A DNA stretch of 64,000 nucleotides from Alphaproteobacteria bacterium (GTDB lineage Bacteria > Pseudomonadota > Alphaproteobacteria > JAPYRI01). Position numbers and translations under genes: made by a program. Location of the stretch: NCBI GenBank assembly GCA_029941135.1, contig JAPYRI010000004.1:3116-67115 (forward strand), in the 5' to 3' direction. The notes under the pieces are model-generated. The model was given only the letters and a program-made list of their open reading frames with translations, had not been told where the DNA came from and did no database searches. The stretch's first letter is position 1, and each line of letters opens with the position of its first letter. Shown piece by piece: positions 1-64,000 of this stretch.

Positions 1-506
1 TCAAGCAAATCGCGGTTCTGGGTCAGGTATTCGGCTGCCGCCTTGTGCAATGCGAGGCCATACCCAAGGGTGAATTGGCGGGCGGGATTTGCGCCGCAAG
101 TGTCGGCCTTTTTGTTCATTTCGTCCAATTGCTGGTGGTGAAAGCGAATGCGCTCGTCCAGGACTTGCCGAAGTTGGTTTGGGGCCAAAAACTCTGAAAA
201 AATGACATTCACTAAAAACTCTGAACGCAATTTATCGCGCCCCGGCGGGATTGTGATTTCGGCGGCAAAAACCGACCGGCCAGTGGATGTAAGACTGTAT
301 ATTTTTTTGTCGGGCCGTTTTTCCTGGGCCTGTTGCGTGCACTCGACCAGTCCCTCTTCCGTCAGCCGGTTGAGAGCCGGATAGATGGAACCGAAGCTGG
401 CTTCGTAGAAATGGCTGAACATCCCGTCTTCGAACATCTTCTTGATTTCGTAGCCGGTCGCGTCCCCGAGGGTCAGAACGCCCAAACACAGAGTGCGGAT
501 ATCCAT
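1..506 (-). CDS. PadR-family transcriptional regulator (3' end runs off window start)
   Basis: The reverse-strand translation from the ATG (complement of 504-506) reads MDIRTLCLGVLTLGDATGYEIKKMFEDGMFSHFYEASFGSIYPALNRLTEEGLV..., which is the typical PadR winged-helix signature (GYEI, IYPAL.RLE..GL). The ORF is open to position 1 and was not in the ORF track because it has no stop inside the window. Confidence 0.75.
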   Translation of the reverse strand, partial: MDIRTLCLGVLTLGDATGYEIKKMFEDGMFSHFYEASFGSIYPALNRLTEEGLVECTQQAQEKRPDKKIYSLTSTGRSVFAAEITIPPGRDKLRSEFLVNVIFSEFLAPNQLRQVLDERIRFHHQQLDEMNKKADTCGANPARQFTLGYGLALHKAAAEYLTQNRDLL

Positions 507-544
507 GAATTCTCTCCTGGTGTCCAAGCACCAACGAATTAGAT

Positions 545-580
545 CAGTTTGATATATATTCATTTGATATATCAAATTAA
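545..580. promoter_or_regulatory. Candidate PadR operator/promoter: perfect 14-bp palindrome tttgatatatcaaa (563-576) preceded by a direct copy tttgatatata (548-558)
   Basis: The motif is seen directly in the sequence about 40 bp upstream of the padR start codon. PadR proteins commonly autoregulate by binding AT-rich palindromes at their own promoter. Confidence 0.45.
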
Positions 581-957
581 GCCACGACAGCATGCATTAT
601 TGGCATTAACGATCAAATTTCCCCGAAGCGCCATGTTATGTTAAGTTTTTAATGCTGGAATCTGGGTTGATTAATCAGGTTCAGAGGTTCATGAGCGAGG
701 TCCTATGACTGAAGACGACGTGTGAATATTGGTCAACAACCGGGTCATTGCCCGCGGTCAGGTGATGATTTCGGGCGGGCGGCTGGCGGTCGCTGTGACC
801 GAGTCGGTAACCCCCACGGACTGCGCAGTTTAACTCAAATTTATGGTACCCGATTGGGCCGGTTTGCCGCCAGCCCTTCTTCTGATACTTGTGGTTTTCG
901 CAATTGAGCCGTCCCGGCATGATCTGACAGCCGCGACCTGGCAGGGGAGGAAATTGC

Positions 958-1725
958 ATGTCACTGGTTAAAATCGATTTGCCGGCGGATCGGGTCGGCC
1001 GCATCACCATGGATCGACCGGATCAGCTTCATGCGTTGAGCGCCGAGATGCGGGTCGCATTGATTGACGCCATGGAAAATTTGCTCGCCGGCCCGGATGT
1101 CCGCGCCATTGTCATAACCGGCTCGGAAGGCAACTTCTGTGCCGGAGGTGACATCAGTACCATGAAGGATTTGGACGCCGAGGGGGGGCGTGCCCGCATG
1201 TTGGCGGGCCATCGTTTAGTGCGCTTGTTTGCTTATGCCGAGAAGCCGTTGATCGCCGCCGTCGAAGGGTATGCCATGGGCGCCGGTGCCGGCATGGCGC
1301 TGTGGTGCGACACAGTTATTGCGGGAGCAGGCGCGCGGATCGGATTTCCGTTTTTCCGTGTTGGCCTGGTTCCTGACTACGGCATCACGTTTACTCTCCC
1401 CAGGCGGGTCGGTGAAGGCCGCGCGCGGCGCATATTGTTGAACGCCGAGACACTCGGCGCTGAGGCGGCCCTGGACGCGGGACTTTTTGAAGAAATTGTG
1501 CCGAATGATGAGGTCCAGGCGCGGGCGGTAGGTCTTGCGGAGGAGATGGCGCGCCACCCCGTAGCAGCGGTTGCGATGACTAAAAGTCTGCTGAACGGGG
1601 CACCGGGCGAATTGGAGACAGTTTTGGAAAAAGAAGCCATGGCCCAGGGCATTTGTATGTCGACGGATGATCACAAGGAAGGTGCGGCGGCATTCCGGGA
1701 AAAACGTACGCCGAATTTCAGATAG
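958..1725 (+). CDS. Enoyl-CoA hydratase/isomerase (crotonase) family protein
   Basis: The 255-aa ORF has the crotonase-fold motifs ...ITGSEGNFCAGGDISTM... and ...AAVEGYAMGAGAGMAL... Confidence 0.85.
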   Translation: MSLVKIDLPADRVGRITMDRPDQLHALSAEMRVALIDAMENLLAGPDVRAIVITGSEGNFCAGGDISTMKDLDAEGGRARMLAGHRLVRLFAYAEKPLIAAVEGYAMGAGAGMALWCDTVIAGAGARIGFPFFRVGLVPDYGITFTLPRRVGEGRARRILLNAETLGAEAALDAGLFEEIVPNDEVQARAVGLAEEMARHPVAAVAMTKSLLNGAPGELETVLEKEAMAQGICMSTDDHKEGAAAFREKRTPNFR

Positions 1726-1728
1726 TTT

Positions 1729-2440
1729 TTGGAGAGATTTATGAAAATGCAATCGTTGGACCAGACCCGCACGGCGTTGGTCACCGGTGGCGGCCGGGGT
1801 CTGGGGCCGGCGATTTGTATTGGTCTTGCCGAAATGGGCTGCAATGCGGCGGTCAACTTTGTGTCCAACGCTGCCGCTGCGGCGGAAATCGTTGCTGCTT
1901 GCGGGGCCGCTGGCGGACAGGCCGTCGCGATTCAAGCCGATGTTTCAGAGGAGGCCGAAGTTAGTGAGCTGGTTGCGGCTGCGCGGGAGCCCTTCGGGCC
2001 GATTGACATTTAGGTAACAACGCAGGCATAGCGCCCATTCAGCGGATATTCGAAGCCGACCTGGAAACCTAGGACAAGATCATGGCGGTCAACCTCAGGT
2101 CCGCCTTTATGATGACCGAAGCTGCCATCAAAGAAATGGCCGAGCGTAAATGAGGCCGGCTCATATTCATGTCGTCCATTGCAGCGCGCATTGGCGGCGT
2201 GTTCGGGGGAGCTTACGCAACGTCTATAGCCGGCACCGATGGATTGATGCACCATTACGCAAACAATCTGAAGGAGTTCGGCGTGATATCAAACGCCATT
2301 TCGGCAGCCCTCATCGAGACCGATATTTTCGATGGAGTGAAATTGCCGCCGGTTGAAAATATGCCCATGGGCCGTATGGGCCGGCCGGAGGAGATTGGCA
2401 TGGTTGCCCAAATGATGGCCGCTATATGTCTTGAATTCAT
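1729..2440 (+). pseudogene. Short-chain dehydrogenase/reductase (FabG-like SDR) pseudogene
   Basis: The N-terminus ALVTGGGRGLGPAICIGLAEMG is a Rossmann TGxxxGxG motif. The reading frame is then broken at DI* (TAG at 2011), there is a 1-nt loss in the DILVNNAG region, and there are in-frame TAG (about 2071) and TGA (about 2152) codons. Conserved SDR segments continue afterwards (NNAGIAPIQ, IFMSSIAARIG, catalytic region, PMGRMGRPEEIGMVAQMMA). The C-terminus is replaced by an AT-rich segment at about 2440-2500. Confidence 0.7.
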
Positions 2441-2715
2441 TGAAGTTTTTGTGTTCACAAAAAAGAAACAAAAGCTGTCGTACTTTCTGCGAAGCCTCGG
2501 TCGTCCTTTTACGCGCCCGTTATTTAGAAGCTGCGTGTGCGATCGATAGCGGCGGATCGGGTGAAGTGCCCGACCCGGCGGTGATCGCAAGCCTTAGGGA
2601 AAAGCGCGAAGCGTTTGAAGAGGTACGCAAATCTCACGAAGCTCTGTTGTATGCCATTAGCCGCGGCTACGTCGATATCGATGAGTTGACATCGGATAAG
2701 TGACTCGCGCTTTTG

Positions 2716-3135
2716 CTAGTCTACCGTGCGCAAGGCGTTGATTGCTGCTTCGAACGGCAGCAACACACAGGCGTGGCGGCTTTTGTGATCGGCAACCGGC
2801 AAGAAAATGCTGAGCGCTTCCCATTTCCCCTGAGGCACCGGCGCATCCTGCTTCAACATGGCCGATATCTGCGATTGCACATTCTCGAGAGTTGATGCGT
2901 CGGCACCGATCGCTTTATCACATAAAATCGACGCGCTCGCCTGACAGAGCACACAGGCTTTGGCTTCGTGGGCAATGTCAGAAATCGCCCCGTCACTGAG
3001 TTTGATGTCGATGGTCACCCGGTCGCCACATAACGGGTTATCGAGCATGACGGAGCCGTCAGGATCGTCAAGCCGGCCGGCCCGGTGGGCGGCTGCGGCA
3101 TGGTGCAACACGTCTTTCTGATACAAGTTGGTCAT
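2716..3135 (-). CDS. SufU/IscU-like Fe-S/sulfur-transfer scaffold protein (NifU N-terminal-like, SufE-like partner of SufS)
   Basis: The motifs NPLCGDRVTIDIKL...HEAKACVLCQASASIL match the SufU/IscU-type cysteine pattern. The start codon overlaps the sufS stop (ATGA). Confidence 0.65.
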   Translation of the reverse strand: MTNLYQKDVLHHAAAAHRAGRLDDPDGSVMLDNPLCGDRVTIDIKLSDGAISDIAHEAKACVLCQASASILCDKAIGADASTLENVQSQISAMLKQDAPVPQGKWEALSIFLPVADHKSRHACVLLPFEAAINALRTVD

Positions 3136-4412
3136 GGTTTTAGCAGCTTAATGACGTCGTCGAGGCCATTCAAGAAAGCGTCTACATCGCCATCATTGTT
3201 ATAAAGGGCAACGCTCGCCCGCGTGGTGCCAGTCAATCCGAAAAAATCCATCAAGGGTTGCGCGCAATGGTGACCCCCGCGCAAGGCAACCCCATGGCCA
3301 TCCAAGAGCTGGCATATATCGTGGGGGTGCAGTCCTTCAATGGCGAACGATACCACCGGCAGGCGGTTGTCCAACTCGCGCGGACCGATCAGCCGAATGA
3401 GCCCGCGGTTATTGTCGATGTCATCCAATCCGTCTATCAAGCGGCCGGTTAAACGTTGCTCGTGCCGGGCTGCGCCCGTCAAGTCCTGCGCGCAGAGCCA
3501 CGCAAGTGCCGCCCCCAACCCCACCGCTTGGGCGATCGGTGGAGTGCCGGCCTCAAACCGGTGTGGCGGTTCGGCATAAATGGTTTCATCCAGTGTCACC
3601 GTGCGGATCATTTCGCCGCCCCCCATAAACGGGGGCAGGGCGTCCAAGACCTCAGAGCGGCCCCACAGAACGCCGACCCCATTGGGGCCAAATGTCTTGT
3701 GACTGGAAAATCCATAAAAATCCACACCCAAGGCTTGTACATCGATGGGTCCGTGAGGCGCGCGCTGGGCGCCATCCAGCAGCACCTTCGCGCCGACCGC
3801 ACGAGCTGCCGCCACAATCGGTGCAACGTTGGTCATGGCGCCGGATACATTGGAGCCATGGGTCACCGCAATCAGTTTGGTGCGGGGGGTGACGATTGCT
3901 TGGAGCGCTGCAAGGTCAACCGCGCCGTCGGCGCTGGCGGATAGTACTCTTAGGGTAATGCCAATCCGGTCGCGCACCATTTGCCAGGGGACAATGTTGC
4001 TGTGGTGCTCTACTTGGCTAATGACGACCTCGTCGCCCGGTTGCAGAGTGCCGCCAAATGCATGTGCCACCAAATTTATGGCGCCGGTCGTGCCCGAGGT
4101 GAAGACGATTTCGGTGGGGCTGGTGGCATTCAGGAATTGGGCCACTTGCCCGCGCGCCGCCTCAAACGCTTCGGTGGCTTCTTCGGCCAAGTGGTGGATG
4201 CTGCGCATGACGTTGGCCCGGTGCCGGGAGTCATGAACGGCAACAGCATCCAGCACCGCGCGCGGGGTCTGCGCGGTCGCAGCATTGTCTAAATAATGGA
4301 GCGGCTGCCCGTCTATCTCGCGCTCGAATATGGGGAACTGAGCACGTACAGCCTCAACGTTGTAAGCGGACGTGGCGTCTTTGCCTGAGTTGGCTACCTT
4401 CGAATTACTCAT
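3132..4412 (-). CDS. sufS: Cysteine desulfurase, SufS/CsdA-type (class V aminotransferase)
   Basis: The protein has LDNAATAQTP at the N-terminus, the PLP-lysine motif FYGFSSHKTFGPNGVGVLWGR, and a C-terminal segment ...RASVALYNNDGDVDAFL... The ORF is open from 4640, but the likely start is MSNSKVANSG... at 4412, which gives about 426 aa. Confidence 0.85.
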   Translation of the reverse strand: MSNSKVANSGKDATSAYNVEAVRAQFPIFEREIDGQPLHYLDNAATAQTPRAVLDAVAVHDSRHRANVMRSIHHLAEEATEAFEAARGQVAQFLNATSPTEIVFTSGTTGAINLVAHAFGGTLQPGDEVVISQVEHHSNIVPWQMVRDRIGITLRVLSASADGAVDLAALQAIVTPRTKLIAVTHGSNVSGAMTNVAPIVAAARAVGAKVLLDGAQRAPHGPIDVQALGVDFYGFSSHKTFGPNGVGVLWGRSEVLDALPPFMGGGEMIRTVTLDETIYAEPPHRFEAGTPPIAQAVGLGAALAWLCAQDLTGAARHEQRLTGRLIDGLDDIDNNRGLIRLIGPRELDNRLPVVSFAIEGLHPHDICQLLDGHGVALRGGHHCAQPLMDFFGLTGTTRASVALYNNDGDVDAFLNGLDDVIKLLKP

Positions 4413-6030
4413 CGCTTGCCCGGGTTGCCGCCTGGAGCGCCTCGGGCGTATCCAGATCGAGAAAGATGGCATCGTCCTCCATTGGCACCTCACATACGAG
4501 ATCGGCGTTTTCGCCAATAATGTGGCGCGCGCCGACATCACCGGCAACTTGCGCCATTTCAGCAAAGAATTGTGCCGGCCAAAGCACCGGATTGCCACGT
4601 TTGCCGTCCTTGGTGGGCACACAAATGGCTCGGCATTCATCAGGGTCGAAGGCGGCGATCAATTGGCTCATGTGATCGGCGGTGACTCGCGGCATGTCGC
4701 CCAAGCATACCAGCACCCCATCCACATCGCCGGGCAAGGCATTGAGGCCTACGCGCAATGACGTGCTGAGTCCCGCGGCGTAATCGGGATTGTGATAGAT
4801 CATGACGCTTTTGCCATCGAGTGCCGTCGCTACCCGATCCGCTTCATGGCCGGTGACCACCACCACCGGAACTGCGCCGGACGCGATCGCCGCGTCAACC
4901 ACTCGCGCCACCATAGGTGCGCCACCAACACTCGCGAGCAATTTATTGGTTTTGCCCATGCGCCGCGACTGCCCGGCGGCAAGCACCAGTGCGGCAATCT
5001 TTTTAGGCGCGATCGCTTGGGGCTCCAAGGCCTCACGCGGTTGGGGACGACCGGCAATTTCCTTCAAAAGTCCACCCGCACCCATGAGCATGATGTCACG
5101 TCGGGTGACCGGTATTCCCGCGGCGATCCGCTCCAATACCCAGTCAAAGCCGTTCAGTTTGGGGGAGCGGGCACAGCCTGGGACACCAATCACCGGTACC
5201 GCACCATAGTGGGCGAGCAGCAACAAGTTGCCTGGGTCAACCGGCATGCCGAAATGATCGATGGTGCCTCCCGCGCGCTCTATCCCCATGGGCACCACGT
5301 CACGCCGGTCAACTGTAGCCGATGCGCCCAGCACCAAAATGGGCGTGCATCCGGCCTCTACCAAATCGCGAACACTATCGGCAACAGCATCCGGCGTGTG
5401 GGTGCACCGCCGCTGCTCGGCGACCGTGCCTTTGACCCCAGCGATACGCGTCGCCAGGACGCTCTCAGCTTTTTTGAGCACTTTATCGCGGGCGCCGGGC
5501 AGCACTGTCAAAACAACTCCCATGCGGCGGGGCACAAACGGTGCGACCCGTAGCAACGGGCCATCATCGCTTGCGATATGCTCCGCCTCACCAACGGCGG
5601 CCTCCGGCGCCGCCAGAGGAATGATTTTGACCGTGCCGACCATCTGCCCTTCGGTAACGCGGGAATAAGGCTGAAGCGCGGCCACTGTGACGGATTCATG
5701 GAGCAGGTTGAGGCGGTCGATGCGGGCCGGATCGGCGATCAAGATGCCGTCGATTTCAGCGTAAATATTGGCGCGTCCGGTAAACGGCTCGGCAGCGCGC
5801 ACGCCCAACCCCGCGGCAGAGGCAGCAACTTGTTCAGCGGCAACGTCCTCGGGCACGTCGCCCACCTCGAGCTTAGCTGCCAATATCGTTGCATGATTAT
5901 GGGCGTGGAGCTTGACCAAATCCTGTTTGGATAAGATGCGCCCTTTTTTAAACGCCAAGCCCCCGAGCCGCATGCTGTGGGCAAGGATCGCGCCTTCGGC
6001 CTCGGCAAGCGGTAAATGATCGAAAATCAT
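4405..6030 (-). CDS. Fusion protein: MoeA/MoCF-biosynthesis (molybdopterin-binding) domains plus C-terminal MobA/MocA-like molybdenum cofactor nucleotidyltransferase
   Basis: The C-terminal half (KIAALVLAAGQSRRMGKTNKLL...VVVTGHEADRV...VLVCLGDMPRV) matches the MobA/MocA NTP-transferase fold. The N-terminal half (GILIADP...VLTVLPGARD...ILVLGASATVDRRDVVP...PVDPGNLLLLAHYGAVPVIGVPGC) is MoeA/CinA-like. There is a 4-nt overlap with the upstream xdhC. Confidence 0.7.
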   Translation of the reverse strand: MIFDHLPLAEAEGAILAHSMRLGGLAFKKGRILSKQDLVKLHAHNHATILAAKLEVGDVPEDVAAEQVAASAAGLGVRAAEPFTGRANIYAEIDGILIADPARIDRLNLLHESVTVAALQPYSRVTEGQMVGTVKIIPLAAPEAAVGEAEHIASDDGPLLRVAPFVPRRMGVVLTVLPGARDKVLKKAESVLATRIAGVKGTVAEQRRCTHTPDAVADSVRDLVEAGCTPILVLGASATVDRRDVVPMGIERAGGTIDHFGMPVDPGNLLLLAHYGAVPVIGVPGCARSPKLNGFDWVLERIAAGIPVTRRDIMLMGAGGLLKEIAGRPQPREALEPQAIAPKKIAALVLAAGQSRRMGKTNKLLASVGGAPMVARVVDAAIASGAVPVVVVTGHEADRVATALDGKSVMIYHNPDYAAGLSTSLRVGLNALPGDVDGVLVCLGDMPRVTADHMSQLIAAFDPDECRAICVPTKDGKRGNPVLWPAQFFAEMAQVAGDVGARHIIGENADLVCEVPMEDDAIFLDLDTPEALQAATRASDE

Positions 6031-6725
6031 GACAGGCCCGGTCGGCGCAGCCGTTCGGTAACTTGGGCCAATATCGACACCGCGATTTCGGACGGGGACC
6101 GGGCGCCAATGTCCAAACCGATGGGGCCATGGATTTGAGCGATAAAATCGTCAGTAAGCCCACGCTCCTTGAGCCGTTCGACGCGCTTCGCGTGGCTGCG
6201 TTTACTGCCCAAGGCGCCGATGTAGAATGCCTCTGAATGAAGTGCGACGCTGAGCGCCGAGTCGTCCAGCTTGGGGTCATGAGTCAACGATACCACCGCC
6301 GTGCGCCTGTCCAAGCCGAGCTCTTCCAAGGCCTCGTCGGGCCATTCGATGCGCAACTCCATACCAGGAAACCGTTCAGGTGTGGCAAAAGCGCGGCGTG
6401 GGTCCACAACAATGACCTGATACCCCGCCACCTCGGCCATCACGGACAGGGGCTGCGAAATATGGACCGCCCCCACAATGATCATACGCAGGGGGGGATT
6501 GAAGACGTTCAAGAATACCTCGCCGTCAGGGGTTTCGACCGTCCGGCCTTTATCCACGTGCGCTGCTTCGCACGCCGCTTTAATTAGAATTTTATTGACC
6601 GTTTTAGTATTATTATCAAATGGATAAATCAGTATTTGCTCATTCGACTTTAAGTTTGTCGCGAGCACGACAGAGCGCTTTTGGGCACGGTCATCAAGGA
6701 GGCGGTAGAGGGTTTCGGACCGCAT
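6027..6725 (-). CDS. XdhC/CoxI family Moco-insertion chaperone, Rossmann-like C-terminal domain ORF
   Basis: The segment ...NPPLRMIIVGAVHISQPLSVMAEVAGYQVIVVDPRRAF... is typical of XdhC_C. Confidence 0.75.
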   Translation of the reverse strand: MRSETLYRLLDDRAQKRSVVLATNLKSNEQILIYPFDNNTKTVNKILIKAACEAAHVDKGRTVETPDGEVFLNVFNPPLRMIIVGAVHISQPLSVMAEVAGYQVIVVDPRRAFATPERFPGMELRIEWPDEALEELGLDRRTAVVSLTHDPKLDDSALSVALHSEAFYIGALGSKRSHAKRVERLKERGLTDDFIAQIHGPIGLDIGARSPSEIAVSILAQVTERLRRPGLS

Positions 6726-6733
6726 GATTGGGA

Positions 6734-7123
6734 TTACCCGATCCGTTCGACCAGGATGCGCACTTCGCCGCCGCAGGTGAGACCCGCCTCCCAGGCGTTA
6801 TCGTCCGACACGCCGAAATCGAGCAGCTTGTGTTCACCGGATTGAATGACGTCTAGCGCTTCCGCAACCACCGCCCCTTCGATGCAACCGCCGCTGACCG
6901 AGCCGGTAAATTGACCACCCTCATCAATGGCGAGCAGACTGCCGACCGGACGCGGGGACGAGCCCCAAGTGGCGACGACGGTCGCGAGCGCAACGCCCTT
7001 GTTATCAGCTTTCCACTGGGCGGCTTGTTCAAGGACTGCATCGTGGCTCGGGTAGGGGTCGCCGGTTGGGTTCATGGGTACCTCGTAAGCGATTTCAGCC
7101 GCCACCTTTGAGGGCCGCTTCAA
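6734..7123 (-). CDS. XdhC/CoxI family protein, N-terminal domain ORF (the two ORFs form a split XdhC)
   Basis: The segment ...VALATVVATWGSSPRPVGSLLAIDEGGQFTGSVSGGCIEGAVVAEALDVIQSGE... is the XdhC_CoxI N-domain. The annotated start overlaps the upstream FAD-subunit gene by 29 nt, so the true start may be the internal M at 7075. Confidence 0.7.
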   Translation of the reverse strand: MKRPSKVAAEIAYEVPMNPTGDPYPSHDAVLEQAAQWKADNKGVALATVVATWGSSPRPVGSLLAIDEGGQFTGSVSGGCIEGAVVAEALDVIQSGEHKLLDFGVSDDNAWEAGLTCGGEVRILVERIG

Positions 7124-7901
7124 CTGCCCGGGTGGCCATTATTTTGACCAGATTTGCCCGATACTCAGGCCCAGCATAAAGATCGGTATTCATGCCGTCG
7201 GGGGAAATCGTCATGTCGGCGAGTGCGGACGGCGAAAAATCACGGGTCAGTGCCTCTTCCATTTGGGCCTCGCGGTAAACACACGGGCCTGCGCCAGTGA
7301 CCGCCGCTCGCACATCGGTGCCGAATTTCGCAATAAAAACACCAACTACCGCATAGCGCGACGCCGGGTGGTCGAATTTCATATAGGCCGCCAGCTCCGG
7401 CACCGGAAAATCAACCGAGGTCACAATTTCGTCCCCGGCCAAAGCTGTCTCGAAGAGGGCGGTGAAGAAATCATCGGCCGCAATCTGCCGTTTGGAGGTG
7501 TGGACAGTGGCTCCCAACCCGATCAGAGCGGCCGGGTAATCCGCTGCCGGGTCGTTGTTGGCGATGGAGCCGCCCAAGGTTCCTCGATTGCGCACGTGCA
7601 TGTCGCCGATATTCCCGGCCAAGCCAGCAAGGGCGGGGAGGGCGGCCTGCACCTCGGGTGATGAGGCGACCGACGCGTGTGTCAACATAGCGCCCACGGA
7701 TACCTGGGCTTTTTTAACGTCAATCATTACGAGGCCCGGCACTTCGGCCAGATCAATCACATCTGAAGGCGCCGCCAATCTTTGTTTGAGGGTCGGAATC
7801 ATGGTTTGACCGCCCGCCATAAGTAAGGGATCCTCCGCTGTGCGCAAGAAATTGGCAGCGTCTTCCAAGGATTGGGGCCGGTGATAGGCGAAATCATGCA
7901 T
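7095..7901 (-). CDS. Molybdenum hydroxylase FAD-binding (medium, CoxM/XdhB-like) subunit, copy 1
   Basis: The N-terminus MHDFAYHRPQSLEDAANFL...AGGQTMIPTLKQRL and the internal ...GTLGGSIANNDPAADYPAALIGLGA... match the CO-dehydrogenase flavoprotein family. Confidence 0.85.
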   Translation of the reverse strand: MHDFAYHRPQSLEDAANFLRTAEDPLLMAGGQTMIPTLKQRLAAPSDVIDLAEVPGLVMIDVKKAQVSVGAMLTHASVASSPEVQAALPALAGLAGNIGDMHVRNRGTLGGSIANNDPAADYPAALIGLGATVHTSKRQIAADDFFTALFETALAGDEIVTSVDFPVPELAAYMKFDHPASRYAVVGVFIAKFGTDVRAAVTGAGPCVYREAQMEEALTRDFSPSALADMTISPDGMNTDLYAGPEYRANLVKIMATRAVEAALKGGG

Positions 7902-7910
7902 GGCGCGGCC

Positions 7911-8387
7911 CTACCCGCCTGCTTCGTTCATGGCATGCGCGCCGGCGACAATCGACTTCACAATATTGTGGTAGCCGGTACAGCGGCAAAAATTGCCTGA
8001 AAGCTCACGGCGCACCGTGGCGTCGTCCACATCCGGGAAGCGGCGGGCGATATCAAGCCCGGCCATAACCATGCCCGACGTGCAAAACCCGCACTGGAGA
8101 CCATGGTTTTCGCGGAAAGCCGCCTGCATGGGATGAAGGGTGTCGCCGTCCGCGACCCCCTCAATCGTCAGCACGTCGGCATCTGCCGCTTGCACGGCGA
8201 GTATGGTGCAGGATTTGACCGGTATGCCGTCCATATGAACCACACACGCCCCGCATTGGCTGGTGTCACAGCCCACGTGGGTGCCCGTCAGGCGGAGTTG
8301 TTCGCGCAGCAACTGCACGAGTAATGTCCGGTTTTCAACCTCGACCGAAACCTCGGCGCCATTAACAGTCATTGAAACAGTAGGCAT
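7911..8387 (-). CDS. Molybdenum hydroxylase (2Fe-2S)-binding small subunit, copy 1
   Basis: The plant-type and second [2Fe-2S] motifs are present: [16 protein letters not shown]...[10 protein letters not shown]...CRCTGY. Confidence 0.9.
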
Positions 8388-8395
8388 GATACTTG

Positions 8396-8647
8396 TTAGC
8401 CTCCCCGAATGGCGGGTAGGAAATACACCTCGCTGGTAGGACCAATGTCCTCAAGCCAGGCATCTTGATGCAAATTTCCGTCGATTGCCACGGCCATACT
8501 GCCGTCTTGCAGCACCTCAGCGATGCCGGGAAATTTCTGATCGAGTTTGCGAATGAGATCGCGAACGTCGGTCACATCCATGTCGAGCGTCGTCTCACCA
8601 CCGGTAAACTGACGGCCCAGATCATTGGTGAGAACAATCTGGGCCAT
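8396..8647 (-). CDS. MoaD/ThiS-family ubiquitin-like protein (C-terminal GG)
   Basis: The 83-aa protein ends ...[11 protein letters not shown], the size and C-terminal Gly-Gly of sulfur-carrier and related MoaD-like proteins. It sits between the large subunit gene and the second S/M pair. Confidence 0.6.
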
Positions 8648-8651
8648 TAGT

Positions 8652-10916
8652 TTAGCTGCCGTTTTTGATCGCCGCCAAAATTTTAGGCGGTGACAAAGGA
8701 AGATCGGTCATACGGACGCCGATGGCGTTGGACACGGCATTCGCGACCGCGCCCAAAGGCGGAATGATAGGCACTTCGCCGACCCCACGTACTCCAAACG
8801 GATGAGCTTCGTTGGGCACTTCAATAATCACCGTATCGATCATCGGCAGGTCGGACGCAACCGGCATGCGGTAATCGAGGAAACCGGTGTTCTGCAGACA
8901 TCCATCGTCGCCGTAGACGTATTCTTCGTTCAAGGCCCAGCCGACCCCTTGGGCGACACCGCCTTGGATTTGCCCTTCCACGTAACTGGGGTGGATGGCG
9001 CGGCCGACGTCTTGCACGGCGGTGTAGCGCAGCACGGTGACGTGACCGGTTTCCGGGTCAACTTCCACATCGACGATATGGGTGCCGAAACCGGGTGCTG
9101 CGCCTTGGGCGTTGATAGCGGCGCGACCGGTGATCGGCCCGCCCATCTTGGCCGATGTGCGTGCGATGTCGGCGAGCGACATGGGCTCGAAGTCGCCAGC
9201 ATTGGGCCCGGCGGGCCGGGCGTGGCCTTCGCTCCATTCGACCGCATCTGGGCTGATATCCCACACTTTGGCGGCGCGTGTGCGCATTTGGTCAACCGCG
9301 TCGGTGGCCGCATTACACACTGCCATGCCACTGGCAAAGGTGGTGCGGCTACCGCCGGTCAAGTCGTTGTAGCCAATGGAACTGGTATCAGCGACGATCG
9401 GACGCACTTTGTCGTAGTCGATGCCGAGTACCTCGGCGGCCATGGCTGCCATGCTGGCGCGTGAACCGCCGATATCCGGATTGCCCGACAACACAACCGC
9501 TGTTCCATCGGTGTTGATGTTCACAGACGCGACAGATTCACCCCCCACGTTGAACCAAAACCCGCTCGCCACACCTCGACCCTGGTTGGGGCCGAGCGGT
9601 GCTGAGTAGTGGGGGTGGTTTTTTGCGGCCTCTAAGCATTGTTCGTTGCCGATGGGGCCAAACTTGGGGCCATAAGGCGCGGTCGTGCCTTCCTTGGCGG
9701 CGTTCAATTCGCGCAGGGCAATGGGATCCATGCCAAGTTTCTGCGCCATTTCGTCAATGACGCTCTCAACCGCGAACTCGGACATTGGCGCCCCGGGAGC
9801 CCGGTAGGCCGCAGCTTGAGGGCGATTAACCACCACATCAAAGCCAACAGTCTTTACGTTCTCGAGGTTGTAAGGCGCAAATGCTGTCATGGCGCCCGGC
9901 CCAACAGGTGAGCCAGGATAGCAGCCCGCTTGATAGCGCAATTCGGCTTCACCGGCGGTCAATTTACCGTCCTTAGTAGCGCCTAATTTAACATCGATAG
10001 ACGTACCAGACGTGGGGCCAGTAGCCCGCATAACCTCTTCACGGGTCATGGTCATTTTGACCGGTTTGCCAGCCCTGCCCGAAAGCGCCATGGCGACAGG
10101 CTCCAAGTAGATGACGGTTTTGCCACCAAATCCGCCGCCGATCTCAGCCGGAATAACCCGGATTTGGGCTTCATCAATCTGCATCAGACGGGCGCAATAG
10201 GACCTCACCATGAACTGGCCTTGGCTGCTGCACCAAATTGTGACCTGGCCATCTTCGGCGACACTAACTACGGCACCGTGGGGCTCGAGATAGCCCTGGT
10301 GAGCGGGTTTGGTCTTAAAAGTGCGTTCGATGATCACGTCAGCCGCGGCAAAACCCGCTTCCAGGTCGCCGAAGCCGAATTCGCAGCGGGAGGCGACGTT
10401 GGACGCCTTCGTCGGCGCCGGATCCACTCCAACAGTGATCATTTTTTTGTGCAGAAGCGGTGCTTTTGGTTTCATCGCTTCGTCCACGTCAATGACATGG
10501 GGCAGCACTTGATACTCAACTTTTATGAGCGACAGCGCTTTATCGGCGATGGCCGATGTGGTTGCCGCAACTGCGGCCACCGGATGGCCGTCATACAGGA
10601 CTTTCTTGCGCGCCATCAACTTGTCGGACATTTCGCTAAAATTGGCCGCCAGAATGCCGATCGAAATGGTCTTGTTGGGCAGATTTGGGAAGTCCTTGCC
10701 GATAACCACTGATTTCACGCCGGCGAGCTTTTCTGCCTTGCTGGTATCGATTGATTTAATTTTTGCATGCGCATGCGGGCTTCGGAGGATTTTACCGATC
10801 AGCATTCCCGGCATGCTGCTATCGGCCGAAAACAATGCCCGCCCGGTGACTTTGTCGGTACCATCGGGACGAACCGTCCGCTTACCGACCCATTTATAGT
10901 TGCCATCCACACCCAT
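8652..10916 (-). CDS. Xanthine dehydrogenase/CO dehydrogenase family molybdopterin-binding large subunit
   Basis: The 754-aa protein carries the Moco-domain motifs ...AEIGGGFGGKTV... and ...QAAAYRAPGAPM..., and has the aldehyde-oxidase / xanthine-dehydrogenase a/b-hammerhead plus Moco-binding architecture. Confidence 0.9.
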   Translation of the reverse strand: MGVDGNYKWVGKRTVRPDGTDKVTGRALFSADSSMPGMLIGKILRSPHAHAKIKSIDTSKAEKLAGVKSVVIGKDFPNLPNKTISIGILAANFSEMSDKLMARKKVLYDGHPVAAVAATTSAIADKALSLIKVEYQVLPHVIDVDEAMKPKAPLLHKKMITVGVDPAPTKASNVASRCEFGFGDLEAGFAAADVIIERTFKTKPAHQGYLEPHGAVVSVAEDGQVTIWCSSQGQFMVRSYCARLMQIDEAQIRVIPAEIGGGFGGKTVIYLEPVAMALSGRAGKPVKMTMTREEVMRATGPTSGTSIDVKLGATKDGKLTAGEAELRYQAGCYPGSPVGPGAMTAFAPYNLENVKTVGFDVVVNRPQAAAYRAPGAPMSEFAVESVIDEMAQKLGMDPIALRELNAAKEGTTAPYGPKFGPIGNEQCLEAAKNHPHYSAPLGPNQGRGVASGFWFNVGGESVASVNINTDGTAVVLSGNPDIGGSRASMAAMAAEVLGIDYDKVRPIVADTSSIGYNDLTGGSRTTFASGMAVCNAATDAVDQMRTRAAKVWDISPDAVEWSEGHARPAGPNAGDFEPMSLADIARTSAKMGGPITGRAAINAQGAAPGFGTHIVDVEVDPETGHVTVLRYTAVQDVGRAIHPSYVEGQIQGGVAQGVGWALNEEYVYGDDGCLQNTGFLDYRMPVASDLPMIDTVIIEVPNEAHPFGVRGVGEVPIIPPLGAVANAVSNAIGVRMTDLPLSPPKILAAIKNGS

Positions 10917-10918
10917 GA

Positions 10919-11395
10919 TTATTCTCCTCTCATTTCAGCAGCCACGTCCATGACGGACTTTACAATTTTGTCGTAACCCGTGCACCGGCACAGGTTGCCC
11001 GCAAGCCAATATCGAACTTCGGTTTCGGTCGGATTGTCGTTTCTATCCAGTAGAGACTTTGCGGCTACCAAAAAACCCGGTGTGCAAAATCCGCATTGCA
11101 ATGCTGCTTCTTCTAAAAATTTTTGCTGCAGTGGGTGCAGGGTATCGCCTTCGGCCATGTTTTCGATGGTTTCGATTTTGCGGCCCTCAGCTTCAGCGCC
11201 CAACACGAGGCAGGCACAGACTAGGCGACCGTCAATTGTGACACTGCAAGCGCCGCAGTCCCCTGAAGAACACCCTTCCTTACTGCCGGTCAGGTCCAAT
11301 TGATCGCGCAGTATATCGAGCAGGGTTTCCTGGGGTTCGCACAGAAACTCTACCGGTTCACCATTGACTGTAGATGTTACGTGGTGTTTCGACAT
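10919..11395 (-). CDS. Molybdenum hydroxylase (2Fe-2S)-binding small subunit, copy 2
   Basis: The motifs GCSSGDCGACSVTIDG...CGFCTPGFLV...CRCTGY are present. Confidence 0.9.
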   Translation of the reverse strand: MSKHHVTSTVNGEPVEFLCEPQETLLDILRDQLDLTGSKEGCSSGDCGACSVTIDGRLVCACLVLGAEAEGRKIETIENMAEGDTLHPLQQKFLEEAALQCGFCTPGFLVAAKSLLDRNDNPTETEVRYWLAGNLCRCTGYDKIVKSVMDVAAEMRGE

Positions 11396-11398
11396 TCT

Positions 11399-12265
11399 TT
11401 AACTCCTTGTACGTTCGAAGGCAATCAAAGCGGCCCGGCAGGCGAGAACACCCGCAACTTGGGTCCGGTATTCAATCGTGCCCCGCATATCATCAATGGG
11501 GTTGCAGGCAGCACTGGCTGCTGCTGCTAGTGCGTTCAGAGCGGCATCGTCGATCTTTGTGCCAATCAGTGCTTTCGCGCCATCAGCGACCAAAAGTACG
11601 ATCGGAGCGACCGCGCCTATGGCTACGCGCGCAGCGGTGCATGTGCCGCTTTTGTCGACGGTCAGACTTACGCCTGCGCCGACCATGGCAATGTCCATCT
11701 CGGTGCGTGGGATCATGCGCAGGTAAGCGTCCCCGGAACGGGGTGCAGGTTTAGGAAGGGTGAAATAAACGACAATCTCGCCTTTTTTGAGGACGGTCTT
11801 GCCCGGGCCTTTGCTGATTTTTTCAACCGGTACTTTGCGCCGGCCATTGGGTCCGGCGATGGTCGCGACGGCACTGGCTGCAATCAGGGCAGGGACGCTA
11901 TCAGCGGCGGGCGATGCGTTACACAAATTGCCGCCCAATGTCGCGCGCCCCTGAATTTGAGTGGAGCCGATGAGGTCCAAGGCTTCACAAACGCCCGGCC
12001 AGGCCTTTTTAAGCCGCTTATGTTCATTCACCTCCGCGCCGCAGACCGCTGCACCAATGCGAAAATCGTTCTTGTTGACGCTGATCGAGCACATCTCGTC
12101 GATGGACTTCACGTCAACAATTAAGCCGGGTTTTAGGCGTCCGGCCCGCAATTGCACCAGCAGATCAGTCCCGCCTGCCAGCACTCGTGCGCTGTTCCCA
12201 CCGTTTGCCATGAGCCCAACCGCTTCTTTTATCGAAGCGGGAGCTGCGTATTCTATTTGCGCCAT
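11399..12265 (-). CDS. Molybdenum hydroxylase FAD-binding (medium) subunit, copy 2
   Basis: The motifs ...VLAGGTDLLVQLR... and ...ATLGGNLCNASPAADSVPALIA... are present. Confidence 0.85.
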   Translation of the reverse strand: MAQIEYAAPASIKEAVGLMANGGNSARVLAGGTDLLVQLRAGRLKPGLIVDVKSIDEMCSISVNKNDFRIGAAVCGAEVNEHKRLKKAWPGVCEALDLIGSTQIQGRATLGGNLCNASPAADSVPALIAASAVATIAGPNGRRKVPVEKISKGPGKTVLKKGEIVVYFTLPKPAPRSGDAYLRMIPRTEMDIAMVGAGVSLTVDKSGTCTAARVAIGAVAPIVLLVADGAKALIGTKIDDAALNALAAAASAACNPIDDMRGTIEYRTQVAGVLACRAALIAFERTRS

Positions 12266-12404
12266 GTCTCTCCCCTATTCACCAAGTCGACTTAGACGAG
12301 TTTTCCATTAATCCGTCCATAAAAATAAGTGTGTCTGGAAGGCGTGTCAGCGAACATGGTTTCCAGTCAGAACGACCTATACCATGCTCCCCGCACGTCG
12401 AGAA

Positions 12405-13058
12405 TCAGTTGCCACCATTAAAATACCACTGACCGAGCATCCACAACAGGATCAAGGCACCAATCCAGACCATCGGATTAATCCCGCCATCCTCCTCGTA
12501 CTCCTCCACATTGATATCTTCTTCCTCGATTTCATCGCTCAATAAATCGGTGAGCGCGGAAAAAAACTGGTCTGCCAGTTTTGCCGCTGTACCTTCAATG
12601 AGGCGCGATCCGATTTGGGCCAATTTTCCACCAACTACGGCGTCGACGTCATAGGTCAGTCTGGTGTTGTCCCCATCGGTGGTCAAAACCACCTTGGCAC
12701 CGCCCTTGGCGAAACCCGCCGCTCCGCCCTGGCCTTCACCTGAAATGGTATAGCCGTTGGGCGGATCAAGGTCGGAAAGAGTAACTTCGCCTTTAAATTT
12801 GGCTTTGACCGGGCCGACCTTAATGGTCACCGCCGCCGTCATCTCGGTATTTGACAGCTTCTCAATTTCCTCACACCCAGGAATGCATACTTTCAACACT
12901 TCCGGGTCATTGAGGGCGTCCCAAACCTGTTCCCGTGTTGCCGGAATCGAGTACTCGCCCTTGATTTTCAACGAAATCCCTTTCGTTCTAATGGGAATGC
13001 CGCCCGAGCTTTCCCCCTCCCGTAGAGTTGATTTAGCGGCTTTACGGCCATCCGGCAA
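12405..13058 (-). CDS. CoxG-like SRPBCC protein (carbon monoxide dehydrogenase subunit G family) with acidic linker and C-terminal membrane anchor
   Basis: The core ...KIKGEYSIPATREQVWDALNDPEVLKVCIPGCEEIE...VKAKFKGEVTLSDLDPPNGYTISGEGQGGAAGFAKG... matches CoxG. The C-terminus EEEDINVEEYEEDGGINPMVWIGALILLWMLGQWYF is a hydrophobic tail. Confidence 0.8.
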   Translation of the reverse strand: MPDGRKAAKSTLREGESSGGIPIRTKGISLKIKGEYSIPATREQVWDALNDPEVLKVCIPGCEEIEKLSNTEMTAAVTIKVGPVKAKFKGEVTLSDLDPPNGYTISGEGQGGAAGFAKGGAKVVLTTDGDNTRLTYDVDAVVGGKLAQIGSRLIEGTAAKLADQFFSALTDLLSDEIEEEDINVEEYEEDGGINPMVWIGALILLWMLGQWYFNGGN

Positions 13059-13272
13059 TGCAGAAATTAACTTTCACACGGCTTCAAATCGCAGTTCGGC
13101 CACTGCTGGATGTTCGAGCGCACAATAACGTGACAAAACCTTTAAATTAAAGCGGTTTATCTCGTCGCCGTAATTTGGCATGCTTGTTAACTCGAAATAC
13201 CAAGAACAGCCGGTGCCCGGTCGCTGATGACTTAGGGGTAAAAGTACGGCGACCCATGCGAAAGGGGAATTT

Positions 13273-13752
13273 ATGCAAAGATCACTTCAAATCGATCCGG
13301 AAAAATGCACAGCCTGCATGCAGTGCGAATTGGCTTGTTCCTACCAAGCCACAGAATCGTTTAATCCATCGCAATCGCGGATCAAAGTATTCATGTTCCA
13401 CGAAACTGCGCGCTTCGTGCCCTATACTTGCACCCAGTGCGCGGAAGCCTGGTGCATGAAGGCGTGCCCGGTCGATGCCATCCAAGTAAACGCCGAAACT
13501 GGCGCCAAGGAAGTTATCGACAGCTTGTGCGTGGGATGCAAGGTGTGCACCATCGCCTGCCCGTTTGGCACGATCAATTACAGTCAATCGACCGGTAAAG
13601 TGGTCAAATGCGATCTGTGCGGTGGCGATCCCGAATGCGTCAAGGCTTGCCCAACCGATGCCATTACTTATGTGGACGCGGATTGGACCGGTCTCGACAA
13701 AATGCGGGCATGGGCAGCGAAAACCGATAGTCAGTCAGGCGCCCAGGCGTAA
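13273..13752 (+). CDS. 4Fe-4S ferredoxin-type electron-transfer subunit (AorA-like) of aldehyde:ferredoxin oxidoreductase
   Basis: The protein has multiple CxxCxxCxxxCP-type cluster motifs (CTACMQCELAC..., CTQCAEAWCMKACP, CVGCKVCTIACP, CDLCGG..CVKACP). Confidence 0.8.
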   Translation: MQRSLQIDPEKCTACMQCELACSYQATESFNPSQSRIKVFMFHETARFVPYTCTQCAEAWCMKACPVDAIQVNAETGAKEVIDSLCVGCKVCTIACPFGTINYSQSTGKVVKCDLCGGDPECVKACPTDAITYVDADWTGLDKMRAWAAKTDSQSGAQA

Positions 13753-13846
13753 GCCGCCAGCGGCACCCGTTTTTGGCCTCGTGGCCTCGGAAAAACATCG
13801 AGTTCGGCACCGACCGAACTTCACGGAATAAGGAGGAACAGCCATT

Positions 13847-15691
13847 ATGGCGTGGCATAAAAAAATTCTAAGGGTCAATCTCAGCAAAGGCACTTGTGAA
13901 AGTGAGCCGCTGAATTTGAAGTGGGCCGGGAAATATATCGGTCAGCGCGGCCTAGGCACCAAATATTTGTCCGAGGAAATAGACCCCAAGGTCGATCCTT
14001 TGTCGCCGGAAAATAAACTGATCATCGCGACCGGTCCTTTGACGGGGACGGCGGCGGCGACTGGCGGACGCTGGTCGGTGATCTGCAAAGGCCCGTTGAC
14101 GGGCGCGATCGCCGCCTCGAATTCGGGTGGCTACTTCGGCGCTGAACTGAAGTTTGCCGGCTGGGACATGATCATTATCGAGGGCCGGTCGGATAAACCG
14201 GTCTATTTGTTCGTGCAAGACGATAAAGCGCAATTACTGCCGGCAGACGACCTATGGGGCCAAGACGTATGGGAAACTGAAGAGGCTCTGCTCGCCCGTC
14301 ACCAGGATCCACAGATAAAAGTGGCTGCCATCGGCAAAGCTGGGGAAATCGGCTGTATGTATGCATGCGTCGTTAACGATAAGCATCGGGCGGCGGGGCG
14401 CTCGGGCGTCGGTGCCGTGATGGGGTCCAAAAACCTCAAGGCAATTGCCGTGCGTGGCACCCAAGGTGTCCCGGTGGCCAACCCGGCTGAGTTTATGGCG
14501 GCGACGACCGAAGCCAAAAAGGTATTGGCCGAAGACGCGGTCACCGGCCAAGGACTACCGGCCATGGGTACCCAAGTCATCATGAACGTGATGAATGAAC
14601 TCGGCGGGTTGCCCGCCCATAACCACCGCGACGTTCAGTTCGATGGCGCGAGTAAAATCGGTGCCGAAGCTATGATATTGCCCCGGCCCGATGGCTCGAC
14701 CAACCTGGTCAAGAACCAGGCTTGTTTTGGCTGCACCATTGCCTGTGGACGGATCTCTAAAATATCGCCCGAACACTTCACGGTTAAAAACAGTGGCAAG
14801 GAGTGGGGCGCGTCCGGCGGCCTCGAATACGAAAGCGCGTGGGCTTTCGGCGCCGACACAGGTGTTGATGACCTGGATGCGCTTACTTACGTCAACTTCC
14901 TATGCAACATGCATGGCATGGATACGATCTCGTTTGGGGCGACGGTTGCCGCCGCCATGGAGTTGTTTGAAATAGGCGCCATTACGACCAAAGAAACCGG
15001 CGGCATTGAATTAAAGTTCGGCTCGGCCGAAGCTTTGGTTGAAATGGCACTCCTGGTCGGGCGTGGCGAAGGCTTTGGCCTCGACATTGGTCTTGGGTCC
15101 AAACGCCTGTGCGAAAAATACTCGAAACCCGAAGTCGCCATGGTGGTGAAAGGTCAGGAATTCCCGGCCTATGACCCCCGCGCCATGCAAGGAATGGCGC
15201 TTGGCTATGCTACCAGCAATCGGGGTGCCTGCCATTTGCGTGGTTACACCGTGTCGGCTGAAGTATTTGGCGTGCCGGTCAAAATGGAGCCGTCGGCTAC
15301 CGAAGGCAAAGCTGAGATTACCATGGCCTTCCAAAACGCGACGTCGGTCGTTGACTCTGCCGGTATTTGCTCGTTCGCGACATTCGCCTGGACTTTGGAA
15401 GATGTGCAAAAGCAATTGAATGCCGATCTTGAAGGTGATTGGAGCCTTGAACGCCTACTCGAAACTGGCGAGCGCATTTGGAATCTGGAACGCCAATTCA
15501 ATTTGTCAGCGGGTCTGACCAAAGCTGATGACACATTGCCCGCGCGCTTATTGAAGGACGCGGCCAAAACCGGACCGGCAAAGGGCAAAGTCGCCGAACT
15601 CGGCAAGATGCTACCGGAATATTACGAGCTGCGAGGCTGGACGCCGGATGGCGTACCGACCAATGCAACGCTGGACCGGCTCGCGCTTTAG
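13847..15691 (+). CDS. Aldehyde:ferredoxin oxidoreductase, tungsten-pterin (AOR) family catalytic subunit
   Basis: The 614-aa protein has the AOR-family N-terminus MAWHKKILRVNLSKGTCESEPL...YIGQRGLGTKYL and conserved AOR_N/AOR_C blocks (...GPLTG...GGRWSV..., ...CFGCTIACGR...). Confidence 0.9.
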   Translation: MAWHKKILRVNLSKGTCESEPLNLKWAGKYIGQRGLGTKYLSEEIDPKVDPLSPENKLIIATGPLTGTAAATGGRWSVICKGPLTGAIAASNSGGYFGAELKFAGWDMIIIEGRSDKPVYLFVQDDKAQLLPADDLWGQDVWETEEALLARHQDPQIKVAAIGKAGEIGCMYACVVNDKHRAAGRSGVGAVMGSKNLKAIAVRGTQGVPVANPAEFMAATTEAKKVLAEDAVTGQGLPAMGTQVIMNVMNELGGLPAHNHRDVQFDGASKIGAEAMILPRPDGSTNLVKNQACFGCTIACGRISKISPEHFTVKNSGKEWGASGGLEYESAWAFGADTGVDDLDALTYVNFLCNMHGMDTISFGATVAAAMELFEIGAITTKETGGIELKFGSAEALVEMALLVGRGEGFGLDIGLGSKRLCEKYSKPEVAMVVKGQEFPAYDPRAMQGMALGYATSNRGACHLRGYTVSAEVFGVPVKMEPSATEGKAEITMAFQNATSVVDSAGICSFATFAWTLEDVQKQLNADLEGDWSLERLLETGERIWNLERQFNLSAGLTKADDTLPARLLKDAAKTGPAKGKVAELGKMLPEYYELRGWTPDGVPTNATLDRLAL

Positions 15692-15780
15692 GGGTTTTTA
15701 AGACGTGCGGGGGGTGCCCGTTCCAATACCTCTGGAGACGATAGCCACCCGTTTGCTGTCTGTCTGATGAGGATATTGAG

Positions 15781-17016
15781 ATGAAGCATGTGATTATCGG
15801 GGCCGGACCGGCAGGCGTGATTGCGGCAGAAACCTTGCGGGCGGCTGACGCCCGTGCGGAAATCACACTCATCGGGGATGAGCCCGAACCGCCATACTCG
15901 CGGATGGCAATTCCCTATGTTCTGAGCGGCATAATCGACGAAACCGGCACTTACCTGCGGAAAGATGAAGGCTATTTCGACAACTTGGGCGTTGAGGTCG
16001 TCCAAGGCCGGGTTGAAAAGGTGAACCCCGGCAAATGTTCGGTGACGGTGAATGGCGGCAACGTCAATTACGACCGGCTACTGATTGCGTCAGGCTCGCG
16101 CGCGGTCAAACCACCCATATCCGGATTGGATCTGCCTGGCATCCATCATTGTTGGACCTTGGAAGACAGTCGCGGCATCTCCGATTTGGCAAAAGAAGGC
16201 GCCAAAGTCGTGTTGATGGGCGCCGGTTTCATCGGCTGCATTATATTAGAATCCCTGGTCGCGCGGGGAGTTGAATTGACCGTGGTTGAAATGGGCGACC
16301 GCATGGTGCCGCGCATGATGAACCGGTCGGCCGGCAACATGATCCGCCGCTGGTGCGAAAAGAAAGGCGTGACGGTTTTCACCAGCACCCGCGGCGACGG
16401 GGTTGAGCAAGCGGGCACCGAATTAAAAGTCACGCTGAGCAATGGTAAAGCGATCAATGCTGATTTGGTTGTGGTCGCGACCGGAGTTGCGCCTAATATC
16501 GAGTTTTTAGAAGGCAGCGGCGTCAAAACCGACACCGGCATTTTGGTGGACCAGTATTTGGAATCCAGCGTACCCGGCATTTATGCGGCGGGGGATGTGG
16601 CAGAAGGGTTCGATTTCTCAACTGGCGCGCGCACGGTTCAAGCAATCCAGCCGACGGCAGCAGATCATGCCCGCGCGGCGGCACTTAACATGACCGGGAT
16701 AAAAACCCCCTTCCGGGGCAGCTTGGGCATGAACGTGCTCGATACGCTCGGCCTCGTCTCCACCTCATTTGGGTTGTGGAATGGGGTTGGCGGTGGGGAA
16801 CGGGCAGAGGTTATCGATGAAGAGAATTTCCGCTATGTCAGCCTCGAATTTGATGAAGACCAACTGGTGGGCGCGATTACCCTTGGCCATACTGACCATG
16901 TGGGTGTATTGCGAGGCCTCATTCAGACCGGTACGCACCTCGGCGCTTGGAAGCAACGTCTGATGGCCGATCCGACCCGGGTCATGGAGGCCTATCTGGC
17001 CGCGACCCAAGTGTAA
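15781..17016 (+). CDS. FAD-dependent pyridine nucleotide-disulfide oxidoreductase (AorC-like NAD(P)-binding subunit)
   Basis: The N-terminal FAD fold MKHVIIGAGPAGVIAAETL and a second NAD fold KVVLMGAGFIGCIILESL follow the ferredoxin-reductase-like architecture. Confidence 0.8.
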   Translation: MKHVIIGAGPAGVIAAETLRAADARAEITLIGDEPEPPYSRMAIPYVLSGIIDETGTYLRKDEGYFDNLGVEVVQGRVEKVNPGKCSVTVNGGNVNYDRLLIASGSRAVKPPISGLDLPGIHHCWTLEDSRGISDLAKEGAKVVLMGAGFIGCIILESLVARGVELTVVEMGDRMVPRMMNRSAGNMIRRWCEKKGVTVFTSTRGDGVEQAGTELKVTLSNGKAINADLVVVATGVAPNIEFLEGSGVKTDTGILVDQYLESSVPGIYAAGDVAEGFDFSTGARTVQAIQPTAADHARAAALNMTGIKTPFRGSLGMNVLDTLGLVSTSFGLWNGVGGGERAEVIDEENFRYVSLEFDEDQLVGAITLGHTDHVGVLRGLIQTGTHLGAWKQRLMADPTRVMEAYLAATQV

Positions 17017-17042
17017 TCGGCATTGACCCGGAAGAGTCAGCG

Positions 17043-17294
17043 ATGAAAGTCACGGTTAAATTATTTGCTCTTCTGGAAAAATATCTCCCACGGGATACGA
17101 TTGATCAGACCGTGGAGGTTGACGTGACTGACGGCGCTTCACCCCATGTTGTGCTGGCGAAGTTTGGAGTGCCGCCACAGGAATGCCACTTGCTCTTGGT
17201 CAATGGTTGTTTCGTCCTCCCCAGCGAACGGGATAACTTTGTCATGAGAGAAAATGACGCTTTGGCCGCGTGGCCGCCCATCGCGGGTGGATAG
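17043..17294 (+). CDS. MoaD/ThiS-family ubiquitin-like protein (C-terminal GG), AOR-cluster associated
   Basis: The 83-aa protein MKVTVKLFALLEKYLPRDT...ENDALAAWPPIAGG ends in Gly-Gly. It has an ATG at 17043 with an upstream GAAGAG ribosome-binding site. Confidence 0.65.
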   Translation: MKVTVKLFALLEKYLPRDTIDQTVEVDVTDGASPHVVLAKFGVPPQECHLLLVNGCFVLPSERDNFVMRENDALAAWPPIAGG

Positions 17295-17335
17295 AAAAGT
17301 TTAAGCGCTGTCGGGGGCGATACGCGACGGGGAGA

Positions 17336-17635
17336 ATAGGGGCTGTGACAACTGTTGTTACACAGGAAATGGGATTTACCCATAAACAATTGCTGCGCCT
17401 GTTACCGCGTGCGGCGGCGGACCGGCCTTACCAACTGAGCGACACGCAGTTCGTCATTGATGCCGGCAATAGCCGGACCGTGACGGTCGTGCTGGAACCT
17501 GAAACCGTACGCAAAATAGCGTCTGTATCTTTACCCCAAACGACTGTGCATTTTGAGTTTTCGGGCTTCGATTACGGTGAAGCCGAAGCCGAAATGGATC
17601 GATTGTCGATCCATTTTCATAAGGGCGGCGGTTGA
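17336..17635 (+). CDS. Conserved-looking hypothetical protein between the AOR cluster and the tungstate transporter (start uncertain: 17270, 17345 or 17372)
   Basis: This is an open frame of about 100 aa (...MGFTHKQLLRLLPRAAADRPYQLSDTQFVIDAGNSRTVTVVLEPETVRKIASVSL...DRLSIHFHKGGG). I do not recognise a family. Its codon usage resembles the neighbouring genes and it ends 10 nt before tupB. Confidence 0.35.
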   Translation: MGAVTTVVTQEMGFTHKQLLRLLPRAAADRPYQLSDTQFVIDAGNSRTVTVVLEPETVRKIASVSLPQTTVHFEFSGFDYGEAEAEMDRLSIHFHKGGG

Positions 17636-17645
17636 GGCAGGGAAC

Positions 17646-18350
17646 ATGAGTGACGTTGAAAGCGCATTACTCTCGGCAGTCAGGTTGGTTTTCACTTTGG
17701 ACCGGGACTTGGCGGAAATTATTGGTTTGTCCATGCGCGTCAGTTTGTCGGCGGTTGCAGTCGCGGCGCTCATTGGCGTGCCCTTGGGCGGTGCGCTCGC
17801 CCTATTACGGTTTCCCGGACGGAAGACTGTTATCGTATTGCTCAACGCATTTATGGGCCTGCCGCCGGTTGTTGTCGGCTTGGCGGTTTATCTCATGTTA
17901 TCGCGCCTGGGACCGATGGGTGTATTCGGTCTACTCTATAGTCCCGCTGCGATGATTATCGCCCAATCGGTATTGGTAACACCGATTGTCGCCGCCTTGA
18001 GCCGCCAGGTTTTTGTAGATTTCTGGAGCGAATATGAAGATCAGCTCAGATCTCTGGGTGCAGGCCGGGGAAGAGCGATCCTCACCCTGGCCTGGGATGC
18101 GCGCTCGAGTTTGGTGCCGCCGGTGCTCGCGGGATTTGGCCGCGCGACGGCCGAAGTAGGCGCGGTGATGATTGTCGGTGGAAATATCGATCATGTGACC
18201 CGGGTGATGACAACCACAATTGCCTTGGAAACCAGCAAAGGAAATTTGGCCATGGCCATGGGCCTTGGGATCGTCCTTGTGCTGTTGTCGCTTGCCGTGA
18301 ACGCGTCGGTATTTATTGCCAGCGAGGCCGCTGCCAAATCAGGGCGCTGA
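17646..18350 (+). CDS. tupB: Tungstate/molybdate ABC transporter permease (TupB-like)
   Basis: The protein has about six TM segments and an ABC-permease EAA-like region. The ribosome-binding site GAGGCAGGGAAC precedes the ATG at 17646. The ORF is open from 17553 but the upstream part overlaps the preceding gene. Confidence 0.75.
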   Translation: MSDVESALLSAVRLVFTLDRDLAEIIGLSMRVSLSAVAVAALIGVPLGGALALLRFPGRKTVIVLLNAFMGLPPVVVGLAVYLMLSRLGPMGVFGLLYSPAAMIIAQSVLVTPIVAALSRQVFVDFWSEYEDQLRSLGAGRGRAILTLAWDARSSLVPPVLAGFGRATAEVGAVMIVGGNIDHVTRVMTTTIALETSKGNLAMAMGLGIVLVLLSLAVNASVFIASEAAAKSGR

Positions 18351-18370
18351 CCTCTAACAGGAGAAAACGG

Positions 18371-19162
18371 GTGGGCCGTTCAGATCAATATCCAAGTGTT
18401 CTGCAAACCGTGCCGGGACCGGGTGATTTTCGGGGTCCCCGCATGGTGCCAGGCATTCTGCCACTTGAAGTGCGGCGAGTGTCACTGGATATGGGTTCCC
18501 GGCGGCTTCTGGACGATCTTAATTTCACCGTGAAGTCGGGGTCATTCACCATCATCCTGGGGCCGAATGGCGCGGGTAAATCGCTTACTCTCCGATTATG
18601 TCACGGCCTATTGCGACCAACTGTCGGTGAAGTGCTATGGCGCGGCATCGCCGCACGTGAGGTGCCAAAACATCAAACCATGGTTTTTCAACGCCCGATG
18701 ATGCTGCGCCGATCGGTCACCGCAAACATCGAGTATGGTCTTCGGCTTCAGGGTATGGGGCGGCGGCAACGCCGGGAACGGATTGCTGAAGTGTTGAAAC
18801 TTGCCGGTCTGGAGGCCCTTGCCGGTCGCGCGGCGCGCTCCCTTTCTATTGGCGAGCAGCAACGGGTCGCCATTGCGCGCGCCTGGGCGCTCAGGCCGCA
18901 AGTGCTGTTCCTCGACGAGCCGGCGGCAAATTTAGACCCGTCCGCCACTCGCGCCATCGAAGGGGTGTTGAGGGCGGTGCACAATTCCGGCACCAAGATC
19001 GTTATGTCCACACATGATTTACCGCAAGCTAAGCGGCTGGCCGATGAAATCCTGTTTTTGCACCGGGGGCGCTTGTTGGAGCAATCATCGGCGGACACTT
19101 TTTTCGATAATCCAGTAACCACCGAAGCTCAGGCTTTTGTTGAAGGAGAACTTTTGTGGTGA
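18371..19162 (+). CDS. tupC: Tungstate ABC transporter ATP-binding protein (TupC-like)
   Basis: It has the Walker A motif GPNGAGKS, the signature LSIGEQQRVAIARA, and Walker B LFLDEP. A GTG start has an AGGAGA ribosome-binding site 6 nt upstream. Confidence 0.8.
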   Translation: MGRSDQYPSVLQTVPGPGDFRGPRMVPGILPLEVRRVSLDMGSRRLLDDLNFTVKSGSFTIILGPNGAGKSLTLRLCHGLLRPTVGEVLWRGIAAREVPKHQTMVFQRPMMLRRSVTANIEYGLRLQGMGRRQRRERIAEVLKLAGLEALAGRAARSLSIGEQQRVAIARAWALRPQVLFLDEPAANLDPSATRAIEGVLRAVHNSGTKIVMSTHDLPQAKRLADEILFLHRGRLLEQSSADTFFDNPVTTEAQAFVEGELLW

Positions 19163-19998
19163 AACTTAAAGTTTGGCCAATGCTGGCCGCGGCAACGGTG
19201 TTGGTCGCTGCAATAGAGCTGAGTACGGGTATTCATATAGCGCATGCGGAAGACCGTTTTATTTTGATGGCGAGTACCACGTCCACACAGAATTCAGGAT
19301 TGTTCGACCATCTGCTGCCAAGATTTACCGCCAAAACCGGTATCCAAGTGCGTGTAGTTGCCGTGGGAACCGGGCAAGCACTTAAAATCGGCCAGCGTGG
19401 AGACGCCGACCTCCTTTTGGTTCATGACCCGGTATCGGAAATGATGTTTGTCAGGGACGGATACGGCATTGATCGCCGGGACGTGATGTATAATGATTTT
19501 GTCTTGATTGGTCCGAGCAATGACCCGGCTGGCGCCACCAAGGCGAAAAACATCAATGCGGCGTTCAGAAATATTGCCAAATCCGGCGCGTCGTTCGTTT
19601 CGCGGGGTGATAAAAGCGGCACCCACAATGCTGAACAGCGCATTTGGATCGATGTGGGTATCAATGCTGTAAAACATTCCGGCGGCTGGTATCGTGAAGT
19701 GGGTGCGGGAATGGGGGCGACCCTCAACACTACATCTGTGATGGGCGCCTACACATTGACTGATCGCGCGACTTGGCTGTCGTTCGGCAATAAAGGCGAG
19801 CTCCGCATTGTTCACCAGGGCGACGAACAACTTTTTAACCCCTACGGCGTGATGCTTATTAGCCCAAAGCGCTTTCCCCATGTGAAATCGGCGGCGGCGC
19901 GCGTCTTTATGAACTGGTTGACGTCCGATGAGGGGCAGGGCGCCATTGCCGAGTTTCGTATCGATGGCCAGCAGGTATTTTTCCCGAACACGAAGTAG
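19156..19998 (+). CDS. tupA: Tungstate ABC transporter substrate-binding protein (TupA-like)
   Basis: There is a signal peptide, followed by LMASTTSTQNSGLFDHLLPRF...VAVGTGQALKIGQRGDADLLLVHDP. The TTTS/TST anion-binding motif is typical of TupA/WtpA-type tungstate binding proteins. Confidence 0.75.
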   Translation: MVKLKVWPMLAAATVLVAAIELSTGIHIAHAEDRFILMASTTSTQNSGLFDHLLPRFTAKTGIQVRVVAVGTGQALKIGQRGDADLLLVHDPVSEMMFVRDGYGIDRRDVMYNDFVLIGPSNDPAGATKAKNINAAFRNIAKSGASFVSRGDKSGTHNAEQRIWIDVGINAVKHSGGWYREVGAGMGATLNTTSVMGAYTLTDRATWLSFGNKGELRIVHQGDEQLFNPYGVMLISPKRFPHVKSAAARVFMNWLTSDEGQGAIAEFRIDGQQVFFPNTK

Positions 19999-20017
19999 TG
20001 CGCCGCGCGTTAATTCT

Positions 20018-21223
20018 TCAAAACGGATTCTGCGTTTCAAGCCCCAGGGCGAGACGGCCGTGCTGCTCTGTGATGCGATCGATGTGGGCCAAAATATGAA
20101 GCGGCATGGCTTGCAAGTCCCGGTATCGCCGCTCGAAATTTGTGCTTTCGCGCAATCCACTGCCACCTAGAATGAGCAAGATCAATTTCATCGCTTCGCC
20201 GCATAGGTTTATGGCCTGCATACCGGCGGATGCCTGGCGGAAATAGTCGCCTTCGGTTGGCGGAACGTTTGCCTCAATGCGCGCGTCGGTTTCACTTAAT
20301 GCCGCGTAAACCGTATCGGTCGCCGCACTGATCAACGCGCGTGCTTTGCCAATGTTCACGTGAACGGTTGGGCGTTCAGCTACTTTGGTGCCAAAAATGG
20401 CAACTCGTTCCTTAATCCCTTCCGCCATCTCATTTAAAGAGGTTTCTGCAACGCCGGACGCCATCGCGCCCAACCACATCACAGCAGTAACCGCCCAATC
20501 TTCCCGGTAGCGCGGGTGAATGACGGGGTAATCGGGATTCCGGTAAAAGTCCCGATCCTTAAAACGCCACGGCACAACATGGGCCGCCGATATGACGGTG
20601 CCGTCAAAGTAAATATGGTCGGTCGCTGACGCGCGGACGCTCATGGCGTTCCAAGTTGGGTCGATGCGAACGCTTGGGTCGGTCAGCTTTACGACGGCAA
20701 AGTCGGGCGACCCTTGTTCGGCATTAAACGTAAAGCCCGTCCAGTCCGCGTATCGGCTGCCCGAGCCAAAAGCCGTGACGCCGGTAATCTCAACACTGCC
20801 ATCCTTATAAATCCCGTCAACATCTGTACCGGCACCTGCACCTTGGCAAACCCACTCGTGCTTCGATGTTACCTCAGCGAGAAAATCCTGATGTTTCGGC
20901 CCGAACAGGGCGCAGAAATGATGAAAGAGGGCCAGGTGATTCCACACTGCCCAGGCGGTCGATGTACACCGGGGCGCGATCGCGCGAAGTTCGTTTGCGG
21001 TCGCCACATGACTTCCGTTTAAGCCTGAGAGTTCGGGGCTGGCAGAAAAGCGCATGATGTCGTTGCGCTTAATCGCTTTTATAAGATCTGCCGAAATTGT
21101 CCGGCTGCGATCCGCTTCCTCGGCCTGGGCGGCAATATCGTTGAGCAAGGGTAGGATAATGACCGCGTCGCTGTAGGCCCGGCCATGAGACGAATAGAGA
21201 CTTTCTCCAACCATGTGATGCAC
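20018..21223 (-). CDS. Acyl-CoA dehydrogenase-fold flavoprotein (SfnB/DszC-like 'ACAD type 2' family, possible flavin-dependent monooxygenase)
   Basis: The 401-aa protein has an ACAD-like N-terminal helical domain and a C-terminal four-helix domain (...FRQASAGMQAINLCGEAMKLIL...). It is the last gene of the Mrp-like operon, separated by a 39-nt gap. Confidence 0.6.
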   Translation of the reverse strand: MHHMVGESLYSSHGRAYSDAVIILPLLNDIAAQAEEADRSRTISADLIKAIKRNDIMRFSASPELSGLNGSHVATANELRAIAPRCTSTAWAVWNHLALFHHFCALFGPKHQDFLAEVTSKHEWVCQGAGAGTDVDGIYKDGSVEITGVTAFGSGSRYADWTGFTFNAEQGSPDFAVVKLTDPSVRIDPTWNAMSVRASATDHIYFDGTVISAAHVVPWRFKDRDFYRNPDYPVIHPRYREDWAVTAVMWLGAMASGVAETSLNEMAEGIKERVAIFGTKVAERPTVHVNIGKARALISAATDTVYAALSETDARIEANVPPTEGDYFRQASAGMQAINLCGEAMKLILLILGGSGLRESTNFERRYRDLQAMPLHILAHIDRITEQHGRLALGLETQNPF

Positions 21224-21262
21224 CCTTGATTTTTCTGCCGTCGGTTATTCTGGGAGGTAACC

Positions 21263-22951
21263 TTACAGGTAATAGAAAATCAAGTAAGCCGCCAACAGGA
21301 TCAATACCCACATTGCCATATCGCCGGTGTGCCAGGTGCGGGCCATAATCCCACCCGGTCCATGGGTGCGCGAAATGCTCCCGATGATGCCCTTCACGCT
21401 GCCGACCGCCGCATTGCGGATACTTTTGTCCAAAGGCCCGAAGGTCGCGAGGAACGTGCGTACAAAGCCGGGCATAACCTTCCGGTACAGCCACTCGGCA
21501 TCGATGTTTACCCCGGGCAGCTCCGGCGGATAGATTTGGGTGAGCTTCAATATTGTGAACGCCAAGGCCGAGAAGAACAGCAATTGGGTTTGCGTCAGCA
21601 CGTGGGCAGCGGTGTAGGGATCGTAGGTCACTTCCCACGGCAGTATGCTGTAGAGTACCCAGGGGTAGGAGCCGTTGAAGATGCAAATGACCGCGGCGAT
21701 GCCCATGGCAAGCAGCATGTTCCACGGCGGCTCTTTGGTGCGGATGCCGCTGTCGTGGGCGAAAAAGGCAAAGAACGGGATTTTGATGCCGGCGTGATGG
21801 AACACACCCGCAGAGGCAAATAAAAGGGCGAGCCACACGATCGGATAACCTTCGGCTATTGCCGCCGACATGACCATGGATTTGGATACAAAGCCCGAGA
21901 ACAGCGGGAATGCCGAGATGCTGGCCGCGCCCACAATGCAAAGCCCGGTAGTAATCGGCATGGACTTATAAAGACCCCCCAATTCCGAGCCGTTCATCTT
22001 GCCGGTCATATGAAGAACGGCACCCATGCACATGAACAACAGGCCCTTAAACACGACATCGTTGAAAGCATGACTAATTGCGCCATTCAACGCCAAAGTG
22101 GTGCCAATGCCGATACCGACGACCATGAAGCCAACTTGGTTAATCAGGCTGTAGGCGAGCACACGGCGCAAGTCGTTCTCGATCACGGCAAAAAAGATCG
22201 GGAACATGGCCATGGTCGCGCCGATGTAAATTAAAAGCTCGGTGCCGGGAAAAGCACGCGCGAGCGCATAAACCGCCACTTTGGTCGTGAACGCACTCAA
22301 GAAAACCGTGCCGGTGGGCGTGGCTTCCGGGTAAGCGTCGGTCAACCAATTGTGCAGCATCGGAAAGCAGCACTTGATGCCAATTGCGGTGAATATCAGC
22401 CAGCCACTCAGTCCTTCGAGTCCGATGAAATCAAACGCAATGCTGCCGGTCTCGTGAATGCGGACCAGCGCCCCGGCGAGTAAAATAACGCCCGACAACA
22501 CTTGCACGAGCAGGTATCGCATGGCGGCCCGCCCGGCGCGCGCGGTTTTGCGGGCCAGGATAAGGAACACCGAGCTTATCGCCAGCATTTCCCAAAACAG
22601 AAACAGTGTAATCAAATCGCCCGCGAACACCGCGCCCAAGGCACTGCCCGCATACAGCAATCCGGCCACGTGTTGTGTGGTGTCTTTCACATGCAGGGAA
22701 TAGACAACGCCCAAGAAAGCTGCCAGATGAAAGAGATAGCCGAAAAGGGTGCTGAGACGATCAACCCGCATAAACTCGAGCTGATAATCGAAGAGGGCAA
22801 AGGTGATGCCGGTGGCTTCCGGAAAGGTATAGAGATTGTAAGCGCCAACGATTGGCAATGCGATCATGATCGCGCCGCGCATCCAGCCGCGCGTGACCGC
22901 GACAAGCGCCGCCGCCACATAAAAAATCAGGAAAGGCGCGACGCTAGTCAT
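21263..22951 (-). CDS. NuoL/MrpA-like proton-pumping antiporter subunit (third antiporter-like subunit of the module)
   Basis: The 562-aa protein has about 14 TM helices and the Proton_antipo_M core (...LFLFWEMLAISS..., ...FNDVVFKGLLFMCMGAVLH...). Confidence 0.75.
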   Translation of the reverse strand: MTSVAPFLIFYVAAALVAVTRGWMRGAIMIALPIVGAYNLYTFPEATGITFALFDYQLEFMRVDRLSTLFGYLFHLAAFLGVVYSLHVKDTTQHVAGLLYAGSALGAVFAGDLITLFLFWEMLAISSVFLILARKTARAGRAAMRYLLVQVLSGVILLAGALVRIHETGSIAFDFIGLEGLSGWLIFTAIGIKCCFPMLHNWLTDAYPEATPTGTVFLSAFTTKVAVYALARAFPGTELLIYIGATMAMFPIFFAVIENDLRRVLAYSLINQVGFMVVGIGIGTTLALNGAISHAFNDVVFKGLLFMCMGAVLHMTGKMNGSELGGLYKSMPITTGLCIVGAASISAFPLFSGFVSKSMVMSAAIAEGYPIVWLALLFASAGVFHHAGIKIPFFAFFAHDSGIRTKEPPWNMLLAMGIAAVICIFNGSYPWVLYSILPWEVTYDPYTAAHVLTQTQLLFFSALAFTILKLTQIYPPELPGVNIDAEWLYRKVMPGFVRTFLATFGPLDKSIRNAAVGSVKGIIGSISRTHGPGGIMARTWHTGDMAMWVLILLAAYLIFYYL

Positions 22952-23210
22952 CGTAGTAGTCTTCCTTGCGCATGATCAGTTTGCGCAGCTCCTTCGCACC
23001 CACCACCAACAATACACAGGCGACAAAACCATAGACGCCGTGAAACCCGAACAATTCTTCCCACGGGTGGTCGATGTGCCGGTGGATGAAAGCGTCGGCG
23101 GCAAAAGTGATCGCGCACAGGGCATACAGCACATATATGACCCGCTTTATGTTGCGCGGATTGTCGAACATGTGAGTCTTTTCAGGTGGTGTATTTTCTG
23201 GATCAACCAT
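22944..23210 (-). CDS. Small single-TM membrane protein inside the Mrp-like operon
   Basis: The 88-aa protein has a hydrophobic core VIYVLYALCAITFAADAFI...GFVACVLLVVGA. It is translationally coupled to its neighbours (8-nt overlap downstream, 5-nt gap upstream). Confidence 0.4.
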   Translation of the reverse strand: MVDPENTPPEKTHMFDNPRNIKRVIYVLYALCAITFAADAFIHRHIDHPWEELFGFHGVYGFVACVLLVVGAKELRKLIMRKEDYYDD

Positions 23211-23214
23211 TGGG

Positions 23215-24678
23215 TCAGGGCCCCGTTATGGGTTGCAACAGGTTGTAAACCGCGTCCGGAAATAGGAACAGGACGATGCAGCCAACGGAGGTTATACCGA
23301 TGGCGATCAAACAGGCGGTCGGTGCCTCCTTGATGCCGGCGGTCTCAGTGTCACCGTTGGGAGTGCTGAAAAAAGCGCGGAATGGAATGGGTAGTAAATA
23401 GGCTATGTTCAGGACTGAACTAAGCATGAGCACCACCACCAGCCAGACTTGCTGTGCATCCAGGGCGCCGAGCACCAGATACCATTTGCTCCACAAACCA
23501 CCCATGGGTGGCAGGCCAATAATGCTCAGACTGCCAATAAAAAATGCGGCCATGGTGTAGGGCATGGCGCGCCCCAATCCCCGCATTTGACTGATTTCAC
23601 TTTTGTGGGATGCGACCATAATGGCGCCCGCACAAAAGAACAGGGTGATCTTACCGAACGCGTGCATGGCAATGTGCATGCCACTGCCAACAATGGCCAG
23701 GGGGGTGACCAGCATGGCGCCCAACACCACGTACCCCAATTGGCTGATGGTCGAATAGGCGAGCCGAGCCTTCAAGTTGTCCTTGGTCATGGCAACAAGT
23801 GAGCCCAAAACGATGGTGGCCGCCGCAGCGATCTGCAGCCACTGCGTCACATCCAGATTTCGCAAGAAATCGATGCCGAAAATATAGACGGTGACTTTGA
23901 GCACGGTGAACACACCGGCTTTGACCACCGCCACCGCGTGCAACAGAGCGCTGACCGGTGTGGGCGCCACCATGGCCGCGGGTAGCCAGCGGTGAAACGG
24001 CATGACCGCCGCTTTGCCGATGCCGAACACGTACATGGCAAGCAGGATGCCAACCGCCGGGCCGGTGATGTTGCCATCCAATATGCCACCCTCTTGAAAC
24101 TCCAAAGTACCGGCGATGGCCCAGGTGGCGATCATCGCCAGCAATTGCAATCCAATTGAGGTGCCCAGCAGAATGCCGAGGTAAACCCGGCCCGCACGCT
24201 TGGCTTCGTCGGTGCCCGCGTGGGTCACCAGAGGAAAAGTGCTAAGGGTGAGAATCTCATAAAAAATGAAGAGGGTGAGCATGTTACCGGCGAAGGCGAC
24301 GCCCATGGTTGCGGCAATGGCAATGGCGAAAAACGCGTAGAAACGAGTTTGGTTTTCTTCGTGGTGTCCGCGCATATAGCCGATCGCGTATATCGTCGTC
24401 ACAATCCACAGAAAGCTCGCGATGAGCGCAAACATCATCCCCAGTGGTTCAACCTCAAACGAGATACTGAGGCCGGGCAACATTTCAAACAGGGTGACAG
24501 ATGGCAGTTCTCCGGCGGTCACAACCGGATATAGGGTGGCGACAGTCGCGAACAACGCACCTGCGGTAATGAGGGTGACGGTTTCGCGTAGATTAGGGCG
24601 GACGCCGAAGAGCGCAATGAGGCCGGCACCGGCAAGCGGTATAGACAGCGACAGCAGGATGGCGTCGTGCGCGGTCAT
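23215..24678 (-). CDS. MrpD/NuoN-M-like antiporter subunit (copy 2)
   Basis: The 487-aa protein has Proton_antipo_M motifs (...FIFYEILTLSTFPLV..., ...HAVAVVKAGVFTVLKV...). Confidence 0.8.
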   Translation of the reverse strand: MTAHDAILLSLSIPLAGAGLIALFGVRPNLRETVTLITAGALFATVATLYPVVTAGELPSVTLFEMLPGLSISFEVEPLGMMFALIASFLWIVTTIYAIGYMRGHHEENQTRFYAFFAIAIAATMGVAFAGNMLTLFIFYEILTLSTFPLVTHAGTDEAKRAGRVYLGILLGTSIGLQLLAMIATWAIAGTLEFQEGGILDGNITGPAVGILLAMYVFGIGKAAVMPFHRWLPAAMVAPTPVSALLHAVAVVKAGVFTVLKVTVYIFGIDFLRNLDVTQWLQIAAAATIVLGSLVAMTKDNLKARLAYSTISQLGYVVLGAMLVTPLAIVGSGMHIAMHAFGKITLFFCAGAIMVASHKSEISQMRGLGRAMPYTMAAFFIGSLSIIGLPPMGGLWSKWYLVLGALDAQQVWLVVVLMLSSVLNIAYLLPIPFRAFFSTPNGDTETAGIKEAPTACLIAIGITSVGCIVLFLFPDAVYNLLQPITGP

Positions 24679-26177
24679 CCGCCGTTCCCCATAAGGTGAG
24701 CGGCAGCCGATCCAGCGACCTCAAGCGTATAGGTGGCGTCAACGCCGAAATAAAGGCTAGCGCCGATCAGCAACCATGTGGGGATCAGGTAGCTGAGCGG
24801 TGCTTCTTCAATTTTTCTGCCCTCGAGCGCGGGCTGGAAGTACGCGACCTCGACCACCCGCCATATGTAGATAACAGCCAGCAGCGAGCTCGCAAGAATG
24901 AGGAAAGCAATCGGCCACCTGCCGTCTTCTAAAGCGGCCAAAATCAAGTACCACTTGCTAATAAACCCAACTGTCGTGGGCACGCCAATAAGACTGAACC
25001 CGCCAACAACGAAGGCCGCCATTGTGAGCGGCATTTGACGGCCTAGTCCGGCCATATTTTGTAGACTAACTCCCCCGGTGCGCAGGAGGACAGCACCCAG
25101 GGCCATGAACAGGCCTCCCTTGGTCACCGCATGATTGAACAAGTGAATGACAGTGGCGGTGACCCCGGTGATGCTGGCGAAACTCAAGCCCAGCACCATA
25201 TATCCCAATTGGGCGACACTCGAATAGGCCAGCATACGTTTTATGTTGGTTTGGAATATGGCGACCAGCGACGGGATAAACATAGCGATCACCGCGAGGG
25301 GCAACAGGAAGCCGTTGAGAGTCAACTCCTCGAACAGATAATCGGTGCCGAACACCGTGAACAGGAAACGCAACAGGACGTAAACCGCTACCTTGGTTGC
25401 GGTCGCGGCCAGAAAAGCGGTCACCGCCGACGGGGCGTATGTATACGCGTTGGGCAGCCACAAATGGAGCGGGAACAAGGCAAGTTTGAGACTTAAACCG
25501 ACCATGATGAAGGCGAAGCCCGCAAGGACGGTGGTATTGTCTGCAAGGGGCGCCAGACGCACTGCCAAGTCGGCCATATTCAGGGTGCCGGTGACCATAT
25601 AGAGGAGACCGATGCCGATCACGTAGAAGGTTGCGCCGATGGTGCCCATGACCAGATAGGTAAAAGCAGCGGTTAATGCCCGCCGGTCCCGGCCCGCGCC
25701 CAAGCTGATCAGCACGTAGGAAGACAGCGAAGAGATTTCGAGAAAGACGAACAAATTGAAGGCGTCGCCAGTGGCCGTGACCCCAAGTAGTCCGGTCAGG
25801 CACAACAGATATAAAGTGTAGTAGTGCGGCTGTTGGTCACCACCGATTTCTGCCCGAACACTGCCGTGGGCGTACCACATGACCACGGCGGCGATGGCCG
25901 AGACAATAACCAGGACGAAGGCGTTGAGCCGGTCGATGCGAAACTCAATACCCCAAGGGGAGGCCCAGCCCCCCATTTCATAGGCAATTGGGCCGTTGGC
26001 CATCACTTGGCCAAGGATCGCCACAGCCAGTGCCAAACAAACAACACTGACGGCGGCAGCAAAAATCCAAGCGAGGCTCTCGCGCCGCAATAGCGAACAC
26101 AATGGTGCCGCGATAAGCGGAACCACAATCAACAAAACTGCCAGGTGAGCCTCGACGACAGCAGGAAATAGTGTCAT
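24675..26177 (-). CDS. MrpD/NuoN-M-like antiporter subunit (copy 1)
   Basis: The 500-aa protein has the motifs ...FVFLEISSLSSYVLISL..., ...HLFNHAVTKGGLFMALGAV... Confidence 0.8.
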   Translation of the reverse strand: MTLFPAVVEAHLAVLLIVVPLIAAPLCSLLRRESLAWIFAAAVSVVCLALAVAILGQVMANGPIAYEMGGWASPWGIEFRIDRLNAFVLVIVSAIAAVVMWYAHGSVRAEIGGDQQPHYYTLYLLCLTGLLGVTATGDAFNLFVFLEISSLSSYVLISLGAGRDRRALTAAFTYLVMGTIGATFYVIGIGLLYMVTGTLNMADLAVRLAPLADNTTVLAGFAFIMVGLSLKLALFPLHLWLPNAYTYAPSAVTAFLAATATKVAVYVLLRFLFTVFGTDYLFEELTLNGFLLPLAVIAMFIPSLVAIFQTNIKRMLAYSSVAQLGYMVLGLSFASITGVTATVIHLFNHAVTKGGLFMALGAVLLRTGGVSLQNMAGLGRQMPLTMAAFVVGGFSLIGVPTTVGFISKWYLILAALEDGRWPIAFLILASSLLAVIYIWRVVEVAYFQPALEGRKIEEAPLSYLIPTWLLIGASLYFGVDATYTLEVAGSAAAHLMGNGG

Positions 26178-26530
26178 GCGTCCCCATCCTGCCGATAGAT
26201 TTCGTCTTCTTCGATGGATCCGTAGGCTTCATTAATGCGCACGATTAGCGCGCCCGCCAGAGCCGTGGTCGCAACCCCAACAACAATCGCGGTCAGAATA
26301 AGGACATGGGGCAAAGGGTTCGAGTAGACCGTAAAGCGATCATCCAGAATGGGGGCGGTACCGCCGATAATTTTGCCCATGGAAATATATAGGAGGAACA
26401 CTGAGACCTGAAAAATGCTAAGGCCAACCACTTTTTTGACCAGGTTCGATCCTGAAATGACAATATAAAATCCAATCATCATCAGCACGACGACGACTAA
26501 ATAATTGAAATGTGACATCACCTCGGTCAT
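26174..26530 (-). CDS. MrpC/MnhC (NuoK-like) subunit
   Basis: The 118-aa protein has three TM helices, with ...LSIFQVSVFLLYISMG... Confidence 0.75.
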   Translation of the reverse strand: MTEVMSHFNYLVVVVLMMIGFYIVISGSNLVKKVVGLSIFQVSVFLLYISMGKIIGGTAPILDDRFTVYSNPLPHVLILTAIVVGVATTALAGALIVRINEAYGSIEEDEIYRQDGDA

Positions 26531-27525
26531 GTCTTTTTCCGGGTTCGCCGGGCAAAACTGAAAAACAATGTGATCATGACCGCTGCGACGGTTGTCCCAA
26601 CCCCAAACTCAATCAACAAAATACCCAGGTGTTGGCCGTGGGTTGGCTCATGTGCAAGGACGCTATAGTCCAGGTAATTGCCGCCCATCAAGAGGCTGGC
26701 AACCCCGACCCCCGCATACAACAACACACCGGCGGCGATCAAAAATCTGGTTACACCTTCTGGCACCACCGCCACTGCATTCTTAATGCCAAAGACCAAT
26801 CCATAGAGAATGAATGCCGCAGCAAATATCACGCCGGCCTGAAAACCGCCGCCGGGTCCGAAATCGCCGTGAAATTGAACATATAGGGCAAACAGCATTA
26901 TGAACGGGATCAGAAGTTTGGCTGTCACCCGGAGGACCGAGTGATGACGCATGTTGCCTTCGCCAGGTAATGGGAGTTCCTCAACTGAGCCGTCTTGCGC
27001 CGTGCGGCGTCGAAGACCGAGCAGCACCATGACGCCAATGCCGGCGGTAAAAATGACGGTCACTTCACCCAGGGTGTCAAATCCCCGATAACTCGCAAGA
27101 ATCGACGTCACAATGTTAGGAAGGCCAACTTCCGCCCCGGATTTTTCAATGTAGCGGTCGGCAACATGGCCGTGGATGGGCGCATCAGCAGCGCCAAACT
27201 CAGGCATCCCGAGGGCACTGAAGATTAAGACCGAGCCCGCCAGCATCACTAGAACAATGGGAAAAATAGGAGTGCTGAAAGTAATTCGCTCCCGGCTGTT
27301 GGTGAGTGACAGCACTCCCAGCATGAGGATCGTGCTGATCCCCGCGCCAACCGCAGCTTCGGTAAAGGCTACATCTACCGCGTCCAGCAAAACGAACATA
27401 CCCGCTGACAGCAAGCTGAACACACTGCCCAGCATGACCACGGCGAACAAATTGTGCTGCCGCACAATGGTCAGGGCGGTGACACACATGAACAAAAGCA
27501 AAAGTGTGTTTACGGCCTCGGTCAT
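26527..27525 (-). CDS. Fused MrpA-C-terminal (MbhD/E-like) plus MrpB/MnhB subunit
   Basis: The 332-aa protein has an N-terminal DUF4040/MnhB-like domain, and the C-terminal domain has the MnhB signature ...GGGFQAGVIFAAAFIL... Confidence 0.7.
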   Translation of the reverse strand: MTEAVNTLLLLFMCVTALTIVRQHNLFAVVMLGSVFSLLSAGMFVLLDAVDVAFTEAAVGAGISTILMLGVLSLTNSRERITFSTPIFPIVLVMLAGSVLIFSALGMPEFGAADAPIHGHVADRYIEKSGAEVGLPNIVTSILASYRGFDTLGEVTVIFTAGIGVMVLLGLRRRTAQDGSVEELPLPGEGNMRHHSVLRVTAKLLIPFIMLFALYVQFHGDFGPGGGFQAGVIFAAAFILYGLVFGIKNAVAVVPEGVTRFLIAAGVLLYAGVGVASLLMGGNYLDYSVLAHEPTHGQHLGILLIEFGVGTTVAAVMITLFFSFARRTRKKT

Positions 27526-27869
27526 GAACGAGCCCCGCTATTGGACGAGGCTTTGTTTTTGAGATCACTGTCAAGCATCGGCCGTAGGCCACTGCTGTGG
27601 GCTGCATTTGCCACAGCGTTACTAGATGCCGGGCTGGTGATAATGAGAAAGATAAAAATCAAAACCAGTTTGACCGTGATCAGGGTGAACCCCTCATGCA
27701 CCGCGAGGCCAAACAAAATCAGTCCGGCGCCCATGGTGTCGGTAATGCCCGCGCCGTGAAGACGGGTGTAGACATCCGGCAGGCGGAGAACGCCAATGCC
27801 GCCGATGACTGCAAAAAGGCTTCCTGTCAGCAATGACGCCCAGACGATGATGCTGTTCGCCACTTCCAC
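27522..27869 (-). CDS. MrpG/MnhG subunit
   Basis: ...GGIGVLRLPDVYTRLHGAGITDTMGAGLILFGLA... is typical of MnhG/PhaG. Confidence 0.75.
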   Translation of the reverse strand: MEVANSIIVWASLLTGSLFAVIGGIGVLRLPDVYTRLHGAGITDTMGAGLILFGLAVHEGFTLITVKLVLIFIFLIITSPASSNAVANAAHSSGLRPMLDSDLKNKASSNSGARS

Positions 27870-28189
27870 TACTGGGGCCCCCCGTCAGACAAGTTGGACT
27901 TATCGTCCACGTCTTGAGTGTCCATTTCGTGAGTGTCGCCGAAACCGCCGTAACGTAGGAACTTGAGCACAGCGATGGTGCCGATGAAATTGATAAGCGC
28001 ATATACAAGTGCGATATCTAAAAAATCCGGACGCCCGATCAAATACCCAAGCACGGCGATAAGCAGCACAGTTTTGGTGCCGAACATGTTGACCGCCAAT
28101 ACGCGGTCGTAAATAGTTGGCCCGATGCACATACGCGCTATGGCGAGCGACATGGTGAGCAATATGGCGATGGTGGTGGCAGTGAACAT
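27869..28189 (-). CDS. MrpF/MnhF subunit
   Basis: ...IYDRVLAVNMFGTKTVLLIAVLGYL... is typical of MnhF/PhaF. Confidence 0.7.
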   Translation of the reverse strand: MFTATTIAILLTMSLAIARMCIGPTIYDRVLAVNMFGTKTVLLIAVLGYLIGRPDFLDIALVYALINFIGTIAVLKFLRYGGFGDTHEMDTQDVDDKSNLSDGGPQ

Positions 28190-28695
28190 CAGCCGGGTTC
28201 TTTGCCAATGTCACTGTCCGGTTCCGGACCTTCGATGGCGCTCACTCTTCGATCCATCCGGCCGGTGACTAAGTCATCGGCTCCATTCTTGGAAAGCGCA
28301 TGCACCAATATTTCGCCGGGCAGAACGCGCACTGAAACCGTGCCAGGGGTTAAGGTGATCGAATTGGCAAACATCACTTGGCCGAGTTCGGTTCGCTGGG
28401 TCGATTTAATCGATGTAAGGGTTGGGCTGATCGGCAACTTAGGGTCGATAATCTGGCGTGCGACATCCCAATTCGCTTTAATTATTTCCCACCCCAGCCA
28501 GGGATAATAGGCAATTAAACGCAATCCCATATGAACCGGCTGGCCTTCATGATCGACCACGTCCATCCGCAGTGCGATCAGCACAACTCCAAATACTGAG
28601 GCCGCGCCTAGCCCCAACAGTAGAAAGTCCGTATGTCCGGAAAGAAGCAGCCACACAGCGGCGAGCGCCAGGGCTAAACTAGCAGCGTGGATCAA
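28189..28695 (-). CDS. MrpE/MnhE subunit
   Basis: ...WLLLSGHTDFLLLGLGAASVF...ANSITLTPGTVSVRV... is typical of MnhE. It is the first gene of the operon. Confidence 0.75.
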   Translation of the reverse strand: MIHAASLALALAAVWLLLSGHTDFLLLGLGAASVFGVVLIALRMDVVDHEGQPVHMGLRLIAYYPWLGWEIIKANWDVARQIIDPKLPISPTLTSIKSTQRTELGQVMFANSITLTPGTVSVRVLPGEILVHALSKNGADDLVTGRMDRRVSAIEGPEPDSDIGKEPG

Positions 28696-29058
28696 TCGTT
28701 GATGCCCCCAAAAACATATTCCCGCAGCCTCGGTCCGCGTTCCTTGACCGAATCGGTCGGTTCGATCTGGGCAGGCAGTACGCGGTAAAGAAACCGCCGA
28801 TACTCATAGACTGAGCGCTTCCGAACTTCCAGTGCATAAAGTGTTTATTCATAGTTAATTTTTCCGAAAGTATATGCGTCAGTTAGCCATTTGGCATACT
28901 TATGCACAAAAAAATGCCTTCGTTGCGCAATGGTGCGCGATATCAGGCCAAACTCGAAAAACCGTACAAATATCAAGAGATAACAAGTCTGTGATTAACG
29001 CGGTCAAGTTTGGTCAGATGGTCAAGTTGTGCTACGCTGAGGGTCGCGACAGTGGAAA

Positions 29059-29604
29059 GTGAGTGTGGAATTCATGGTGGAACATGATGAGGAGACCCGT
29101 GCGCCAGAAGGGAGTGATGCCCAAGAGATCGGCGGAACGGTCAAATGGTTTGACCCTGTAAAGGGCTATGGTTTTTTAACCCCAAGCGACGGCGGCGGAG
29201 ACGTGTTGTTGCATTCGTCAGTACTGCGATCCGCAGGCTACGATAACGTCCTGGAAGGCACCACCATCATATGCGAGGCGGTGGAGCGCTCGAAAGGTAT
29301 GCAAGCAACGCGCATTATCAGATTCGATCCCAGTACGGCGGTAGTATCTGAGCGTCCGGCGTCCTTGCAGCCGCGACCACCCGTCGTGGCAGAAGGGGAT
29401 TTCATGAGCGTGACCGTCAAGTGGTTCAATCGTGTGCGGGGCTATGGTTTCGTCACACGGGGGACAGGAACCCAAGATGTATTCGTGCATATGGAAACCC
29501 TGCGGGTTGCGGGAATACCGGAACTGCAGCCGGGTCAGGCCTTGAGGATCAAGATCGGCGAAGGGTCAAAAGGTCCGCAAGTTGCCGAAGTCGAACTGGC
29601 CTAA
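29059..29604 (+). CDS. Cold-shock protein with two tandem cold-shock domains
   Basis: There are two CSD cores: [31 protein letters not shown] and [31 protein letters not shown] (RNP1-like KGYGF / RGYGF). The alternative ATG at 29074 is possible. Confidence 0.8.
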
Positions 29605-29870
29605 CCTGCAAATTCGCAGTTCAGGGTGTAACGAGGTTCGGCATTGGGACATGACTCTGATTCTCATGATCGAGTGCCGGCTCGAGCGCGAACCTTTGAA
29701 CGCGCGTGCCTTGACGGCTGAATTGGCGAGCTGAGCGACAAGTTTTGCGTGAACCAAACGAACTTTATCCGGCAGGGTTTTGTCTATACTTGGCCAAAGG
29801 ATTTTTGCAGCGTTTTGTAGATGGCTTGATTGTTATCCACGGCGGGCGGGAAACGGGAAAAGGATGCCTT

Positions 29871-30383
29871 ATGGGTGTCCTTTTCTTGTTTGTGACCGTG
29901 CATTTGTGGGGGTCACAAAGTTTAGCGGACTCGTTGGTTGCCTCTGACGGCCGTAAAAGATTATCGCTGTCGCCATTAGTCATTGAAACCACCACCGGTG
30001 CGCACATTTTTCAGATTGAAGAGGTGGTCACGCCTGAGGCGCAAGCTAAGGGCTTGATGAACCGACAGTCGCTGGCGCCCGATCGGGGCATGCTGTTCGA
30101 TATTGCAACTCCCAGAAACATCTCCATGTGGATGAGCAATACCCTCATCCCGCTCGACATACTGTTTGTGAATGCCCAGGGCCGCATTATAAAAATAAGT
30201 GCAAATGCGGTGCCGGGCTCATTGCAATCCATTCGTTCGGGATCACCGGTTCGCTCCGTCGTGGAATTGCTCGGCGGCACCGCAGCGAAGATTGGCGCTG
30301 CGCCGGGTGACCGGATACGTCATCGACTGTACGGTGACACACTGGACTCGTCTAAAGCTAATAAAATTGGAGCAATTGAATGA
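29871..30383 (+). CDS. DUF192 (COG1430) family protein, secreted
   Basis: There is an N-terminal signal-like peptide, followed by ...GLMNRQSLAPDRGMLFDIATPRNISMWMSNTLIPLDILFVNAQGRII.... The ribosome-binding site AAGGA sits before the ATG at 29871, and the ORF is open from 29745. Confidence 0.6.
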   Translation: MGVLFLFVTVHLWGSQSLADSLVASDGRKRLSLSPLVIETTTGAHIFQIEEVVTPEAQAKGLMNRQSLAPDRGMLFDIATPRNISMWMSNTLIPLDILFVNAQGRIIKISANAVPGSLQSIRSGSPVRSVVELLGGTAAKIGAAPGDRIRHRLYGDTLDSSKANKIGAIE

Positions 30384-30440
30384 GGTGGCTGGACGCCCGG
30401 CAGGGCTTGGTGTATCTCACCGCCTGGCAATTGTCTTGTG

Positions 30441-30517
30441 CGGGGCGTAGCGCAGCCTGGTAGCGCGGCTGCTTTGGGAGCAGCAGGTCCTCGGTTCGAA
30501 TCCGGGCGCCCCGACCA
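30441..30517 (+). tRNA. tRNA-Pro (anticodon TGG)
   Basis: Cloverleaf read by eye: acceptor cggggcg/cgccccg, D-stem gcgc, anticodon stem gctgc/gcagc with loop tttggga (TGG), T-loop ttcgaat, discriminator A and an encoded CCA. Confidence 0.85.
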
Positions 30518-30569
30518 ACTCTGAACAGACTGACCGTCGGGAAACTATAAATCAGTTGACGATGTCCGT

Positions 30570-30824
30570 TTGTTCAGCCTCATGATTGAGAGGAGGCCGG
30601 AAATCACCTATCAATCAGTCTTGTGGTATTCCAGCATCCCTCATTTACTGCGACGTTTTTTGGTGGTCGTTAGCGCCACACTCTTGGCGTCGTCTCTCGC
30701 CGCCACTGCTCAAGCCGACGGAGTGGGACCGAGCGGCTGCGTCGTCGCCTCGGGCACTTGTGGCAGCGGATCCAGCGGGGGAGGCGGCGGATACGATCCC
30801 TACGCCGCCATGATGCCGAGCTAG
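30570..30824 (+). CDS. Small secreted Gly/Ser-rich peptide with two Cys (hypothetical; start uncertain)
   Basis: ...LLRRFLVVVSATLLASSLAATAQA | DGVGPSGCVVASGTCGSGSSGGGGGYDPYAAMMPS shows a signal peptide plus a 36-aa Gly-rich mature part. A GAGAGGAGG ribosome-binding-site-like element lies inside the annotated 5' end. Confidence 0.3.
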   Translation: MFSLMIERRPEITYQSVLWYSSIPHLLRRFLVVVSATLLASSLAATAQADGVGPSGCVVASGTCGSGSSGGGGGYDPYAAMMPS

Positions 30825-30967
30825 CGCAACGCCGCTCGACCGGTTATTGGTACACTGGCTGCGTTTAGAGCGCATTCACACAATTTGCGACGACCTTCCC
30901 TCTGAGGTCAGTTGGCTGTACTCTCCCGCCCAGGCACTAGGTGCCGATGAAGTTTGTGGAGTTGACC

Positions 30968-31246
30968 ATGGTTGCACGTATTTACCGGCCAGCCAAAAAC
31001 GCCATGCAATCCGGACGGGCAAACTCCAAAACTTGGATTTTGGAATATGAACCCCAGTCTCGGCGAACCATCGACCCCCTGATGGGGTGGACCAGCTCGG
31101 CGGACACGCTCGCGCAATTGAAGTTGCGCTTCGGCAGCAAAGACGAATGTATTGCCTTTGCCAAGAAAAATGGCATCCCGTATGAAGTGCACGAGCCCCA
31201 CGAACGCAAACTTAAAATTAAGACTTACGCGGATAATTTCCGCTAA
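30968..31246 (+). CDS. ETC complex I subunit conserved region protein (NDUFS4-like, PF04800-type)
   Basis: MVARIYRPAKNAMQSGRANSKTWILEYEPQSRRTIDPLMGWTSSADTLAQLKLRFGSKDECIAFAKKNGIPYEVHEP is the alphaproteobacterial NDUFS4 homologue pattern. Confidence 0.7.
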   Translation: MVARIYRPAKNAMQSGRANSKTWILEYEPQSRRTIDPLMGWTSSADTLAQLKLRFGSKDECIAFAKKNGIPYEVHEPHERKLKIKTYADNFR

Positions 31247-31288
31247 GACCTTGCGAAGCCGTCCGACCAGGCGGCCAAGTTACCCAGG

Positions 31289-31365
31289 GCGCCCTTAGCT
31301 CAGCTGGATAGAGCAACGGCCTTCTAAGCCGTAGGTCGCAGGTTCGAATCCTGCAGGGCGCACCA
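31289..31365 (+). tRNA. tRNA-Arg (anticodon TCT)
   Basis: Acceptor gcgccct/agggcgc, D-loop agctggata, anticodon stem acggc/gccgt with loop cttctaa (TCT), T-loop ttcgaat and an encoded CCA. It closely matches the canonical bacterial tRNA-Arg(UCU). Confidence 0.85.
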
Positions 31366-32332
31366 CTTTTAAATTGATCTCACGACAGATCACACGGCTC
31401 GCGTCTCCGATGGGGCGGCCTGATCGGTGGACCTCACGGTGCCCCAGTTGAAGCCAGTGGTGGACAAGGTGAATTATCCTGGGCTGAACTTAAAGCATCT
31501 GTACGTCGATTGACCATGCGCTAACCCATCCCCGCCACCTTAATGAAGCAGGTAAGATGGCTCTGTTAGCAGAAGCACTCCGCAGACCGGTCAACAAAGC
31601 CAAAGACAACCTCACCTCTGAGCAGGGAACTCAACTGGATCAAATGATAAGCCCCTGCGCACGGGTCCGCTGCGCAATCTTCGGCATGGTCATATCCATC
31701 ACTCGCCCGGCTATCAGTGGTGGTATGGTCAAGCGGCATTGGACGGGGTTTGCTGCGCGCAGTGCAAGTGTTCAATTTATGAGAATGTGTAACGCCAGGT
31801 TTACACGGCAAGCAAAAAGTCGCTGGCGCCTAGGACATGCGAAGGCGATTAGAAAGGCGCTGCGGCCACTTCCCTATAATTGTATATTGGGGAAAAAATC
31901 CCCCCCCCCGGTCACCTTACACAGGGGGGCCTGAAGTTAGATGACCAGAGAGGGAGTTAGGAGGGTAACGCAAAATGTTGCGCTACACAGCACAGCTGGC
32001 ATTATACGCAAGCTTAACGAACGTTCAATAGTTAAATGAAGGTTCATTCACCAAATAGCTGCAAAAATGCTAGTTTAAACTCTGATCAGGGGTTTATGGT
32101 GCCCAGTTGTGAGTGTATAAGAGCGACATCCTGCGTAAAGAAAGTATAATTTCCGGGTAAAATTCAGCACATTGGCTCCTCTCCAAGCGGTTGGGGAGGG
32201 TTCTCGGCGCCATTGGCACACAGTTTCTTGATACGCTGTAGGCCACAATATGGCATTGTGCGGCTTAGGCCGATGCTATCCGGTGACCAAATGATCGATA
32301 AGCCTAATGGGCGCAATACAAGGAGAAGTAAA

Positions 32333-32755
32333 ATGGGGAAACTGCTTTGGGGTCCGGTCGTGGCTCTGACAGGCGCTTTGGCTCTGGTTGGCTGTGGCGA
32401 GGGTGGTGGCGGTGATGGTGGAGATGTGGCAGCCGCAAAGGGACCTTCTGGCAAAATTGTCGGCAGCTGGGACCTGGATGGCGGTAAATGCGGCGGTTTG
32501 TCCAATGTGACCTTTACTGAAACCGGAGTGTCGATGAAAGCCTGGGGTAAAGAAGTCAGCGACACCATTGACAATTGGGACGAAAAGGAAGGCATCGTGC
32601 TGGCCAGTGCCCAATTGCCAGCTCTAGGGATTACATCGGAAGATCAATTGCCGCTTAAAATCTCCGATAAAGGACAGCTTGAAATGCACGCGAGCTTTAC
32701 CGGCGCCGTGCGGGAAACGATGCCCGAATTTGTTTTCATTCGCTGCGAAAAATAA
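32333..32755 (+). CDS. Hypothetical lipoprotein
   Basis: MGKLLWGPVVALTGALALVGCGEGGGGDGG... has a lipobox LVGC, then a soluble domain of about 110 aa. Confidence 0.5.
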   Translation: MGKLLWGPVVALTGALALVGCGEGGGGDGGDVAAAKGPSGKIVGSWDLDGGKCGGLSNVTFTETGVSMKAWGKEVSDTIDNWDEKEGIVLASAQLPALGITSEDQLPLKISDKGQLEMHASFTGAVRETMPEFVFIRCEK

Positions 32756-33116
32756 ATTGAGTGCAAGTCGGTCTGCCTGGAAACGGGCGGGCCGATTTTT
32801 TGTCCACTTGGAAAAAAACGAGAAGACCAGAGTCGCTGATTATCGCCTCAATAACGACATAAGCATTGTAGTGCAAATACCGCATGCACAATATTCGTTC
32901 TATTAGCATTGTGGGGAGTTGCGGAGGTCGTGAATTGGGGAAAGCCGAACCAGATCGGCAATGTTAATCTTCTGTCGCGGGTGCTATGAAATAGCCACAC
33001 TTTCCCCCTATAACCAGCCGGCATTTTCGGTTGGAACTAGATCGATGGTGTTTAACGGCCATACATTGGAGGCCGGTGAGTGACCGGCCCCCGTTTCTTG
33101 GGGCCGGCCGTCGGCA

Positions 33117-33326
33117 TTAGTCAACGACGACGATGTTCTCTGCGGAAGTTTTCCCGTCGCGACCGGGTACTAATTCGTATTCCACTTTTTGCCCTTCGGC
33201 GAGAGTGGCCAGTCCCGCGCGCTCAACGGCCGAGATGTGTACGAAAGCGTCTTTTGATCCGTCGCTAGGCTCAATAAAGCCATAGCCCTTAGTTGGATTG
33301 AACCATTTTACAGTTCCGGTAGTCAT
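33117..33326 (-). CDS. Cold-shock protein CspA family (single CSD)
   Basis: [35 protein letters not shown]... Downstream there is a strong GC hairpin at 33079-33108 (ccggcccc...ggggccgg). Confidence 0.9.
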
Positions 33327-33660
33327 GTCTTGTCCTTTTTAGCAGTATAGATAGTGCGAGCCACTTTAATGCAGCTTCACGTTCGTATGGGGTTCACGAT
33401 TTGTTAGGGGAGCTCGGTCAATCGCTAATGCGTCTAGGGGCGTCGCCAGGGCAATCTGTAACCCGAACAAGCAGTTGCACCATCTGCAAGAATTTGCAAG
33501 CAAAAACTATAACAGGGTCAGTTGCAGCGCGCACCAGGTCGCCAAGTACACGGCATCCGTTTACCTCAATGTTGATCCGCGGTGCCCTATTGCCGGCCCT
33601 CGGGCCAAACAAAATTACCCGGCATCAGGCAAGAATGCCGGATACACATAGGGGGCTACC

Positions 33661-33855
33661 ATGCGTTTGATTATCACTATTTTGCTGCCTTGGTTGCTGT
33701 TTTTTACCATTGGCCGGGCCGGGGCAGGGATTATTTGCATTATTCTCCAGTTGACTCTTGTCGGTTGGTTGCCGGCCGCGATTTGGGCAGTTTGTTCACT
33801 CAGTCAACACAATACCGATAAGAAAATCGAGGCAGCTACCGGCGGCGGCGATTAG
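33661..33855 (+). CDS. YqaE/Pmp3-family small membrane protein
   Basis: MRLIITILLPWLLFFTIGRAGAGIICIILQLTLVGWLPAAIWAV matches the UPF0057/Pmp3 pattern. Confidence 0.65.
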   Translation: MRLIITILLPWLLFFTIGRAGAGIICIILQLTLVGWLPAAIWAVCSLSQHNTDKKIEAATGGGD

Positions 33856-33884
33856 TCGCGGAAACGTAACGGAGTAAACGAGCT

Positions 33885-34106
33885 ATGGCACTTCGTTCGA
33901 GCAAATTTCCAATTGTTAAAATTGCTGTCTGGTCGCTGGTGTTTGGACTGGGTCTTGCGCTATTGGACGTCAGTCCGCGGGCACTCCTGGCCAGTATTGG
34001 CGGAACCGCACAGGATATATTCAAAGTCTTTGTAGACTTGTTCCAGTGGGCACTCGAATACATATTACTGGGAGCGGTTGAGATTCCCCGTATCTCCGAT
34101 CAATAG
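33885..34106 (+). CDS. Hypothetical small membrane protein
   Basis: The 73-aa ORF has a hydrophobic N-terminal half. No family recognised. Confidence 0.25.
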   Translation: MALRSSKFPIVKIAVWSLVFGLGLALLDVSPRALLASIGGTAQDIFKVFVDLFQWALEYILLGAVEIPRISDQ

Positions 34107-34118
34107 CCTTTGCCTGCG

Positions 34119-34727
34119 CTACAATGCTTTTGCTCGCGCCAATGCCGGTCTCGCATGGCACGTGTCCGCCCAGCGCTTTACATTCGTATGCGCCGAGTAG
34201 TCGAATTCAACCCTCGAAAGCAAGAGTATTACGCCGGACAAGTTGATGTCCGCGACGCTGAAATGCTCACCGAGCAAGTAGTCCCGGCCCTCTAACGCAT
34301 TGTTCAGTACCGCGAGCGGCCGCTCGAGTTGTTTTTCGGCCGACGCGATGAGCCTGTCATTGCGCTTATCTTCCGGTGTAAATAATTTCTGCATAACGAG
34401 CTGCATCTGCAATGGCTCAATTTCACTGATGCCCCAAATGGTCCATTGCCACGTCAGCGCTTCATCTGCCGCATTATCAGGGTAGAGATCGCCACCGTAG
34501 GTTTTGGCGAGATACATATTGATTGCCATGGATTCAAAGACCGTGAGGTCGCCATCAACCAGTGCCGGAATGCGGCCGTTGGGATTGACCGCTAGAAAGT
34601 CAGGATTCTTGGACTCTTCCATGTAATTTACGGACACATGCTCGTAGTCAATACCCATTTCTTCGATTGCCCATATGGAGCGCAGTGCCCGAGATCCTGA
34701 GATGCCGTACAGTTTAGGTTTACTCAT
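34119..34727 (-). CDS. Glutathione S-transferase
   Basis: It has the GST N-terminal thioredoxin-like fold (...SGSRALRSIWAIEEMGIDYEHV...NPNGRIPALVDGDLTVFESMAINMYL...) and a GST_C domain. Confidence 0.8.
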   Translation of the reverse strand: MSKPKLYGISGSRALRSIWAIEEMGIDYEHVSVNYMEESKNPDFLAVNPNGRIPALVDGDLTVFESMAINMYLAKTYGGDLYPDNAADEALTWQWTIWGISEIEPLQMQLVMQKLFTPEDKRNDRLIASAEKQLERPLAVLNNALEGRDYLLGEHFSVADINLSGVILLLSRVEFDYSAHTNVKRWADTCHARPALARAKAL

Positions 34728-34830
34728 TTACGTATGTCCTTTGGTATGAATTTGGTTGGATATTAGCCACAAGCGGTGCCCTTACCTGCGATCGCTTGAG
34801 GCAAGTTCGTCGACTGATAATTAGGGGGAA

Positions 34831-36006
34831 TTACTCGGCGGCTTGGGCGGATTGGATATACACGGCAACCCCGCTCACCGCATTTTGTTCGGCCGCAATT
34901 TGCTGTTCTTTTGCGGTCGCAAATTCCTGATCCCATTTGAGGATTTGGCGACCCATCAGCGGGAAAAACAAGGGCGGCAGGAACGCCGTAAACGCCGTTG
35001 TTATGGCGCCGTATTTGAGCAAAGGCGCGTCGCCAACTTTAACCACGGCCAGTTCATAAAACGGCCGGTTGGGATGTTCGTGATGCTCCGAGTGGCGGGT
35101 GACGTTGCACAGCACCACTGAACTAAGGCGTTTGTTTGAATTCCACGAATGGCGCGCGCCATCGGGTTCGTTCACGTCACGGACTTGGCCATGGTGGAAC
35201 ATAAAGCCGAGGGACTCGAGAAGCATCTTACTGACCCAAAAGGCGAGTGTATAAAAACCAACCGCGATCCAACCACCCAAAAACCAAACCAAACCCCAAA
35301 CAATAGCGATGCGTGCGCCGCTATGGATCAGGTGATTGGCGGGCGAAAGTACGGATTTTCCCTTTTTTTCGAGCCGTTCACTCTCCACTTTCCAGGCGTA
35401 GACCAGTTGCTTAAGGGGCGCGGTTGCAAAAAACGCGTAGTAACTGTCTCGTCGAAGCGAGAGCGATGCGTCGTAAGGTTGGCCCAATGTCGTGTGATGG
35501 CCGTAGACGTGCTCCACTTCAAATGGGACGCCGCCCGACATGGCAAAGAACCAACGGCCGAAGAACGTGTCGACTTTATCCCAGGTGCGGTGGGTCAACT
35601 CGTGCGCGACGAGCGTGTTGATTATGGCAAGCAAAAGCCCCATGCCGAGCGCGGCGCCGGTGTAGTCAAACAAGGTACTTCCTGCTTTGGCCGCCAGAAC
35701 ATCATAGCCGGTTGCACCAACGACAAGAGCGCCGTACCCGAGCAGATCGCCGGGCGTCATAGACCAGACAAACAAGAACGCTGTGACGATCATCACCGGC
35801 AAGTAACTGTACAAAATGAGATTGAGAATAAATGGATGACTGTACGATGGTGTTTTGGTCTCATCGCCCAGCAGAAAATCACCGGTAATCAATAGCGGGA
35901 CCATTGCACCAATTCCCAACCACAGCCAATGACCCCCCATAAGGAAGCCGGTGATGGTGATCAGAACAAGCAGATGGTTTGATAAATATTTGATGTACTT
36001 CAGCAC
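34831..36006 (-). CDS. AlkB-family integral-membrane non-heme di-iron hydroxylase (alkane 1-monooxygenase-like), paralog 1
   Basis: The histidine boxes are HELTH, EHVYGHH and RHSEHH, in a topology of about 6 TM helices. Confidence 0.7.
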   Translation of the reverse strand: MLKYIKYLSNHLLVLITITGFLMGGHWLWLGIGAMVPLLITGDFLLGDETKTPSYSHPFILNLILYSYLPVMIVTAFLFVWSMTPGDLLGYGALVVGATGYDVLAAKAGSTLFDYTGAALGMGLLLAIINTLVAHELTHRTWDKVDTFFGRWFFAMSGGVPFEVEHVYGHHTTLGQPYDASLSLRRDSYYAFFATAPLKQLVYAWKVESERLEKKGKSVLSPANHLIHSGARIAIVWGLVWFLGGWIAVGFYTLAFWVSKMLLESLGFMFHHGQVRDVNEPDGARHSWNSNKRLSSVVLCNVTRHSEHHEHPNRPFYELAVVKVGDAPLLKYGAITTAFTAFLPPLFFPLMGRQILKWDQEFATAKEQQIAAEQNAVSGVAVYIQSAQAAE

Positions 36007-36047
36007 AGATTTCGTCCCCTTGATATCCGTTTCACTTGGTGGCCGAC

Positions 36048-37247
36048 CTATTCAGCAGGGAGTGGCGCACGGGCGCTGTCTTGCCTGCCCTCCGCAGCGG
36101 CCATTAATGCGGCCACACCACTGGAGGCATTTTGCTCGTGCGCTATTTCTCGTTCTTCGGCGCTGGCAAATTCTTCATCCCATTTGAGTAACCGCGGCGA
36201 CATCAACTTGTGAAAGAGGGGAGGAATAAACGCCATCAATCCACCGGCGAAATACGGATAATTGACGGGCGCCTCGCCGGGCAGTCCCGGTTTCAGGTCC
36301 CAAAACGGAATGGTGCCATCGTGATGGTGATTGGAATGCCGTCCAATATTGAACATCAGCCAATTGCCAAGGGCGGCGTTGGCATTCCATGCGTGGCGCG
36401 GTTCAACCCGCTGACCGGGCACGCGTATCATACCGTAATGGCTGTAATACGTGAGCGCTTCGACCATCAACTTGCACACAGCACAAGCCACTGCGAAAAA
36501 TGCCAACGTGTACCACCCGCCAACCCCGTAAAGCGCGGCCACCACGACAGCGATCCGCAATGAAGGCCGCAATATTTGATTGTCGAGCGACACGAACGGT
36601 TTCCCGCGTCGTTTGAGACGCTCGCCTTCCGTCTGCCAGGCTTTGGACACTTGCCGGAACATGTTGTGGCCGAGCCAATAATAAAGGCTATCCCCGCGCC
36701 GGGATGAAGCCGGGTCATCGGTGCGGTCACCCACATGCGCGTGATGCCAATTGTGACCAACCTCGAACGAGTAGCCGGCGGTAAGGGCGAGCATCCAGCG
36801 CCCCGAAAACAACACCGTTGGGTTGCCGGTTTGATGCGCGAATTCATGCGCGCCAAGAAATCCGATGTTGCCGAAGATGAGACCCAACGCAAGAGCAGCG
36901 CCAACAAGGTCGAACCAAGTGCTCGCTTCGCGGGCGGCAATCGCGTCGAATCCGGTTGAGGACTGTATGAGAGCGCCCATACCCAAGAGATCGCCGGGGC
37001 TGCTGATCCAGGCAAGAGTGAACACCGAGAAGATCATGACGACCAAGGTGCCTTGGGCGATCAGCGAGATTGCCCACACATGCTGGTATTCGGGCTGGCG
37101 GCTTTCTTCGACCAACGGATCGAGCAACAGCCAAGCAATGATGACGCCCGGGAAGCCGAGCCACAGCCAATGGCCGCCCATATAGAGCGTTGCGCAGACG
37201 CCGCCGAATAGAAACGTGCCGATGGTAAACTTCAGATAGTCGAACAT
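36048..37247 (-). CDS. AlkB-family integral-membrane non-heme di-iron hydroxylase, paralog 2
   Basis: The histidine boxes are HEFAH, GHNWHH and RHSNHHH. It shares with paralog 1 the N-terminus ...GGHWLWLG... and the C-terminal tail LLKWD.EFA.AE...IA.EQNA.SGVA. Confidence 0.7.
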   Translation of the reverse strand: MFDYLKFTIGTFLFGGVCATLYMGGHWLWLGFPGVIIAWLLLDPLVEESRQPEYQHVWAISLIAQGTLVVMIFSVFTLAWISSPGDLLGMGALIQSSTGFDAIAAREASTWFDLVGAALALGLIFGNIGFLGAHEFAHQTGNPTVLFSGRWMLALTAGYSFEVGHNWHHAHVGDRTDDPASSRRGDSLYYWLGHNMFRQVSKAWQTEGERLKRRGKPFVSLDNQILRPSLRIAVVVAALYGVGGWYTLAFFAVACAVCKLMVEALTYYSHYGMIRVPGQRVEPRHAWNANAALGNWLMFNIGRHSNHHHDGTIPFWDLKPGLPGEAPVNYPYFAGGLMAFIPPLFHKLMSPRLLKWDEEFASAEEREIAHEQNASSGVAALMAAAEGRQDSARAPLPAE

Positions 37248-37336
37248 GCGTGCCCTCCTAGTCGGCTCCCCTTACCAAGAGCCTTTCCCTGGAAAGAGTA
37301 TAACAGATTACGGTAAGTAAGGGTGATCGAGGTTGA

Positions 37337-37822
37337 TTGCCCATGATGGGGGTTTCGCGCACGTCGTTTGAAAAAGTTGCGCGTAACACTGTCGTTCGCT
37401 TCGAGGAAAAAGACGGGCTCGGATGCGAAGCTGGGCTCGCCAATCACTTTACTCAGCAGGAACTCGACGGTGACGTGTATTACGATCAACATTGGCACGA
37501 ACACGCCGCCTGCTATCACGTTAAAGGCAAAGGATTGGTGGTGATCACCTCGTGCGGACACGCAGGCCTGATCAATAACATTCGGCACCTGATGAAGGTG
37601 ACCGGTGTCAAAAAGCTGCACGCGGTTGCCGGCGGCTTTCACCTGGCACCGACAAAGCTAGCCTACGTGGATGAGACCGTAAACGCCCTTGCCGTTCTCG
37701 ATCCGGATGTTGTCATTCCCATGCATTGCAGCGGTAAGAACTTCACCGATGCTGTGGCAGCCAGGATGCCCAATCGCCTAGTGCTTAATTCCACCGGCAG
37801 CCGCTATGCCTTTGGGGAGTAA
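37337..37822 (+). pseudogene. N-terminally truncated metallo-beta-lactamase-fold protein fragment
   Basis: The 161-aa ORF starts at a TTG directly after an in-frame TGA. It has MBL C-terminal elements (...VVITSCGHAGLINNIRHL...HAVAGGFHLAPT...IPMHCSG...) but no HxHxDH N-terminal motif. Confidence 0.45.
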
Positions 37823-37901
37823 GGGGCAATCCTCGCCCGTGACGCCTGCTCGCCTTTGGTCTAACATTGGGTGCAGAATTATCGAGTGTGGAGAAAAATT
37901 C

Positions 37902-38456
37902 ATGACGAAATGGAGTTTGAGTGTGGCGCTGGCGTTTTTGGTCGCAAGCGCACCACTGAGCGCCGCGACAGTGTCTGAGCTGCAAAAAGCAGCGAACGCA
38001 GGGGACGCGAAAGCGCAATACGAGCTTGGGGTTAAATACGAGTACGGCCAGGGGGTCGATCAGAACTACGGCAAAGCCGCAGAATGGACCCGGAAATCAG
38101 CCGAGCAGGGCTATGCCGACGGCCAGTATAATTATGGTTTGATGCTGGAGTATGGGCAGGGGGTAGGTAAAAACCTTGCGGAAGCCGATGCTTGGTACGC
38201 ACGCGCGGCCGAGCAAGGTATGAAAGGAGCGGTGCAGGCTCGCGCCATGTTAGCCCGCAGGCGGCGGGTCCCAGCGCGCCTGTCCGCAAGTGGCGAAACG
38301 GCCTCATCCTTCGGTGGCGAGGCGAGTGCAGAAGCCGGTCCTCAGGGCATCAATCCCTCGGCGCAAGGCCAATCGAGGGGCATGGGGTCGTCCGCCCGTC
38401 GGGATCGGCAGCGGCTGCTCGATCGCGGTACGTCGGATCGTCCTGATCGTCGCTGA
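37902..38456 (+). CDS. Sel1-repeat (TPR-like) secreted protein
   Basis: There is a signal peptide MTKWSLSVALAFLVASAPLSAA, then Sel1 repeats (AKAQYELGVKYEYGQGVDQNYGKAAEWTRKSAEQGYADGQYNYGLMLEYGQGVGKN...). Confidence 0.75.
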   Translation: MTKWSLSVALAFLVASAPLSAATVSELQKAANAGDAKAQYELGVKYEYGQGVDQNYGKAAEWTRKSAEQGYADGQYNYGLMLEYGQGVGKNLAEADAWYARAAEQGMKGAVQARAMLARRRRVPARLSASGETASSFGGEASAEAGPQGINPSAQGQSRGMGSSARRDRQRLLDRGTSDRPDRR

Positions 38457-38648
38457 AACGAATGGCCTATGCTTCAAACACCCGGGCTTCGCGGATTTGA
38501 TCGCCCGTCCACTCGATAATCTCAACCACATGCGCCAATGCGTCAGCGTCCGGTTCGTCCCGCAACTCGTATTCGATGACGCTGCGGTCTTTAGCTTCGG
38601 TAAGGGTGAGGATGGTGATCGATAGTGTCGGCAATTTCAAACCCAATT

Positions 38649-39071
38649 TTATAGCGTCAGTTCTTCTGGGTATGTGGGGAACAAAGTCATGTCGTCTGGG
38701 AGCGTAAGCCAATCCGGCTGACGGTCACACCAAAAGCTAAAACTTGGGGTAGCTAGGGTGCGGTCGTCAAGGGTGCCGCCGGCGACGGCGCAGATGTCCG
38801 GGTATTTGGCGGGCGAGATGAGTAGCGGGGACCCACAAGCGCTACAGAACTGACGTTCAACTTTACGACCCTTGTCCGATACGGCCGTGTAGCTGCCGAG
38901 CTCGCCTTGGGTGATTGTGATCGCGGATTTCGGATAAACAACCAGATTGAGAAAGGCTGAACCCGATTGGCACTGGCAATGATCGCATTGGCAAAGGCCG
39001 GCGAAGGCGGGCGCACCTTTGAGCTCATACTTCACCGCACCGCATAAACAGCTACCTGTATGATTTGCCAT
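38649..39071 (-). CDS. GFA-family (glutathione-dependent formaldehyde-activating enzyme / CENP-V-like) zinc protein
   Basis: MANHTGSCLCGAVKYELKG...CQCDHCQ...CSACGSPL carries the GFA Cys motifs. The ATG is at 39071. Confidence 0.75.
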   Translation of the reverse strand: MANHTGSCLCGAVKYELKGAPAFAGLCQCDHCQCQSGSAFLNLVVYPKSAITITQGELGSYTAVSDKGRKVERQFCSACGSPLLISPAKYPDICAVAGGTLDDRTLATPSFSFWCDRQPDWLTLPDDMTLFPTYPEELTL

Positions 39072-39075
39072 TACG

Positions 39076-40368
39076 TCATTCCCAAGGATTAAGATTGACC
39101 TGCATCTCTTTGATACCACGAATAAAATTAGATCTAATGCGGCGCACCGGAGCGGTTGTTTGAAGGTTCGGATAGCGCGGCAGCAATTCCTCGAACAGCA
39201 CCCGCAATTGGAGCTCGGCCACGCGCGAGCCGAGGCAAAAATGTTGACCGATACCAAAGCCCAATTGCATGGCGTCCTTGCGGGTGACGTCGAACTTGAA
39301 CGGGTCAGGAAACTTGTCTTCGTCCCGATTGGCCGACACATACCACATGACCACTTTGTCGCCTTTGGAGATTTTCTGACCGCCCAATTCGGTGTCCTCG
39401 GTTGCCGTGCGGCGCATGTGCAGCACGGGAGACACCCAGCGGATGATTTCGTTCACCGCATTGGGAATGAGCGACGGATCGTCGAGTAGCTTTTGCCGCT
39501 GTTCGGGAAACTGAGACAGCGCCAAGGCACCCCCGGCGATGGATTGTCGGGTGGTCTCATTGCCGCCAACGATCAGGAGGATGAAGGTGCCGATGTAGCG
39601 CTCGGGAGACAGAGGTTTGCCGTCGATACGCGCGTGAACCAGCATTGATATGAGGTCATCACCTGGAGTCTCGAGCCGATTTTGCCACAGGTGCATGGCG
39701 TAGTCGGACATTTCGGCAAAACTGGCCGCGATGAACATGTCACTGGGCCGCAGCTCCGGGTCGTCCTCGCCGATCAGGGCGTTTGACCATTCGAATAATT
39801 TGTGGCGGTCGGATTGGGGGATGCCGAACAATTCGGCGAGCACTTGAATGGGCAATTCAGCCGCCACGGAAATCACAAAATCGCAATGATCCTGATCGTC
39901 TAACTTGCCCAATATGTCGCGCACCCGCGCCCGGATGCCGTCCTCCAATGCCTTGATGCGGGGTGGGGTAAAGCCTGGCGTCACCATGCCCCGGTAAATG
40001 TTGTGCTCAGGCGGGTCCATGCTGATCATGCTGGTGTCCACATCGCTCGTGTCGCCGAGCGCGGCTTCCCCCAAGGCCGCACCACCGGCTTCTTTCTCGT
40101 CAAATATACGATGGCCGCCCCAGTCGCGGGCGGACGAAAAAATTTTTGGGTTTTTACTGGCGGCAACGACGTGATCGTACTTGGTGAGGCTCCAAAAGCC
40201 AGGTCCATCAACTTCCGGGTTCCAGAAAACCGGGCATTCTTCGCGCAAATGGGTAAAAAATTCGTCCTGTCGGTCGGCTTCGTAGAGGGACGGATCCTTC
40301 AAATCAAACGGCACGTCAGCGTAATCAGTGGTGCTCATATTGGCATTCTCCCCAAGACGGTTCGTCAC
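39076..40368 (-). CDS. Cytochrome P450
   Basis: The heme-binding loop FGIGQHFCLGSRVAELQ, the EXXR motif and the I-helix (...LIVGGNETT...) are present. The likely start is MSTTDYADV at 40338. Confidence 0.85.
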   Translation of the reverse strand: MTNRLGENANMSTTDYADVPFDLKDPSLYEADRQDEFFTHLREECPVFWNPEVDGPGFWSLTKYDHVVAASKNPKIFSSARDWGGHRIFDEKEAGGAALGEAALGDTSDVDTSMISMDPPEHNIYRGMVTPGFTPPRIKALEDGIRARVRDILGKLDDQDHCDFVISVAAELPIQVLAELFGIPQSDRHKLFEWSNALIGEDDPELRPSDMFIAASFAEMSDYAMHLWQNRLETPGDDLISMLVHARIDGKPLSPERYIGTFILLIVGGNETTRQSIAGGALALSQFPEQRQKLLDDPSLIPNAVNEIIRWVSPVLHMRRTATEDTELGGQKISKGDKVVMWYVSANRDEDKFPDPFKFDVTRKDAMQLGFGIGQHFCLGSRVAELQLRVLFEELLPRYPNLQTTAPVRRIRSNFIRGIKEMQVNLNPWE

Positions 40369-40422
40369 ATATTCCAGCTAAATGACATCGGAGAGCAAAG
40401 ACGGTAGATCGGGTAACTTACT

Positions 40423-41601
40423 CTAACGCCGGTTCAACTCGCGCATGGCGTGATCGATCCCCCCCAAAGTGAGCGGATACATACGCTCACTCATGAGCTG
40501 CTTTAGTACATCGGTCGACGGGCTGTAGTGCCAATGCTGTTCGGGCACCGGGTTTAACCAAACCGCGTGTTCATAGACTGACAACATGCGGTTCATCCAC
40601 ACGTCTCCGGCTTCTTCATTCCAATGCTCGACACTGCCACCCGGATAGACAATTTCATAAGGACTCATGGACGCGTCGCCGACAAAGATTACTTTATAGT
40701 CGGACGGATATTTATGCATAATTTCATAGGTCGGAATGGTCTGCGTGTGGCGGCGGCGGTTGTCTTTCCACACTTTCTCGTACATGCAGTTATGGAAATA
40801 GAAGTATTCCATATGCTTGAACTCGGTACTGGTCGCCGAGAACAGCTCTTCACACGCCTTGATATGCCCATCCATCGAGCCGCCGACATCGAAGAACAGT
40901 AAAACTTTAATCTTGTTGTGCCGTTCCGGCACCATTTTGATGTCTAGGTACCCCTGGTGCGCGGTAGAGCGAATGGTGTCGTCCAGATCAAGTTCTTCTT
41001 CGGCGCCTTCGCGGGCAAACCGGCGCAAACGACGGAGAGCGATTTTGATATTGCGCGTGCCAAGTTCGACAGAGTCATCGAGGTTTTTGTACTCGCGCTT
41101 TTCCCAAACTTTGACGGCTTTGCCTTGCCGGTGCTCTTTTTGGCCGATGGCGACACCTTCCGGGTTATAGCCGCCGGTGCCGAAAGGCGATGTGCCGCCG
41201 GTGCCAATCCACTTGCTGCCGCCCTGGTGCCGTTTCTGCTGTTCTTCGAGAAGTTTTTTCAATGTCTCCATCAGCTCTTCCCAGCCACCCAGGGATTCAA
41301 TCTTGGCTTTCTCCTCATCGGTCAGCAGTTTATCCGCCAATATTTTCAGCCATTCTTCGGGTATTTCAGCGTTGGCTTCGTCGGTTACATATTCCAAACC
41401 TTTAAAGCACTTACCGAACACTTGATCGAAGCGGTCCAAGTACTTTTCGTCTTTCACCAAAGCTGCACGCGCCAGATAGTAAAAGTCATCGATGCGATAG
41501 TCGGCGAGGCCTTCTCTCATGGCCTCGAGCAACATTAGGTATTCCTTCAAAGTGACCGGCACCTTGCTGTCGCGCAGTTCGAGGAAGAAATTGTTGAACA
41601 T
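40423..41601 (-). CDS. VWA-domain protein of the CoxE family (partner of MoxR ATPase)
   Basis: The 392-aa protein has an N-terminus MFNNFFLELRDSKVPVTLKEYLMLLEAM... typical of CoxE-like VWA proteins. It has a C-terminal VWA with a MIDAS-like ...FFDVGGSMDGH... motif. Confidence 0.7.
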   Translation of the reverse strand: MFNNFFLELRDSKVPVTLKEYLMLLEAMREGLADYRIDDFYYLARAALVKDEKYLDRFDQVFGKCFKGLEYVTDEANAEIPEEWLKILADKLLTDEEKAKIESLGGWEELMETLKKLLEEQQKRHQGGSKWIGTGGTSPFGTGGYNPEGVAIGQKEHRQGKAVKVWEKREYKNLDDSVELGTRNIKIALRRLRRFAREGAEEELDLDDTIRSTAHQGYLDIKMVPERHNKIKVLLFFDVGGSMDGHIKACEELFSATSTEFKHMEYFYFHNCMYEKVWKDNRRRHTQTIPTYEIMHKYPSDYKVIFVGDASMSPYEIVYPGGSVEHWNEEAGDVWMNRMLSVYEHAVWLNPVPEQHWHYSPSTDVLKQLMSERMYPLTLGGIDHAMRELNRR

Positions 41602-41647
41602 GGGCGGAATTCCAGGTCTTTCGGTCGCCTGACCAGTCTATGTGGTC

Positions 41648-42493
41648 CTAGTTACCTTCGCGGCGCGACATGAACGCAAGTTTCTCGAACAGATGAACAT
41701 CCTGCTCGTTTTTAAGTAATGCACCGTGGAGCGGCGGGATTAGCTTTTTAGGATCTCTCTCGCGCAGTATTTCGAGCGGCAGGTCCTCGATCATAAGCAG
41801 TTTGAGCCAGTCCAACAGTTCGGAAGTTGACGGCTTCTTTTTCATGCCCGGCACGTCGCGCACTTCAAAGAAAATGTTCAAGGCTTCGCGAACCAGGTCA
41901 CGCTGCAAGCCCGGATAGTGGACTTCGATGATGTCTTCCATGGTCGCCACATCCGGAAACTTGATGTAGTGAAAGAAGCACCGCCGCAGGAAGGCATCCG
42001 GCAATTCCTTTTCATTGTTGCTGGTTATGATCACGAGGGGACGATGCTTGGCCTTTATGGTCTCGCGGGTTTCGTAGACGAAAAACTCCATGCGATCCAA
42101 TTCAAGTAACAAATCGTTCGGAAACTCGATGTCGGCTTTATCGACTTCGTCGATCAGCAGCACGGGGGCTACATCCGCTGTGAAAGCTTCCCACATTTTG
42201 CCTTTTGAGATGTAGTTACGGATGTCGTGAACCTTCTCATCACCCAATTGGGAGTCGCGCAATCGCGATACTGCATCGTATTCATACAATCCTTGCTGGG
42301 CCTTGGTGGTTGATTTGATGTGCCACTCAATCAGGTTCTTGTCGAGCGCTTTAGCCACTTCGTAGGCAAGGACAGTTTTGCCCGTACCGGGCTCGCCCTT
42401 AATCAGGAGGGGGCGCTCAAGCGCTATGGCGGCATTAACCGCGACCATTAGGTCTTCGGTCGCTACGTAATTGTCTGTACCAGTAAATTTCAT
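41648..42493 (-). CDS. MoxR-family AAA+ ATPase (CoxD-like)
   Basis: It has the Walker A motif GEPGTGKT and Walker B LLIDEVDKA. The MoxR architecture and the adjacent VWA partner support the call. Confidence 0.8.
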   Translation of the reverse strand: MKFTGTDNYVATEDLMVAVNAAIALERPLLIKGEPGTGKTVLAYEVAKALDKNLIEWHIKSTTKAQQGLYEYDAVSRLRDSQLGDEKVHDIRNYISKGKMWEAFTADVAPVLLIDEVDKADIEFPNDLLLELDRMEFFVYETRETIKAKHRPLVIITSNNEKELPDAFLRRCFFHYIKFPDVATMEDIIEVHYPGLQRDLVREALNIFFEVRDVPGMKKKPSTSELLDWLKLLMIEDLPLEILRERDPKKLIPPLHGALLKNEQDVHLFEKLAFMSRREGN

Positions 42494-42779
42494 GGGCTAA
42501 CGCTCTTTCGTGCTGCAAATGATTTGGCCGGGAGACTAGGGTTACGCGGACATTGGCGCAAGTCCCCTGCAAACTAAGAGGGTTAACAAGATGTTAGGGT
42601 GAAGCTTGTAACGTGGATATCTGCAATAGCCCTTTTCTAAATCCCCATTTGGTGTATGGAGACGGTACATAATTTGCATCGGTGAAGAATTCGGAATCCG
42701 GGCACAATGATAACTTTCGACACACGGGCATTGACGGCATACTACCTGAGCGGGGCCAGTTTTAGCGCCGAAACTCAGC

Positions 42780-43325
42780 GTGCCACGGCCAATGCAGCGG
42801 GGCTCAATCAACGGGGGCCGACCGAGGCGGATCACCATCGGCATTGACGACAGTTTTGGCTTTTTGACCGTTAAGATTAACTCGATACTTCGGTCTTATG
42901 GCCGCGCTAAACTGATAAGTAGCGGTGATGAGGGCGGGCTGGCTTTGCGGATTGAAGCCAAGAACGGCGCGGTAATCGAATTGTTTGCCGGGCCCGATGG
43001 ACGTAACGCCTTACCGGGATTGGGGCTCGAACCGACATTTGGTAAAGTGGCCCTCGGACAAGATAGCGCCCTCAGTGAAACGGCGTATGGTCTTGGGTTG
43101 ATTGGCGAATTTAGTTTGCCCGACAAATCCGAAACAAAAGACTTCGCAATTTTCTTACGTTCGGCGCAAAATGAGGTCAAGAAGGAATTTCGATTTCTGA
43201 CCGGAACTGACCAAGATCCATCGGAAAAGGCCGGGACCGGCCCCTTATATTTGTTGGCGCGTATCGCCAACTTACGCGAAGGATTGCTACGATTAACCGG
43301 CGGCCAGGTTGATTTTACCTTCTAG
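42780..43325 (+). CDS. Hypothetical protein; probable frameshift at a G5 run joining it to an upstream 35-codon frame starting at 42707
   Basis: The upstream frame MITFDTRALTAYYLSGASFSAETQRATANAAGLNQRG stops 8 codons after a run of 5 G at 42812-42816. Removing one G fuses it to ...RPRRITIGIDDSFGFLTVKIN... No family recognised. Confidence 0.35.
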   Translation: MPRPMQRGSINGGRPRRITIGIDDSFGFLTVKINSILRSYGRAKLISSGDEGGLALRIEAKNGAVIELFAGPDGRNALPGLGLEPTFGKVALGQDSALSETAYGLGLIGEFSLPDKSETKDFAIFLRSAQNEVKKEFRFLTGTDQDPSEKAGTGPLYLLARIANLREGLLRLTGGQVDFTF

Positions 43326-43342
43326 ACTCTAAGAATCAGTCT

Positions 43343-44206
43343 CTATAGATCACGAAAGAAAACGTCGATAGCGATAAGGCACTCAGGCTCGTTGAGCGCT
43401 GGAACATGGCCCCGGTTTGGGACAGTGACCCGCTGCAGATCAGGCTTTTTCTCGACCATGCGATTGACCCCTTCGTCCGACAAAAGATCACTGATGGCGC
43501 CGCGGATGACCAGCGCTGGGATCGCCTTTAAACCTTCAAAAATCGACCACATTTCGTTTGGACCTCCGTCGGCGGCGCGCATGGCGTCGGCGATGCCTAA
43601 ATCAAAATCCGGCCGGATACTGCCGGACTTTTCTTCGACAAAAATTCTGCGCGCAAAAGTCATCCAGTCATTGGGACCGTAGTCAGGCAGAAACGCTTCA
43701 TTGTTTTTCCGTGCAATGAGCGCCGCGTCTTCCCAGCTGGAGACGGTAGCGAAGTCACTCACATAATTCGTAATGCGATCCAGACCTTCCCTTTCCAAGA
43801 CCGGACCAATGTCATTGAGGATGGCCCCGCGCACGCGTTCTGGCTTGGACGTCGCCATCAGCATTGCCAGAATTCCGCCGAGCGAAGTGCCGACCACGAC
43901 GACCGATGGGACGCCCGCGTGATCCAATACCCGCCACAAATCGTCCATGTAAGTGCGTGGGTTATAGTGGCTGATGTCAGGGTCGGACGCGGAGCGGCCC
44001 CGACCGCGCAAATCCGCGCAGAGCACCCGTCGTATTTTTGCCAAATGCGGCGCTAGGTCTTCGAAGTCCTTGGAGTTCCTGGTCATTCCGGGAAGACACA
44101 AAGCCGGGATGCAACCATTGTCGTTGGCGCTGTAGTCCCGGTAATAGAGGGACAGCCCATCTTGCGATGTTGCATAGTTCTCTTGATAGTCTCTTGGATT
44201 GCTCAT
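43343..44206 (-). CDS. Alpha/beta-fold hydrolase
   Basis: There is a nucleophile elbow VVGTSLGGILAM and an HGG-like region ...ALCLPGMTRNSKDF... Confidence 0.75.
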   Translation of the reverse strand: MSNPRDYQENYATSQDGLSLYYRDYSANDNGCIPALCLPGMTRNSKDFEDLAPHLAKIRRVLCADLRGRGRSASDPDISHYNPRTYMDDLWRVLDHAGVPSVVVVGTSLGGILAMLMATSKPERVRGAILNDIGPVLEREGLDRITNYVSDFATVSSWEDAALIARKNNEAFLPDYGPNDWMTFARRIFVEEKSGSIRPDFDLGIADAMRAADGGPNEMWSIFEGLKAIPALVIRGAISDLLSDEGVNRMVEKKPDLQRVTVPNRGHVPALNEPECLIAIDVFFRDL

Positions 44207-44326
44207 ACGCGTCTCTCCAAAATATTCAGCCGTGACAATAAACGTATTGCGCGGTTAAGACACGGTTGATGCGCGGATAGAGTAAGGTTGTTGTTGGGTA
44301 TAGTTTGAGAAAAACGGGGCGAAAGC

Positions 44327-45463
44327 GTGACGGTAGCCGCGGTGATACAAGCGCGCATGGGCTCATCGCGTCTTCCGGGCAAGGTGTTGCGGACCTTAGC
44401 GGGCAAGCCAATCCTGTGGCACATCATTAATCGTTTACGCCCGTGCGTCACCATTGACCGGATCGCCATTGCGACAACGATGAATGCCGCAGACGAACGG
44501 TTGGAAGAATTCGCGCGCGCGGAAGGGGTCGAGTTGGTGCGAGGGCCCGAGGATAATGTCTTGGCGCGTTTCGCCCTGGCTGCTGATGCTTTGGACGCCG
44601 ACATCATTCTGCGGGTCACCGGTGATGCGCCGCTTATCGATCCCAAGGTCGCCGACACAATTATCCTTGCGCTTCAAAACAACAATGCCGATTACGCCAC
44701 CTATGCACCTGAGGGCGTTGCCATCGATGAAGGCTTCAGTCCGTTGTCGCGGCGGGCATTGGATCGATTGTGCACGGAAGCCGGCGACGATCCGGTGGCA
44801 AGGGAGCATGTGACGGCGTACTTCAAAACGCACCCTAATTTTATCAAAACGGTTACCCTTGTGCCCCCGCCTGAGCGGGTATTTCAGGCCCGCATCTCGG
44901 TCGATACACCGGCGGACCTGGCGTTCTTGGAAGCCATCTACCGGGAGTTAGGAGCGGCGCCTGGCGACGCTGATGTGGAAGATATTGTGGTGCTGCTCCG
45001 CCGCCACCCTGAATTACTTGAGATCAATCGGCATGTGCATCAAAAGGCCGCAAACGAGCCTACTCTTTCAGTCCTGATCAGGTGTGATGGGAGCACCGCG
45101 TTGGGTATCGGACATGTGGTGCGTTGCCTCGCGCTCGCAGATACCTTGCGCGACCAGCATGGAGCTGCCGTCCGCTTTGCCGTCGCGGCCGGGGGATTTG
45201 CCGGTCTGCTTGAACAAACCACGTATCTGATTGACCAAATTCCTGTCAGCGCCAACGAGGATGTTTGGTTGAAAACGCAGGTGACTGAAAAACAACCCGA
45301 TGTTCTCGTCGTCGATGTACGCACCGACTTAAATCGATCAGCTCTTGACGGTCTGAGGCGCAAAGGGACAGTTGTCGCCGTCATTGACGACCCCTCGGAA
45401 AGGCGTCTGGCGGCCAGTTTTGCGTTTTATCCGCCCGTACCGCAGGTATTCTCGATGAATTGA
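44327..45463 (+). CDS. Fusion of an acylneuraminate/CMP-sugar cytidylyltransferase-like domain (SpsF/PseF-like) with the N-terminal part of a PseG-like (GT28-type) UDP-sugar hydrolase
   Basis: The N-terminus VIQARMGSSRLPGKVL...RVTGDAPLIDP has the cytidylyltransferase fold. The C-terminus ...LIRCDGSTALGIGHVVRCLALADTL... is PseG-like. The frame ends at 45463. Confidence 0.55.
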   Translation: MTVAAVIQARMGSSRLPGKVLRTLAGKPILWHIINRLRPCVTIDRIAIATTMNAADERLEEFARAEGVELVRGPEDNVLARFALAADALDADIILRVTGDAPLIDPKVADTIILALQNNNADYATYAPEGVAIDEGFSPLSRRALDRLCTEAGDDPVAREHVTAYFKTHPNFIKTVTLVPPPERVFQARISVDTPADLAFLEAIYRELGAAPGDADVEDIVVLLRRHPELLEINRHVHQKAANEPTLSVLIRCDGSTALGIGHVVRCLALADTLRDQHGAAVRFAVAAGGFAGLLEQTTYLIDQIPVSANEDVWLKTQVTEKQPDVLVVDVRTDLNRSALDGLRRKGTVVAVIDDPSERRLAASFAFYPPVPQVFSMN

Positions 45464-45960
45464 AGCGCCTGAGTGGAACCCTGCATAGCGGACGGGAATG
45501 GGTGCTGCTGCGGCCCCAGTTTGATCGCCACCACCCCCCTTAAACTGGCCGATAATAGCAAGGCTAATGTTCTGATTGCCATGGGGGCACGGACCCTAAC
45601 GGCCTTAGTTTGCGGGCCTTGAATGCACTTTAAGAATTAACGCTGCACAGGGTTATTGGGTCTAATGCTCCAAAATTCAACGAAATTCGGGACCGGGCAG
45701 CCAACCCGGCGGGGCGGATCATACTCCATGAAAATGTCATCGATATGGCCGACCTGATGGTGGGTATGGGTATGGCCATCGCCATCGCAACCTTCGGTGT
45801 CACAGCCTATGAACTGGCGGCTATGGGCGTGCCCGCTATTTATTTGCCATACCGCGGATGACGTGATTGCGGCCCAGGCCCTGGTAAATGCCGTTGTTGG
45901 CGTGAGTCTGGGGCGTCATGAACAAGTCACCCAAGCCCAGATTTTTATATCGGTAACAGG
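45464..45960 (+). pseudogene. Decayed 3' portion of the PseG-like gene (multiple frameshifts/stops)
   Basis: PseG-like segments appear in three different frames: ...LSGTLHSGREWVLLRPQF..., ...ANVLIAMG.. / ..GGTDPNGLSLRALNAL..., ...IDMADLMVGMGMAIAIATFGVTAYELAAMGVPAIYLP... Confidence 0.5.
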
Positions 45961-46169
45961 ACTATTAACCACGCTAAACAGTGCGCGAAGATGTCCGCCG
46001 TTGTGTAAATTTCGGACTGGGAGACGGGGCCCGCAACGTGGCTCAGACAATAGCCAACGCGGTGACGTCTAAGGCTCTAAAAGCCGACTAACACGACGCC
46101 GTTTCAATACCTCAGTCATTTTTTTTAGTCATGTCTCGATTGACGCAATGGAAGCGGTGCGAGCCCACG

Positions 46170-46691
46170 CTAACCCCCTGGGGCCATGCGTGTGGGGCTG
46201 AGGCGGGTTCCTATGCCGTTGGCGCGCTGTACTTCGCGCACGTATGCAATAACCCCGGTCATATCATCATCGTTCACCTCGGGCTGGGGCGGCATATCGC
46301 CGAAGTTCCAGTGGTGAGCCCGCACCCCGCGTTTGGTGGCAAGGCGAAACGACTGGTCGCTGTGATGATTGGGCTCATAGATCATGTGAACAAGCGGGGG
46401 GCCTTGATCAGACCCCATAGCGTTTTCGCCGTGACATAAGGCACAATTGGTATCGAATGCCAATTTTCCGGATTGGGCTAAGGTTGAAAGTTCAGGCAGA
46501 TTGAATCTGCTTGATTCCGCCATTTTTCGCGGGGGGTCGCGCAGAGCCCAGGCGACCAATCCCGCCAATCCAAGAGCGAATACGGCGACAATGATGACCG
46601 TCATGGGGCGGCGATTATCTCTCGAGGGCATGCTATGGCTCCCGTTGATTTCCGGTAACGATTTGAAAATAAATACTCTTTCTCTTTCCAA
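46170..46691 (-). CDS. Membrane-anchored mono-heme c-type cytochrome
   Basis: There is one TM helix (TVIIVAVFALGLAGLVAWAL) and a heme-binding CALCHG motif. The likely start is the internal M (MPSRDN...) around 46631. Confidence 0.65.
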   Translation of the reverse strand: MERERVFIFKSLPEINGSHSMPSRDNRRPMTVIIVAVFALGLAGLVAWALRDPPRKMAESSRFNLPELSTLAQSGKLAFDTNCALCHGENAMGSDQGPPLVHMIYEPNHHSDQSFRLATKRGVRAHHWNFGDMPPQPEVNDDDMTGVIAYVREVQRANGIGTRLSPTRMAPGG

Positions 46692-47105
46692 TTATCTTAT
46701 TCAGACCTCGCCGGCAACCCGCCTGAGAGCTTGGTCTTGACTGGTGGCTTAATCGTTGCAACGTAAGGTGAGGTGCTGGATGACAGGGCGTAGTATTGTT
46801 ATTGTACCTGTCCCTTCAGTACTGCCCAAAAATCCGAGGTGGAAAACAGGTGTCCGTACCCTATACATTTAAGCCGTAATCACCTGGTTTGAATACGACC
46901 AGTTCGAGAGAAACGCAGGACACCGACCGTCTGAAGTATTTTCCAGAAAAACGCTGATTTTATGCTTGTTTCCACAAGGATACGTATTGGCTCGGTGTTT
47001 CCACATATTAGAAACGCGATACATAAATTTATTAAGGCTATTGTGGACAAATTGGGGCAGAATTAGAGCCTTTAATTGCTTCTGTGCGCGCGGGAGGTAT
47101 CTACT

Positions 47106-47276
47106 ATGCCAAATTCTACCAGTGTTTGCGATATCAACTGGAACGCAATTGTTAACAGCTTGCGAGAGTCTGTCGTTGTCATCGACGTCGACGGCTGCAT
47201 CCGACCGGGCTTGGTGAAGGAGTTTGAGAAAACCGGCATTACGTTTACCGCCAGTAAAAGACGGTTGACGGAGTGA
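47106..47276 (+). CDS. Small hypothetical protein (56 aa) with strong ribosome-binding site
   Basis: GGGAGG lies 9 nt upstream of the ATG at 47106. The product is MPNSTSVCDINWNAIVNSLRESVVVIDVDGCIRPGLVKEFEKTGITFTASKRRLTE. No family recognised. Confidence 0.3.
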   Translation: MPNSTSVCDINWNAIVNSLRESVVVIDVDGCIRPGLVKEFEKTGITFTASKRRLTE

Positions 47277-47342
47277 TGTAGCCAGTCGGCTGATCGTGCT
47301 AGAGTTTGCCGGCAACGGATAGGCTCGGGGGAGGCGATACAC

Positions 47343-48743
47343 ATGACACCACGCAATTTACATTACTTGGACGCGGTAGAAGTAGGCCGCCGCATGCACG
47401 CAAAAGAAATTTCGCCGGTGGAAGTCACCAAGGCGATTTTAGCGCGCATCAAGAAAGCCGATAAAAAACTTGGGGCCTATGCGCGGATGACAGAAAAACT
47501 CGCGCTCCAGCAGGCCCGGAAAGCGGAAGCTGAGATCGCCAACGGGCGCATCCGGGGGCCCCTCCACGGGGTGCCAATCGCAGTAAAGGACCTGTGTTAC
47601 ACCAAAGGTATCGTGACCTCGGCGGGAATGCCCATTCACGGCAAATTCAAACCCAAACATGATGCAACTGTGGTCAAACGGTTTGCCCAAGCTGGCGCCG
47701 TTCTACTCGGTAAGTTGCAGTTGACTGAAGGCGCGTTTGCCAACCACCACCCGGAAATTTCACCGCCAGTAAATCCCTGGAACCCGGACCACTGGTCAGG
47801 CGCATCGTCCAGCGGATCCGGCGTCGCCACGGCCGCCGGGCTTTGTTATGGCTCACTCGGCAGCGACACCGGCGGCTCCATAAGGTTCCCGTCGGCCGCT
47901 AATGGTCTCACGGGATTGAAACCTACGTGGGGGCGGGTATCCCGCTTTGGAGTTTTTGATCTCGGGCCCAGTCTTGATCATGTGGGCCCGATGGCCCGTA
48001 GTACCCAAGACGTCGCCGCCATTTTGGGCGTGATTGCGGGGGCGGATAAAAACGATCCGACAGCCGTGCAAGACCGGGTGCCCAACTATCTGGCGGGAAT
48101 TGATCGCGGGATTGACGGTTTGCGGATCGGGATCGACCGCACGTACAACAGCAAGGGTGTCGATGCCGTCACGCAAAAAACAGTGAAAGACGCGGCTAAA
48201 GTGCTGAAAGAATTGGGGGCCGAACTACGGCCGGTTTCGTTTCCGCCGTGTGATCAAATTGTCTCTGAATGGGGTGCCCACTGTGCGGTCGAAACCGCTG
48301 TCGCCCACGCGGCGACCTACCCCAAACTGAAATCAAAGTACGGTCCGGGACTCGCCGCCTTTATTGATGCGGCCGAGGGAATATCAGCGACTGAATATCA
48401 ACGATTGGTCATGAACCGCAAGGAATTTAACGGTCAGGTTGCGGCCCTGTTTGAAGATATCGACATGCTGCTGATCCCCGTCCAGAACCTCGCGTCACCG
48501 ACCAATAAGCAGATGGCGACCTTGGGTGAAGACCCGGCTGCCCTCGATATGTTGGTGAGGTTCACCGCGCCGTTCGATTATACCGGCAGCCCGACCATCA
48601 CTTTGCCTTCCGGATTTACCAAAGCCGGGACACCGGTTGCCTTCCAACTGGTCGGCCGCCACATGGAGGAAGACATGCTGCTGCGCGCGGGCCATGCCTA
48701 TCAGCAGGCCACCGATTTTCACAAGGCGCACCCGAAAGTTTAG
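47343..48743 (+). CDS. Amidase-signature family amidase
   Basis: The AS signature ...[33 protein letters not shown]... is present, with a conserved Lys and the Ser-cisSer-Lys catalytic triad context. Confidence 0.85.
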   Translation: [466 protein letters not shown]

Positions 48744-48747
48744 CCCC

Positions 48748-49773
48748 CTAATCCCCTAGTCGATAAAAGCGCGAAGCCGAGCCGCAAAACAAGTCGGCTT
48801 TTTCGGATGCGGAGCAATCGGCCGCCATGCGTTTAAACGCGTTCCACAGCAGGTGATAACTGCACGTCACTTTATCGACCGGAAAATTGCTTTCGAACAT
48901 GCAACGGTCCGGCCCGAAATGCTCGATGCAGTGGTGGTAATAGCGCCCGGTGGTGGCTGCGAGTTCCTCGGACGAGGGCGGTTTGTCCTGCTTGTGCCAA
49001 TCAAAACCGTTCACCTTCATGTTAATGCCGCCGAGCTTAGCCATCACATTGGCGCACGTAGCAAGCTCCGCGATATCGGTTTTCCATTTGTCGAATATCT
49101 CCTCGCGTTTGCCTTTGTAGGGCCCAATACCCAGCGGCCCGCCGAAATGATCGAGCACAATCGGGGTTTCTGGAAAGGCGCGCGCGAGGTCGGTCAACTC
49201 CGAAATTTGCGGATGATACAGCCACGCATCGAAACTGAGGCCCAGGGGCGCAAGGCGTGCGAAACCTTTGCGGAAAGTAGAGTCGAGGTAAAGGCTAGCC
49301 GGAGGGTTGGTGTGGGAGTTGCTCACATTCGGGTCTAAATCCCACCCTGCGGCGTGGCGGATACCGCGAAACCGTCCGTTGCCGGCAGCGATGTGCGCTT
49401 CCAAAACTTCTGCTGCGCCATCGCCCACTGATAGATCGGCGTAGCCCACAATGCCCGCACAAATACGACTCGACCCGTACGTGCCAGATGCGGCCATGGC
49501 GGCGATGCCGTTCACAAACTCGGTTTCCCCAACCGGTTTCATTTCATCTGGTCCGTCCGCGCGATACATGGAACTGCACTCCACAAATACAGTCGACACC
49601 ACATTGTGGCCACTGCCGGTATCGGTCAGCAACTCATCCAGTAAGTAACGGTGGTCCTTGTAGGCCGCCAGATTGGGATGATCCCACAAGTGATGATGGG
49701 GATCATATATGGGGAGGCCGGGCTCGAGGGTTTCTTCGGTGGTAAGGTCGAGCCATTCGTCTTCGGCGGTCAT
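48748..49773 (-). CDS. Amidohydrolase-2 (TIM-barrel metal-dependent hydrolase) family protein
   Basis: ...IYDPHHHLWDH... is an HxH metal site. It has an ACMSD-like amidohydrolase_2 fold of about 340 aa. Confidence 0.7.
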   Translation of the reverse strand: MTAEDEWLDLTTEETLEPGLPIYDPHHHLWDHPNLAAYKDHRYLLDELLTDTGSGHNVVSTVFVECSSMYRADGPDEMKPVGETEFVNGIAAMAASGTYGSSRICAGIVGYADLSVGDGAAEVLEAHIAAGNGRFRGIRHAAGWDLDPNVSNSHTNPPASLYLDSTFRKGFARLAPLGLSFDAWLYHPQISELTDLARAFPETPIVLDHFGGPLGIGPYKGKREEIFDKWKTDIAELATCANVMAKLGGINMKVNGFDWHKQDKPPSSEELAATTGRYYHHCIEHFGPDRCMFESNFPVDKVTCSYHLLWNAFKRMAADCSASEKADLFCGSASRFYRLGD

Positions 49774-49799
49774 CTGGCGATACTCCCGTTTTGCTGGGG

Positions 49800-50396
49800 C
49801 TACTGTGCCCCATTCGGTGCTTTAGGTCTTGTTCTAAGATCGCGAAGAACATTTTGAAAGGCCGAGACTGGAACGGACACCGGCATTACGCGGCCTTCAT
49901 CCGAGACCATGCTGCCGCTGTGAACAGCGATCAGGGTCGCGGCGCCGTCCTTCAACAACAGGATGGGGGCGCCAGAATCTCCCTTCATGGTGGCACAGGC
50001 TTGAACGAGTAGTTTACTGGCGGCGATGTAGGTGGGCTTGCCGCAGTTGAAGTCGACCGCAAGGGCATGCGGCCGCACGGCCAGGTAGCCCGCGACCACA
50101 ACCTGCGCCTTCCCCTTCAAGTCCTGTTTTACCGCGGTTTGGTCAGTAGCAGCCCAGTTTATAAATCCGGCGATCTTGTCGATGGGTTCATCCAGTTCAA
50201 TCACCGTCCAATCCATCTCCGGCCGAAACTCAAAATCTCCGCCGCGAGTGTCATGGGAGGGGGACACATGGTATTGGACGGCCCTCGCGTGGGCCGCGAA
50301 TCCGTGCGTCCGTGCCCCGGCGACGAAATGTATTTCGCTGGGAGTGACCCATCGCTTGCGGGATCGCACAAACAGACAATGCGCGGCCATCACCAC
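49800..50396 (-). CDS. Trypsin-like serine peptidase lacking an N-terminal region (possible 5'-truncated gene)
   Basis: The catalytic His context ...VVMAAHC and the catalytic Ser GDSGAP are present. The frame is closed by a TGA only 16 codons upstream of AAHC, so there is no room for a signal peptide or pro-region, and only a GTG start is available. Confidence 0.5.
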   Translation of the reverse strand: MVMAAHCLFVRSRKRWVTPSEIHFVAGARTHGFAAHARAVQYHVSPSHDTRGGDFEFRPEMDWTVIELDEPIDKIAGFINWAATDQTAVKQDLKGKAQVVVAGYLAVRPHALAVDFNCGKPTYIAASKLLVQACATMKGDSGAPILLLKDGAATLIAVHSGSMVSDEGRVMPVSVPVSAFQNVLRDLRTRPKAPNGAQ

Positions 50397-50487
50397 ATGG
50401 CGGTCGCTGACGAGATCTTGTACTTCTAACCCGGAAAGGAGCTGTCACATGGAGTATCAAATGAGCGCTTGGGTCGCCAGCGATGGG

Positions 50488-50904
50488 CTAGTCGTCGCGG
50501 TAGCTTTTCTCGCGTCGCTCGTGCTGTTCTTGCGCCTCGATACTTAGGGTCGCAATCGGCCGAGCATCCAAACGGTTCAGACTAATGGGCTCGCCGGTTT
50601 CTTCGCAGAAACCGTAGGTCCCTTCCTCTAAACGCCGCAAGGCTTCTTCAATTTTAGCTACCAGTTTGCGCTGCCGATCCCGGGTTCGCAGTTCCAAAGA
50701 CCGTTCGGTTTCCGCTGAAGCTCGATCTGCAATATCAGGCTCCTGCAGGCTTTCTTCCTGGAGGTGCAACAGCGTCTCCTGGGCCTCCAATAGAATATCT
50801 TCCTTCCACTTGTTCAGTTTCCGTCGGAAATACTCAGATTGCCGGGCGCTCATGAACTTCTCTTTTTCAGTGGGGTGGTAGTTCCGGGGAAGCGAAACGC
50901 CCAT
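50488..50904 (-). CDS. dksA: DksA-family RNA polymerase-binding transcription factor (Cys-poor, zinc-independent type)
   Basis: The coiled-coil region ...DIADRASAETERSLELRTRDRQRKLVAKIEEALRRLEEGTYGFCEETGEPISLNRLDARPIATLSIEA aligns with DksA. Only one of the four Zn-finger Cys is retained. Confidence 0.8.
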   Translation of the reverse strand: MGVSLPRNYHPTEKEKFMSARQSEYFRRKLNKWKEDILLEAQETLLHLQEESLQEPDIADRASAETERSLELRTRDRQRKLVAKIEEALRRLEEGTYGFCEETGEPISLNRLDARPIATLSIEAQEQHERREKSYRDD

Positions 50905-51311
50905 TCGTAACTCCTTAAGCGATTAAGTGACTAAACTATATTTGGCGGCGAAATCGCGCGGAGTATATGAATCGTTTGGCCCGGCATCAAGAGGGACTAC
51001 CGCTGCATTGCACAATAATTAATTCAACCCAATTTTAAGCCATATTTTCTGACGCTTACGGGAAAAACTCAATTTTTCAAGTTCGACTTCAACGAGCAAT
51101 TCGATGTCGTCGAGAATTTGTTTCAGCTTTGGACCTGAATTTGTTGTCCGGTTTTGTGTCACAAGTGCTCTTAATCGATTAAGATGCACGATGGGAATTC
51201 CCCCAATGAGCAATTCGCTCTGCAGGGCCTGAATCATATCCAGCATCTCTTCGCCCGTCCGATAACTTTTCGGTGGATGTTTTGCTCGGAGGGTGACGTG
51301 GCACGGCCGCC

Positions 51312-51750
51312 ATGCGGATAAAAGGACGGCCCTACACCACCATTGAACGTACACTGGTGGAGCGGATGATCTCGGTGATTTTACAAGACTTGATCAATGC
51401 CTTTGAGCTCTTGTGCCAGGTAAATTTTGTGTTTGATCGCCTGGAAACCAATCCGCAGTTTTGGGCACGAAAAACTGGGCAAAACACCATTTCAGCCCCG
51501 GGCCTCTATATGGTGGAAGTGAGGGGACTAGTATGGACAACATTACATTAAGTGAACGCTTGGAGGCCCTTGGTGCTGAGCGTGGCGTTTCGGTTATGAC
51601 CGCCAAATAGTCGCGTTTGGCATGGTGGATAGTCGCTTCGACGATATTGAGATTGATTTGGGTCGGGTGGTGCGTATGAATCTCGCGCGCCGGGTTGACG
51701 TTGTTGTCCGAAACCGTATAGATGCGGAGTTGGGTGAGTACGGGAGTCGG
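51312..51750 (+). pseudogene. fliM: fliM remnant (middle CheC-like domain intact, N-terminus missing, C-terminal SpoA part frameshifted)
   Basis: ...YTTIERTLVERMISVILQDLINAFELLCQVNFVFDRLETNPQFWARK... matches the FliM hallmark (ERRLVERV...LEDL...IETNPQF). An in-frame TGA lies 6 codons upstream of the first M. SpoA-like residues (IEIDLGRVVRMNLARRVDVVV) continue downstream in another frame. Confidence 0.55.
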
Positions 51751-51867
51751 TAAATGAGAACCGGTTCGCGAGTAGTATCGCGCAAGTCGGCGATAAGGTG
51801 GCATAATAGCCTTCATCACGTCGCAATTTCGCGACCGTGCACCAAGGCATCCAAGCCCGTGCAATAC

Positions 51868-53367
51868 ATGACTAGATTTTTATTTGCATTATTAATGGGC
51901 TGCACATTGATTCAGTCCGCGCATGCGGCGGACCGCGTTAAAGTTCGTGCGGGTAGTCACCGTGACTTTGGCCGTCTTGTGTTCGAATGGTCGCAACCAT
52001 CTGGATTTGAAGCCCGGATTTCTAACGATGTTTTGACCGTGCAGTTCGATCGTTCCTTCGACGCAAGTTTTGAGGGCGCCGTCGCAACATTGGTCGACTA
52101 CATATCGGAAGTTCAACACAACCAAAGCGGGACGACTGTTCGTTTTATGCTGAAGGGGCAGTACACATTACGCTCCAGCCATTATGACACTTCCGTCGTA
52201 CTTGATCTTTTAGACAACGACATCACGCTCTCAAAGGATTCCGCACGGGGACCAGGGGTGCGTATTGGAGAACACGGCGAGTTTACGCGGACGGTTTTTG
52301 ATTGGTGGCGCAACATTCGATATGAAGCCACCCGGAAAAATGATCAAGTTGAAGTATCGTTCGGAAGCTCGGGAAACCCGGACTTATCCCAATTTCAGCG
52401 CGATCCTCCCCGATATATCGAAAGCGCTCGTAAGCGCACCTCCGACGATGGTTTGGTTGTCATTTTCCAAGTGCCTCCTGGTACGGGTCTGAGGCATTTT
52501 CGGGACGGCAATAAGATTGTTGTCGATGTGCTTAAAGGCACAGCGTCAGCAACAACGGCAAATAGAAGCGTTCCAGCCGGCGGACAAAAGCCGTCAAAAG
52601 CCAGCAAAGTTGAACGGATCAACACAGAGGTTCTGTCGTCACCGAAGAAAGTAATGACGCAATCTGCGCCAGAGAATTTACTGCCATCCACGGCCTATAA
52701 TTTGCCTATCGGCGTTTCGACATTGCCGAAGGGGGTAAGGATGGTATTCCCCTGGAATAATCCCACTGCGGCGGCAATATTTCTGAGGGCGGATTACTTG
52801 TGGGCTGTTTTCGACCACGCCGCACGTGCCGATTTCTCGAATTTGACCGCCGCTTTTAGTAACAATGTGATCACCGCGGAGCAGCTCGCCAATCGCCACG
52901 CGACAATTCTTCGCTTCAAAGTTCCTGAAGACAGATACCTTTCAGCCGTACGCGACGAATTGGACTGGATTGTGGATGTCACTGAAACGCCAACCCCACC
53001 GGACCACCCACTGACGGTTGAACGGGAGATCGACGTGCACGGCGGCGCACGAATATTTGTTCCGGCGCTGGATACTGGCAATAGGTGGGATCTGCGCGAC
53101 CCTGAGGTCGGAGATATATTGGCGATTGTGCCGATTAAATCTCCCGGACACGGCATGGCGCAGGAACGATTGTTCGCGGAATTCCATTTGCTGCCTTCGG
53201 CTCAAGGGATTGTGGTTCAACCATTGTCCGAGGGGGTTGATGTTGAACCCCGCCGCAATGGTGTACGGATCATTGGAGAAAATGGCCTAATATTGTCGAC
53301 AGGACACTTGCTTGAAAGGCATGGATGCAGTCGCCCAAAGAATTCGCGAAGTTGCAAAAGAAAATGA
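51868..53367 (+). CDS. Secreted hypothetical protein with two AMIN-like beta-sandwich repeats at the N-terminus
   Basis: There is a signal peptide MTRFLFALLMGCTLIQSAHA, then repeats (...RVKVRAGSHRDFGRLVFEWSQP... and ...GEFTRTVFDWWRN...VVIFQVPPG...). It is a long intact ORF, open from 51754, inside an otherwise decayed flagellar region. Confidence 0.45.
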   Translation: MTRFLFALLMGCTLIQSAHAADRVKVRAGSHRDFGRLVFEWSQPSGFEARISNDVLTVQFDRSFDASFEGAVATLVDYISEVQHNQSGTTVRFMLKGQYTLRSSHYDTSVVLDLLDNDITLSKDSARGPGVRIGEHGEFTRTVFDWWRNIRYEATRKNDQVEVSFGSSGNPDLSQFQRDPPRYIESARKRTSDDGLVVIFQVPPGTGLRHFRDGNKIVVDVLKGTASATTANRSVPAGGQKPSKASKVERINTEVLSSPKKVMTQSAPENLLPSTAYNLPIGVSTLPKGVRMVFPWNNPTAAAIFLRADYLWAVFDHAARADFSNLTAAFSNNVITAEQLANRHATILRFKVPEDRYLSAVRDELDWIVDVTETPTPPDHPLTVEREIDVHGGARIFVPALDTGNRWDLRDPEVGDILAIVPIKSPGHGMAQERLFAEFHLLPSAQGIVVQPLSEGVDVEPRRNGVRIIGENGLILSTGHLLERHGCSRPKNSRSCKRK

Positions 53368-53423
53368 TATTCCTCTCGTGCAAAACCCGCCAGTGGCGGG
53401 CACGCCACGCTGAAATATTCCGG
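53331..53423 (+). pseudogene. Fragment of an FlhB C-terminal-domain (type III export switch) gene
   Basis: MDAVAQRIREVAKENDIPLVQNPPVAGTPR* resembles the FlhB/YscU C-terminal ...IAxKIRElAxEhxIPivEnpPLARaLy segment. It is only 31 codons, with a stop where LARALY is expected. Confidence 0.45.
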
Positions 53424-53439
53424 CAGATACGGCGCTTAT

Positions 53440-54007
53440 GTCGATAATGCGCCCATGGGAATCGCACTCGTGCGCACCGACGGTATCATTATTGAAGCCA
53501 ACCAACTGTTTCGCAACATTATAGGATTAGCAAAAACCAGTGGGTCCGGTAACGACGAAAACGCGGCAAGTTTCCTTGGACGCGTAGCTGAGAGTAGTAA
53601 GGAGCGCGTTATCGGCAAGCTGGAGTCTGCAAGAGAAGGAAAGCAGATTTCAGGCCCACCGGTGGAAATTCACTTTATCGGCGACCAAGCACGGTCGACG
53701 CAGTTCGGTATCAGTCCGATTGATGAGCATCTAACTCCTGAACCCGCCGTGATTGTTTATCTGACCGAGACGACGGGTCGGAAAAAATCTTGAGCAGCAA
53801 TTTGCTCAATCGCAAAAAATGCAGGCGGTGGGACAGTTGGCCGGTGGCATCGCCCGCGAACATCGGGAGGGTCTAAAATGCATCCTTATTTCCGATTATA
53901 CGGAGGATGAATTGCGGCAACAGATGGCCGGGGGAGATTTTGTGTTTTTGCCGAAACCAATTAGCCTTAAGCAACTCGCCGGCACCGTCAAAGAGATGAT
54001 CGATTAG
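53440..54007 (+). pseudogene. Remnant of a PAS-domain sensor histidine kinase / hybrid kinase with internal deletion
   Basis: A PAS-like segment ...MGIALVRTDGIIIEANQLFRNIIG... is followed (after a frame change) by the H-box QKMQAVGQLAGGIA. Instead of HDFNN and an ATPase domain, this runs straight into a receiver C-terminus (...GDFVFLPKPISLKQLAGTVKEMID*). Confidence 0.5.
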
Positions 54008-54021
54008 GCTGGACATATCTA

Positions 54022-54036
54022 GAACATAGTTTGAAT
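54022..54036. promoter_or_regulatory. Candidate alphaproteobacterial-type LexA (SOS) box GAACatagtttGAAT upstream of recA
   Basis: The motif is seen in the sequence about 110 bp upstream of the recA ATG. The alphaproteobacterial SOS box is a GAAC-N7-GAAC direct repeat, and this has 1 mismatch. A second weaker GAAC-N7-GTAC lies at 54079-54093. Confidence 0.4.
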
Positions 54037-54146
54037 ATAGGCGTAGTAACAAAGGCTTATGATTTTTCTTGTTAAAAAGAACAAAACATGTACATTTACC
54101 TCCATTGCACTGCTAAACGCCATGTGAAATAACAGAGGTACCGGAC

Positions 54147-55238
54147 ATGTCGGCAAGCTCTTTACGGTTGGTAGAAAAAGACCAAATGGATAAACAAAAA
54201 GCTCTAGAAGCAGCGGTTAGTCAGATCGAGCGTGCCTTTGGTAAAGGTTCGGTCATGAAACTCGGGCAAGAGGGAGCCGTGGTTGAAGAAGACTCCATAT
54301 CCACGGGCTCGCTTGGGCTGGATATTGCGCTCGGCATCGGCGGCTTACCGACCGGCCGTATCATCGAAATTTATGGTCCGGAGAGCTCCGGCAAAACCAC
54401 ACTCGCTCTGCACGTTATCGCCGAAGCCCAACGCGGTGGTGGCATTTGTGCTTTTATCGATGCCGAACACGCCCTTGATCCCGGCTATGCTGCAAAATTA
54501 GGCTTGGATGTCGATGAATTGCTCATTTCCCAACCGGATACCGGCGAGCAAGCGCTGGAAATCGCCGATACCCTGGTGCGTTCGGGCGCCGTTTCTGTAC
54601 TGGTGATCGATAGTGTGGCGGCGTTGACGCCCCGGGCTGAATTGGAAGGCGAAATGGGCGATGTTCATGTGGGTTTACAAGCCCGCTTGATGAGCCAAGC
54701 CTTGCGGAAATTAACCGGCTCAATTGCCAAATCCAAATGCATGCTGATATTCATTAACCAAATACGCATGAAAATCGGCGTCATGTTTGGCAATCCGGAA
54801 ACTACCAGCGGTGGCAACGCACTCAAATTCTATGCATCGGTTCGATTGGATATCCGGCGTATTGGCGCGATCAAAAACGGCGACGAAATCATCGGAAATC
54901 AAACCCGGGTTAAAGTGGTTAAAAACAAAGTGGCTCCGCCGTTTAAGAAAGCGGAATTTGACATCATTTATAACGAAGGCGTGTCAAAGAACGGTGAGCT
55001 TATCGATCTCGGCGTGGATGCGGGCGTGGTGGAGAAATCCGGCTCCTGGTATTCATACGGCAGCGAACGAATTGGCCAGGGCCGGGAAAATGCCAAGGAA
55101 TTTCTGAAGGAAAATCCCGATATAGCTTTTACAATCGAAAGTACCATTCGGGAACAAGCAGGTTTGAGGCCTCTTGAAGCTCCCATCGTCACAACCACAG
55201 TTATTGACAACGAAGAAAGCGGAGAAGCGACGGGGTGA
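54147..55238 (+). CDS. recA: Recombinase RecA
   Basis: ...[20 protein letters not shown]... (Walker A) and ...[39 protein letters not shown]... are present. The protein is 363 aa. Confidence 0.97.
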
Positions 55239-55280
55239 GCTGTTGAGCAGCCCTCTGGCGTGGGGTTTGTAAGGGCCATA

Positions 55281-55315
55281 AAGGGCGTTCTAAAAAGAAC
55301 GCCCTTTTCCTTTAC
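55281..55315 (+). terminator. Rho-independent terminator downstream of recA
   Basis: A perfect 10-bp stem aagggcgttc / gaacgccctt has a 6-nt loop taaaaa, followed by the T-rich tract ttcctttac. Confidence 0.7.
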
Positions 55316-55478
55316 GGATGAATGGGAAAATACCCAGGCTGCTGGACAGTGTCGAGGTGAGAAGGTACAAAAAACCGAACTGGCGTTATGATGGTCATGT
55401 GAAAACTATATAAGTACGCCGTTTCCGAAAACCGACACGACCCATTTGACTTTAAGGAAATTCCGCAGAAACTAGACC

Positions 55479-58184
55479 ATGACTAGCGCCAAGGACATTC
55501 GCCGCGCGTTTCTGGATTTCTTCGCCCAGCATGATCATATGGTCGTGCCGTCCAGTCCCCTAGTGCCCCGTAACGACCCAACGCTCATGTTTACCAATGC
55601 GGGTATGGTCCAGTTCAAAAATGTTTTTACCGGTGTGGAAAGTACGGCATTTCCACGCGCAGTAACGAGTCAGAAATGTGTGCGCGCAGGCGGTAAGCAC
55701 AATGACCTGGACAATGTAGGGCACACCGCGCGTCACCATACGTTTTTTGAAATGCTCGGTAATTTTTCGTTTGGCGATTACTTCAAAGATGTTGCCATAG
55801 AGCTTGCCTGGAAGTTGCTGGTGCACGAGTACGGCATGTCAGCGGATCGTCTTTGGGTCACGGTCTATGCGGAAGATGATGAAGCGTATGGTCTGTGGCG
55901 TAAGATTACTAGTTTGTCCGATGACCGTATCATCCGCATTCCGACCAGCGACAATTTTTGGTCTATGGGGCCGACGGGACCGTGCGGACCATGTTCTGAG
56001 ATATTCTACGATCACGGAGATCATGTTCCTGGCGGGCCGCCTGGATCCCCGGACGAAGATGGGGACCGTTTTGTTGAAGTATGGAATTTGGTGTTCATGC
56101 AGTATGAACAGATAACCCCGGAGAACCGCGTTGATCTGCCGCGTCCGTCTATAGATACCGGCATGGGTTTGGAGCGATTGGCGGCGGTGCTGCAAGGCAC
56201 ACCTGACAATTACGAGACTGATTTATTCCGCGTGCTCATCGAGGCATCGGCGCAGGCTAGTCATTCCGACCCGGATGGTGATCACAAAATATCGCACCGT
56301 GTTATCGCCGATCATTTACGCGCTTCCAGTTTTTTGATTGCCGATGGTGTATTGCCCTCTAATGAAGGCCGGGGATACGTGCTCAGGCGGATTATGCGGC
56401 GCGCCATGCGTCATGCCCATTTGATTGGTTGCGAAGAACCTCTTATGTATCAATTGGTCCCGGCCTTGGTCGGCGAGATGGGACAGGCCTTTCCCGAGTT
56501 GATCCGCGCTCAACCCTTGGTTACGGAAACTCTGAAACTCGAGGAAGAGCGCTTTATTCGCACATTGTCTCGGGGATTGATGCTGCTCGGAGACGCGCTT
56601 GATCAATTGCCGGATGGCGCCATATTGCCCGGCGAAACAGCTTTTAAACTCTATGACACTTATGGCTTTCCCTTGGATCTCACAGAAGATGCATTGCGTG
56701 CCCAGGGGCGAAAAGTTGACGTTGACGGGTTTAATACGGCCATGGAACGGCAACGGGTTGAAGCGCGGGCGGCTTGGACGGGATCGGGTGAGGCGGAGAC
56801 CGAAACCATTTGGTTTGAGATACGCGAACAATTTGGCGCAACAGAATTTCTCGGCTACGAAACTGAAATTTCTGACGCCAAGGTATTGGCGGTGGTCGTG
56901 GACGGTAAAAAAACCAATCAGGCGGATGCCAAAAGTGATGTCTTAATCGTGCTCAATCAGACCACGTTTTATGGCGAATCCGGTGGTCAAGTGGGCGACA
57001 CCGGCACCCTCACCTTTGGTGAAGGTGGGACAGTTCGTATTACCAACACACTGAAAAAACTGGGCAATGTAATCGTCCATGCCGGAATGGTCTCTGGCGG
57101 TGTGCTGAAAGTTGGCGATGATGTTCATTTGTTCGTTGATAACGTTCGCCGCGATAAAATTCGCGCCAACCATTCTGTAACCCATCTGCTTCACCGGGCT
57201 CTGCGCGATATCCTCGGCGGCCATGTGACCCAAAAAGGTTCTCTTGTCACGGCCGATCGACTGCGCTTCGATATTAGCCATCAAAAGCCGGTAACGCTGG
57301 ACGAGCTATCCCACGTGGAAGACCGGGTAAATGCTGTAGTGCGGCTGAATAGCGCTGTGTCCACGGCGACTATGACACCCGACGAGGCGGTGGAGAAAGG
57401 CGCGCTTGCGCTATTCGGTGAAAAGTATGGAGACGAAGTTCGGGTGGTTCGCATGGGGGCCAATGTCGATCTAACGCCGGCGACGGAAATAGCAACAAAT
57501 GCACATGATGAAGACCAATCCTTCTCTGTCGAGTTGTGTGGTGGCACCCATGTTCGACGGACCGGCGATATTGCTATGTTCACCATCACCAGCGAAGGTG
57601 CGGTCGCATCCGGCGTGCGCCGCATCGAAGCTTTGACCGGTGAGGCAGCACGACGCTACTTGAATCAGCAAGCCGATACCCTGCGCGATACGGCAGGGTT
57701 ATTGAAAGCACCGGTTGCGGAAGTCCCCATACGGGTTGCAGCTTTGCTCGAAGACCGGAAAAAATTGGAGAAAGAACTGGCGGATGCGCGCCGAACACTG
57801 GCCAGGGGCGGGAACGGGAACGGCAATCAATCCTCTGTACGTGAATTGGCCGGCACAAAATTTATTGGCCGTCTCTTAGACGGGGTATTGCCCAAGGAAT
57901 TGCGTGGCATGATCGATGACGCCAAGGGCCAGGTGGGGTCGGGGGTTGTTGTCCTGGTAACCGTAAATGACGGCAAAGTCGCCTTGGCAACCGGTGTTAC
58001 CGACGATTTGACCGGTCAATACAATGCGGTCGATCTTATTCGGATTGGTGCAGCAGCGGTGGGTGGCAAAGGCGGTGGCGGACGGCCGGATATGGCGCAA
58101 GCCGGCGGGCCTAATGGAGATCACGCTGACGCGGCGATTGAGGCCATTGCCGACGCGATCGCCAGCAGCGGCAAATCCGCCTGA
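55479..58184 (+). CDS. alaS: Alanine--tRNA ligase
   Basis: The 901-aa protein has an N-terminus [30 protein letters not shown]...[10 protein letters not shown] and a C-terminal DHHA1-like region. Confidence 0.97.
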
Positions 58185-59375
58185 CTAGGACGCCAGATCT
58201 TCGTCAATATTGCCGGCAAGCCCATTGTTAACAGTAAAAAACCGGATTTTGCGACCCTCGATGGCGACGGCAAGTTGGCCATGTTTGAGGGCGAGCGCAT
58301 CCTTGCCGAACAATTCGTATCGCCAACCCGAGAGCAACGGGATAGAAGCATTGTCATCAGCGGCTAGATGTTCGAGATCGGAATTGTTGTAGACCAACTT
58401 TTGAGCGACGTGTTCCTCTTCGCACTTCATTTTGAGTAAAACTTTGAGGAGGTCCATCACCGGCCCGATACCACGGGGCGGCGGTCTGGTCTTTGACACT
58501 TGAGGCAGTTGTTCTTCAGGGATAGCCATCCCGGCGGCGACCGCTTCGAGTAATCCTTTGGCGAATCTGCTGTTGCTGAACCCCTTATGAATGCCACGCA
58601 TATGGTCCAGGTCTTTGCCTGATTTTGGCGGATGGCCGGCGAGTTCGGTTAACGCTTCGTCTTTTAATACGCGCCTGCGCGGCACGTCCCGGCTTTGGGC
58701 CTCGCGTTCGCGCCAGGCGGCAACTTCCGTTAAAACGCCGAGGAAACGCCTATTGGTTGCCTTCGTTTTAAGCCGTTTCCATGCATCCTCAGGCCGCATT
58801 CGATATTGCGCTGGGTTCATGAGAGTGGCCATTTCCTCATTCAGCCAATCAGTCCGTCCATTATGGTCGAGCTTAGCCGTAAGTTTTTCATATACCGTAC
58901 GCAGATGAGTGACATCGCCGATGGCATATGTCAGTTGCCGGTCGGAGAGGGGCCGTCGCGACCAATCGGTAAAGCGCGAGGACTTATCCAGTTTTGCGTA
59001 CGCCAATTTGCCGACCAATGTTTCGTAGCCAACGGAATCGCCAAATCCGCATACCATTGCCGCGACTTGGGTGTCGAATAGGGGTTCGGGAATGACCTTG
59101 GACAAGTAATAGAATATTTCGATATCTTGGCGCGCTGCATGAAACACTTTCAACACGTCGTGATTGGCCATGAGTTCAAATAAGGGGCCGAGATCGAGAT
59201 TGTTAGACAATGGGTCGATGGCGAGGACGTCTTCCGGGCCCGCCACCTGCACCAAACACAATTTGGGCCAAAACGTACTATCCCGTAGAAATTCGGTATC
59301 GACCGTGACGTAGTCGGCGGTGGCCAAGCGGTCGCAGGCGTCTTTTAAGTCGCCAGACTCAGTAATTATTTGCAT
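58185..59375 (-). CDS. rnd: Ribonuclease D
   Basis: It has a DEDDy 3'-5' exonuclease domain (...[24 protein letters not shown]...) followed by an HRDC domain. Confidence 0.85.
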
Positions 59376-59573
59376 AACAGTAAGCTATACACGTCTCTTC
59401 AGGGGGCTGTCGAATAGGAAAATATGTAGATATGAGTTGGTGATCAAAGTCAGTTTTCCAAAATTGGCTGCGCGTGCCTTGACAAGCAAACACCTTCCGT
59501 GCGTTTTTCCGCATCAGTAGAGAACGGCGAAGTCTTGAGTGTCGAGCCCGGGACGATGGGACAAGGACCAAAC

Positions 59574-61388
59574 ATGCATATTTACAGAACTCACACCTGT
59601 GGCGAAGTGCGCGAAAGTTATGTGGGAGAGACTGTCCGGTTGTCGGGCTGGATACATCGAAAACGCGACCATGGACATTTACTGTTCATTGATCTGCGGG
59701 ATCACTATGGGGTGACTCAATGCGTGATTGAAAAAGGTGATGCCGGCTTCGAGGCGGTTGAAGGCAGCCGTGCCGAGTCGGTGGTGACGGTTACCGGCAG
59801 TGTGGTAAAGCGCAGCGCGGAGACCGTCAACCCGGGGCTTTCAACGGGGCAAGTCGAGGTTCGAATAGTTGAATACCAAGTACAATCGGCCGCTGCGGAA
59901 CTGCCAATGCCAGTGTTTGGCGATCAGGAGTACCCCGAAGACATCCGTTTGCGTTACCGCTTCCTAGATCTACGGCGAGAAAAAATGCATCGCAATATTG
60001 TGTTGCGGTCGGCAATTATTCAAAGTATCCGACAACGCATGACAGATCAGGGTTTTATCGAGTTTCAAACGCCGATCCTGACCGCAAGCTCGCCTGAGGG
60101 CGCCCGGGATTTCCTGGTGCCCAGCAGAATGCATCCCGGTAAATTTTATGCGCTTCCCCAGGCACCCCAACAGTTCAAGCAATTGACGATGATTTCGGGC
60201 TTCGACCGTTATTTCCAAATTGCTCCGTGTTTTCGTGATGAGGATGCGCGGGCCGACCGTTCGCCGGGCGAATTTTATCAACTTGATATTGAAATGTCAT
60301 TCGTCGAGCAGGACGATGTGTTTAACGCCGTCGAACCCGCCATACATGGGGTGTTCGAGGAATTTACCGACCATCAAGTGACGCCGCTGCCTTTTCCCCG
60401 CATCACATATGCAGATGCGATGATGAAATACGGCAGCGATAAGCCTGATCTGCGCAATCCTCTCGAGATCATTGACGTCACCGAACCCTTCCGTGGTTCA
60501 GGGTTTTCGATATTTGCCAAAGCGATAGAAAGTGGCTCTGTCGTGCGCGCGGTGCCGGCGCCGGCCACTGGGGATAGACCGCGCAGCTTCTTTGACAAAA
60601 TGAATGACTGGGCGCGCAGCGAAGGCTGGACAGGGCTCGGGTATGTAATATTCGAAAATGGTGGCGGTAAAGGCCCGATAGCCAAGAATTTGGGCGACGA
60701 ACGGGTTGCGCAACTGCGCACGTTGAGCGGTCTGGGTGACGGCGATGCCCTGTTCTTTGCCTGCGACAAGCCGAACGACGCGGCCAAATTAGCGGGGCTT
60801 GCCCGTAATCGGGTGGGCGAAACACTCGAGTTACTGGAGCAGAAATGTTTTAAGTTTTGCTGGGTCGTCGATTACCCCATGTTCGAGTATGACGAGGAAG
60901 AGGGCAAGATCGATTTCAGCCACAATCCCTTTACCATGCCCCAGGGGGGTATGGCGGCCTTAGAGGACAAAGATCCCTTGGATGTGTTGGGCTATCAGTA
61001 CGACATCGTGTGTAACGGCATCGAGCTGTCGAGCGGCGCGATCCGCAATCATCTTCCCGAAATCATGTACAAGGCGTTTGGCATGGCCGGCTACCCGGAA
61101 GCGGACGTCGAGTCGAAATTTGGCGGCATGCTGAGTGCTTTAAAATACGGTGCTCCGCCCCATGGTGGCATTGCCCCGGGGATTGACCGCATTGTCATGC
61201 TGTTGGCGGATGAGAAAAATATCCGTGAGGTAATCATGTTCCCGATGAATCAGCAGGCCCAGGACCTGATGATGCAAGCCCCCAGTGAAGCGTTACCACG
61301 TCATTTGAGAGAACTACACTTACGGCTGGCTTTGCCGGAGCCAAAAGTTGAAGACAAGCCAAAGACTGAAAATACGCAAGATGCCTAG
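59574..61388 (+). CDS. aspS: Aspartate--tRNA ligase
   Basis: The N-terminal anticodon-binding OB fold [46 protein letters not shown] and class II motifs (...[27 protein letters not shown]..., ...[13 protein letters not shown]...) are present. The ORF is open from 59499, and the ATG at 59574 follows an AAGGA-like ribosome-binding site. Confidence 0.95.
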
Positions 61389-61449
61389 CCGAACGCGCGA
61401 ACCTATATTTAAGCCCACGCCGTCTCTAGGTTAATGTCTCCAGCTGCGA

Positions 61450-64000
61450 TTAAGAGCAGCCGCTGGTCCCGCCGCAGGTGTTGCATTTGAGGCATGTGCC
61501 ATTACGGACCAATGTGAAGTTGCCACATTCGCCGCAGGCGTCGCCTTCGTAGCCCTTTACACGAGCTTCAACGATCCGTTCAACTTGCTTTTCCCTCGTG
61601 CCAGTCTGCGCGGCACTCGCGGTCGTGACGGTTTCCGCGACAATCGCACCGCCTTCGCTGCCGGCCCGCAAAAGCGCCGTAGAAGAGGTTGTGACCTTGC
61701 TTACCGCGGCACTTTTCAGCACATAAAGATTACTGCGCACATAACCAGTACTGGCAAGCCCCATTGCTGCACTGAGCGCTTCATCCGTGTCGTCCTGACC
61801 CTGATTGGTAACACCATCCCGAGTGCCTCGCCCGATTGCATCCACCGCCAAGTCGCTGGCTTCGGCGTGGGCCAAATCGTCGCGGCCAAGGTATGAGATC
61901 GCCAGCTCGCGGAATACGTAGTCGAGCAGTGAAGTTGCCATTTTGATTGCTTCGTTGCCTGCTACGATACCCGAGGGCTCAAAGCGCGTGAAAGTGAACG
62001 AGTCGACATATTCCTCAAGCGGTACTCCGTATTGAAGGCCGATAGATATTGCGATGGCGAAATTGTTCATCAAACTACGGAAGGCCGCGCCTTCTTTATG
62101 CATATCGATAAAAATCTCGCCTATTGTGCCGTCGTCGTACTCGCCGGTGCGTAGGTAAACTTTGTGGCCGCCGACAACCGCTTTTTGCGTGTAACCCTTG
62201 CGCCGTTGTGGCAAGCGGTTACGTTCGTGGGCAATGATGCGTTCGACAATGCGCTCGGCAATCACTTGCGGCCGGCGCGCGGCGACAGCATCCACTTCTT
62301 CGTCGTCTTTCCAGTCTTCGATTAATTGAGTTTGCAGCGGTTGGCTGAGCTTCGATCCATCACGGTATAGGGCGTTGGCCTTGAGACCGAGTTTCCAAGA
62401 TTGCACATAGGCATCCTTGCAATCCTCAACTGTCGCGTCGCTCGGCATATTGACGGTCTTAGAAATAGCACCGGAAATAAACGGCTGCGCCGCGGCCATC
62501 ATCAAGATGTGACTATCAACCGACAAATAGCGTTTGCCGAATTGGCCACAGGGGTTCGCGCAATCGAAAACCGGCAAATGAACTTCATTAAGACCCGGTG
62601 CGCCTTCCAAAGTCATAGCGCCGCAACAATGAAGGTTCGAGGCTTTAATCTCGGCGTCCGAAAATCCGAGCTTTTCCAAAAAATTGAATGAAGCGTCGTC
62701 TAATTGCGCGACGGAAATTCCCAATGTGTCAGTGCAGAAATCGGCGCCCAACGTCCATTTGTTGAACGCAAACTTGATATCGAACGCACTTTCCAAATCG
62801 TGTTCAAGGGCGTCAAGTTGATCCTTACCAAAACCTTTTTCCCGCAGTCGTGCATGGTTGACTCCGGGAGCGTCACGTAACGAACCATGCCCAACCGCGT
62901 AATTCGTAATGTCGAGGATTTGGTCCGGCGTATACCCCAGAGCTTTTAAAGCTTCCGGCACTGAACGGTTGATGATTTTAAAGTAGCCGCCGCCCGCCAG
63001 TTTTTTGAATTTTACCAGCGCGAAATCAGGCTCGATTCCGGTGGTGTCGCAGTCCATCACAAGGCCAATGGTGCCGGTGGGTGCAACGACACTGGCTTGG
63101 GCATTGCGGTAGCCGTTAATGTCGCCCAATTTCAATGCCTGATCCCAGGCGCGGGCGGCTGCTGCGACCAATCTCTTGTCAGGGCAGTTCGCCCCATCGA
63201 GAGGAACCGGATCGGTGGCTAAGTTCTCATATCCCTCATTTTCGCCGTGAGCGGCACGCCGATGATTGCGCATAACTCTCAGCATGGCATCTCGATTGTC
63301 CGAGAAGCCGGGGAAGGGTCCGAGTTCACCAGCCATTTCAGCGGACGTTGCATAGGCGACCCCGGTCATGACTGACGTTATGGCGGCGCACAGGGCGCGG
63401 CCTTCGGAACTGTCATAGGAAAATCCGCTGGCCATCAATAGACCACCGATATTCGCGTAACCGAGGCCCAATGTGCGGTAGCGGTAGCTGAGTTCGGCAA
63501 TTTGTTGGGACGGAAACTGAGCCATCATGACCGAGATTTCGAGCACCATTGTCCACAGCCGGACTCCATGTTCGAACGCTTCCACATCGAACGAGCCATC
63601 GCTGTGTCGAAACGTCATCAAATTGAGTGACGCAAGATTGCACGCGGTGTCGTCGAGAAACATATACTCAGAGCACGGGTTAGATGCCCGGATCGGGCCC
63701 GATTCAGGGCAAGTGTGCCAATCATTAATCGTCGAATGAAATTGGATGCCGGGGTCGGCGCAGCTCCAAGCTGCTAAGCCGATTTGGTCCCACAAATCGC
63801 GCGCCTTGAGGGTTTTCGCGATCTCGCCGCGGGTTCGGTGCGTGAGGCTCCAATCACCATCATCTTCAACTGCTTGCAGAAAGTCATCGGTCACCCGAAC
63901 GGAATTGTTCGAATTTTGGCCGGACACCGTCAGGTAAGAGTCAGAATCCCAATCCGTGTCATAGGTCTCGAATTCGATAGTCGTATAACCCTGGCGGGCA
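61450..64000 (-). CDS. nrdJ: Class II adenosylcobalamin-dependent ribonucleotide reductase (5' end beyond window)
   Basis: ...[22 protein letters not shown]... is the active-site region and the C-terminal Cys-rich tail is ...[31 protein letters not shown]. The reverse frame stays open (no stop) through position 64000. Confidence 0.85.

Follow-up and report, generated by a model that had tools for sequence, protein, structure and literature searches.

Molybdenum hydroxylases are usually seen as fixed, co-encoded trios of a large molybdopterin-binding subunit (L), an FAD subunit (M), and a [2Fe-2S] subunit (S). The xanthine dehydrogenase (XDH) of Rhodobacter capsulatus is matured by XdhC and the cysteine desulfurase NifS4, and HcrB, a subunit of the 4-hydroxybenzoyl-CoA reductase (4-HBCR) HcrABC, has an extra [4Fe-4S] loop. 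Among CO dehydrogenases (CODH), the form-I CoxL carries the active-site loop (A/S)YRCS(F/L)R (PMC13240472, PMC7645674), and form II is coxSLM whose CoxL has AYRGAGR (King & Weber 2007, in the summaries of PMC7645674 and PMC13240472). CoxG, tethered to the membrane, shuttles quinone and docks where CoxM and CoxL meet, close to the FAD (PMC12202499). In Aromatoleum aromaticum, the operon of the tungsten enzyme AorABC also encodes two MoaD-like maturation factors, AorD and AorE (PMC6365974).

The locus described here lies in a 64-kb stretch of alphaproteobacterial DNA, which as a whole is called the window. It consists of 12 close-set genes that span ~10 kb of the minus strand from 13058 to 2716. 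All 12 ORFs of the preliminary description were present, and its gene labels were backed by Pfam and NCBIfam profile searches. The features, in order of transcription, are as follows.

12405..13058, minus strand: coxG, SRPBCC-type quinone-shuttle protein (PF06240, E 4e-38), likely start TTG 12971
11399..12265, minus strand: M2, FAD subunit, 288 aa (PF00941 + PF03450), L's native partner
10919..11395, minus strand: S2, subunit with two [2Fe-2S] clusters, 158 aa (PF01799 + PF00111), L's native partner
8652..10916, minus strand: L, molybdopterin-binding large subunit, 754 aa (PF01315 + PF02738 + PF20256)
8396..8647, minus strand: MoaD/CysO-like beta-grasp sulfur-carrier-type protein, 83 aa (PF02597, ThiS/MoaD family)
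7911..8387, minus strand: S1, second [2Fe-2S] subunit, form-II CoxS type, 158 aa (PF01799 + PF00111)
7095..7901, minus strand: M1, second FAD subunit, form-II CoxM type, 268 aa (PF00941)
6734..7123, minus strand: XdhC/CoxI N-terminal half, Moco chaperone (PF02625, E 1e-24), likely start ATG 7075
6027..6725, minus strand: XdhC C-terminal Rossmann half (PF13478, E 4e-43)
4405..6030, minus strand: MoeA-like/MocA fusion, 541 aa, MoeA-like in residues 1-340 and MocA-type cytidylyltransferase in 345-537
3132..4412, minus strand: SufS-type cysteine desulfurase, 426 aa (PF00266, Aminotran_5, E 7e-132)
2716..3135, minus strand: SufU/IscU-like sulfur acceptor, 139 aa (PF01592, NifU_N, E 1e-11)
13059..13272, no strand assigned: divergent intergenic region between coxG and an aorA-like gene, with probable promoters and a ~30-nt block kept in a relative

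Two of the starts first assigned, TTG 13058 for coxG and TTG 7123 for the N-terminal half of XdhC, were merely the longest possible, and the internal starts listed above are likelier. SufS most likely starts at ATG 4412, which gives its 426 aa. The genes are packed as tightly as had been claimed: neighbors lie 2-9 nt apart or overlap by 4-8 nt, and only the 139-nt gap between coxG and M2 is larger. S1 starts 8 nt past the MoaD-like stop codon, preceded by GGAGG, and is separated from M1 by 9 nt with no L in between. Promoter-like and terminator-like sites within the cluster were not above their frequency in shuffled sequence. Given this and the 8-9 nt spacers, S1 and M1 are predicted to be co-transcribed with L. 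A tblastn search of the whole 64-kb window with L returned no other large subunit. The central observation of the preliminary description, one L beside two distinct S/M pairs in a single tight transcription unit, therefore holds.

The active-site loop of L is AYRAPGA (context AAAYRAPGAP) and the conserved glutamate lies in a GVGE motif; AYRAPG[ASG] was found in 79 of the 81 members of the L family. All NCBIfam matches of L were below cut-off, the best being the 4-HBCR alpha model. The loop and scores under every curated CODH, XDH, and 4-HBCR cut-off confirm the earlier view that L falls outside the form-I CO dehydrogenases. For the form-I Mo-Cu enzyme, the loop does not fit and model TIGR02416 gave 282 bits against a cut-off of 991. 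Form-I gene order is coxMSL followed by the accessory genes coxDEF; the window has M2-S2-L in the order M-S-L, with no coxD/E/F after L and an XdhC-type gene farther downstream. A form-II CODH-like large subunit was rejected since L has AYRAPGA instead of AYRGAGR, and its identity to form-II large subunits is only ~30%. The molybdenum subunit of xanthine dehydrogenase (XdhABC/PucCDE) was likewise rejected, as all curated equivalog models were under cut-off (NF043082, 458 vs 780; PRK09970, 430 vs 916; TIGR03196, 365 vs 784; TIGR02965, 240 vs 850). A T comes right after GGGFGGK in L, at what is presumably the position of the substrate-binding Glu of bovine XDH.

The nearest PDB chains of L are 1rm6_A and 7dqx_A. 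HcrABC (PDB 1rm6) is the nearest solved relative, with a full-length match to L (E 7e-98) and an equal L/M/S subunit plan. However, HcrA has ASEG at the position of the GVGE glutamate of L, and M2 is 288 aa, compared to 324 aa for HcrB, and matches it only over the first ~117 residues. All three subunits were under the 4-HBCR equivalog cut-offs (alpha with L, 482 vs 994.6 bits; beta with M2, 129 vs 404.6; gamma with S2, 167 vs 258), and this identity was rejected as well. The second-best solved relative of L is the 6-hydroxypseudooxynicotine (ketone) dehydrogenase Kdh/Pno (PDB 7dqx), which shares the AYRAPG loop, the G-x-G-E glutamate motif, and an M-S-L type heterotrimer, but overall similarity is low (267 bits) and the context in the window shows no nicotine pathway. 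A MoaD-like partner gene of Kdh was not reported in the Kdh literature examined. L belongs to a very widespread, uncharacterised, AYRAPGA-looped clade, and the substrate of the enzyme it forms with S2 and M2 is not CO.

A survey of metagenomic loci of the L family showed that M2, S2, L, and the MoaD-like gene form a self-contained, widespread four-gene module. It is predicted to encode a heterotrimeric, cytosine-dinucleotide-type Mo/FeS/FAD enzyme. S, or S and M, stood immediately upstream of L in 59 of 70 assessable loci, with an M2-type gene directly before S2-L in most of those 59, and a MoaD-like gene followed L in 53 of the 70. The S gene preceding L in this survey shared 68-89% identity with S2, and the best NCBIfam match of M2 was an XdhB-type model (190 bits, below cut-off). 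None of the 49 L-family loci with enough downstream sequence had an S1-M1-type pair, and none of 80 had coxG. In the 11 remaining assessable AYRAPGA-type loci (11/70), L had no adjacent S/M, a sign that the S/M partners in this family need not be encoded beside L.

The MoaD-like protein passed the PF02597 cut-off (27.6 vs 22.5 bits) and ends in RGG. Gly-Gly was exactly terminal in 50 of 55 genes that follow L, and among 150 library representatives it was so in 106. The profile matches the CysO/MoaD-type PDB chains 4n6e_B, 3dwg_C, and 1v8c_A. By profile and C-terminal Gly-Gly, it is predicted to be a member of the MoaD/ThiS sulfur-carrier superfamily. MoaD proper, the small subunit of MPT synthase, was rejected (TIGR01682, 15 vs a cut-off of 66); matches to the moaD, moaD_arch, and SAMP1 models were all below cut-off, and Pfam annotation found no MoaE-family product among the operon genes. 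Like AorD and AorE, which are absent from the purified enzyme, it is a small MoaD-like protein encoded in a pterin-dependent oxidoreductase operon, except that it follows L in a molybdenum-hydroxylase module. An AorABC-like operon with two small MoaD-like ORFs adjoins the cluster, and no similarity between the L-linked protein and the aor-linked copy in the window was detectable by tblastn (E 1e-3).

S1 and M1 had been described as a divergent duplicate of the first pair, with 40-45% identity. That value is right for S (45%) and wrong for M (25%), and the second pair instead comes from another enzyme family, the form-II cox type, as do coxG and all of the maturation genes. S1 shares 57-75% identity with the S of canonical S-L(AYRGAGR)-M clusters, M1 53-65% with their M, and coxG 60-71% with the coxG genes at the head of these clusters; overall, the three are 53-79% identical to components of form-II clusters. 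As in the CoxG of Mo-CODH, which has an SRPBCC domain (PF06240), a flexible linker, and a C-terminal membrane helix, CoxG of the window has an acidic linker and a hydrophobic C-terminal helix, MVWIGALILLWMLG. Both S proteins retain all eight [2Fe-2S] cysteines, and both M proteins retain the AGG..../TLGG FAD motifs.

The canonical form-II order is coxG-S-L(AYRGAGR)-M-coxD-coxE-xdhC-mocA-sufS-nifU, and most M1 homologues lie in coxG-S-L-M clusters with an AYRGAGR L and the same maturation genes after it. Relatives of S1 and M1 showed the S-L-M order in 52 loci with all three genes (58 if six contigs with S cut off or undetected are included), and AYRGAGR is carried by the L genes that other genomes have between an S1-type and an M1-type gene. 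In the window, S1 and M1 adjoin each other without this L, coxD and coxE are missing, and a foreign M-S-L-MoaD module lies between coxG and coxS. A tree of S plus M placed the window clade together with 100% bootstrap and a canonical S-L-M cluster as its sister with 74%, and the S-versus-M divergence ratio of S1/M1 is as in canonical clusters. These comparisons assign S1, M1, coxG, and the maturation genes to the form-II CO-dehydrogenase cluster type. In one 4.78-Mb genome, the AYRAPGA module and the form-II cluster are both complete and 1.7 Mb apart.

The maturation genes also follow the form-II pattern, as split xdhC, MoeA-like/mocA, sufS, and sufU occur in an order seen in many of these clusters. 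XdhC_CoxI (PF02625) and XdhC_C (PF13478) lie on two adjacent, separate ORFs, a split found identically in >20 form-II clusters. The C-terminal part of the fusion protein matches NTP_transf_3 (PF12804, E 1e-39), and its best-scoring family is the MocA equivalog TIGR03310 (155.7 bits vs a cut-off of 186.45, residues 347-533). Its N-terminal 340 aa had no Pfam or PDB sequence match; homologues at 55-60% identity carry PF00994. In its AlphaFold model (pLDDT 86), the top Foldseek matches were gephyrin-E, Cnx1E, and MoeA (prob 1.0, E 5e-7) with a global TM of ~0.3 and identity of ~13%, and these matches support the label MoeA-like at the level of the predicted fold. SufS has an equal position in four form-II clusters (L017, L024, L030, and L165). 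Its gene overlaps that of the SufU-like protein by 4 nt, the latter is conserved after sufS in form-II clusters, and the two combine a class-V aminotransferase fold with a NifU_N/IscU-type acceptor.

As with XDH of R. capsulatus, the operon supplies an XdhC-family chaperone and a cysteine desulfurase, which is consistent with sulfuration of Moco and its insertion into a xanthine oxidase-family enzyme, including a putative role in forming Mo=S. The window differs in that XdhC is split, the MocA/MoeA-like fusion is present, and the desulfurase is a SufS with an operon-encoded SufU-like partner. The maturation set cannot be called complete, as the preliminary description had it, since moaA/C/E and mogA are absent, and coxD (AAA+ MoxR) and coxE (VWA), which lie between M1 and xdhC in sister lineages, are missing.

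Since the M2-S2-L-MoaD module stands alone elsewhere and S1, M1, coxG, and the maturation genes are of form-II type, the operon is a mosaic in which two molybdenum-hydroxylase gene sets of separate origin are combined. The module sits inside a form-II cluster, after its coxG and before its coxS, and this cluster no longer has an L of its own. What surrounds the module is the remnant of that cluster, with its own L probably deleted and coxD/coxE also gone in this sub-lineage. The mosaic order recurred in four more contigs of the clade, in which L is 85-88% identical, and it is confined to this one narrow clade, which probably belongs to the Rhodospirillales. A recent loss of a second L had been proposed. 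The loss is supported by the AYRGAGR L that the closest relatives of S1/M1 flank in S-L-M operons, but the L-less order is common to at least four lineages with saturated synonymous sites (dS 1.2-2.3), and thus the loss was not recent. Also, the premise that one M, one S, and one L are the norm has frequent exceptions, both in the L family (11/70) and in the M1 family, where about 7 of 80 loci have no L beside S-M.

One possible explanation is that S1 and M1 no longer function and are being lost with the rest of a form-II cluster in decay, as coxD/coxE have been deleted nearby and an adjoining SDR gene is a pseudogene. This is very improbable. Both ORFs are intact with every cofactor motif present, and the pair was kept in every clade member seen. 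The dN/dS values were 0.055-0.08 for S1 and 0.10-0.11 for M1 (M2, 0.054; S2, 0.04-0.045); those for S1/M1 come from three pairwise comparisons and are rough because dS is saturated. These data indicate that S1 and M1 are functional genes under purifying selection.

What the pair does can be weighed against other loci in which it occurs. L-less coxG-S-M cassettes were found in at least five other lineages, and the 10 kb around them contained no large subunit, whatever its type. In L049, L050, L062, and L072, the cassette comes after Mrp-like antiporter genes (12-nt spacer in L049) that are orthologous, at 50-69% identity and in the same order, to a Mrp-like cluster at 21263-27525 of the window. 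S1, M1, and CoxG could work without a Mo subunit, for example as an FAD/[2Fe-2S] NAD(P)H:quinone unit, possibly tied to the nearby Mrp-like module. We consider this improbable. The Mrp-like genes of the window are 8 kb off with other operons between, and we know of no such activity for stand-alone CoxS/CoxM-type proteins. The S+M tree made the two clades sisters in only 4% of bootstraps, so the shared Mrp-like neighborhood may be mere chromosome synteny.

We tentatively favor a mosaic in which S1 and M1 were kept as a second, quinone-linked output route for the same L, an account of the whole locus that we regard as plausible, if somewhat short of probable. XdhC, MocA, and the MoeA-like module would make the MCD cofactor and insert it into L. 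SufS and SufU would give sulfur, possibly with the GG-terminated MoaD-like carrier, for Fe-S clusters and/or the Mo=S ligand. Electrons would pass from L to a [2Fe-2S] subunit and on to an FAD subunit, with S2/M2 as the native route of L and S1/M1 retained as a second one. Membrane-tethered CoxG would dock on the form-II-type FAD subunit M1 and connect the enzyme with the respiratory quinone pool. The clusters of the window and of L166/L167 have kept S1/M1 but not coxD/coxE, which speaks for an S1/M1 pair that has become independent of a form-II L. Several findings speak against assembly of L with S1/M1. S1 and M1 are just 45% and 25% identical to the native partners, and L has only ~30% identity to the form-II large subunits. 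The literature searched contained no case of cross-family subunit assembly, and we know of none. S2/M2 are strongly constrained, and hence L has no obvious need of a second pair.

Another possible explanation shares the mosaic origin and has S1/M1, with CoxG, serve an L encoded elsewhere, either a relocated form-II AYRGAGR L or an orphan, while the adjacent L uses S2/M2 only. The L-less cassettes, which recur independently (L041; L049/L050/L062/L072; L010, with coxD/E-xdhC-mocA), show that S1/M1-type pairs can persist with partners elsewhere, and this could apply here too. Orphan large subunits are common in the related L family, and S1/M1 are far nearer to form-II S/M than to S2/M2. However, the window holds no second L, and deletion is a more parsimonious way to a clean 9-nt S-M junction than relocation of a gene out of the middle of an S-L-M operon. 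This arrangement would also have S1/M1 expressed from the operon of another L after the loss of coxD/coxE, the companions of form-II L genes. We view this explanation as possible and on the doubtful side; if it is right, the locus is a case of ordinary operon reshuffling.

A bolder form of the favored second-route account is that CoxS/CoxM plus CoxG is a portable electron-output cassette, free of any one large subunit and pluggable onto other Mo-hydroxylase clades. One catalytic subunit would here have two interchangeable FeS/FAD modules, native and captured form-II (quinone-linked), with the GG-terminated MoaD-like protein alongside as a dedicated sulfur carrier for cofactor maturation, a function not known to have been described for this enzyme family. 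We consider this rather unlikely as a whole. Large subunits without neighboring S/M, S/M(+CoxG) cassettes without L, and a foreign pair long kept beside a complete trio suggest more modularity than fixed trios imply. Sharing or swapping of S/M modules, if possible, would change the reading of "coxL-like" genes, of which marine and soil genomes have many, and the prediction of the electron acceptor of these enzymes (quinone vs other). The large AYRAPGA clade with its dedicated MoaD-like partner gene is a worthwhile biochemical target.

The divergent intergenic region at 13059..13272 matched no Rfam family. It probably holds promoters, and an alignment of the window with L002 contains a conserved block of ~30 nt, CATGCCAAATT.C.GC..C.AGATAAACCGC, despite saturated synonymous sites.

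Twelve open reading frames run in one direction on the minus strand, from position 13058 to 2716 of the window. They were identified with Pfam and NCBIfam and are given below in order of transcription.

Genes of the operon (window coordinates, strand, identity)
12405-13058, minus: coxG (PF06240)
11399-12265, minus: M2, FAD subunit (FAD_binding_5 and CO_deh_flav_C)
10919-11395, minus: S2, [2Fe-2S] subunit (Fer2 and Fer2_2)
8652-10916, minus: L, molybdopterin-binding large subunit, 754 aa (Ald_Xan_dh_C, MoCoBD_1 and MoCoBD_2)
8396-8647, minus: MoaD-like, 83 aa, ThiS/MoaD family, C-terminus RGG
7911-8387, minus: S1, [2Fe-2S] subunit
7095-7901, minus: M1, FAD subunit
6734-7123, minus: XdhC_CoxI, molybdenum cofactor chaperone, N-terminal half
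6027-6725, minus: XdhC_C, molybdenum cofactor chaperone, C-terminal half
4405-6030, minus: MocA fusion, 541 aa, MocA-type nucleotidyltransferase as its C-terminal part
3132-4412, minus: SufS-type Aminotran_5
2716-3135, minus: NifU_N/SufU-like

The preliminary description had claimed one large subunit and two S/M pairs, and this was borne out by the Pfam and NCBIfam assignments, the gene spacing and a tblastn search with L, which found no second large subunit in the 64-kb window. The same search excluded a second L just beyond the operon. Adjoining genes are separated by 2-9 nt or overlap by 4-8 nt, with the 139 nt between coxG and M2 as the sole exception, and conservation in that spacer is limited to the RBS. 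For coxG and the N-terminal xdhC gene, the start codons lying furthest upstream probably give proteins that are too long. Promoter- and terminator-like matches within the operon were at or below shuffled-sequence expectation. Since there was no such excess and the spacers around S1/M1 are 8-9 nt (9 nt between S1 and M1), separate transcription of this pair was ruled out. The eight cluster cysteines are intact in S1 and S2, and the FAD motifs are intact in M1 and M2. The MoeA/MocA fusion of the preliminary description stood in part. A MocA-type nucleotidyltransferase was recognized by profile, but the MoeA-like part had no sequence-profile match and is suggested at the fold level by an AlphaFold model (pLDDT 86), for which Foldseek matched MoeA/gephyrin-E/Cnx1E (probability 1.0, E 5e-7). 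Many homologues of the fusion at 55-60% identity contain PF00994.

Close relatives of L number in the thousands. Our survey covered 80 metagenomic loci whose L is 60-69% identical, and 70 of them were assessable. In 59 of these 70, L has S immediately before it, mostly with M preceding S, and in 53 it is followed by an 81-85-aa MoaD-like gene. Of the 49 loci whose downstream sequence extends 1.7 kb or more, none had an S1-M1-type pair, and coxG was absent from all 80. This survey identifies M2-S2-L-MoaD as a stand-alone four-gene module. At two loci another S-like gene, 35-37% identical, comes after M-S-L (L114, 10708-13371; L119, 8402-8866). A 729-aa ORF follows it in L114, and the extra gene is probably part of an adjacent two-subunit IorAB-type enzyme.

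The active-site loop reads AYRAPG[A/S/G] in 79 of 81 members of the L family, and no mention of AYRAPGA, the loop of L, was found in the literature searched. The nearest solved structures were 4-hydroxybenzoyl-CoA reductase alpha (1rm6, E 7e-98) and then 6-hydroxypseudooxynicotine dehydrogenase (7dqx), which has AYRAPG in common with L. Against the curated NCBIfam cut-offs, L scored 482 of 994 bits for 4-hydroxybenzoyl-CoA reductase, 458 of 780 for XdhA, 387 of 790 for glyceraldehyde dehydrogenase and 282 of 991 for CODH. Identity with any of these enzymes, xanthine dehydrogenase included, or with PaoC was rejected because L lies far below every curated HMM cut-off. The Alicycliphilus hydratase/dehydrogenase MhyADH was also rejected, since its 824-aa large subunit is described as nearest another group and no link was found. 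Judged by the form-I active-site loop, in place of which L has AYRAPGA, CO is predicted not to be the substrate, in agreement with the preliminary description. L retains the glutamate of the G-x-G-E motif, a feature of oxidative hydroxylases.

The MoaD-like protein is distantly related to the MoaD/CysO/SAMP sulfur carriers and can be grouped with them because of PF02597, PDB profile matches to 4n6e_B, 3dwg_C and 1v8c_A, and sub-cut-off matches to moaD, moaD_arch and SAMP1. Its family is small and distinct, with 390 cluster representatives among 1.84 billion. Gly-Gly is the exact C-terminus in 50 of 55 L-adjacent copies and in 106 of 150 representatives, as would be expected if the C-terminus undergoes activation chemistry. 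The protein is most likely a maturation factor, in analogy to AorD/AorE, the MoaD-like proteins of the tungsten AorABC operon (PMC6365974), and may carry sulfur for either the pterin dithiolene or the Mo=S ligand.

S1 and M1 have a different family context. The relatives of M1 (53-65% identity) are named 'CO dehydrogenase medium subunit' in their sources. Among 80 loci from species-representative genomes, a large subunit of ~785 aa was directly before M in 58, and the order was S-L-M in all 52 that show S as well. The large subunit of these clusters carries AYRGAGR, and this loop and the coxSLM order define form-II cox clusters (PMC7645674, PMC13240472). Many of them begin with coxG and later contain coxD, coxE, both halves of xdhC, the MoeA-like/mocA fusion, sufS and nifU (for example L013, L017, L019, L024 and L030); the maturation set of the window consists of the same genes minus coxD/E. 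One 4.78-Mb genome holds both units complete and far apart, with M-S-L-MoaD at 4.35 Mb (L001) and [S]-L-M-coxD...coxE-xdhC-mocA-sufS-nifU at 2.6 Mb (L165). The second S/M pair had been described as about 40-45% identical to the first, which is true for S1/S2 (45%) only. M1 and M2 are 25% identical and, with the separate family context of each pair, this excludes recent tandem duplication. The two pairs derive from two different enzyme systems, and the operon is a mosaic: a form-II-type cluster has a foreign M-S-L-MoaD module inserted between its coxG and coxS genes and lacks the AYRGAGR large subunit between S1 and M1. Literature searches on MoaD-like genes in molybdenum hydroxylase clusters and on orphan coxS/coxM yielded no description of this arrangement. 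What is new about the operon is how it combines two known kinds of system, in a narrow clade; it does not represent a novel type of enzyme system. Its interest lies in the modular pairing of molybdenum hydroxylase subunits that it implies and in the large uncharacterised AYRAPGA/MoaD-like family that it exposes.

The same gene order was found in four further contigs with L 85-88% identical (the P0002 contig, L002/L003 and L166/L167), one close relative being annotated Rhodospirillales. The arrangement is thus conserved in relatives, but only within a narrow clade. Two sister lineages have coxD (AAA+ MoxR) and coxE (VWA) between M1 and the N-terminal xdhC gene (L002, 10824-12973); both are cleanly absent in the window (7095-7123) and in L166/L167. 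In a neighbor-joining tree of concatenated S and M (100 bootstraps), the clade of the window was monophyletic (100%) and its sister was a canonical S-L(AYRGAGR)-M cluster (74%). Therefore, the form-II large subunit was lost within this clade. Pairwise dS is saturated (1.2-2.3), so the loss was not recent. A recent loss had been one of three suggestions in the preliminary description; loss is the best supported of them, but its recency is not. Simple decay of S1/M1 is a minor alternative that the selection data speak against, as dN/dS is 0.055-0.08 for S1 and 0.10-0.11 for M1, compared to 0.04-0.06 for L, S2 and M2. Relaxed selection on M1 was rejected because the relation of S to M identity in the window/L002 pair (0.84/0.72) is inside the range of canonical clusters. 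These values indicate that S1 and M1 are functional genes and not relics.

Exceptions to the canonical trio are frequent and exist in both families. Several unrelated lineages have a coxG-S-M cassette without L (L041; the L049/L050/L062/L072 clade; and L010, where coxD-coxE-xdhC-mocA accompany it), and Pfam annotation of the L010, L041 and L049 flanks showed no large subunit. L020 has S-M-coxD-coxE, yet a divergent L is upstream on the opposite strand. An AYRAPGA-type L, usually with a MoaD-like gene, had no S/M in at least 1.5 kb upstream in 11 of the 70 assessable L-family loci, and the genes flanking L in L088 and L151 were unrelated. From these cassettes and loci together, large subunits paired with S/M encoded elsewhere must be common in these bacteria. 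Large subunits of the AYRAPGA family with no S/M nearby were seen in L088, L089, L126, L136, L149-L151 and L156, the MoaD-like gene often being kept, and the L088 large subunit has prkA/DUF444/spoVR genes on one side and an IS66 transposase on the other.

The main rival explanation for S1/M1, possible at well under even confidence, is that they serve a large subunit encoded elsewhere, as must be the case for L-less cassettes in other genomes. That S1/M1 share little identity with S2/M2 favors this rival. The loss of coxD/coxE with retention of S1/M1 and the clean 9-nt S1-M1 junction are weak points in favor of S1/M1 persisting as a quinone-linked output for the neighboring L, additional to S2/M2, which we tentatively favor at slightly less than even confidence. 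CoxG acts as a quinone shuttle tethered to the membrane, and it docks near the FAD at the CoxM/CoxL interface (PMC12202499). The window's CoxG has the layout of published mycobacterial CoxG, an SRPBCC domain, a linker and a C-terminal membrane helix; its C-terminus (12405-12540) is an acidic linker and hydrophobic helix (MVWIGALILLWMLGQWYF). The quinone-linked output is favored because coxG accompanies the form-II S/M genes and never the AYRAPGA module. In the proposed mechanism, the MoeA-like/MocA fusion and the split XdhC would make and insert a cytosine-dinucleotide cofactor, with sulfur supplied by SufS/SufU. L would oxidise its substrate, electrons would pass through two [2Fe-2S] clusters to FAD, and S1/M1 would give L its quinone-linked output beside the native S2/M2.

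Features neighboring the operon (window coordinates, strand, identity)
1741-2480, plus: SDR pseudogene adjoining the operon
2431-2703, plus: small ORF between sufU and the SDR pseudogene
13273-19998, plus: AorABC-like block, in order a 4Fe-4S protein, AFOR, a Pyr_redox_2 flavoprotein, two small MoaD/ubiquitin-like ORFs, an ORF of ~234-265 aa and two tungstate/molybdate-type ABC-transporter genes
21263-27525, minus: Mrp-like antiporter cluster (562, 487, 500 and 332 aa), 8 kb from the operon

Compared to the intact 246-aa L166 orthologue, the SDR pseudogene shifts frame near 2010, in-frame stops replace two codons (Tyr and Trp), and the alignment ends at residue 228 of 246. The gene is intact in relatives, and an enoyl-CoA hydratase is also part of the conserved neighborhood. 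A 114-aa ORF in the corresponding position of L166 matches the small ORF locally, with ~70% identity over 69 aa. The block divergent from the operon looks like an AorABC-type tungsten aldehyde oxidoreductase operon and flanks the operon in relatives also; its ~234-265-aa ORF had no family match. Between coxG and aorA (~13143-13173), a block of ~30 nt (CATGCCAAATT.C.GC..C.AGATAAACCGC) is conserved in the two sequences compared, the window and L002, despite saturated synonymous sites between them. This block may be a regulatory site common to the divergent operons.

The Mrp-like cluster is orthologous to L049 3972-8907 (50-69% identical, order kept). In L049/L050/L062/L072, Mrp-like genes directly precede the L-less coxG-S-M cassette, with a 12-nt spacer in L049; none of the other M1-type loci among the 80 surveyed has them. 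Either shared synteny or a functional link may lie behind this. A role of S1/M1 without any large subunit, perhaps tied to this module, is a minor possibility. A common L-less ancestor with the L049 clade was rejected, appearing in 4% of bootstraps. Rfam found no riboswitch or known RNA over the operon and its leader, and its only matches in the window were tRNA-Pro(TGG) (30441-30517, plus) and tRNA-Arg(TCT) (31289-31365, plus).

Follow-up and report, generated by a model that had tools for sequence, protein, structure and literature searches.

Known routes to the sulfido ligand

To our knowledge, the molybdenum of every enzyme in the xanthine oxidase (XO) family has to carry sulfur (or S-Cu) as a ligand, and the only bacterial sulfur donor we know to have been identified so far is NifS4 of R. 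capsulatus. In this organism the chaperone XdhC obtains the sulfur of the molybdenum cofactor (Moco) from the desulfurase NifS4 (Neumann et al. 2007; PMC2997495, PMC13653126). NifS4 acts directly on XdhC without a carrier, and the review does not describe it as a member of the xdh operon. The protein is apparently essential for viability and has an additional essential role (PMC2997495, PMC13653126). The eukaryotic ABA3/MOCOS proteins are SufS-like desulfurases dedicated to the sulfido ligand on XO-family Moco (PMC13653126); in ABA3, desulfurase and Moco-binding domain form one polypeptide, with the latter at the C terminus. For the CO dehydrogenase of Oligotropha carboxidovorans, a CoxD-CoxE-CoxF route has been described in which the sulfur source is stated as unknown, with no desulfurase or carrier assigned (PMC4240915). 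A different destination of the sulfur is found with SufS-SufU of Bacillus subtilis and Mycobacterium tuberculosis (PDB 5XT5, 8ODQ, 9DDD), where a group II cysteine desulfurase and an adjacent small zinc-site sulfurtransferase feed the SufBCD scaffold.

The locus described here encodes a SufS-type desulfurase and a SufU-like carrier in the same operon as XdhC and an XO-family enzyme. The pair can be looked at as a form of XdhC-plus-desulfurase sulfuration, itself a known route, that is new in its arrangement. A search of the literature on SufU or desulfurase genes with xdhC or cox clusters brought up only the NifS4 and CoxDEF work, and the present arrangement was not found described.

Organization of the operon

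The window, i.e. the whole 64,000-nucleotide stretch of alphaproteobacterial DNA that was analysed, contains a minus-strand Mo-hydroxylase operon. As the sequence-only reading had proposed, the operon ends with sufS (3132-4412) and a SufU-like gene (2716-3135), and the overlaps that tie these genes together and to the preceding fusion gene are 4-8 nt long. The structural genes lie upstream of the maturation set, at 7095-12265 on the minus strand. They encode M1 (7095-7901), the small [2Fe-2S] subunit S1 (7911-8387), a ThiS/MoaD-like protein with a C-terminal GG (8396-8647) and the large subunit L (8652-10916), all assigned by Pfam matches, followed in the numbering by S2 (10919-11395), whose sole basis is its 45% identity to S1, and by M2 (11399-12265), which matches NCBIfam FAD-subunit models. 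NCBIfam yields no equivalog for L, and its active-site loop, AAYRAPGA, is generic.

XdhC is split into two genes. The N-terminal half (6734-7123, minus strand, 129 aa) consists of the XdhC_CoxI domain (Pfam, E 1e-24), and the C-terminal Rossmann half (6027-6725, minus strand, 232 aa) matches Pfam XdhC_C (E 4e-43). The two halves come after the genes for L, S and M and represent an XdhC-family chaperone encoded together with an XO-family enzyme. Cysteines C80 and C117 of the N-terminal half are invariant in the family alignment, and the split is kept in about 60 related loci. Both the split and the gene that stands between XdhC and the pair set this operon apart from the R. capsulatus system. 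That gene (4405-6030, minus strand, 541 aa) encodes a MoeA-like::MocA fusion. Residues 345-533 form a Moco cytidylyltransferase domain (NTP_transf_3; TIGR03310, MocA), and residues 1-340 resemble MoeA and gephyrin E in fold. These N-terminal 340 residues had no match when Pfam and the PDB were searched by sequence, and the MoeA-like identity therefore comes from the fold search only: with an AF2 model of this part (pLDDT 88.8), the top Foldseek matches were solely MoeA, gephyrin E and Cnx1E chains.

The gene for the C-terminal half of XdhC overlaps the fusion gene by 4 nt (6027/6030), the fusion gene overlaps sufS by 8 nt (ATGAGTAA, 4405/4412), and sufS overlaps the sufU-like gene by 4 nt (ATGA, 3132/3135). 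On the 3′ side of the sufU-like gene there is nothing but a short ORF in convergent orientation and the remains of an SDR gene; a terminator scan of this region gave no convincing site near the stop codon. The ORF list and Pfam show no sufB, sufC, sufD or any further suf gene inside the operon, as the sequence-only reading had also stated.

The desulfurase and the carrier

The sufS product (426 aa) is a SufS-type (group II) cysteine desulfurase. It scores 510 bits against TIGR01979 (sufS), above the cut-off of 475.1, and 440 bits against Pfam Aminotran_5, and it matches SufS/CsdB entries of the PDB with E-values down to 1e-114. Both active-site motifs, SSHK with the PLP lysine K239 and HHCAQP with the catalytic cysteine C383, align with those of solved SufS chains. 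ABA3 carries its Moco-binding domain on the desulfurase itself; here Pfam finds no C-terminal Moco-binding domain, only Aminotran_5 and related PLP-enzyme families over the same region, and the proposed acceptors are a separate carrier and XdhC. The R. capsulatus system differs as well, since the enzyme here belongs to a separate SufS lineage and is encoded within the operon. In a phylogenetic tree, the operon-linked SufS sequences, together with a relocated copy in Zavarzinia, are split from the sufB-linked SufS sequences, the branch between the two groups having an SH-aLRT support of 96%. The operon SufS thus belongs to a lineage of its own, apart from the housekeeping SufS.

The carrier, product of the terminal gene of the operon (139 aa), matches Pfam NifU_N. 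Its best-scoring NCBIfam model is TIGR01994 (SufU), with 89.3 bits, just below the cut-off of 92.5; NifU and IscU models give 38 and 26 bits, respectively. Residues 2-135 align with the SufU-type chains of S. pyogenes and M. tuberculosis. The motifs of the family are DNPLCGDR (with C36 and D38), C61-x-L-C64 and R120-H-x-C123-V-x-L-P-F. The SufU-type zinc ligands C36, D38, C61 and C123 are invariant in an alignment of 31 relatives, and the Cys/Asp/Cys/Cys set of B. subtilis and M. tuberculosis SufU is thus kept. Also shared with these systems is the position of the gene beside sufS, from which it is separated by no spacer but a 4-nt overlap; among the 77 closest related loci, 25 have a neighbouring SufS. 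The carrier departs from canonical SufU in its sub-threshold score and in a further cysteine, C64, which is invariant in its clade, whereas both canonical SufU chains in the alignment, 1SU0 and the 9DCL sequence, have Ser there.

The closest solved relative, ahead of the canonical SufU chains among the PDB matches, is 5UFT (‘Nitrogen-fixing NifU-like, N-terminal’), which aligns over the full length with E 7e-31. As 5UFT has Ser for D38, Gly for C64 and Ser for C123, it is a degenerate paralogue.

Conservation in other genomes

At least 569 SufU-like matches are found in species-representative genomes. The best 80 loci were studied, 77 of which have at least 1.3 kb of upstream sequence. In 72 of these 77, the carrier gene is located 3′ of xdhC(N)-xdhC(C)-MoeA-like::MocA, with all of these genes in one orientation, although the best 80 were picked by similarity and so overstate the tightness of the linkage. 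SufS lies between the fusion gene and the carrier gene in 25. In Alpha- and Betaproteobacteria alike, the gene order and strand recur, and so does the overlap of stop and start codons. Of the pair, it is the SufU-like carrier that is conserved, and SufS is facultative. One protein (P0138), encoded directly 3′ of an XdhC gene, is a natural MocA::SufU-like fusion.

A second sample, with one genome per family (n=56 with a full-length fusion gene), gives a broader picture. The carrier gene is adjacent to the fusion gene in 23 of these genomes and elsewhere in 12, and no carrier is found at E <= 1e-15 in 21. The carrier module is thus optional. Among SufU-like relatives that are more remote (identity below about 45%), the gene often stands alone.

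Relation to SUF and ISC

Fe-S assembly genes were searched for in the entire assembly, which comprises 178 contigs and is 95.3% complete. It has no match to sufB, no sufC over cut-off and no match to SufE, which extends the absence of the other suf genes from the operon to the genome. It does contain a complete isc row, iscR-nifS-iscS-iscU-iscA-hscB-hscA-fdx-iscX. A housekeeping SUF operon was considered as an identity for the locus and was rejected on these grounds. The operon SufS is the sole SufS over cut-off in the genome. Contrary to what had been supposed, the pair therefore does not duplicate the sufS of a separate sufBCDS operon, and an extra copy of this kind is found in only two of the 25 other genomes with an in-operon SufS; in the remaining 23, all of which have the SufS-SufU-like pair, sufB was not found. 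Neither does the locus correspond to a sole sufS with sufBCD immediately downstream, given that the assembly has no sufB and no sufC over cut-off, and that only the SDR remnant and the short ORF follow the pair. Canonical SufU works with the SufBCD scaffold, as in B. subtilis and M. tuberculosis; the carrier described here is encoded in a genome without sufB and without sufC over cut-off.

The in-operon SufS and sufB are distributed in a complementary manner. With the present genome counted, sufB occurs in 2 of 26 genomes with an in-operon SufS, compared with 21 of 25 without one (naive Fisher p = 2e-8). Only one pair falls on well-supported branches of the SufU tree, which is too poorly resolved for independent gains to be counted, and the one-genome-per-family sample was added for this reason. 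There, sufB is present in 1 of 12 genomes with an in-operon SufS and in 10 of 11 without (p = 1e-4), and the 1.2-1.3 kb gaps that were retrieved, 11 in number, all encode SufS; it should be pointed out that these Fisher values overstate significance and are given as naive. In the first comparison, all four sufB-less genomes that lack an adjacent SufS have one elsewhere. Among cultured strains, Desertibaculum subflavum has SufS and the carrier without sufB, and Inquilinus limosus and Nisaea denitrificans combine the carrier alone with a SUF system. Among sufB-bearing genomes without an in-operon SufS, SufS is beside sufB in four of the five where it was located, and in the others it is presumed from the presence of sufB. 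The carrier is thus accompanied by a housekeeping SufS where SUF is present and by its own SufS where there is ISC alone, which argues that the carrier specifically needs an enzyme of the SufS type.

A proposed sulfur-mobilizing pair

Across many bacteria the carrier is encoded with Moco-chaperone genes and not with Fe-S assembly genes, and the pair therefore most likely supplies cofactor sulfur. Judged from sequence, SufS and the carrier probably constitute a self-contained sulfur-mobilizing pair for the maturation of XO-family Mo-enzymes, not an Fe-S cluster system. SufS would remove sulfur from L-cysteine in a PLP-dependent reaction and hold it as a persulfide on C383. The persulfide sulfur would then pass to the carrier, which is predicted to have a zinc site as in B. 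subtilis SufU and has the invariant C64 in addition; this transfer is proposed by homology to SufS-SufU, for which a His/Cys swap of zinc ligands has been seen in B. subtilis. From the carrier the sulfur would go to Moco, with the two-piece XdhC as the holder, and the fusion protein would convert the cofactor to its cytosine dinucleotide form before delivery. Finally, an oxo ligand on Mo would be exchanged for a sulfido ligand, and XdhC would place the cofactor into the large subunit. As with XdhC and NifS4 of R. capsulatus, an XdhC-family chaperone and a PLP-dependent cysteine desulfurase would provide the sulfido ligand before insertion into an XO-family enzyme, here with a SufU-like carrier added. 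The likeness to ABA3/MOCOS would be in a SufS-like desulfurase dedicated to this ligand.

Transfer from the carrier to XdhC and Moco, with Mo=S as the end product, is inferred. Co-folding of the two XdhC halves with the carrier lends weak support to their contact, with a score of 0.37 against 0.06 for the best control. The mark was passed by 58 of 80 solved complexes, compared with 2 of 110 mismatched pairs; of those 80, however, only 7 scored 0.60 or less, as did both of the passing mismatches. The runs share at least 94% of contacts, with partner pLDDT of at least 88.

Alternative explanations

Membership of the carrier in the NifU_N/IscU superfamily, with three cysteines and the aspartate kept, raises the question of whether the pair serves as a private source of Fe-S clusters, with the carrier as an IscU-type scaffold or sulfur donor for both [2Fe-2S] clusters in the small subunits of the upstream genes (S1 by Pfam, S2 by similarity to S1). 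We regard this as unlikely. The genome has a full ISC system, and the carrier gene follows MocA/XdhC, not the S subunits, in the 72 of 77 loci noted above (best 80 loci); it also occurs fused to MocA. The full-length alignment is to SufU-type zinc sulfurtransferases and not to IscU (TIGR01994 89 bits vs 26), and the carrier reads R-H-x-C where IscU-type proteins have an H-C pair.

The ThiS-family protein ending in GG (8396-8647) offers another acceptor, as it occurs both in this operon and in that of the closest relative. The pair would then feed a MoaD/ThiS-like thiocarboxylate used for the molybdopterin dithiolene and not the Mo=S ligand, and one solitary SufU-like gene (L042) does adjoin a ThiF-family gene. 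This route seems quite unlikely, in that the operon has neither an E1 (MoeB/ThiF) nor a MoaE gene and the conserved neighbours, XdhC and MocA, act after molybdopterin synthesis. Furthermore, tblastn with what is a short query detected no ThiS-like gene in the 80 related loci.

Many genomes have the same maturation cassette without the carrier, and in some lineages the carrier is solitary. A general sulfur-trafficking module, e.g. for thio-cofactors or tRNA, could thus ride with the cox cassette by chance, a linkage with no functional meaning. Such an accident is hard to reconcile with the recurrence of order, strand and overlapping stops and starts across Alpha- and Betaproteobacteria, with the MocA fusion, or with the single lineage formed by the operon-linked SufS, and we give it little credence.

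SufS/CsdB enzymes cleave selenocysteine too, PDB entries of close SufS homologues are titled selenocysteine lyase, and selD is present in the genome; nevertheless, it is highly improbable that SufS acts as a selenocysteine lyase and the module equips Mo with a labile selenium ligand of the kind found in selenium-dependent molybdenum hydroxylases, considering that selD lies on a contig (C29) apart from the operon in the genome searched, that selenium-enzyme models score far below cut-offs on L, and that the in-operon SufS is dispensable where a housekeeping SufS exists, which fits ordinary sulfur chemistry.

Range of the carrier clade

If the pair is a sulfur source for Moco, its role may extend beyond this operon. 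Most related loci have coxD (AAA+) and coxE (VWA) directly 5′ of the xdhC genes, and their large subunits contain a form II AYRGAGR loop (tblastn of the loop segment), both as in the CoxD-CoxE-CoxF system of O. carboxidovorans CO dehydrogenase (PMC4240915). The operon described here differs from the Cox system, having neither coxD nor coxE and a generic loop in L. It is an evenly balanced question whether the SufU-like clade (DNPLCGDR ... CxLC ... RHxCVxLPF) is a Moco-specific sulfurtransferase that takes persulfide only from a SufS-type desulfurase and delivers it to MCD on XdhC, and also provides the missing sulfur when form II CO-dehydrogenase-like enzymes mature by a route of the CoxD/CoxE type. 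Such a preference for SufS would explain why genomes with ISC only have a private SufS, and C64 of the carrier could aid reduction of the persulfide to sulfide. Moco would then be a third kind of target for proteins of the SufU/IscU fold, besides Fe-S scaffolds.

The widespread operon-encoded pair, with its private SufS lineage and distinct carrier, represents a concrete and testable candidate for a sulfur donor, and it may help the heterologous expression of active Mo-hydroxylases in hosts without a matching donor. The sequence-only reading favoured an enzyme-dedicated sulfuration pathway over Fe-S assembly. Gene order, the SufS lineage, complementarity with SUF and the presence of ISC support this preference; ‘enzyme-dedicated’ is probably too narrow, since the genome has one xdhC/MocA/SufSU set and at least five other large-subunit genes.

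The SufS/SufU-like pair

The minus strand between positions 2716 and 13058 is occupied by one densely packed operon. Its first gene in transcription order (12405–13058) was named CoxG-like by the sequence-only reading; the protein matches no NCBIfam model, and by tblastn it matches a gene of a Zavarzinia locus that bears the Pfam COXG domain. Then come genes for a second FAD subunit (M2) and a second [2Fe-2S] subunit (S2, called from its likeness to S1), the Mo-binding large subunit L (8652–10916), an 83 aa ThiS/MoaD-like protein with a C-terminal GG (8396–8647), and S1 and M1. S1 directly adjoins M1, and no L gene separates the two (window 7095–12265). The Moco chaperone XdhC is encoded in two pieces, xdhC(N) (6734–7123) and xdhC(C) (6027–6725), which are followed by a 541 aa MoeA-like::MocA fusion (4405–6030), by sufS as the next-to-last gene (3132–4412) and by a SufU-like gene as the last (2716–3135). 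The earlier observation that sufS and the SufU-like gene close the operon and are coupled to xdhC and the MocA fusion is confirmed, because the gene identities hold and the stop/start junctions overlap: 4 nt at xdhC(C)/fusion, 8 nt at fusion/sufS and 4 nt at sufS/sufU.

SufS scores 510 bits against TIGR01979 (cut-off 475.1) and retains the PLP lysine K239 (SSHK) and the catalytic cysteine C383 (HHCAQP). The SufU-like protein (139 aa), here termed the carrier, has SufU TIGR01994 as its best model, at 89.3 bits and thus below the cut-off of 92.5; the SufU zinc ligands C36, D38, C61 and C123 are all kept. An additional cysteine, C64, is invariant in the carrier clade; it lies three residues past C61, at a position where both canonical SufU chains aligned have Ser. 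As a speculation, C64 could take part in persulfide reduction. Among solved structures the nearest relative is 5UFT, a degenerate paralogue, and the literature gave no account of its function.

In line with the sequence-only reading, the pair is not the housekeeping SUF system. The organism's own assembly (3.02 Mb in 178 contigs, 95.3% complete) has the operon SufS as its sole SufS over the cut-off, no match to sufB or SufE and no sufC over the cut-off, and its isc row is complete (iscR, nifS-like, iscS, iscU, iscA, hscB, hscA, fdx and iscX, spanning the ends of contigs C52 and C130). The NifS-like gene of this row encodes a second desulfurase and is placed between iscR and iscS (C52:17974–19044). 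An only sufS with sufBCD just downstream would have made the pair a housekeeping operon; what lies 3′ of the SufU-like gene is a small ORF in convergent orientation, together with a decayed gene of the SDR family.

The carrier as the conserved element

Around database homologues with 50–74% identity, the genes form rows of the type coxG-S-L-M-coxD-coxE-xdhC(N)-xdhC(C)-fusion-(SufS)-SufU-like. The contig of the closest relative has the order L-ThiS-S-M-coxD-coxE-xdhC. A scan of one genome per species yielded at least 569 carrier relatives, the best 80 of which were taken with 10-kb flanks; 77 of these have at least 1.3 kb upstream. In 72 of these 77 loci the carrier is encoded downstream of, and in the same direction as, xdhC(N)-xdhC(C)-fusion. 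It is immediately preceded by the MocA domain in 46 of the 72 (two with a larger gap) and by XdhC(C) in one, and SufS is interposed between fusion and carrier in 25. Thus the conserved element of the module is the carrier and not SufS.

Four of the five exceptions (L039, L048, L082 and L091) belong to one lineage, in which the carrier adjoins nhaB. These apparently Emcibacter-like loci have a lone carrier gene divergent from nhaB, with the four cysteines and the aspartate intact. In the fifth, from a Geminicoccaceae MAG (L042:4042–5518), a solitary SufU-like gene adjoins a ThiF-family (E1-like) gene, which hints that the carrier may have another use.

In a sample of the class with a single genome for each family (151 genomes), a SufU-like match is found in 46 and a full-length fusion gene in 56. 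Carrier and fusion are adjacent in 23, directly in 11 and with a gap of 1.23–1.30 kb in 12; all 11 gaps examined encode SufS, 52–68% identical to that of the window. The 23 non-adjacent SufU-like matches have weaker scores for the most part. Linkage of carrier and cassette is very strong in the closer clade, and the carrier is an optional component of the maturation cassette. When 1.84 billion representative proteins were searched with a profile, 172 clusters matched at E ≤ 1e-30, among them P0138 (353 aa), a natural MocA::SufU-like fusion as predicted from the deposited contig (3.25 kb, GCA_044232495.1), encoded immediately after an unsplit XdhC.

In-operon SufS and the SUF system

sufB is present in 2/25 genomes with an in-operon SufS vs 21/25 without, and in a one-per-family sample in 1/12 vs 10/11; the naive Fisher p-values (2e-8 for the former once the window's own genome is added, 1e-4 for the latter) overstate the strength and are upper estimates, because the two samples overlap in some genomes, relatives are non-independent and the weak resolution of the SufU tree precludes a proper paired test. 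Each of the four genomes that lack both sufB and an adjacent SufS has a SufS elsewhere. In the SufS tree, 26 operon-linked copies and the relocated copy of Zavarzinia form one group, and a branch with 96% SH-aLRT divides operon-linked SufS from the sufB-linked housekeeping SufS of bacteria of the same kinds. On the simplest reading, the carrier requires a SufS-type partner: it would borrow the housekeeping SufS where there is one and bring a private SufS where a genome, like the present one, has ISC only.

The fusion protein and the enzymes probably served

The C-terminal part of the fusion is a MocA-type cytidylyltransferase. Residues 1–340 (window 5011–6030) have no Pfam match and no PDB sequence match; the predicted fold is confident (pLDDT 88.8), and all top structural matches are Mo-insertases, i.e. 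MoeA, gephyrin E or Cnx1E (E ~1e-6, probability 1.0). The TM-score, ~0.28, is as low as expected for a hinged multidomain protein. By its modelled fold the domain is a divergent Mo-insertase-like one joined to MocA, and it is kept in ~64 related loci.

The active-site loop of L, AAYRAPGA, is generic, and L matches no NCBIfam equivalog; large subunits of the related loci have the form II loop AYRGAGR. coxD and coxE are not in the window operon, and a coxD/coxE-like pair is located on contig C125. Here the maturation cassette seems to have been combined with another set of structural genes. The genome has only one xdhC/fusion/SufSU set and at least five other L-subunit genes; the set is probably shared by several enzymes. 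These further xanthine oxidase-family genes and the coxD/coxE-like pair are spread over contigs C5, C11, C12, C40, C82 and C125.

A proposed sulfur route

By homology to SufS-SufU of B. subtilis, persulfide would pass from C383 of SufS to the carrier, which would deliver sulfur to the cytosine dinucleotide form of Moco on XdhC, where the Mo=S ligand would form. A co-fold of XdhC(N), XdhC(C) and the carrier lends weak support, with a score of 0.37 against 0.06 for the best control; the mark is reached by 58/80 solved complexes and 2/110 mismatched pairs, and scores of 0.60 or less occur in only 7 of the 80 solved complexes and in both passing mismatches. The runs share at least 94% of contacts, with partner pLDDT of at least 88. 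The XdhC of R. capsulatus is reported to take Moco straight from the Moco-forming enzyme, and to be sulfurated through NifS4, a desulfurase (PMC13653126, PMC2997495); the authors of the work on the CoxD/E/F route state that its source of sulfur is not known (PMC4240915). The module is probably a variant of the known XdhC-plus-desulfurase route. Literature searches found no paper in which xdhC or cox clusters are tied to SufU or to a dedicated SufS. The present analysis adds the complementarity of in-operon SufS and SUF, the carrier as conserved core, the fusion of MocA with the carrier, and the optional nature of the module.

In this window the pair might possibly supply the MoaD-like GG protein instead; there is no E1 or MoaE gene near that gene (8396–8647), and a ThiS-like gene occurs in 0/80 related loci by tblastn with this short query, which speaks against such a role. 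That the pair privately supplies Fe-S to the S subunits is unlikely, given the full ISC system, the gene position and the fusion of carrier to MocA. Little supports delivery of selenium in place of sulfur beyond the presence of selD in the genome. The selD match (contig C29:1580–2497) lies inside a 758 aa open frame and may be a fused SelD.

Follow-up and report, generated by a model that had tools for sequence, protein, structure and literature searches.

A tungsten-type AorABC aldehyde oxidoreductase locus with an adjoining tungstate importer in an alphaproteobacterial genome

We confirm that positions 13273 to 19998 on the plus strand of a 64-kb stretch of alphaproteobacterial DNA (here, the window; the host is labelled as a Sneathiellales MAG) encode an AorABC-type aldehyde-oxidizing enzyme, predicted to be tungsten-dependent and NAD-linked, two putative helper proteins, and a predicted tungstate importer. 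We base this assignment on the genes present and their orthology, on catalytic and binding residues that are conserved, and on a gene order shared with relatives. In our preferred reading, to which we assign a probability of about 0.85, aorABCDE-tupBCA serves tungsten-dependent aldehyde oxidation with NAD+ by AorABC, helped by AorD and AorE and supplied with tungstate by TupBCA. By analogy with AorABC of Aromatoleum aromaticum, a Class III tungsten oxidoreductase (clade 87), a tungsten-bis-pyranopterin center in AorB would oxidize aldehydes to carboxylic acids, and the electrons would travel via the [4Fe-4S] cluster of this subunit, the four AorA clusters, and the AorC FAD to NAD+. AorD (GG tail) and AorE (GGG tail) are presumably not enzyme subunits and may aid synthesis or insertion of the tungsten cofactor. 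TupA would capture tungstate in the periplasm for import by TupBC, and the placement of the tup genes behind aorE may link the supply of metal with production of the apo-enzyme. Such coupling would be of use where molybdate far exceeds tungstate, for example in sea water.

Gene order and operon layout

The original prediction of an eight-gene aldehyde oxidoreductase and tungstate ABC transporter cluster was borne out: all eight genes lie at the predicted place on the plus strand, in the order aorA, aorB, aorC, aorD, aorE, tupB, tupC, tupA, with short gaps throughout (Table 1). Overall, the results support the earlier annotation as correct and the system itself as largely ordinary. The row probably forms a single transcription unit: tupB starts 10 nt past the aorE stop, 20 nt separate tupB from tupC, tupC and tupA overlap by 7 nt, and no terminator-like sites were called on the plus strand between 17000 and 20000. 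Because wider gaps separate aorA from aorB (94 nt) and aorB from aorC (89 nt), internal promoters or RNA processing are possible. No promoter for the row could be assigned with confidence.

The eight-gene order is also found in relatives with 85 to 90% AorB identity, and it recurs in two more distant loci (L019 and L042). Across 80 related genome loci, aorA, aorB, aorC, and aorD were detected in most. The earlier statement that the AorABC type is known from a few bacteria holds for characterized enzymes, which are very few, but not for the genes, which are widespread (445 species-level genome matches). A tup cluster directly behind aor is uncommon, and adjacency of tungsten enzymes and tup genes is already known. 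As had been predicted, the window also contains, outside this row, two AlkB-like genes, a P450 gene, and an NDUFS4-like gene.

Table 1. Features of the aor-tup locus and its divergent neighbor in the window
Feature	Position	Strand	Description
Mo-hydroxylase operon	2716-12971	-	xanthine-dehydrogenase family; divergent from aor
coxG/aorA spacer	12972-13272		divergent spacer between coxG (-) and aorA (+); about 301 bp
31-bp block	13152-13182	+	GCGGTTTATCTnGnnGCnGnAATTTGGCATG; conserved; 91-121 bp upstream of the aorA ATG
aorA	13273-13752	+	small subunit (WorS), 159 aa; poly-ferredoxin, four [4Fe-4S] clusters; Fer4 family matches
aorB	13847-15691	+	catalytic tungsten-bis-pyranopterin subunit (WorL), 614 aa; AFOR_N and AFOR_C
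aorC	15781-17016	+	FAD-containing NAD-reducing subunit (WorN), 411 aa; Pyr_redox_2, 195 bits
aorD	17043-17294	+	MoaD/ThiS-like (WorX), 83 aa; putative W-cofactor maturation factor
aorE	17345-17635	+	96 aa; GTG start; invariant C-terminal [RK]GGG tail
tupB	17646-18350	+	ABC permease of tungstate importer
tupC	18371-19162	+	ABC ATPase, 263 aa; ABC_tran, 98.6 bits
tupA	19156-19998	+	periplasmic tungstate-binding protein; signal peptide

Enzyme subunits and helper proteins

AorB carries both family domains (PF02730, 277 bits; PF01314, 451 bits) and matches the tungsten-containing AorB of A. aromaticum (8c0z_A) at 930 bits and 66% identity. Its bit scores against other types were 264 (FOR), 180 (BamB), and 166 (WOR5), and on the GAPOR model it reached 41 bits, far under the cut-off. 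Identity is 54% to the 9MQX WOR and 48% to the Pyrococcus furiosus (Pf) AOR. Alignment to 1AOR, with the list of active-site residues taken from PMC12096430, indicated that AorB retains equivalents of the Pf second-shell residues T243, E313, Y427, and H448 and of the [4Fe-4S] cysteines Cys288, Cys291, Cys295, and Cys494; the Pf-specific dimer-iron ligands are absent. In a neighbor-joining tree calculated without bootstrap, AorB of the window and of two related loci (L087 and L089) was placed with the proteobacterial clade that contains AorB of A. aromaticum, the three forming a separate, rather divergent branch with 66 to 72% identity to all other AorB proteins. The original assignment to the tungsten-type AOR family is thus upheld, with AorB joining its A. 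aromaticum counterpart far from FOR, WOR5, BamB, GAPOR, and the probably molybdenum-using YdhV.

The other two subunits have the same closest relatives. AorA, whose gene opens with an ATG behind a conserved Shine-Dalgarno sequence, matches 8c0z_C (AorA of A. aromaticum) at 249 bits and contains 16 cysteines in four CxxCxxCxxxC-type groups, therefore enough for four [4Fe-4S] clusters. AorC matches 8c0z_E at 472 bits over its full length (residues 1 to 410), so that 8C0Z chains are the best solved relatives of AorA, AorB, and AorC alike. Traits of AorABC and Class III enzymes are tungsten content, aldehyde oxidation with NAD+, and AorAB filaments. From these relationships we infer that the enzyme of the window contains tungsten and is coupled to NAD+. 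AorABC of A. aromaticum contains tungsten and no molybdenum, and it reduces NAD+ (PMC6365974; PMC9295118).

The MoaD-like gene of the original prediction corresponds to aorD, whose small product has the sequence hallmarks of that family: a match to the ubiquitin-like PF14451 (Ub-Mut7C, 26 bits; cut-off, 23) and a C terminus (...WPPIAGG) that ends in Gly-Gly. Orthologues of AorD give ThiS matches. Most of the 80 related loci have the gene directly behind aorC, and a few have it ahead of aorA or aorC. The fifth gene, previously listed as unknown (121 aa when read from the longest start), is aorE, and its product (identical to P0001) is probably a maturation factor. AorE had no Pfam or NCBIfam match. 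It follows aorD in 54 of the 62 related loci that were informative in a profile search, as well as in all three contigs picked via AorE itself. The specific activity of AorABC rose from 4.5 to 16 U/mg once aorDE was included in the expression construct (PMC9295118).

AorE is also a side lead in its own right. Its AF2 model (pLDDT, 87.6) runs in the order strand-helix-five strands-helix, a predicted fold of a six-to-seven-stranded sheet with two helices that shows weak structural matches to SRPBCC and KA1-like domains. A MoaD-like, beta-grasp fold was considered and rejected: the predicted fold is neither. AorE and AorD aligned with a probability of 0.1% in hhalign, and neither MoaD, ThiS, nor ubiquitin was among the best 50 Foldseek matches of the AorE model.

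Tungstate importer, divergent junction, and alternative readings

The permease matched NF038017 at 244 bits (cut-off, 100), and its best named match was the TupB model at 146.5 bits, compared to 79 bits for ModB. Contigs identical to the window carry the same gene call for tupC. The sole NCBIfam match of the binding protein was the TupA model (242.6 bits); TupA and TupB both score below the NCBIfam equivalog cut-offs (400 and 320, respectively). Among solved structures, the binding protein matched Geobacter TupA (3LR1, 246 bits) as well as 3MUQ and 5MY5, whereas for ModA there was neither an NCBIfam match at E ≤ 0.01 nor a structural match at E ≤ 0.001. The published binding residues are kept, including equivalents of H59, R118, T124, and D170 (Desulfovibrio alaskensis numbering). 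The TTTS motif reads STTS, its first Thr being conservatively replaced by Ser while the other five residues are retained, and the anion-binding motif TTSTQNSG cited earlier is literally present at residues 41 to 48. These results agree with the original call of TupA rather than ModA. Hallmarks of TupABC transporters are picomolar affinity for tungstate and a preference for it over molybdate.

Upstream of aorA, the Mo-hydroxylase operon runs in the order coxG, M, S, L, ThiS-like, S′, M′, split xdhC, mocA fusion, sufS, and nifU-like, and both this order and the divergent layout of the two operons are conserved in relatives. The orphan 2Fe-2S/FAD subunit pair (S′M′) is a further side lead. The junction between the operons is real, but the region they share is about 301 bp rather than the 214 bp first reported, because the shorter figure assumed the longest coxG open reading frame (TTG at 13058). 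We place the coxG start at the TTG at 12971, which has a Shine-Dalgarno sequence and is preceded by GAAAGGGA; public gene calls on identical contigs use the same start, giving a CoxG of 188 aa, and this start sets the limits of the spacer. The proposed co-regulation of the Mo and W operons is unsupported, and the suggestion that they might share regulator sites such as ModE-like boxes found no backing in the spacer, which contained no ModE box (TATAT..ATATA), no Rfam match to a Moco riboswitch, and no shared operator. No sigma-70 consensus promoter was called there, and there was no canonical sigma-54 promoter (GG-N10-GC): TGGCATG is present and the −12 GC element is missing. Of 76 regions upstream of aorA, only 1 had a strict sigma-54 match. 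This leaves the 31-bp block as the sole candidate element; it lies nearer aorA and may represent a −35 element (TTGGCA) and/or a regulator site. It is invariant across the window, L087, and L089 while the flanking spacer DNA diverges, it is unique in the window (0 chance matches expected), and among 89 loci it occurs in the window's own clade only.

Given this layout, TupBCA could act as one oxyanion pump for both enzymes, feeding molybdate mainly, or also, to the divergent Mo-hydroxylase. Because TupA proteins have nanomolar affinity for molybdate as well (Kd, 6 to 50 nM; PMC5517513), the in vivo metal specificity of TupA in the window is only putative. TupABC has been proposed to handle molybdate too in marine SAR116 genomes (PMC12262181), the Mo operon directly adjoins the aor-tup row in a pairing kept in relatives, and modABC is absent, an observation that covers the 64-kb window only. 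We nevertheless consider a shared pump unlikely: published TupA proteins prefer tungstate 10^3- to 10^4-fold (PMC5517513), the tup genes lie on the aor strand immediately behind aorE and outside the Mo operon, and in other lineages (loci L007, L009, L014, L036, L042, and L072) tup adjoins aor with Mo-hydroxylase genes undetected in the locus. Somewhat more doubtful is the proposal that the divergent operons form one functional unit, in which S′M′, XdhC, and MocA would also serve the tungsten enzyme and the Mo and W enzymes would be alternative aldehyde oxidoreductases. Genes for two S/M pairs but a single L subunit are present in the window, and in L008, which lacks both aorC and L, aorA-aorB-aorD-aorE sits between coxG and S′-M′-xdhC-mocA, the place of M-S-L-ThiS in the window. 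Moreover, six related MAGs have an S′-type gene immediately upstream of aorA, and split xdhC is found downstream of aor, starting at +3.9 kb in L057, where it adjoins aorE, and at +6.7 kb in L029. However, L008 is one MAG contig that may be misassembled, the six S′-aorA loci probably represent a single lineage, and some adjacency is expected by chance because xanthine-dehydrogenase-family genes are abundant in Alphaproteobacteria. The AOR of the window needs no substitute for AorC because its aorC is complete, and the missing shared operator also argues against a single unit.

Two further readings concern the enzyme itself. It is improbable that the AOR runs in reverse or with another donor, reducing acids to aldehydes or NAD+ with H2, instead of detoxifying aldehydes. 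The A. aromaticum enzyme does reduce acids in vitro and supports H2-driven NAD+ reduction (PMC9295118), but reverse rates are very low and very low-potential donors are required (PMC6365974), and neither a hydrogenase nor a low-potential donor system was found in the locus. The O2-dependent AlkB-like hydroxylases and the P450 also speak against this reading, since enzymes of these families produce alcohols, from which aldehydes arise. Least credible is a molybdenum-using enzyme akin to E. coli YdhV. Although AOR-family members that probably use molybdenum exist (Class V; PMC13328260), AorB matched the YdhV-type model with its N-terminal domain only (209 bits; cut-off, 868), its closest solved relative is the molybdenum-free enzyme described above, and a TupA-type importer lies within the operon.

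Comparison with known systems

TupA of the window shares with known TupABC systems (Geobacter sulfurreducens 3LR1, D. alaskensis G20 5MY5, and Campylobacter jejuni) the PBP_like_2 fold family, the SRGDxSGTH segment with the selectivity Arg, the conserved His and Asp, and the anion-pointing Ser of TTTS. It differs in the STTS motif (STSS in L019 and L042) and in a 3-residue insertion near residue 170; the importer as a whole differs in its tupB-tupC-tupA order and its sub-cut-off NCBIfam scores. AorD resembles the WorX, MoaD, and ThiS carriers found beside tungsten oxidoreductase genes in being small and encoded within the operon, with a C-terminal GG and Ub-Mut7C/ThiS similarity. AorE, which the literature calls MoaD-like along with AorD, has only the glycine tail in common with these carriers.

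The catalytic family and active-site residues are those of 1AOR (P. furiosus, Class I archaeal) and 9MQX (Class IV bifurcating WOR). However, the 1AOR type is a ferredoxin-using homodimer, whereas the window encodes the FAD/NAD subunit AorC and an AorB without the dimer-iron ligands, and the Class IV enzyme has WorABC where the window has AorC. The closest counterpart is AorABC(DE) of A. aromaticum EbN1 (PDB 8C0Z; Class III WOR, clade 87), whose five genes recur in the window in unchanged order, together with the catalytic second-shell residues, the Fe-S cysteines, and a 16-Cys AorA. Unlike A. aromaticum, the host of the window is an alphaproteobacterium with O2-dependent enzymes, and its operon ends in tupBCA and has a divergent Mo-hydroxylase operon upstream.

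Gene row and probable tungsten enzyme

ORF listing, scans against Pfam and NCBIfam, and gene calls publicly available for near-identical contigs together define eight plus-strand genes, aorABCDE-tupBCA. The original prediction of a tungsten aldehyde oxidoreductase (AOR) cluster with its own tungstate transporter holds, in both its observation and its main interpretation. From aorC onward, successive genes are separated by 26, 50, 10, and 20 nt, and the final pair overlaps by 7 nt. A terminator scan detected no terminator-like sites on the plus strand from 17000 to 20000 and none between aorE and tupA; sigma-70 and terminator scans returned nothing exceeding shuffle expectation. The aorA-aorB spacer (94 nt) contains an 8-bp GC-rich hairpin at 13801-13820, and neither the aorA-aorB gap nor the aorB-aorC gap showed significant RNA structure relative to shuffles (z = -0.8 and -1.4, respectively). 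In two related loci (L081, 6049-6408; L082, 1348-1707), aorA is annotated at only 119 aa in public gene calls, so that the first cluster motif is lost; the correct start is the one that gives 159 aa, which has a conserved Shine-Dalgarno sequence. Several assemblies contain near-identical contigs, a protein labeled "Sneathiellales bacterium" matches the fifth one exactly, and AorB is only 72% identical to the best species-level genome match.

Features of the aor-tup row and the divergent Mo operon (window positions; L, M, and S, Mo, FAD, and 2Fe-2S subunits)
Feature	Position	Strand	Description
aorA	13273-13752	+	159 aa, 16 Cys
aorB	13847-15691	+	614 aa, AFOR_N and AFOR_C
aorC	15781-17016	+	411 aa, Pyr_redox_2
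aorD	17043-17294	+	83 aa, GG end, PF14451 above cutoff
aorE	17345-17635	+	Fifth gene, 96 aa, GTG start, without family match
tupB	17646-18350	+	Permease
tupC	18371-19162	+	ATPase
tupA	19156-19998	+	Binding protein
coxG	12405-12971	-	Mo operon, xanthine-dehydrogenase family
M		-	288 aa, Mo operon
S		-	158 aa, Mo operon
L		-	754 aa, Mo operon
ThiS-like gene	8396-8647	-	GG end, Mo operon
S'	7095-8387 (S'M' pair)	-	Second 2Fe-2S subunit, 158 aa
M'	7095-8387 (S'M' pair)	-	Second FAD subunit, 268 aa
xdhC		-	Split, two genes, Mo operon
mocA		-	Fusion protein, Mo operon
sufS	3132-4640	-	SufS-type cysteine desulfurase, N-terminal extension
nifU-like	2716-3135	-	Mo operon

The best solved relatives of AorA, AorB, and AorC were the matching chains of the Aromatoleum aromaticum AorABC filament (PDB 8C0Z; 249, 930, and 472 bits, respectively). 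AorB also matched the aldehyde:ferredoxin oxidoreductase 9MQX (675 bits), Pf AOR (1AOR, 580 bits), the aldehyde ferredoxin oxidoreductase 9G7J (572 bits), Haloferax WOR83 (9Q1T, 423 bits), FOR (1B25, 264 bits), BamB (4Z3W, 180 bits), and WOR5 (6X6U, 166 bits), and its identity was 66% with A. aromaticum AorB, 54% with the 9MQX WOR, and 48% with Pf AOR. In a neighbor-joining tree without bootstrap, the window and its close relatives L087 and L089 formed their own branch, which was placed with the proteobacterial AorB clade that includes A. aromaticum AorB and was well separated from the 9MQX WOR and Pf AOR. The NCBIfam YdhV-type model matched only the N-terminal domain (209 bits; cutoff, 868) and the GAPOR model gave 41 bits, both far under cutoff, and the tungsten-type assignment stood with this placement. 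When aligned to the residues listed for Pf AOR (PMC12096430), AorB retained the equivalents of T243, E313, Y427, H448, and Cys288/291/295/494 (8/8); E332 and H383, the dimer-iron ligands specific to Pf, were not conserved. A. aromaticum AorABC contains W and no Mo and uses NAD+ as the electron acceptor (PMC6365974; PMC9295118).

As predicted, the window also encodes O2-dependent enzymes (two AlkB-like, one P450) and an NDUFS4-like protein, in agreement with the aerobic or denitrifying bacteria from which bacterial three-subunit AORs are known (PMC6365974). The two AlkB/fatty-acid-desaturase-family membrane hydroxylases and the P450 lie with a GFA-family protein and a GST at 34119-40368, and these O2-dependent families could supply aldehydes. 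The P450 has CoxE-like (VWA) and CoxD-like (AAA) genes as neighbors on the minus strand (40423-42493); in L087 and a JGI contig, both window relatives, genes of these families are found inside the Mo-hydroxylase operon. An Mrp/Mnh-type antiporter cluster (21263-28695, minus strand) adjoins the aor-tup genes. This neighborhood recurs in loci L008 and L092 and is absent from the other related loci; a general aor-Mrp link was rejected because the association is seen only in these two and the window clade.

Predicted tungstate supply and the divergent junction

The binding protein had been called TupA rather than ModA, and both searches bear this out. Its best solved relatives were annotated or characterized TupA proteins (3LR1, 3MUQ, 5MY5, and 3KN3) with no ModA among them, and its sole NCBIfam match was the TupA model, although the score fell short of that model's strict cutoff. 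The tungstate-binding residues proposed for TupA are TTTS, His59, Arg118, Thr124, and Asp170 (PMC5517513), for which the window protein has STTS, VH, SRGDKSGT, and TDR. A Ser in place of the Thr is typical for the subgroup with tupB-tupC-tupA order (STTS or STSS), whereas Sedimenticola tupABC-type neighbors keep TTTS. Across 80 species-level loci, tup genes were found near aorB in 8 (within available flanks), and in 5/39 loci with full-length flanks. Among the 80, tup lay directly 3' of aorE only in L019 and L042, an aorE-tup fusion also carried by the window's own clade; in L018, tup follows aorE beyond a 2-kb insertion with a DNA methylase. Adjoining tup and tungsten-enzyme genes have been described previously (PMC13328260).

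The divergent junction between the Mo and W operons is real, but the coxG-aorA spacer measures ~301 bp rather than 214 bp. The divergent layout is conserved in relatives at 85 to 90% AorB identity. Since the ThiS-like protein of the Mo operon also ends in GG, each operon encodes one small GG-tailed protein; AorD and the ThiS-like gene as recent paralogues were ruled out, as they have no similarity. Alignment revealed a 31-bp block (13152-13182) that is invariant across three relatives, unique within the window, and limited to the window clade among the related loci compared; a -35 element (TTGGCA) may lie within it. The shared regulator sites sought in the spacer were not found: it has no ModE-type box, Moco riboswitch, or canonical sigma-54 promoter, and we therefore treat coregulation of the two operons as hypothetical. 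A search of 7000-22000 for a Moco riboswitch or other RNA family gave only a subthreshold chance match. The conserved TGGCATG was rejected as a sigma-54 promoter because no -12 GC occurs at the right spacing in any of three relatives, and a strict sigma-54 match was present in 1/76 aorA upstream regions. Within the window, a TATAT..ATATA palindrome occurs only once, as the strong palindrome TTTGATATATATTCATTTGATATATCAAA (547-575), which superficially resembles a ModE box and lies outside the spacer; it is unrelated and is probably the operator of the PadR-like gene just downstream (identified by eye; minus strand, starting near 506, within 1-575).

Possible electron-exit modules

The window contains two S/M pairs versus one L, and the best model for M' is glyceraldehyde dehydrogenase beta. 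In L008, an alphaproteobacterial MAG locus of 21.8 kb that lacks aorC and L, the gene order (8698-15582) is coxG, aorA, aorB, aorD, aorE, S', M', split xdhC, and mocA. The L008 S' and M' proteins are 67% and 56% identical to window S' and M', and 52% and 32% identical to window S and M. In L008 the tungsten module thus fills the slot held in the window by the Mo module (M-S-L-ThiS). In six related MAGs (L015, L017, L018, L023, L038, and L040), aorA is immediately preceded by a same-strand S'-type [2Fe-2S] gene with 65 to 70% identity to window S', located ~1.05 to 1.1 kb upstream of aorB. In L018, the region upstream of S' also has an 804-aa ORF, which has no family match and is probably spurious. 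In L072 (5199-9043), aorAB is followed by genes for two multiheme cytochromes c and one cytochrome b561-type protein in place of aorC/aorD/aorE, with tupBCA upstream and divergent; this identification rules out Mo subunits downstream of aorB. Together, these loci suggest that the AorAB core is combined with different electron-exit modules, in agreement with the published class scheme. A cytochrome b561-type gene also lies downstream of tupA in L087 and the JGI contig.

AorE and comparison with known systems

The fifth gene, left as unknown in the original prediction, is real and can now be identified as aorE. A first tblastn pass located AorE downstream of aorD in ~20 related loci, every one with an RGGG end. 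A profile built from 102 members, each labeled "hypothetical" in the database and none with a Pfam domain, detected it in 54 of the 62 loci with sufficient downstream sequence, including betaproteobacterial ones near A. aromaticum; from these (L029, L048, L057, L076, and L080) we infer that A. aromaticum AorE belongs to the same family. Three weak members, chosen via AorE and not AorB, all directly follow a ThiS-like gene, with aorA and aorB alongside (3/3), each cluster with an aorC-like FAD-oxidoreductase gene. The family, which has no database model, comprised 1,520 representatives at 50% clustering in an exhaustive HMM search (1,027 at E ≤ 1e-10). Among the matches listed, the HMM match reaches the protein's final residue in nearly all rows, and the only invariant columns in the family alignment are one Pro and the terminal GGG.

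Previous work described aorD and aorE as "resembling MoaD" (PMC6365974), and adding aorDE to expression raised the specific activity of the recombinant enzyme from 4.5 to 16 U/mg (PMC9295118). In the AlphaFold model of AorE (pLDDT, 87.6; pTM, 0.77), one strand and one helix precede five strands and a final helix, and the tail is disordered. Foldseek returned only weak SRPBCC/Bet v 1/CoxG-type matches, with best TM-scores of 0.67 (KA1 domain) and 0.60 (PA4090) and no ubiquitin-like fold in the top 50, and hhalign of AorE against AorD gave a probability of 0.1%. These three analyses rule out a MoaD paralogue: AorE has a glycine tail in common with MoaD but is predicted not to be beta-grasp, and the "MoaD-like" label is probably a misdescription. 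We favor AorE as a cofactor-handling or insertion factor. A wider reading, to which we assign a probability of only about 0.15, sees the island as more tightly integrated than a pair of adjacent operons; it holds both that AorE is a new non-beta-grasp maturation factor and that S'M', XdhC, and MocA are shared by, or connected with, the tungsten enzyme. The invariant flexible GGG tail would then be used chemically in tungsten-cofactor assembly, for instance through activation as in MoaD or through insertion into a partner. Sharing is suggested by L008, where aorAB-DE take the Mo-subunit slot and aorC is absent. Two betaproteobacterial MAGs carry split XdhC-type genes downstream of aor, at ~3.9 kb from aorB in L057 (adjoining aorE) and at ~6.7 kb in L029, a hint that the tungsten enzyme may be a client of XdhC-like chaperones.

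The main gain of this analysis is the identification and redescription of AorE, together with a corrected account of the control region. AorE offers an obvious starting point for studying how the tungsten cofactor is matured and for producing these biocatalysts in heterologous hosts. AorABC-type machinery with a tungstate importer, in an alphaproteobacterium with oxygen-dependent enzymes, adds to growing evidence that tungsten enzymes are not limited to strict anaerobes. Should the organism live in sea water, where molybdate exceeds tungstate roughly a thousand-fold, it would benefit from a supply line specific for W. The locus belongs to an already known kind of system: judged by its sequence, the window enzyme is a Class III WOR (WorLSN) in the 2026 classification, a class that makes up ~5% of the WOR family and whose sole characterized member is AaAOR, clade 87 (PMC13328260).
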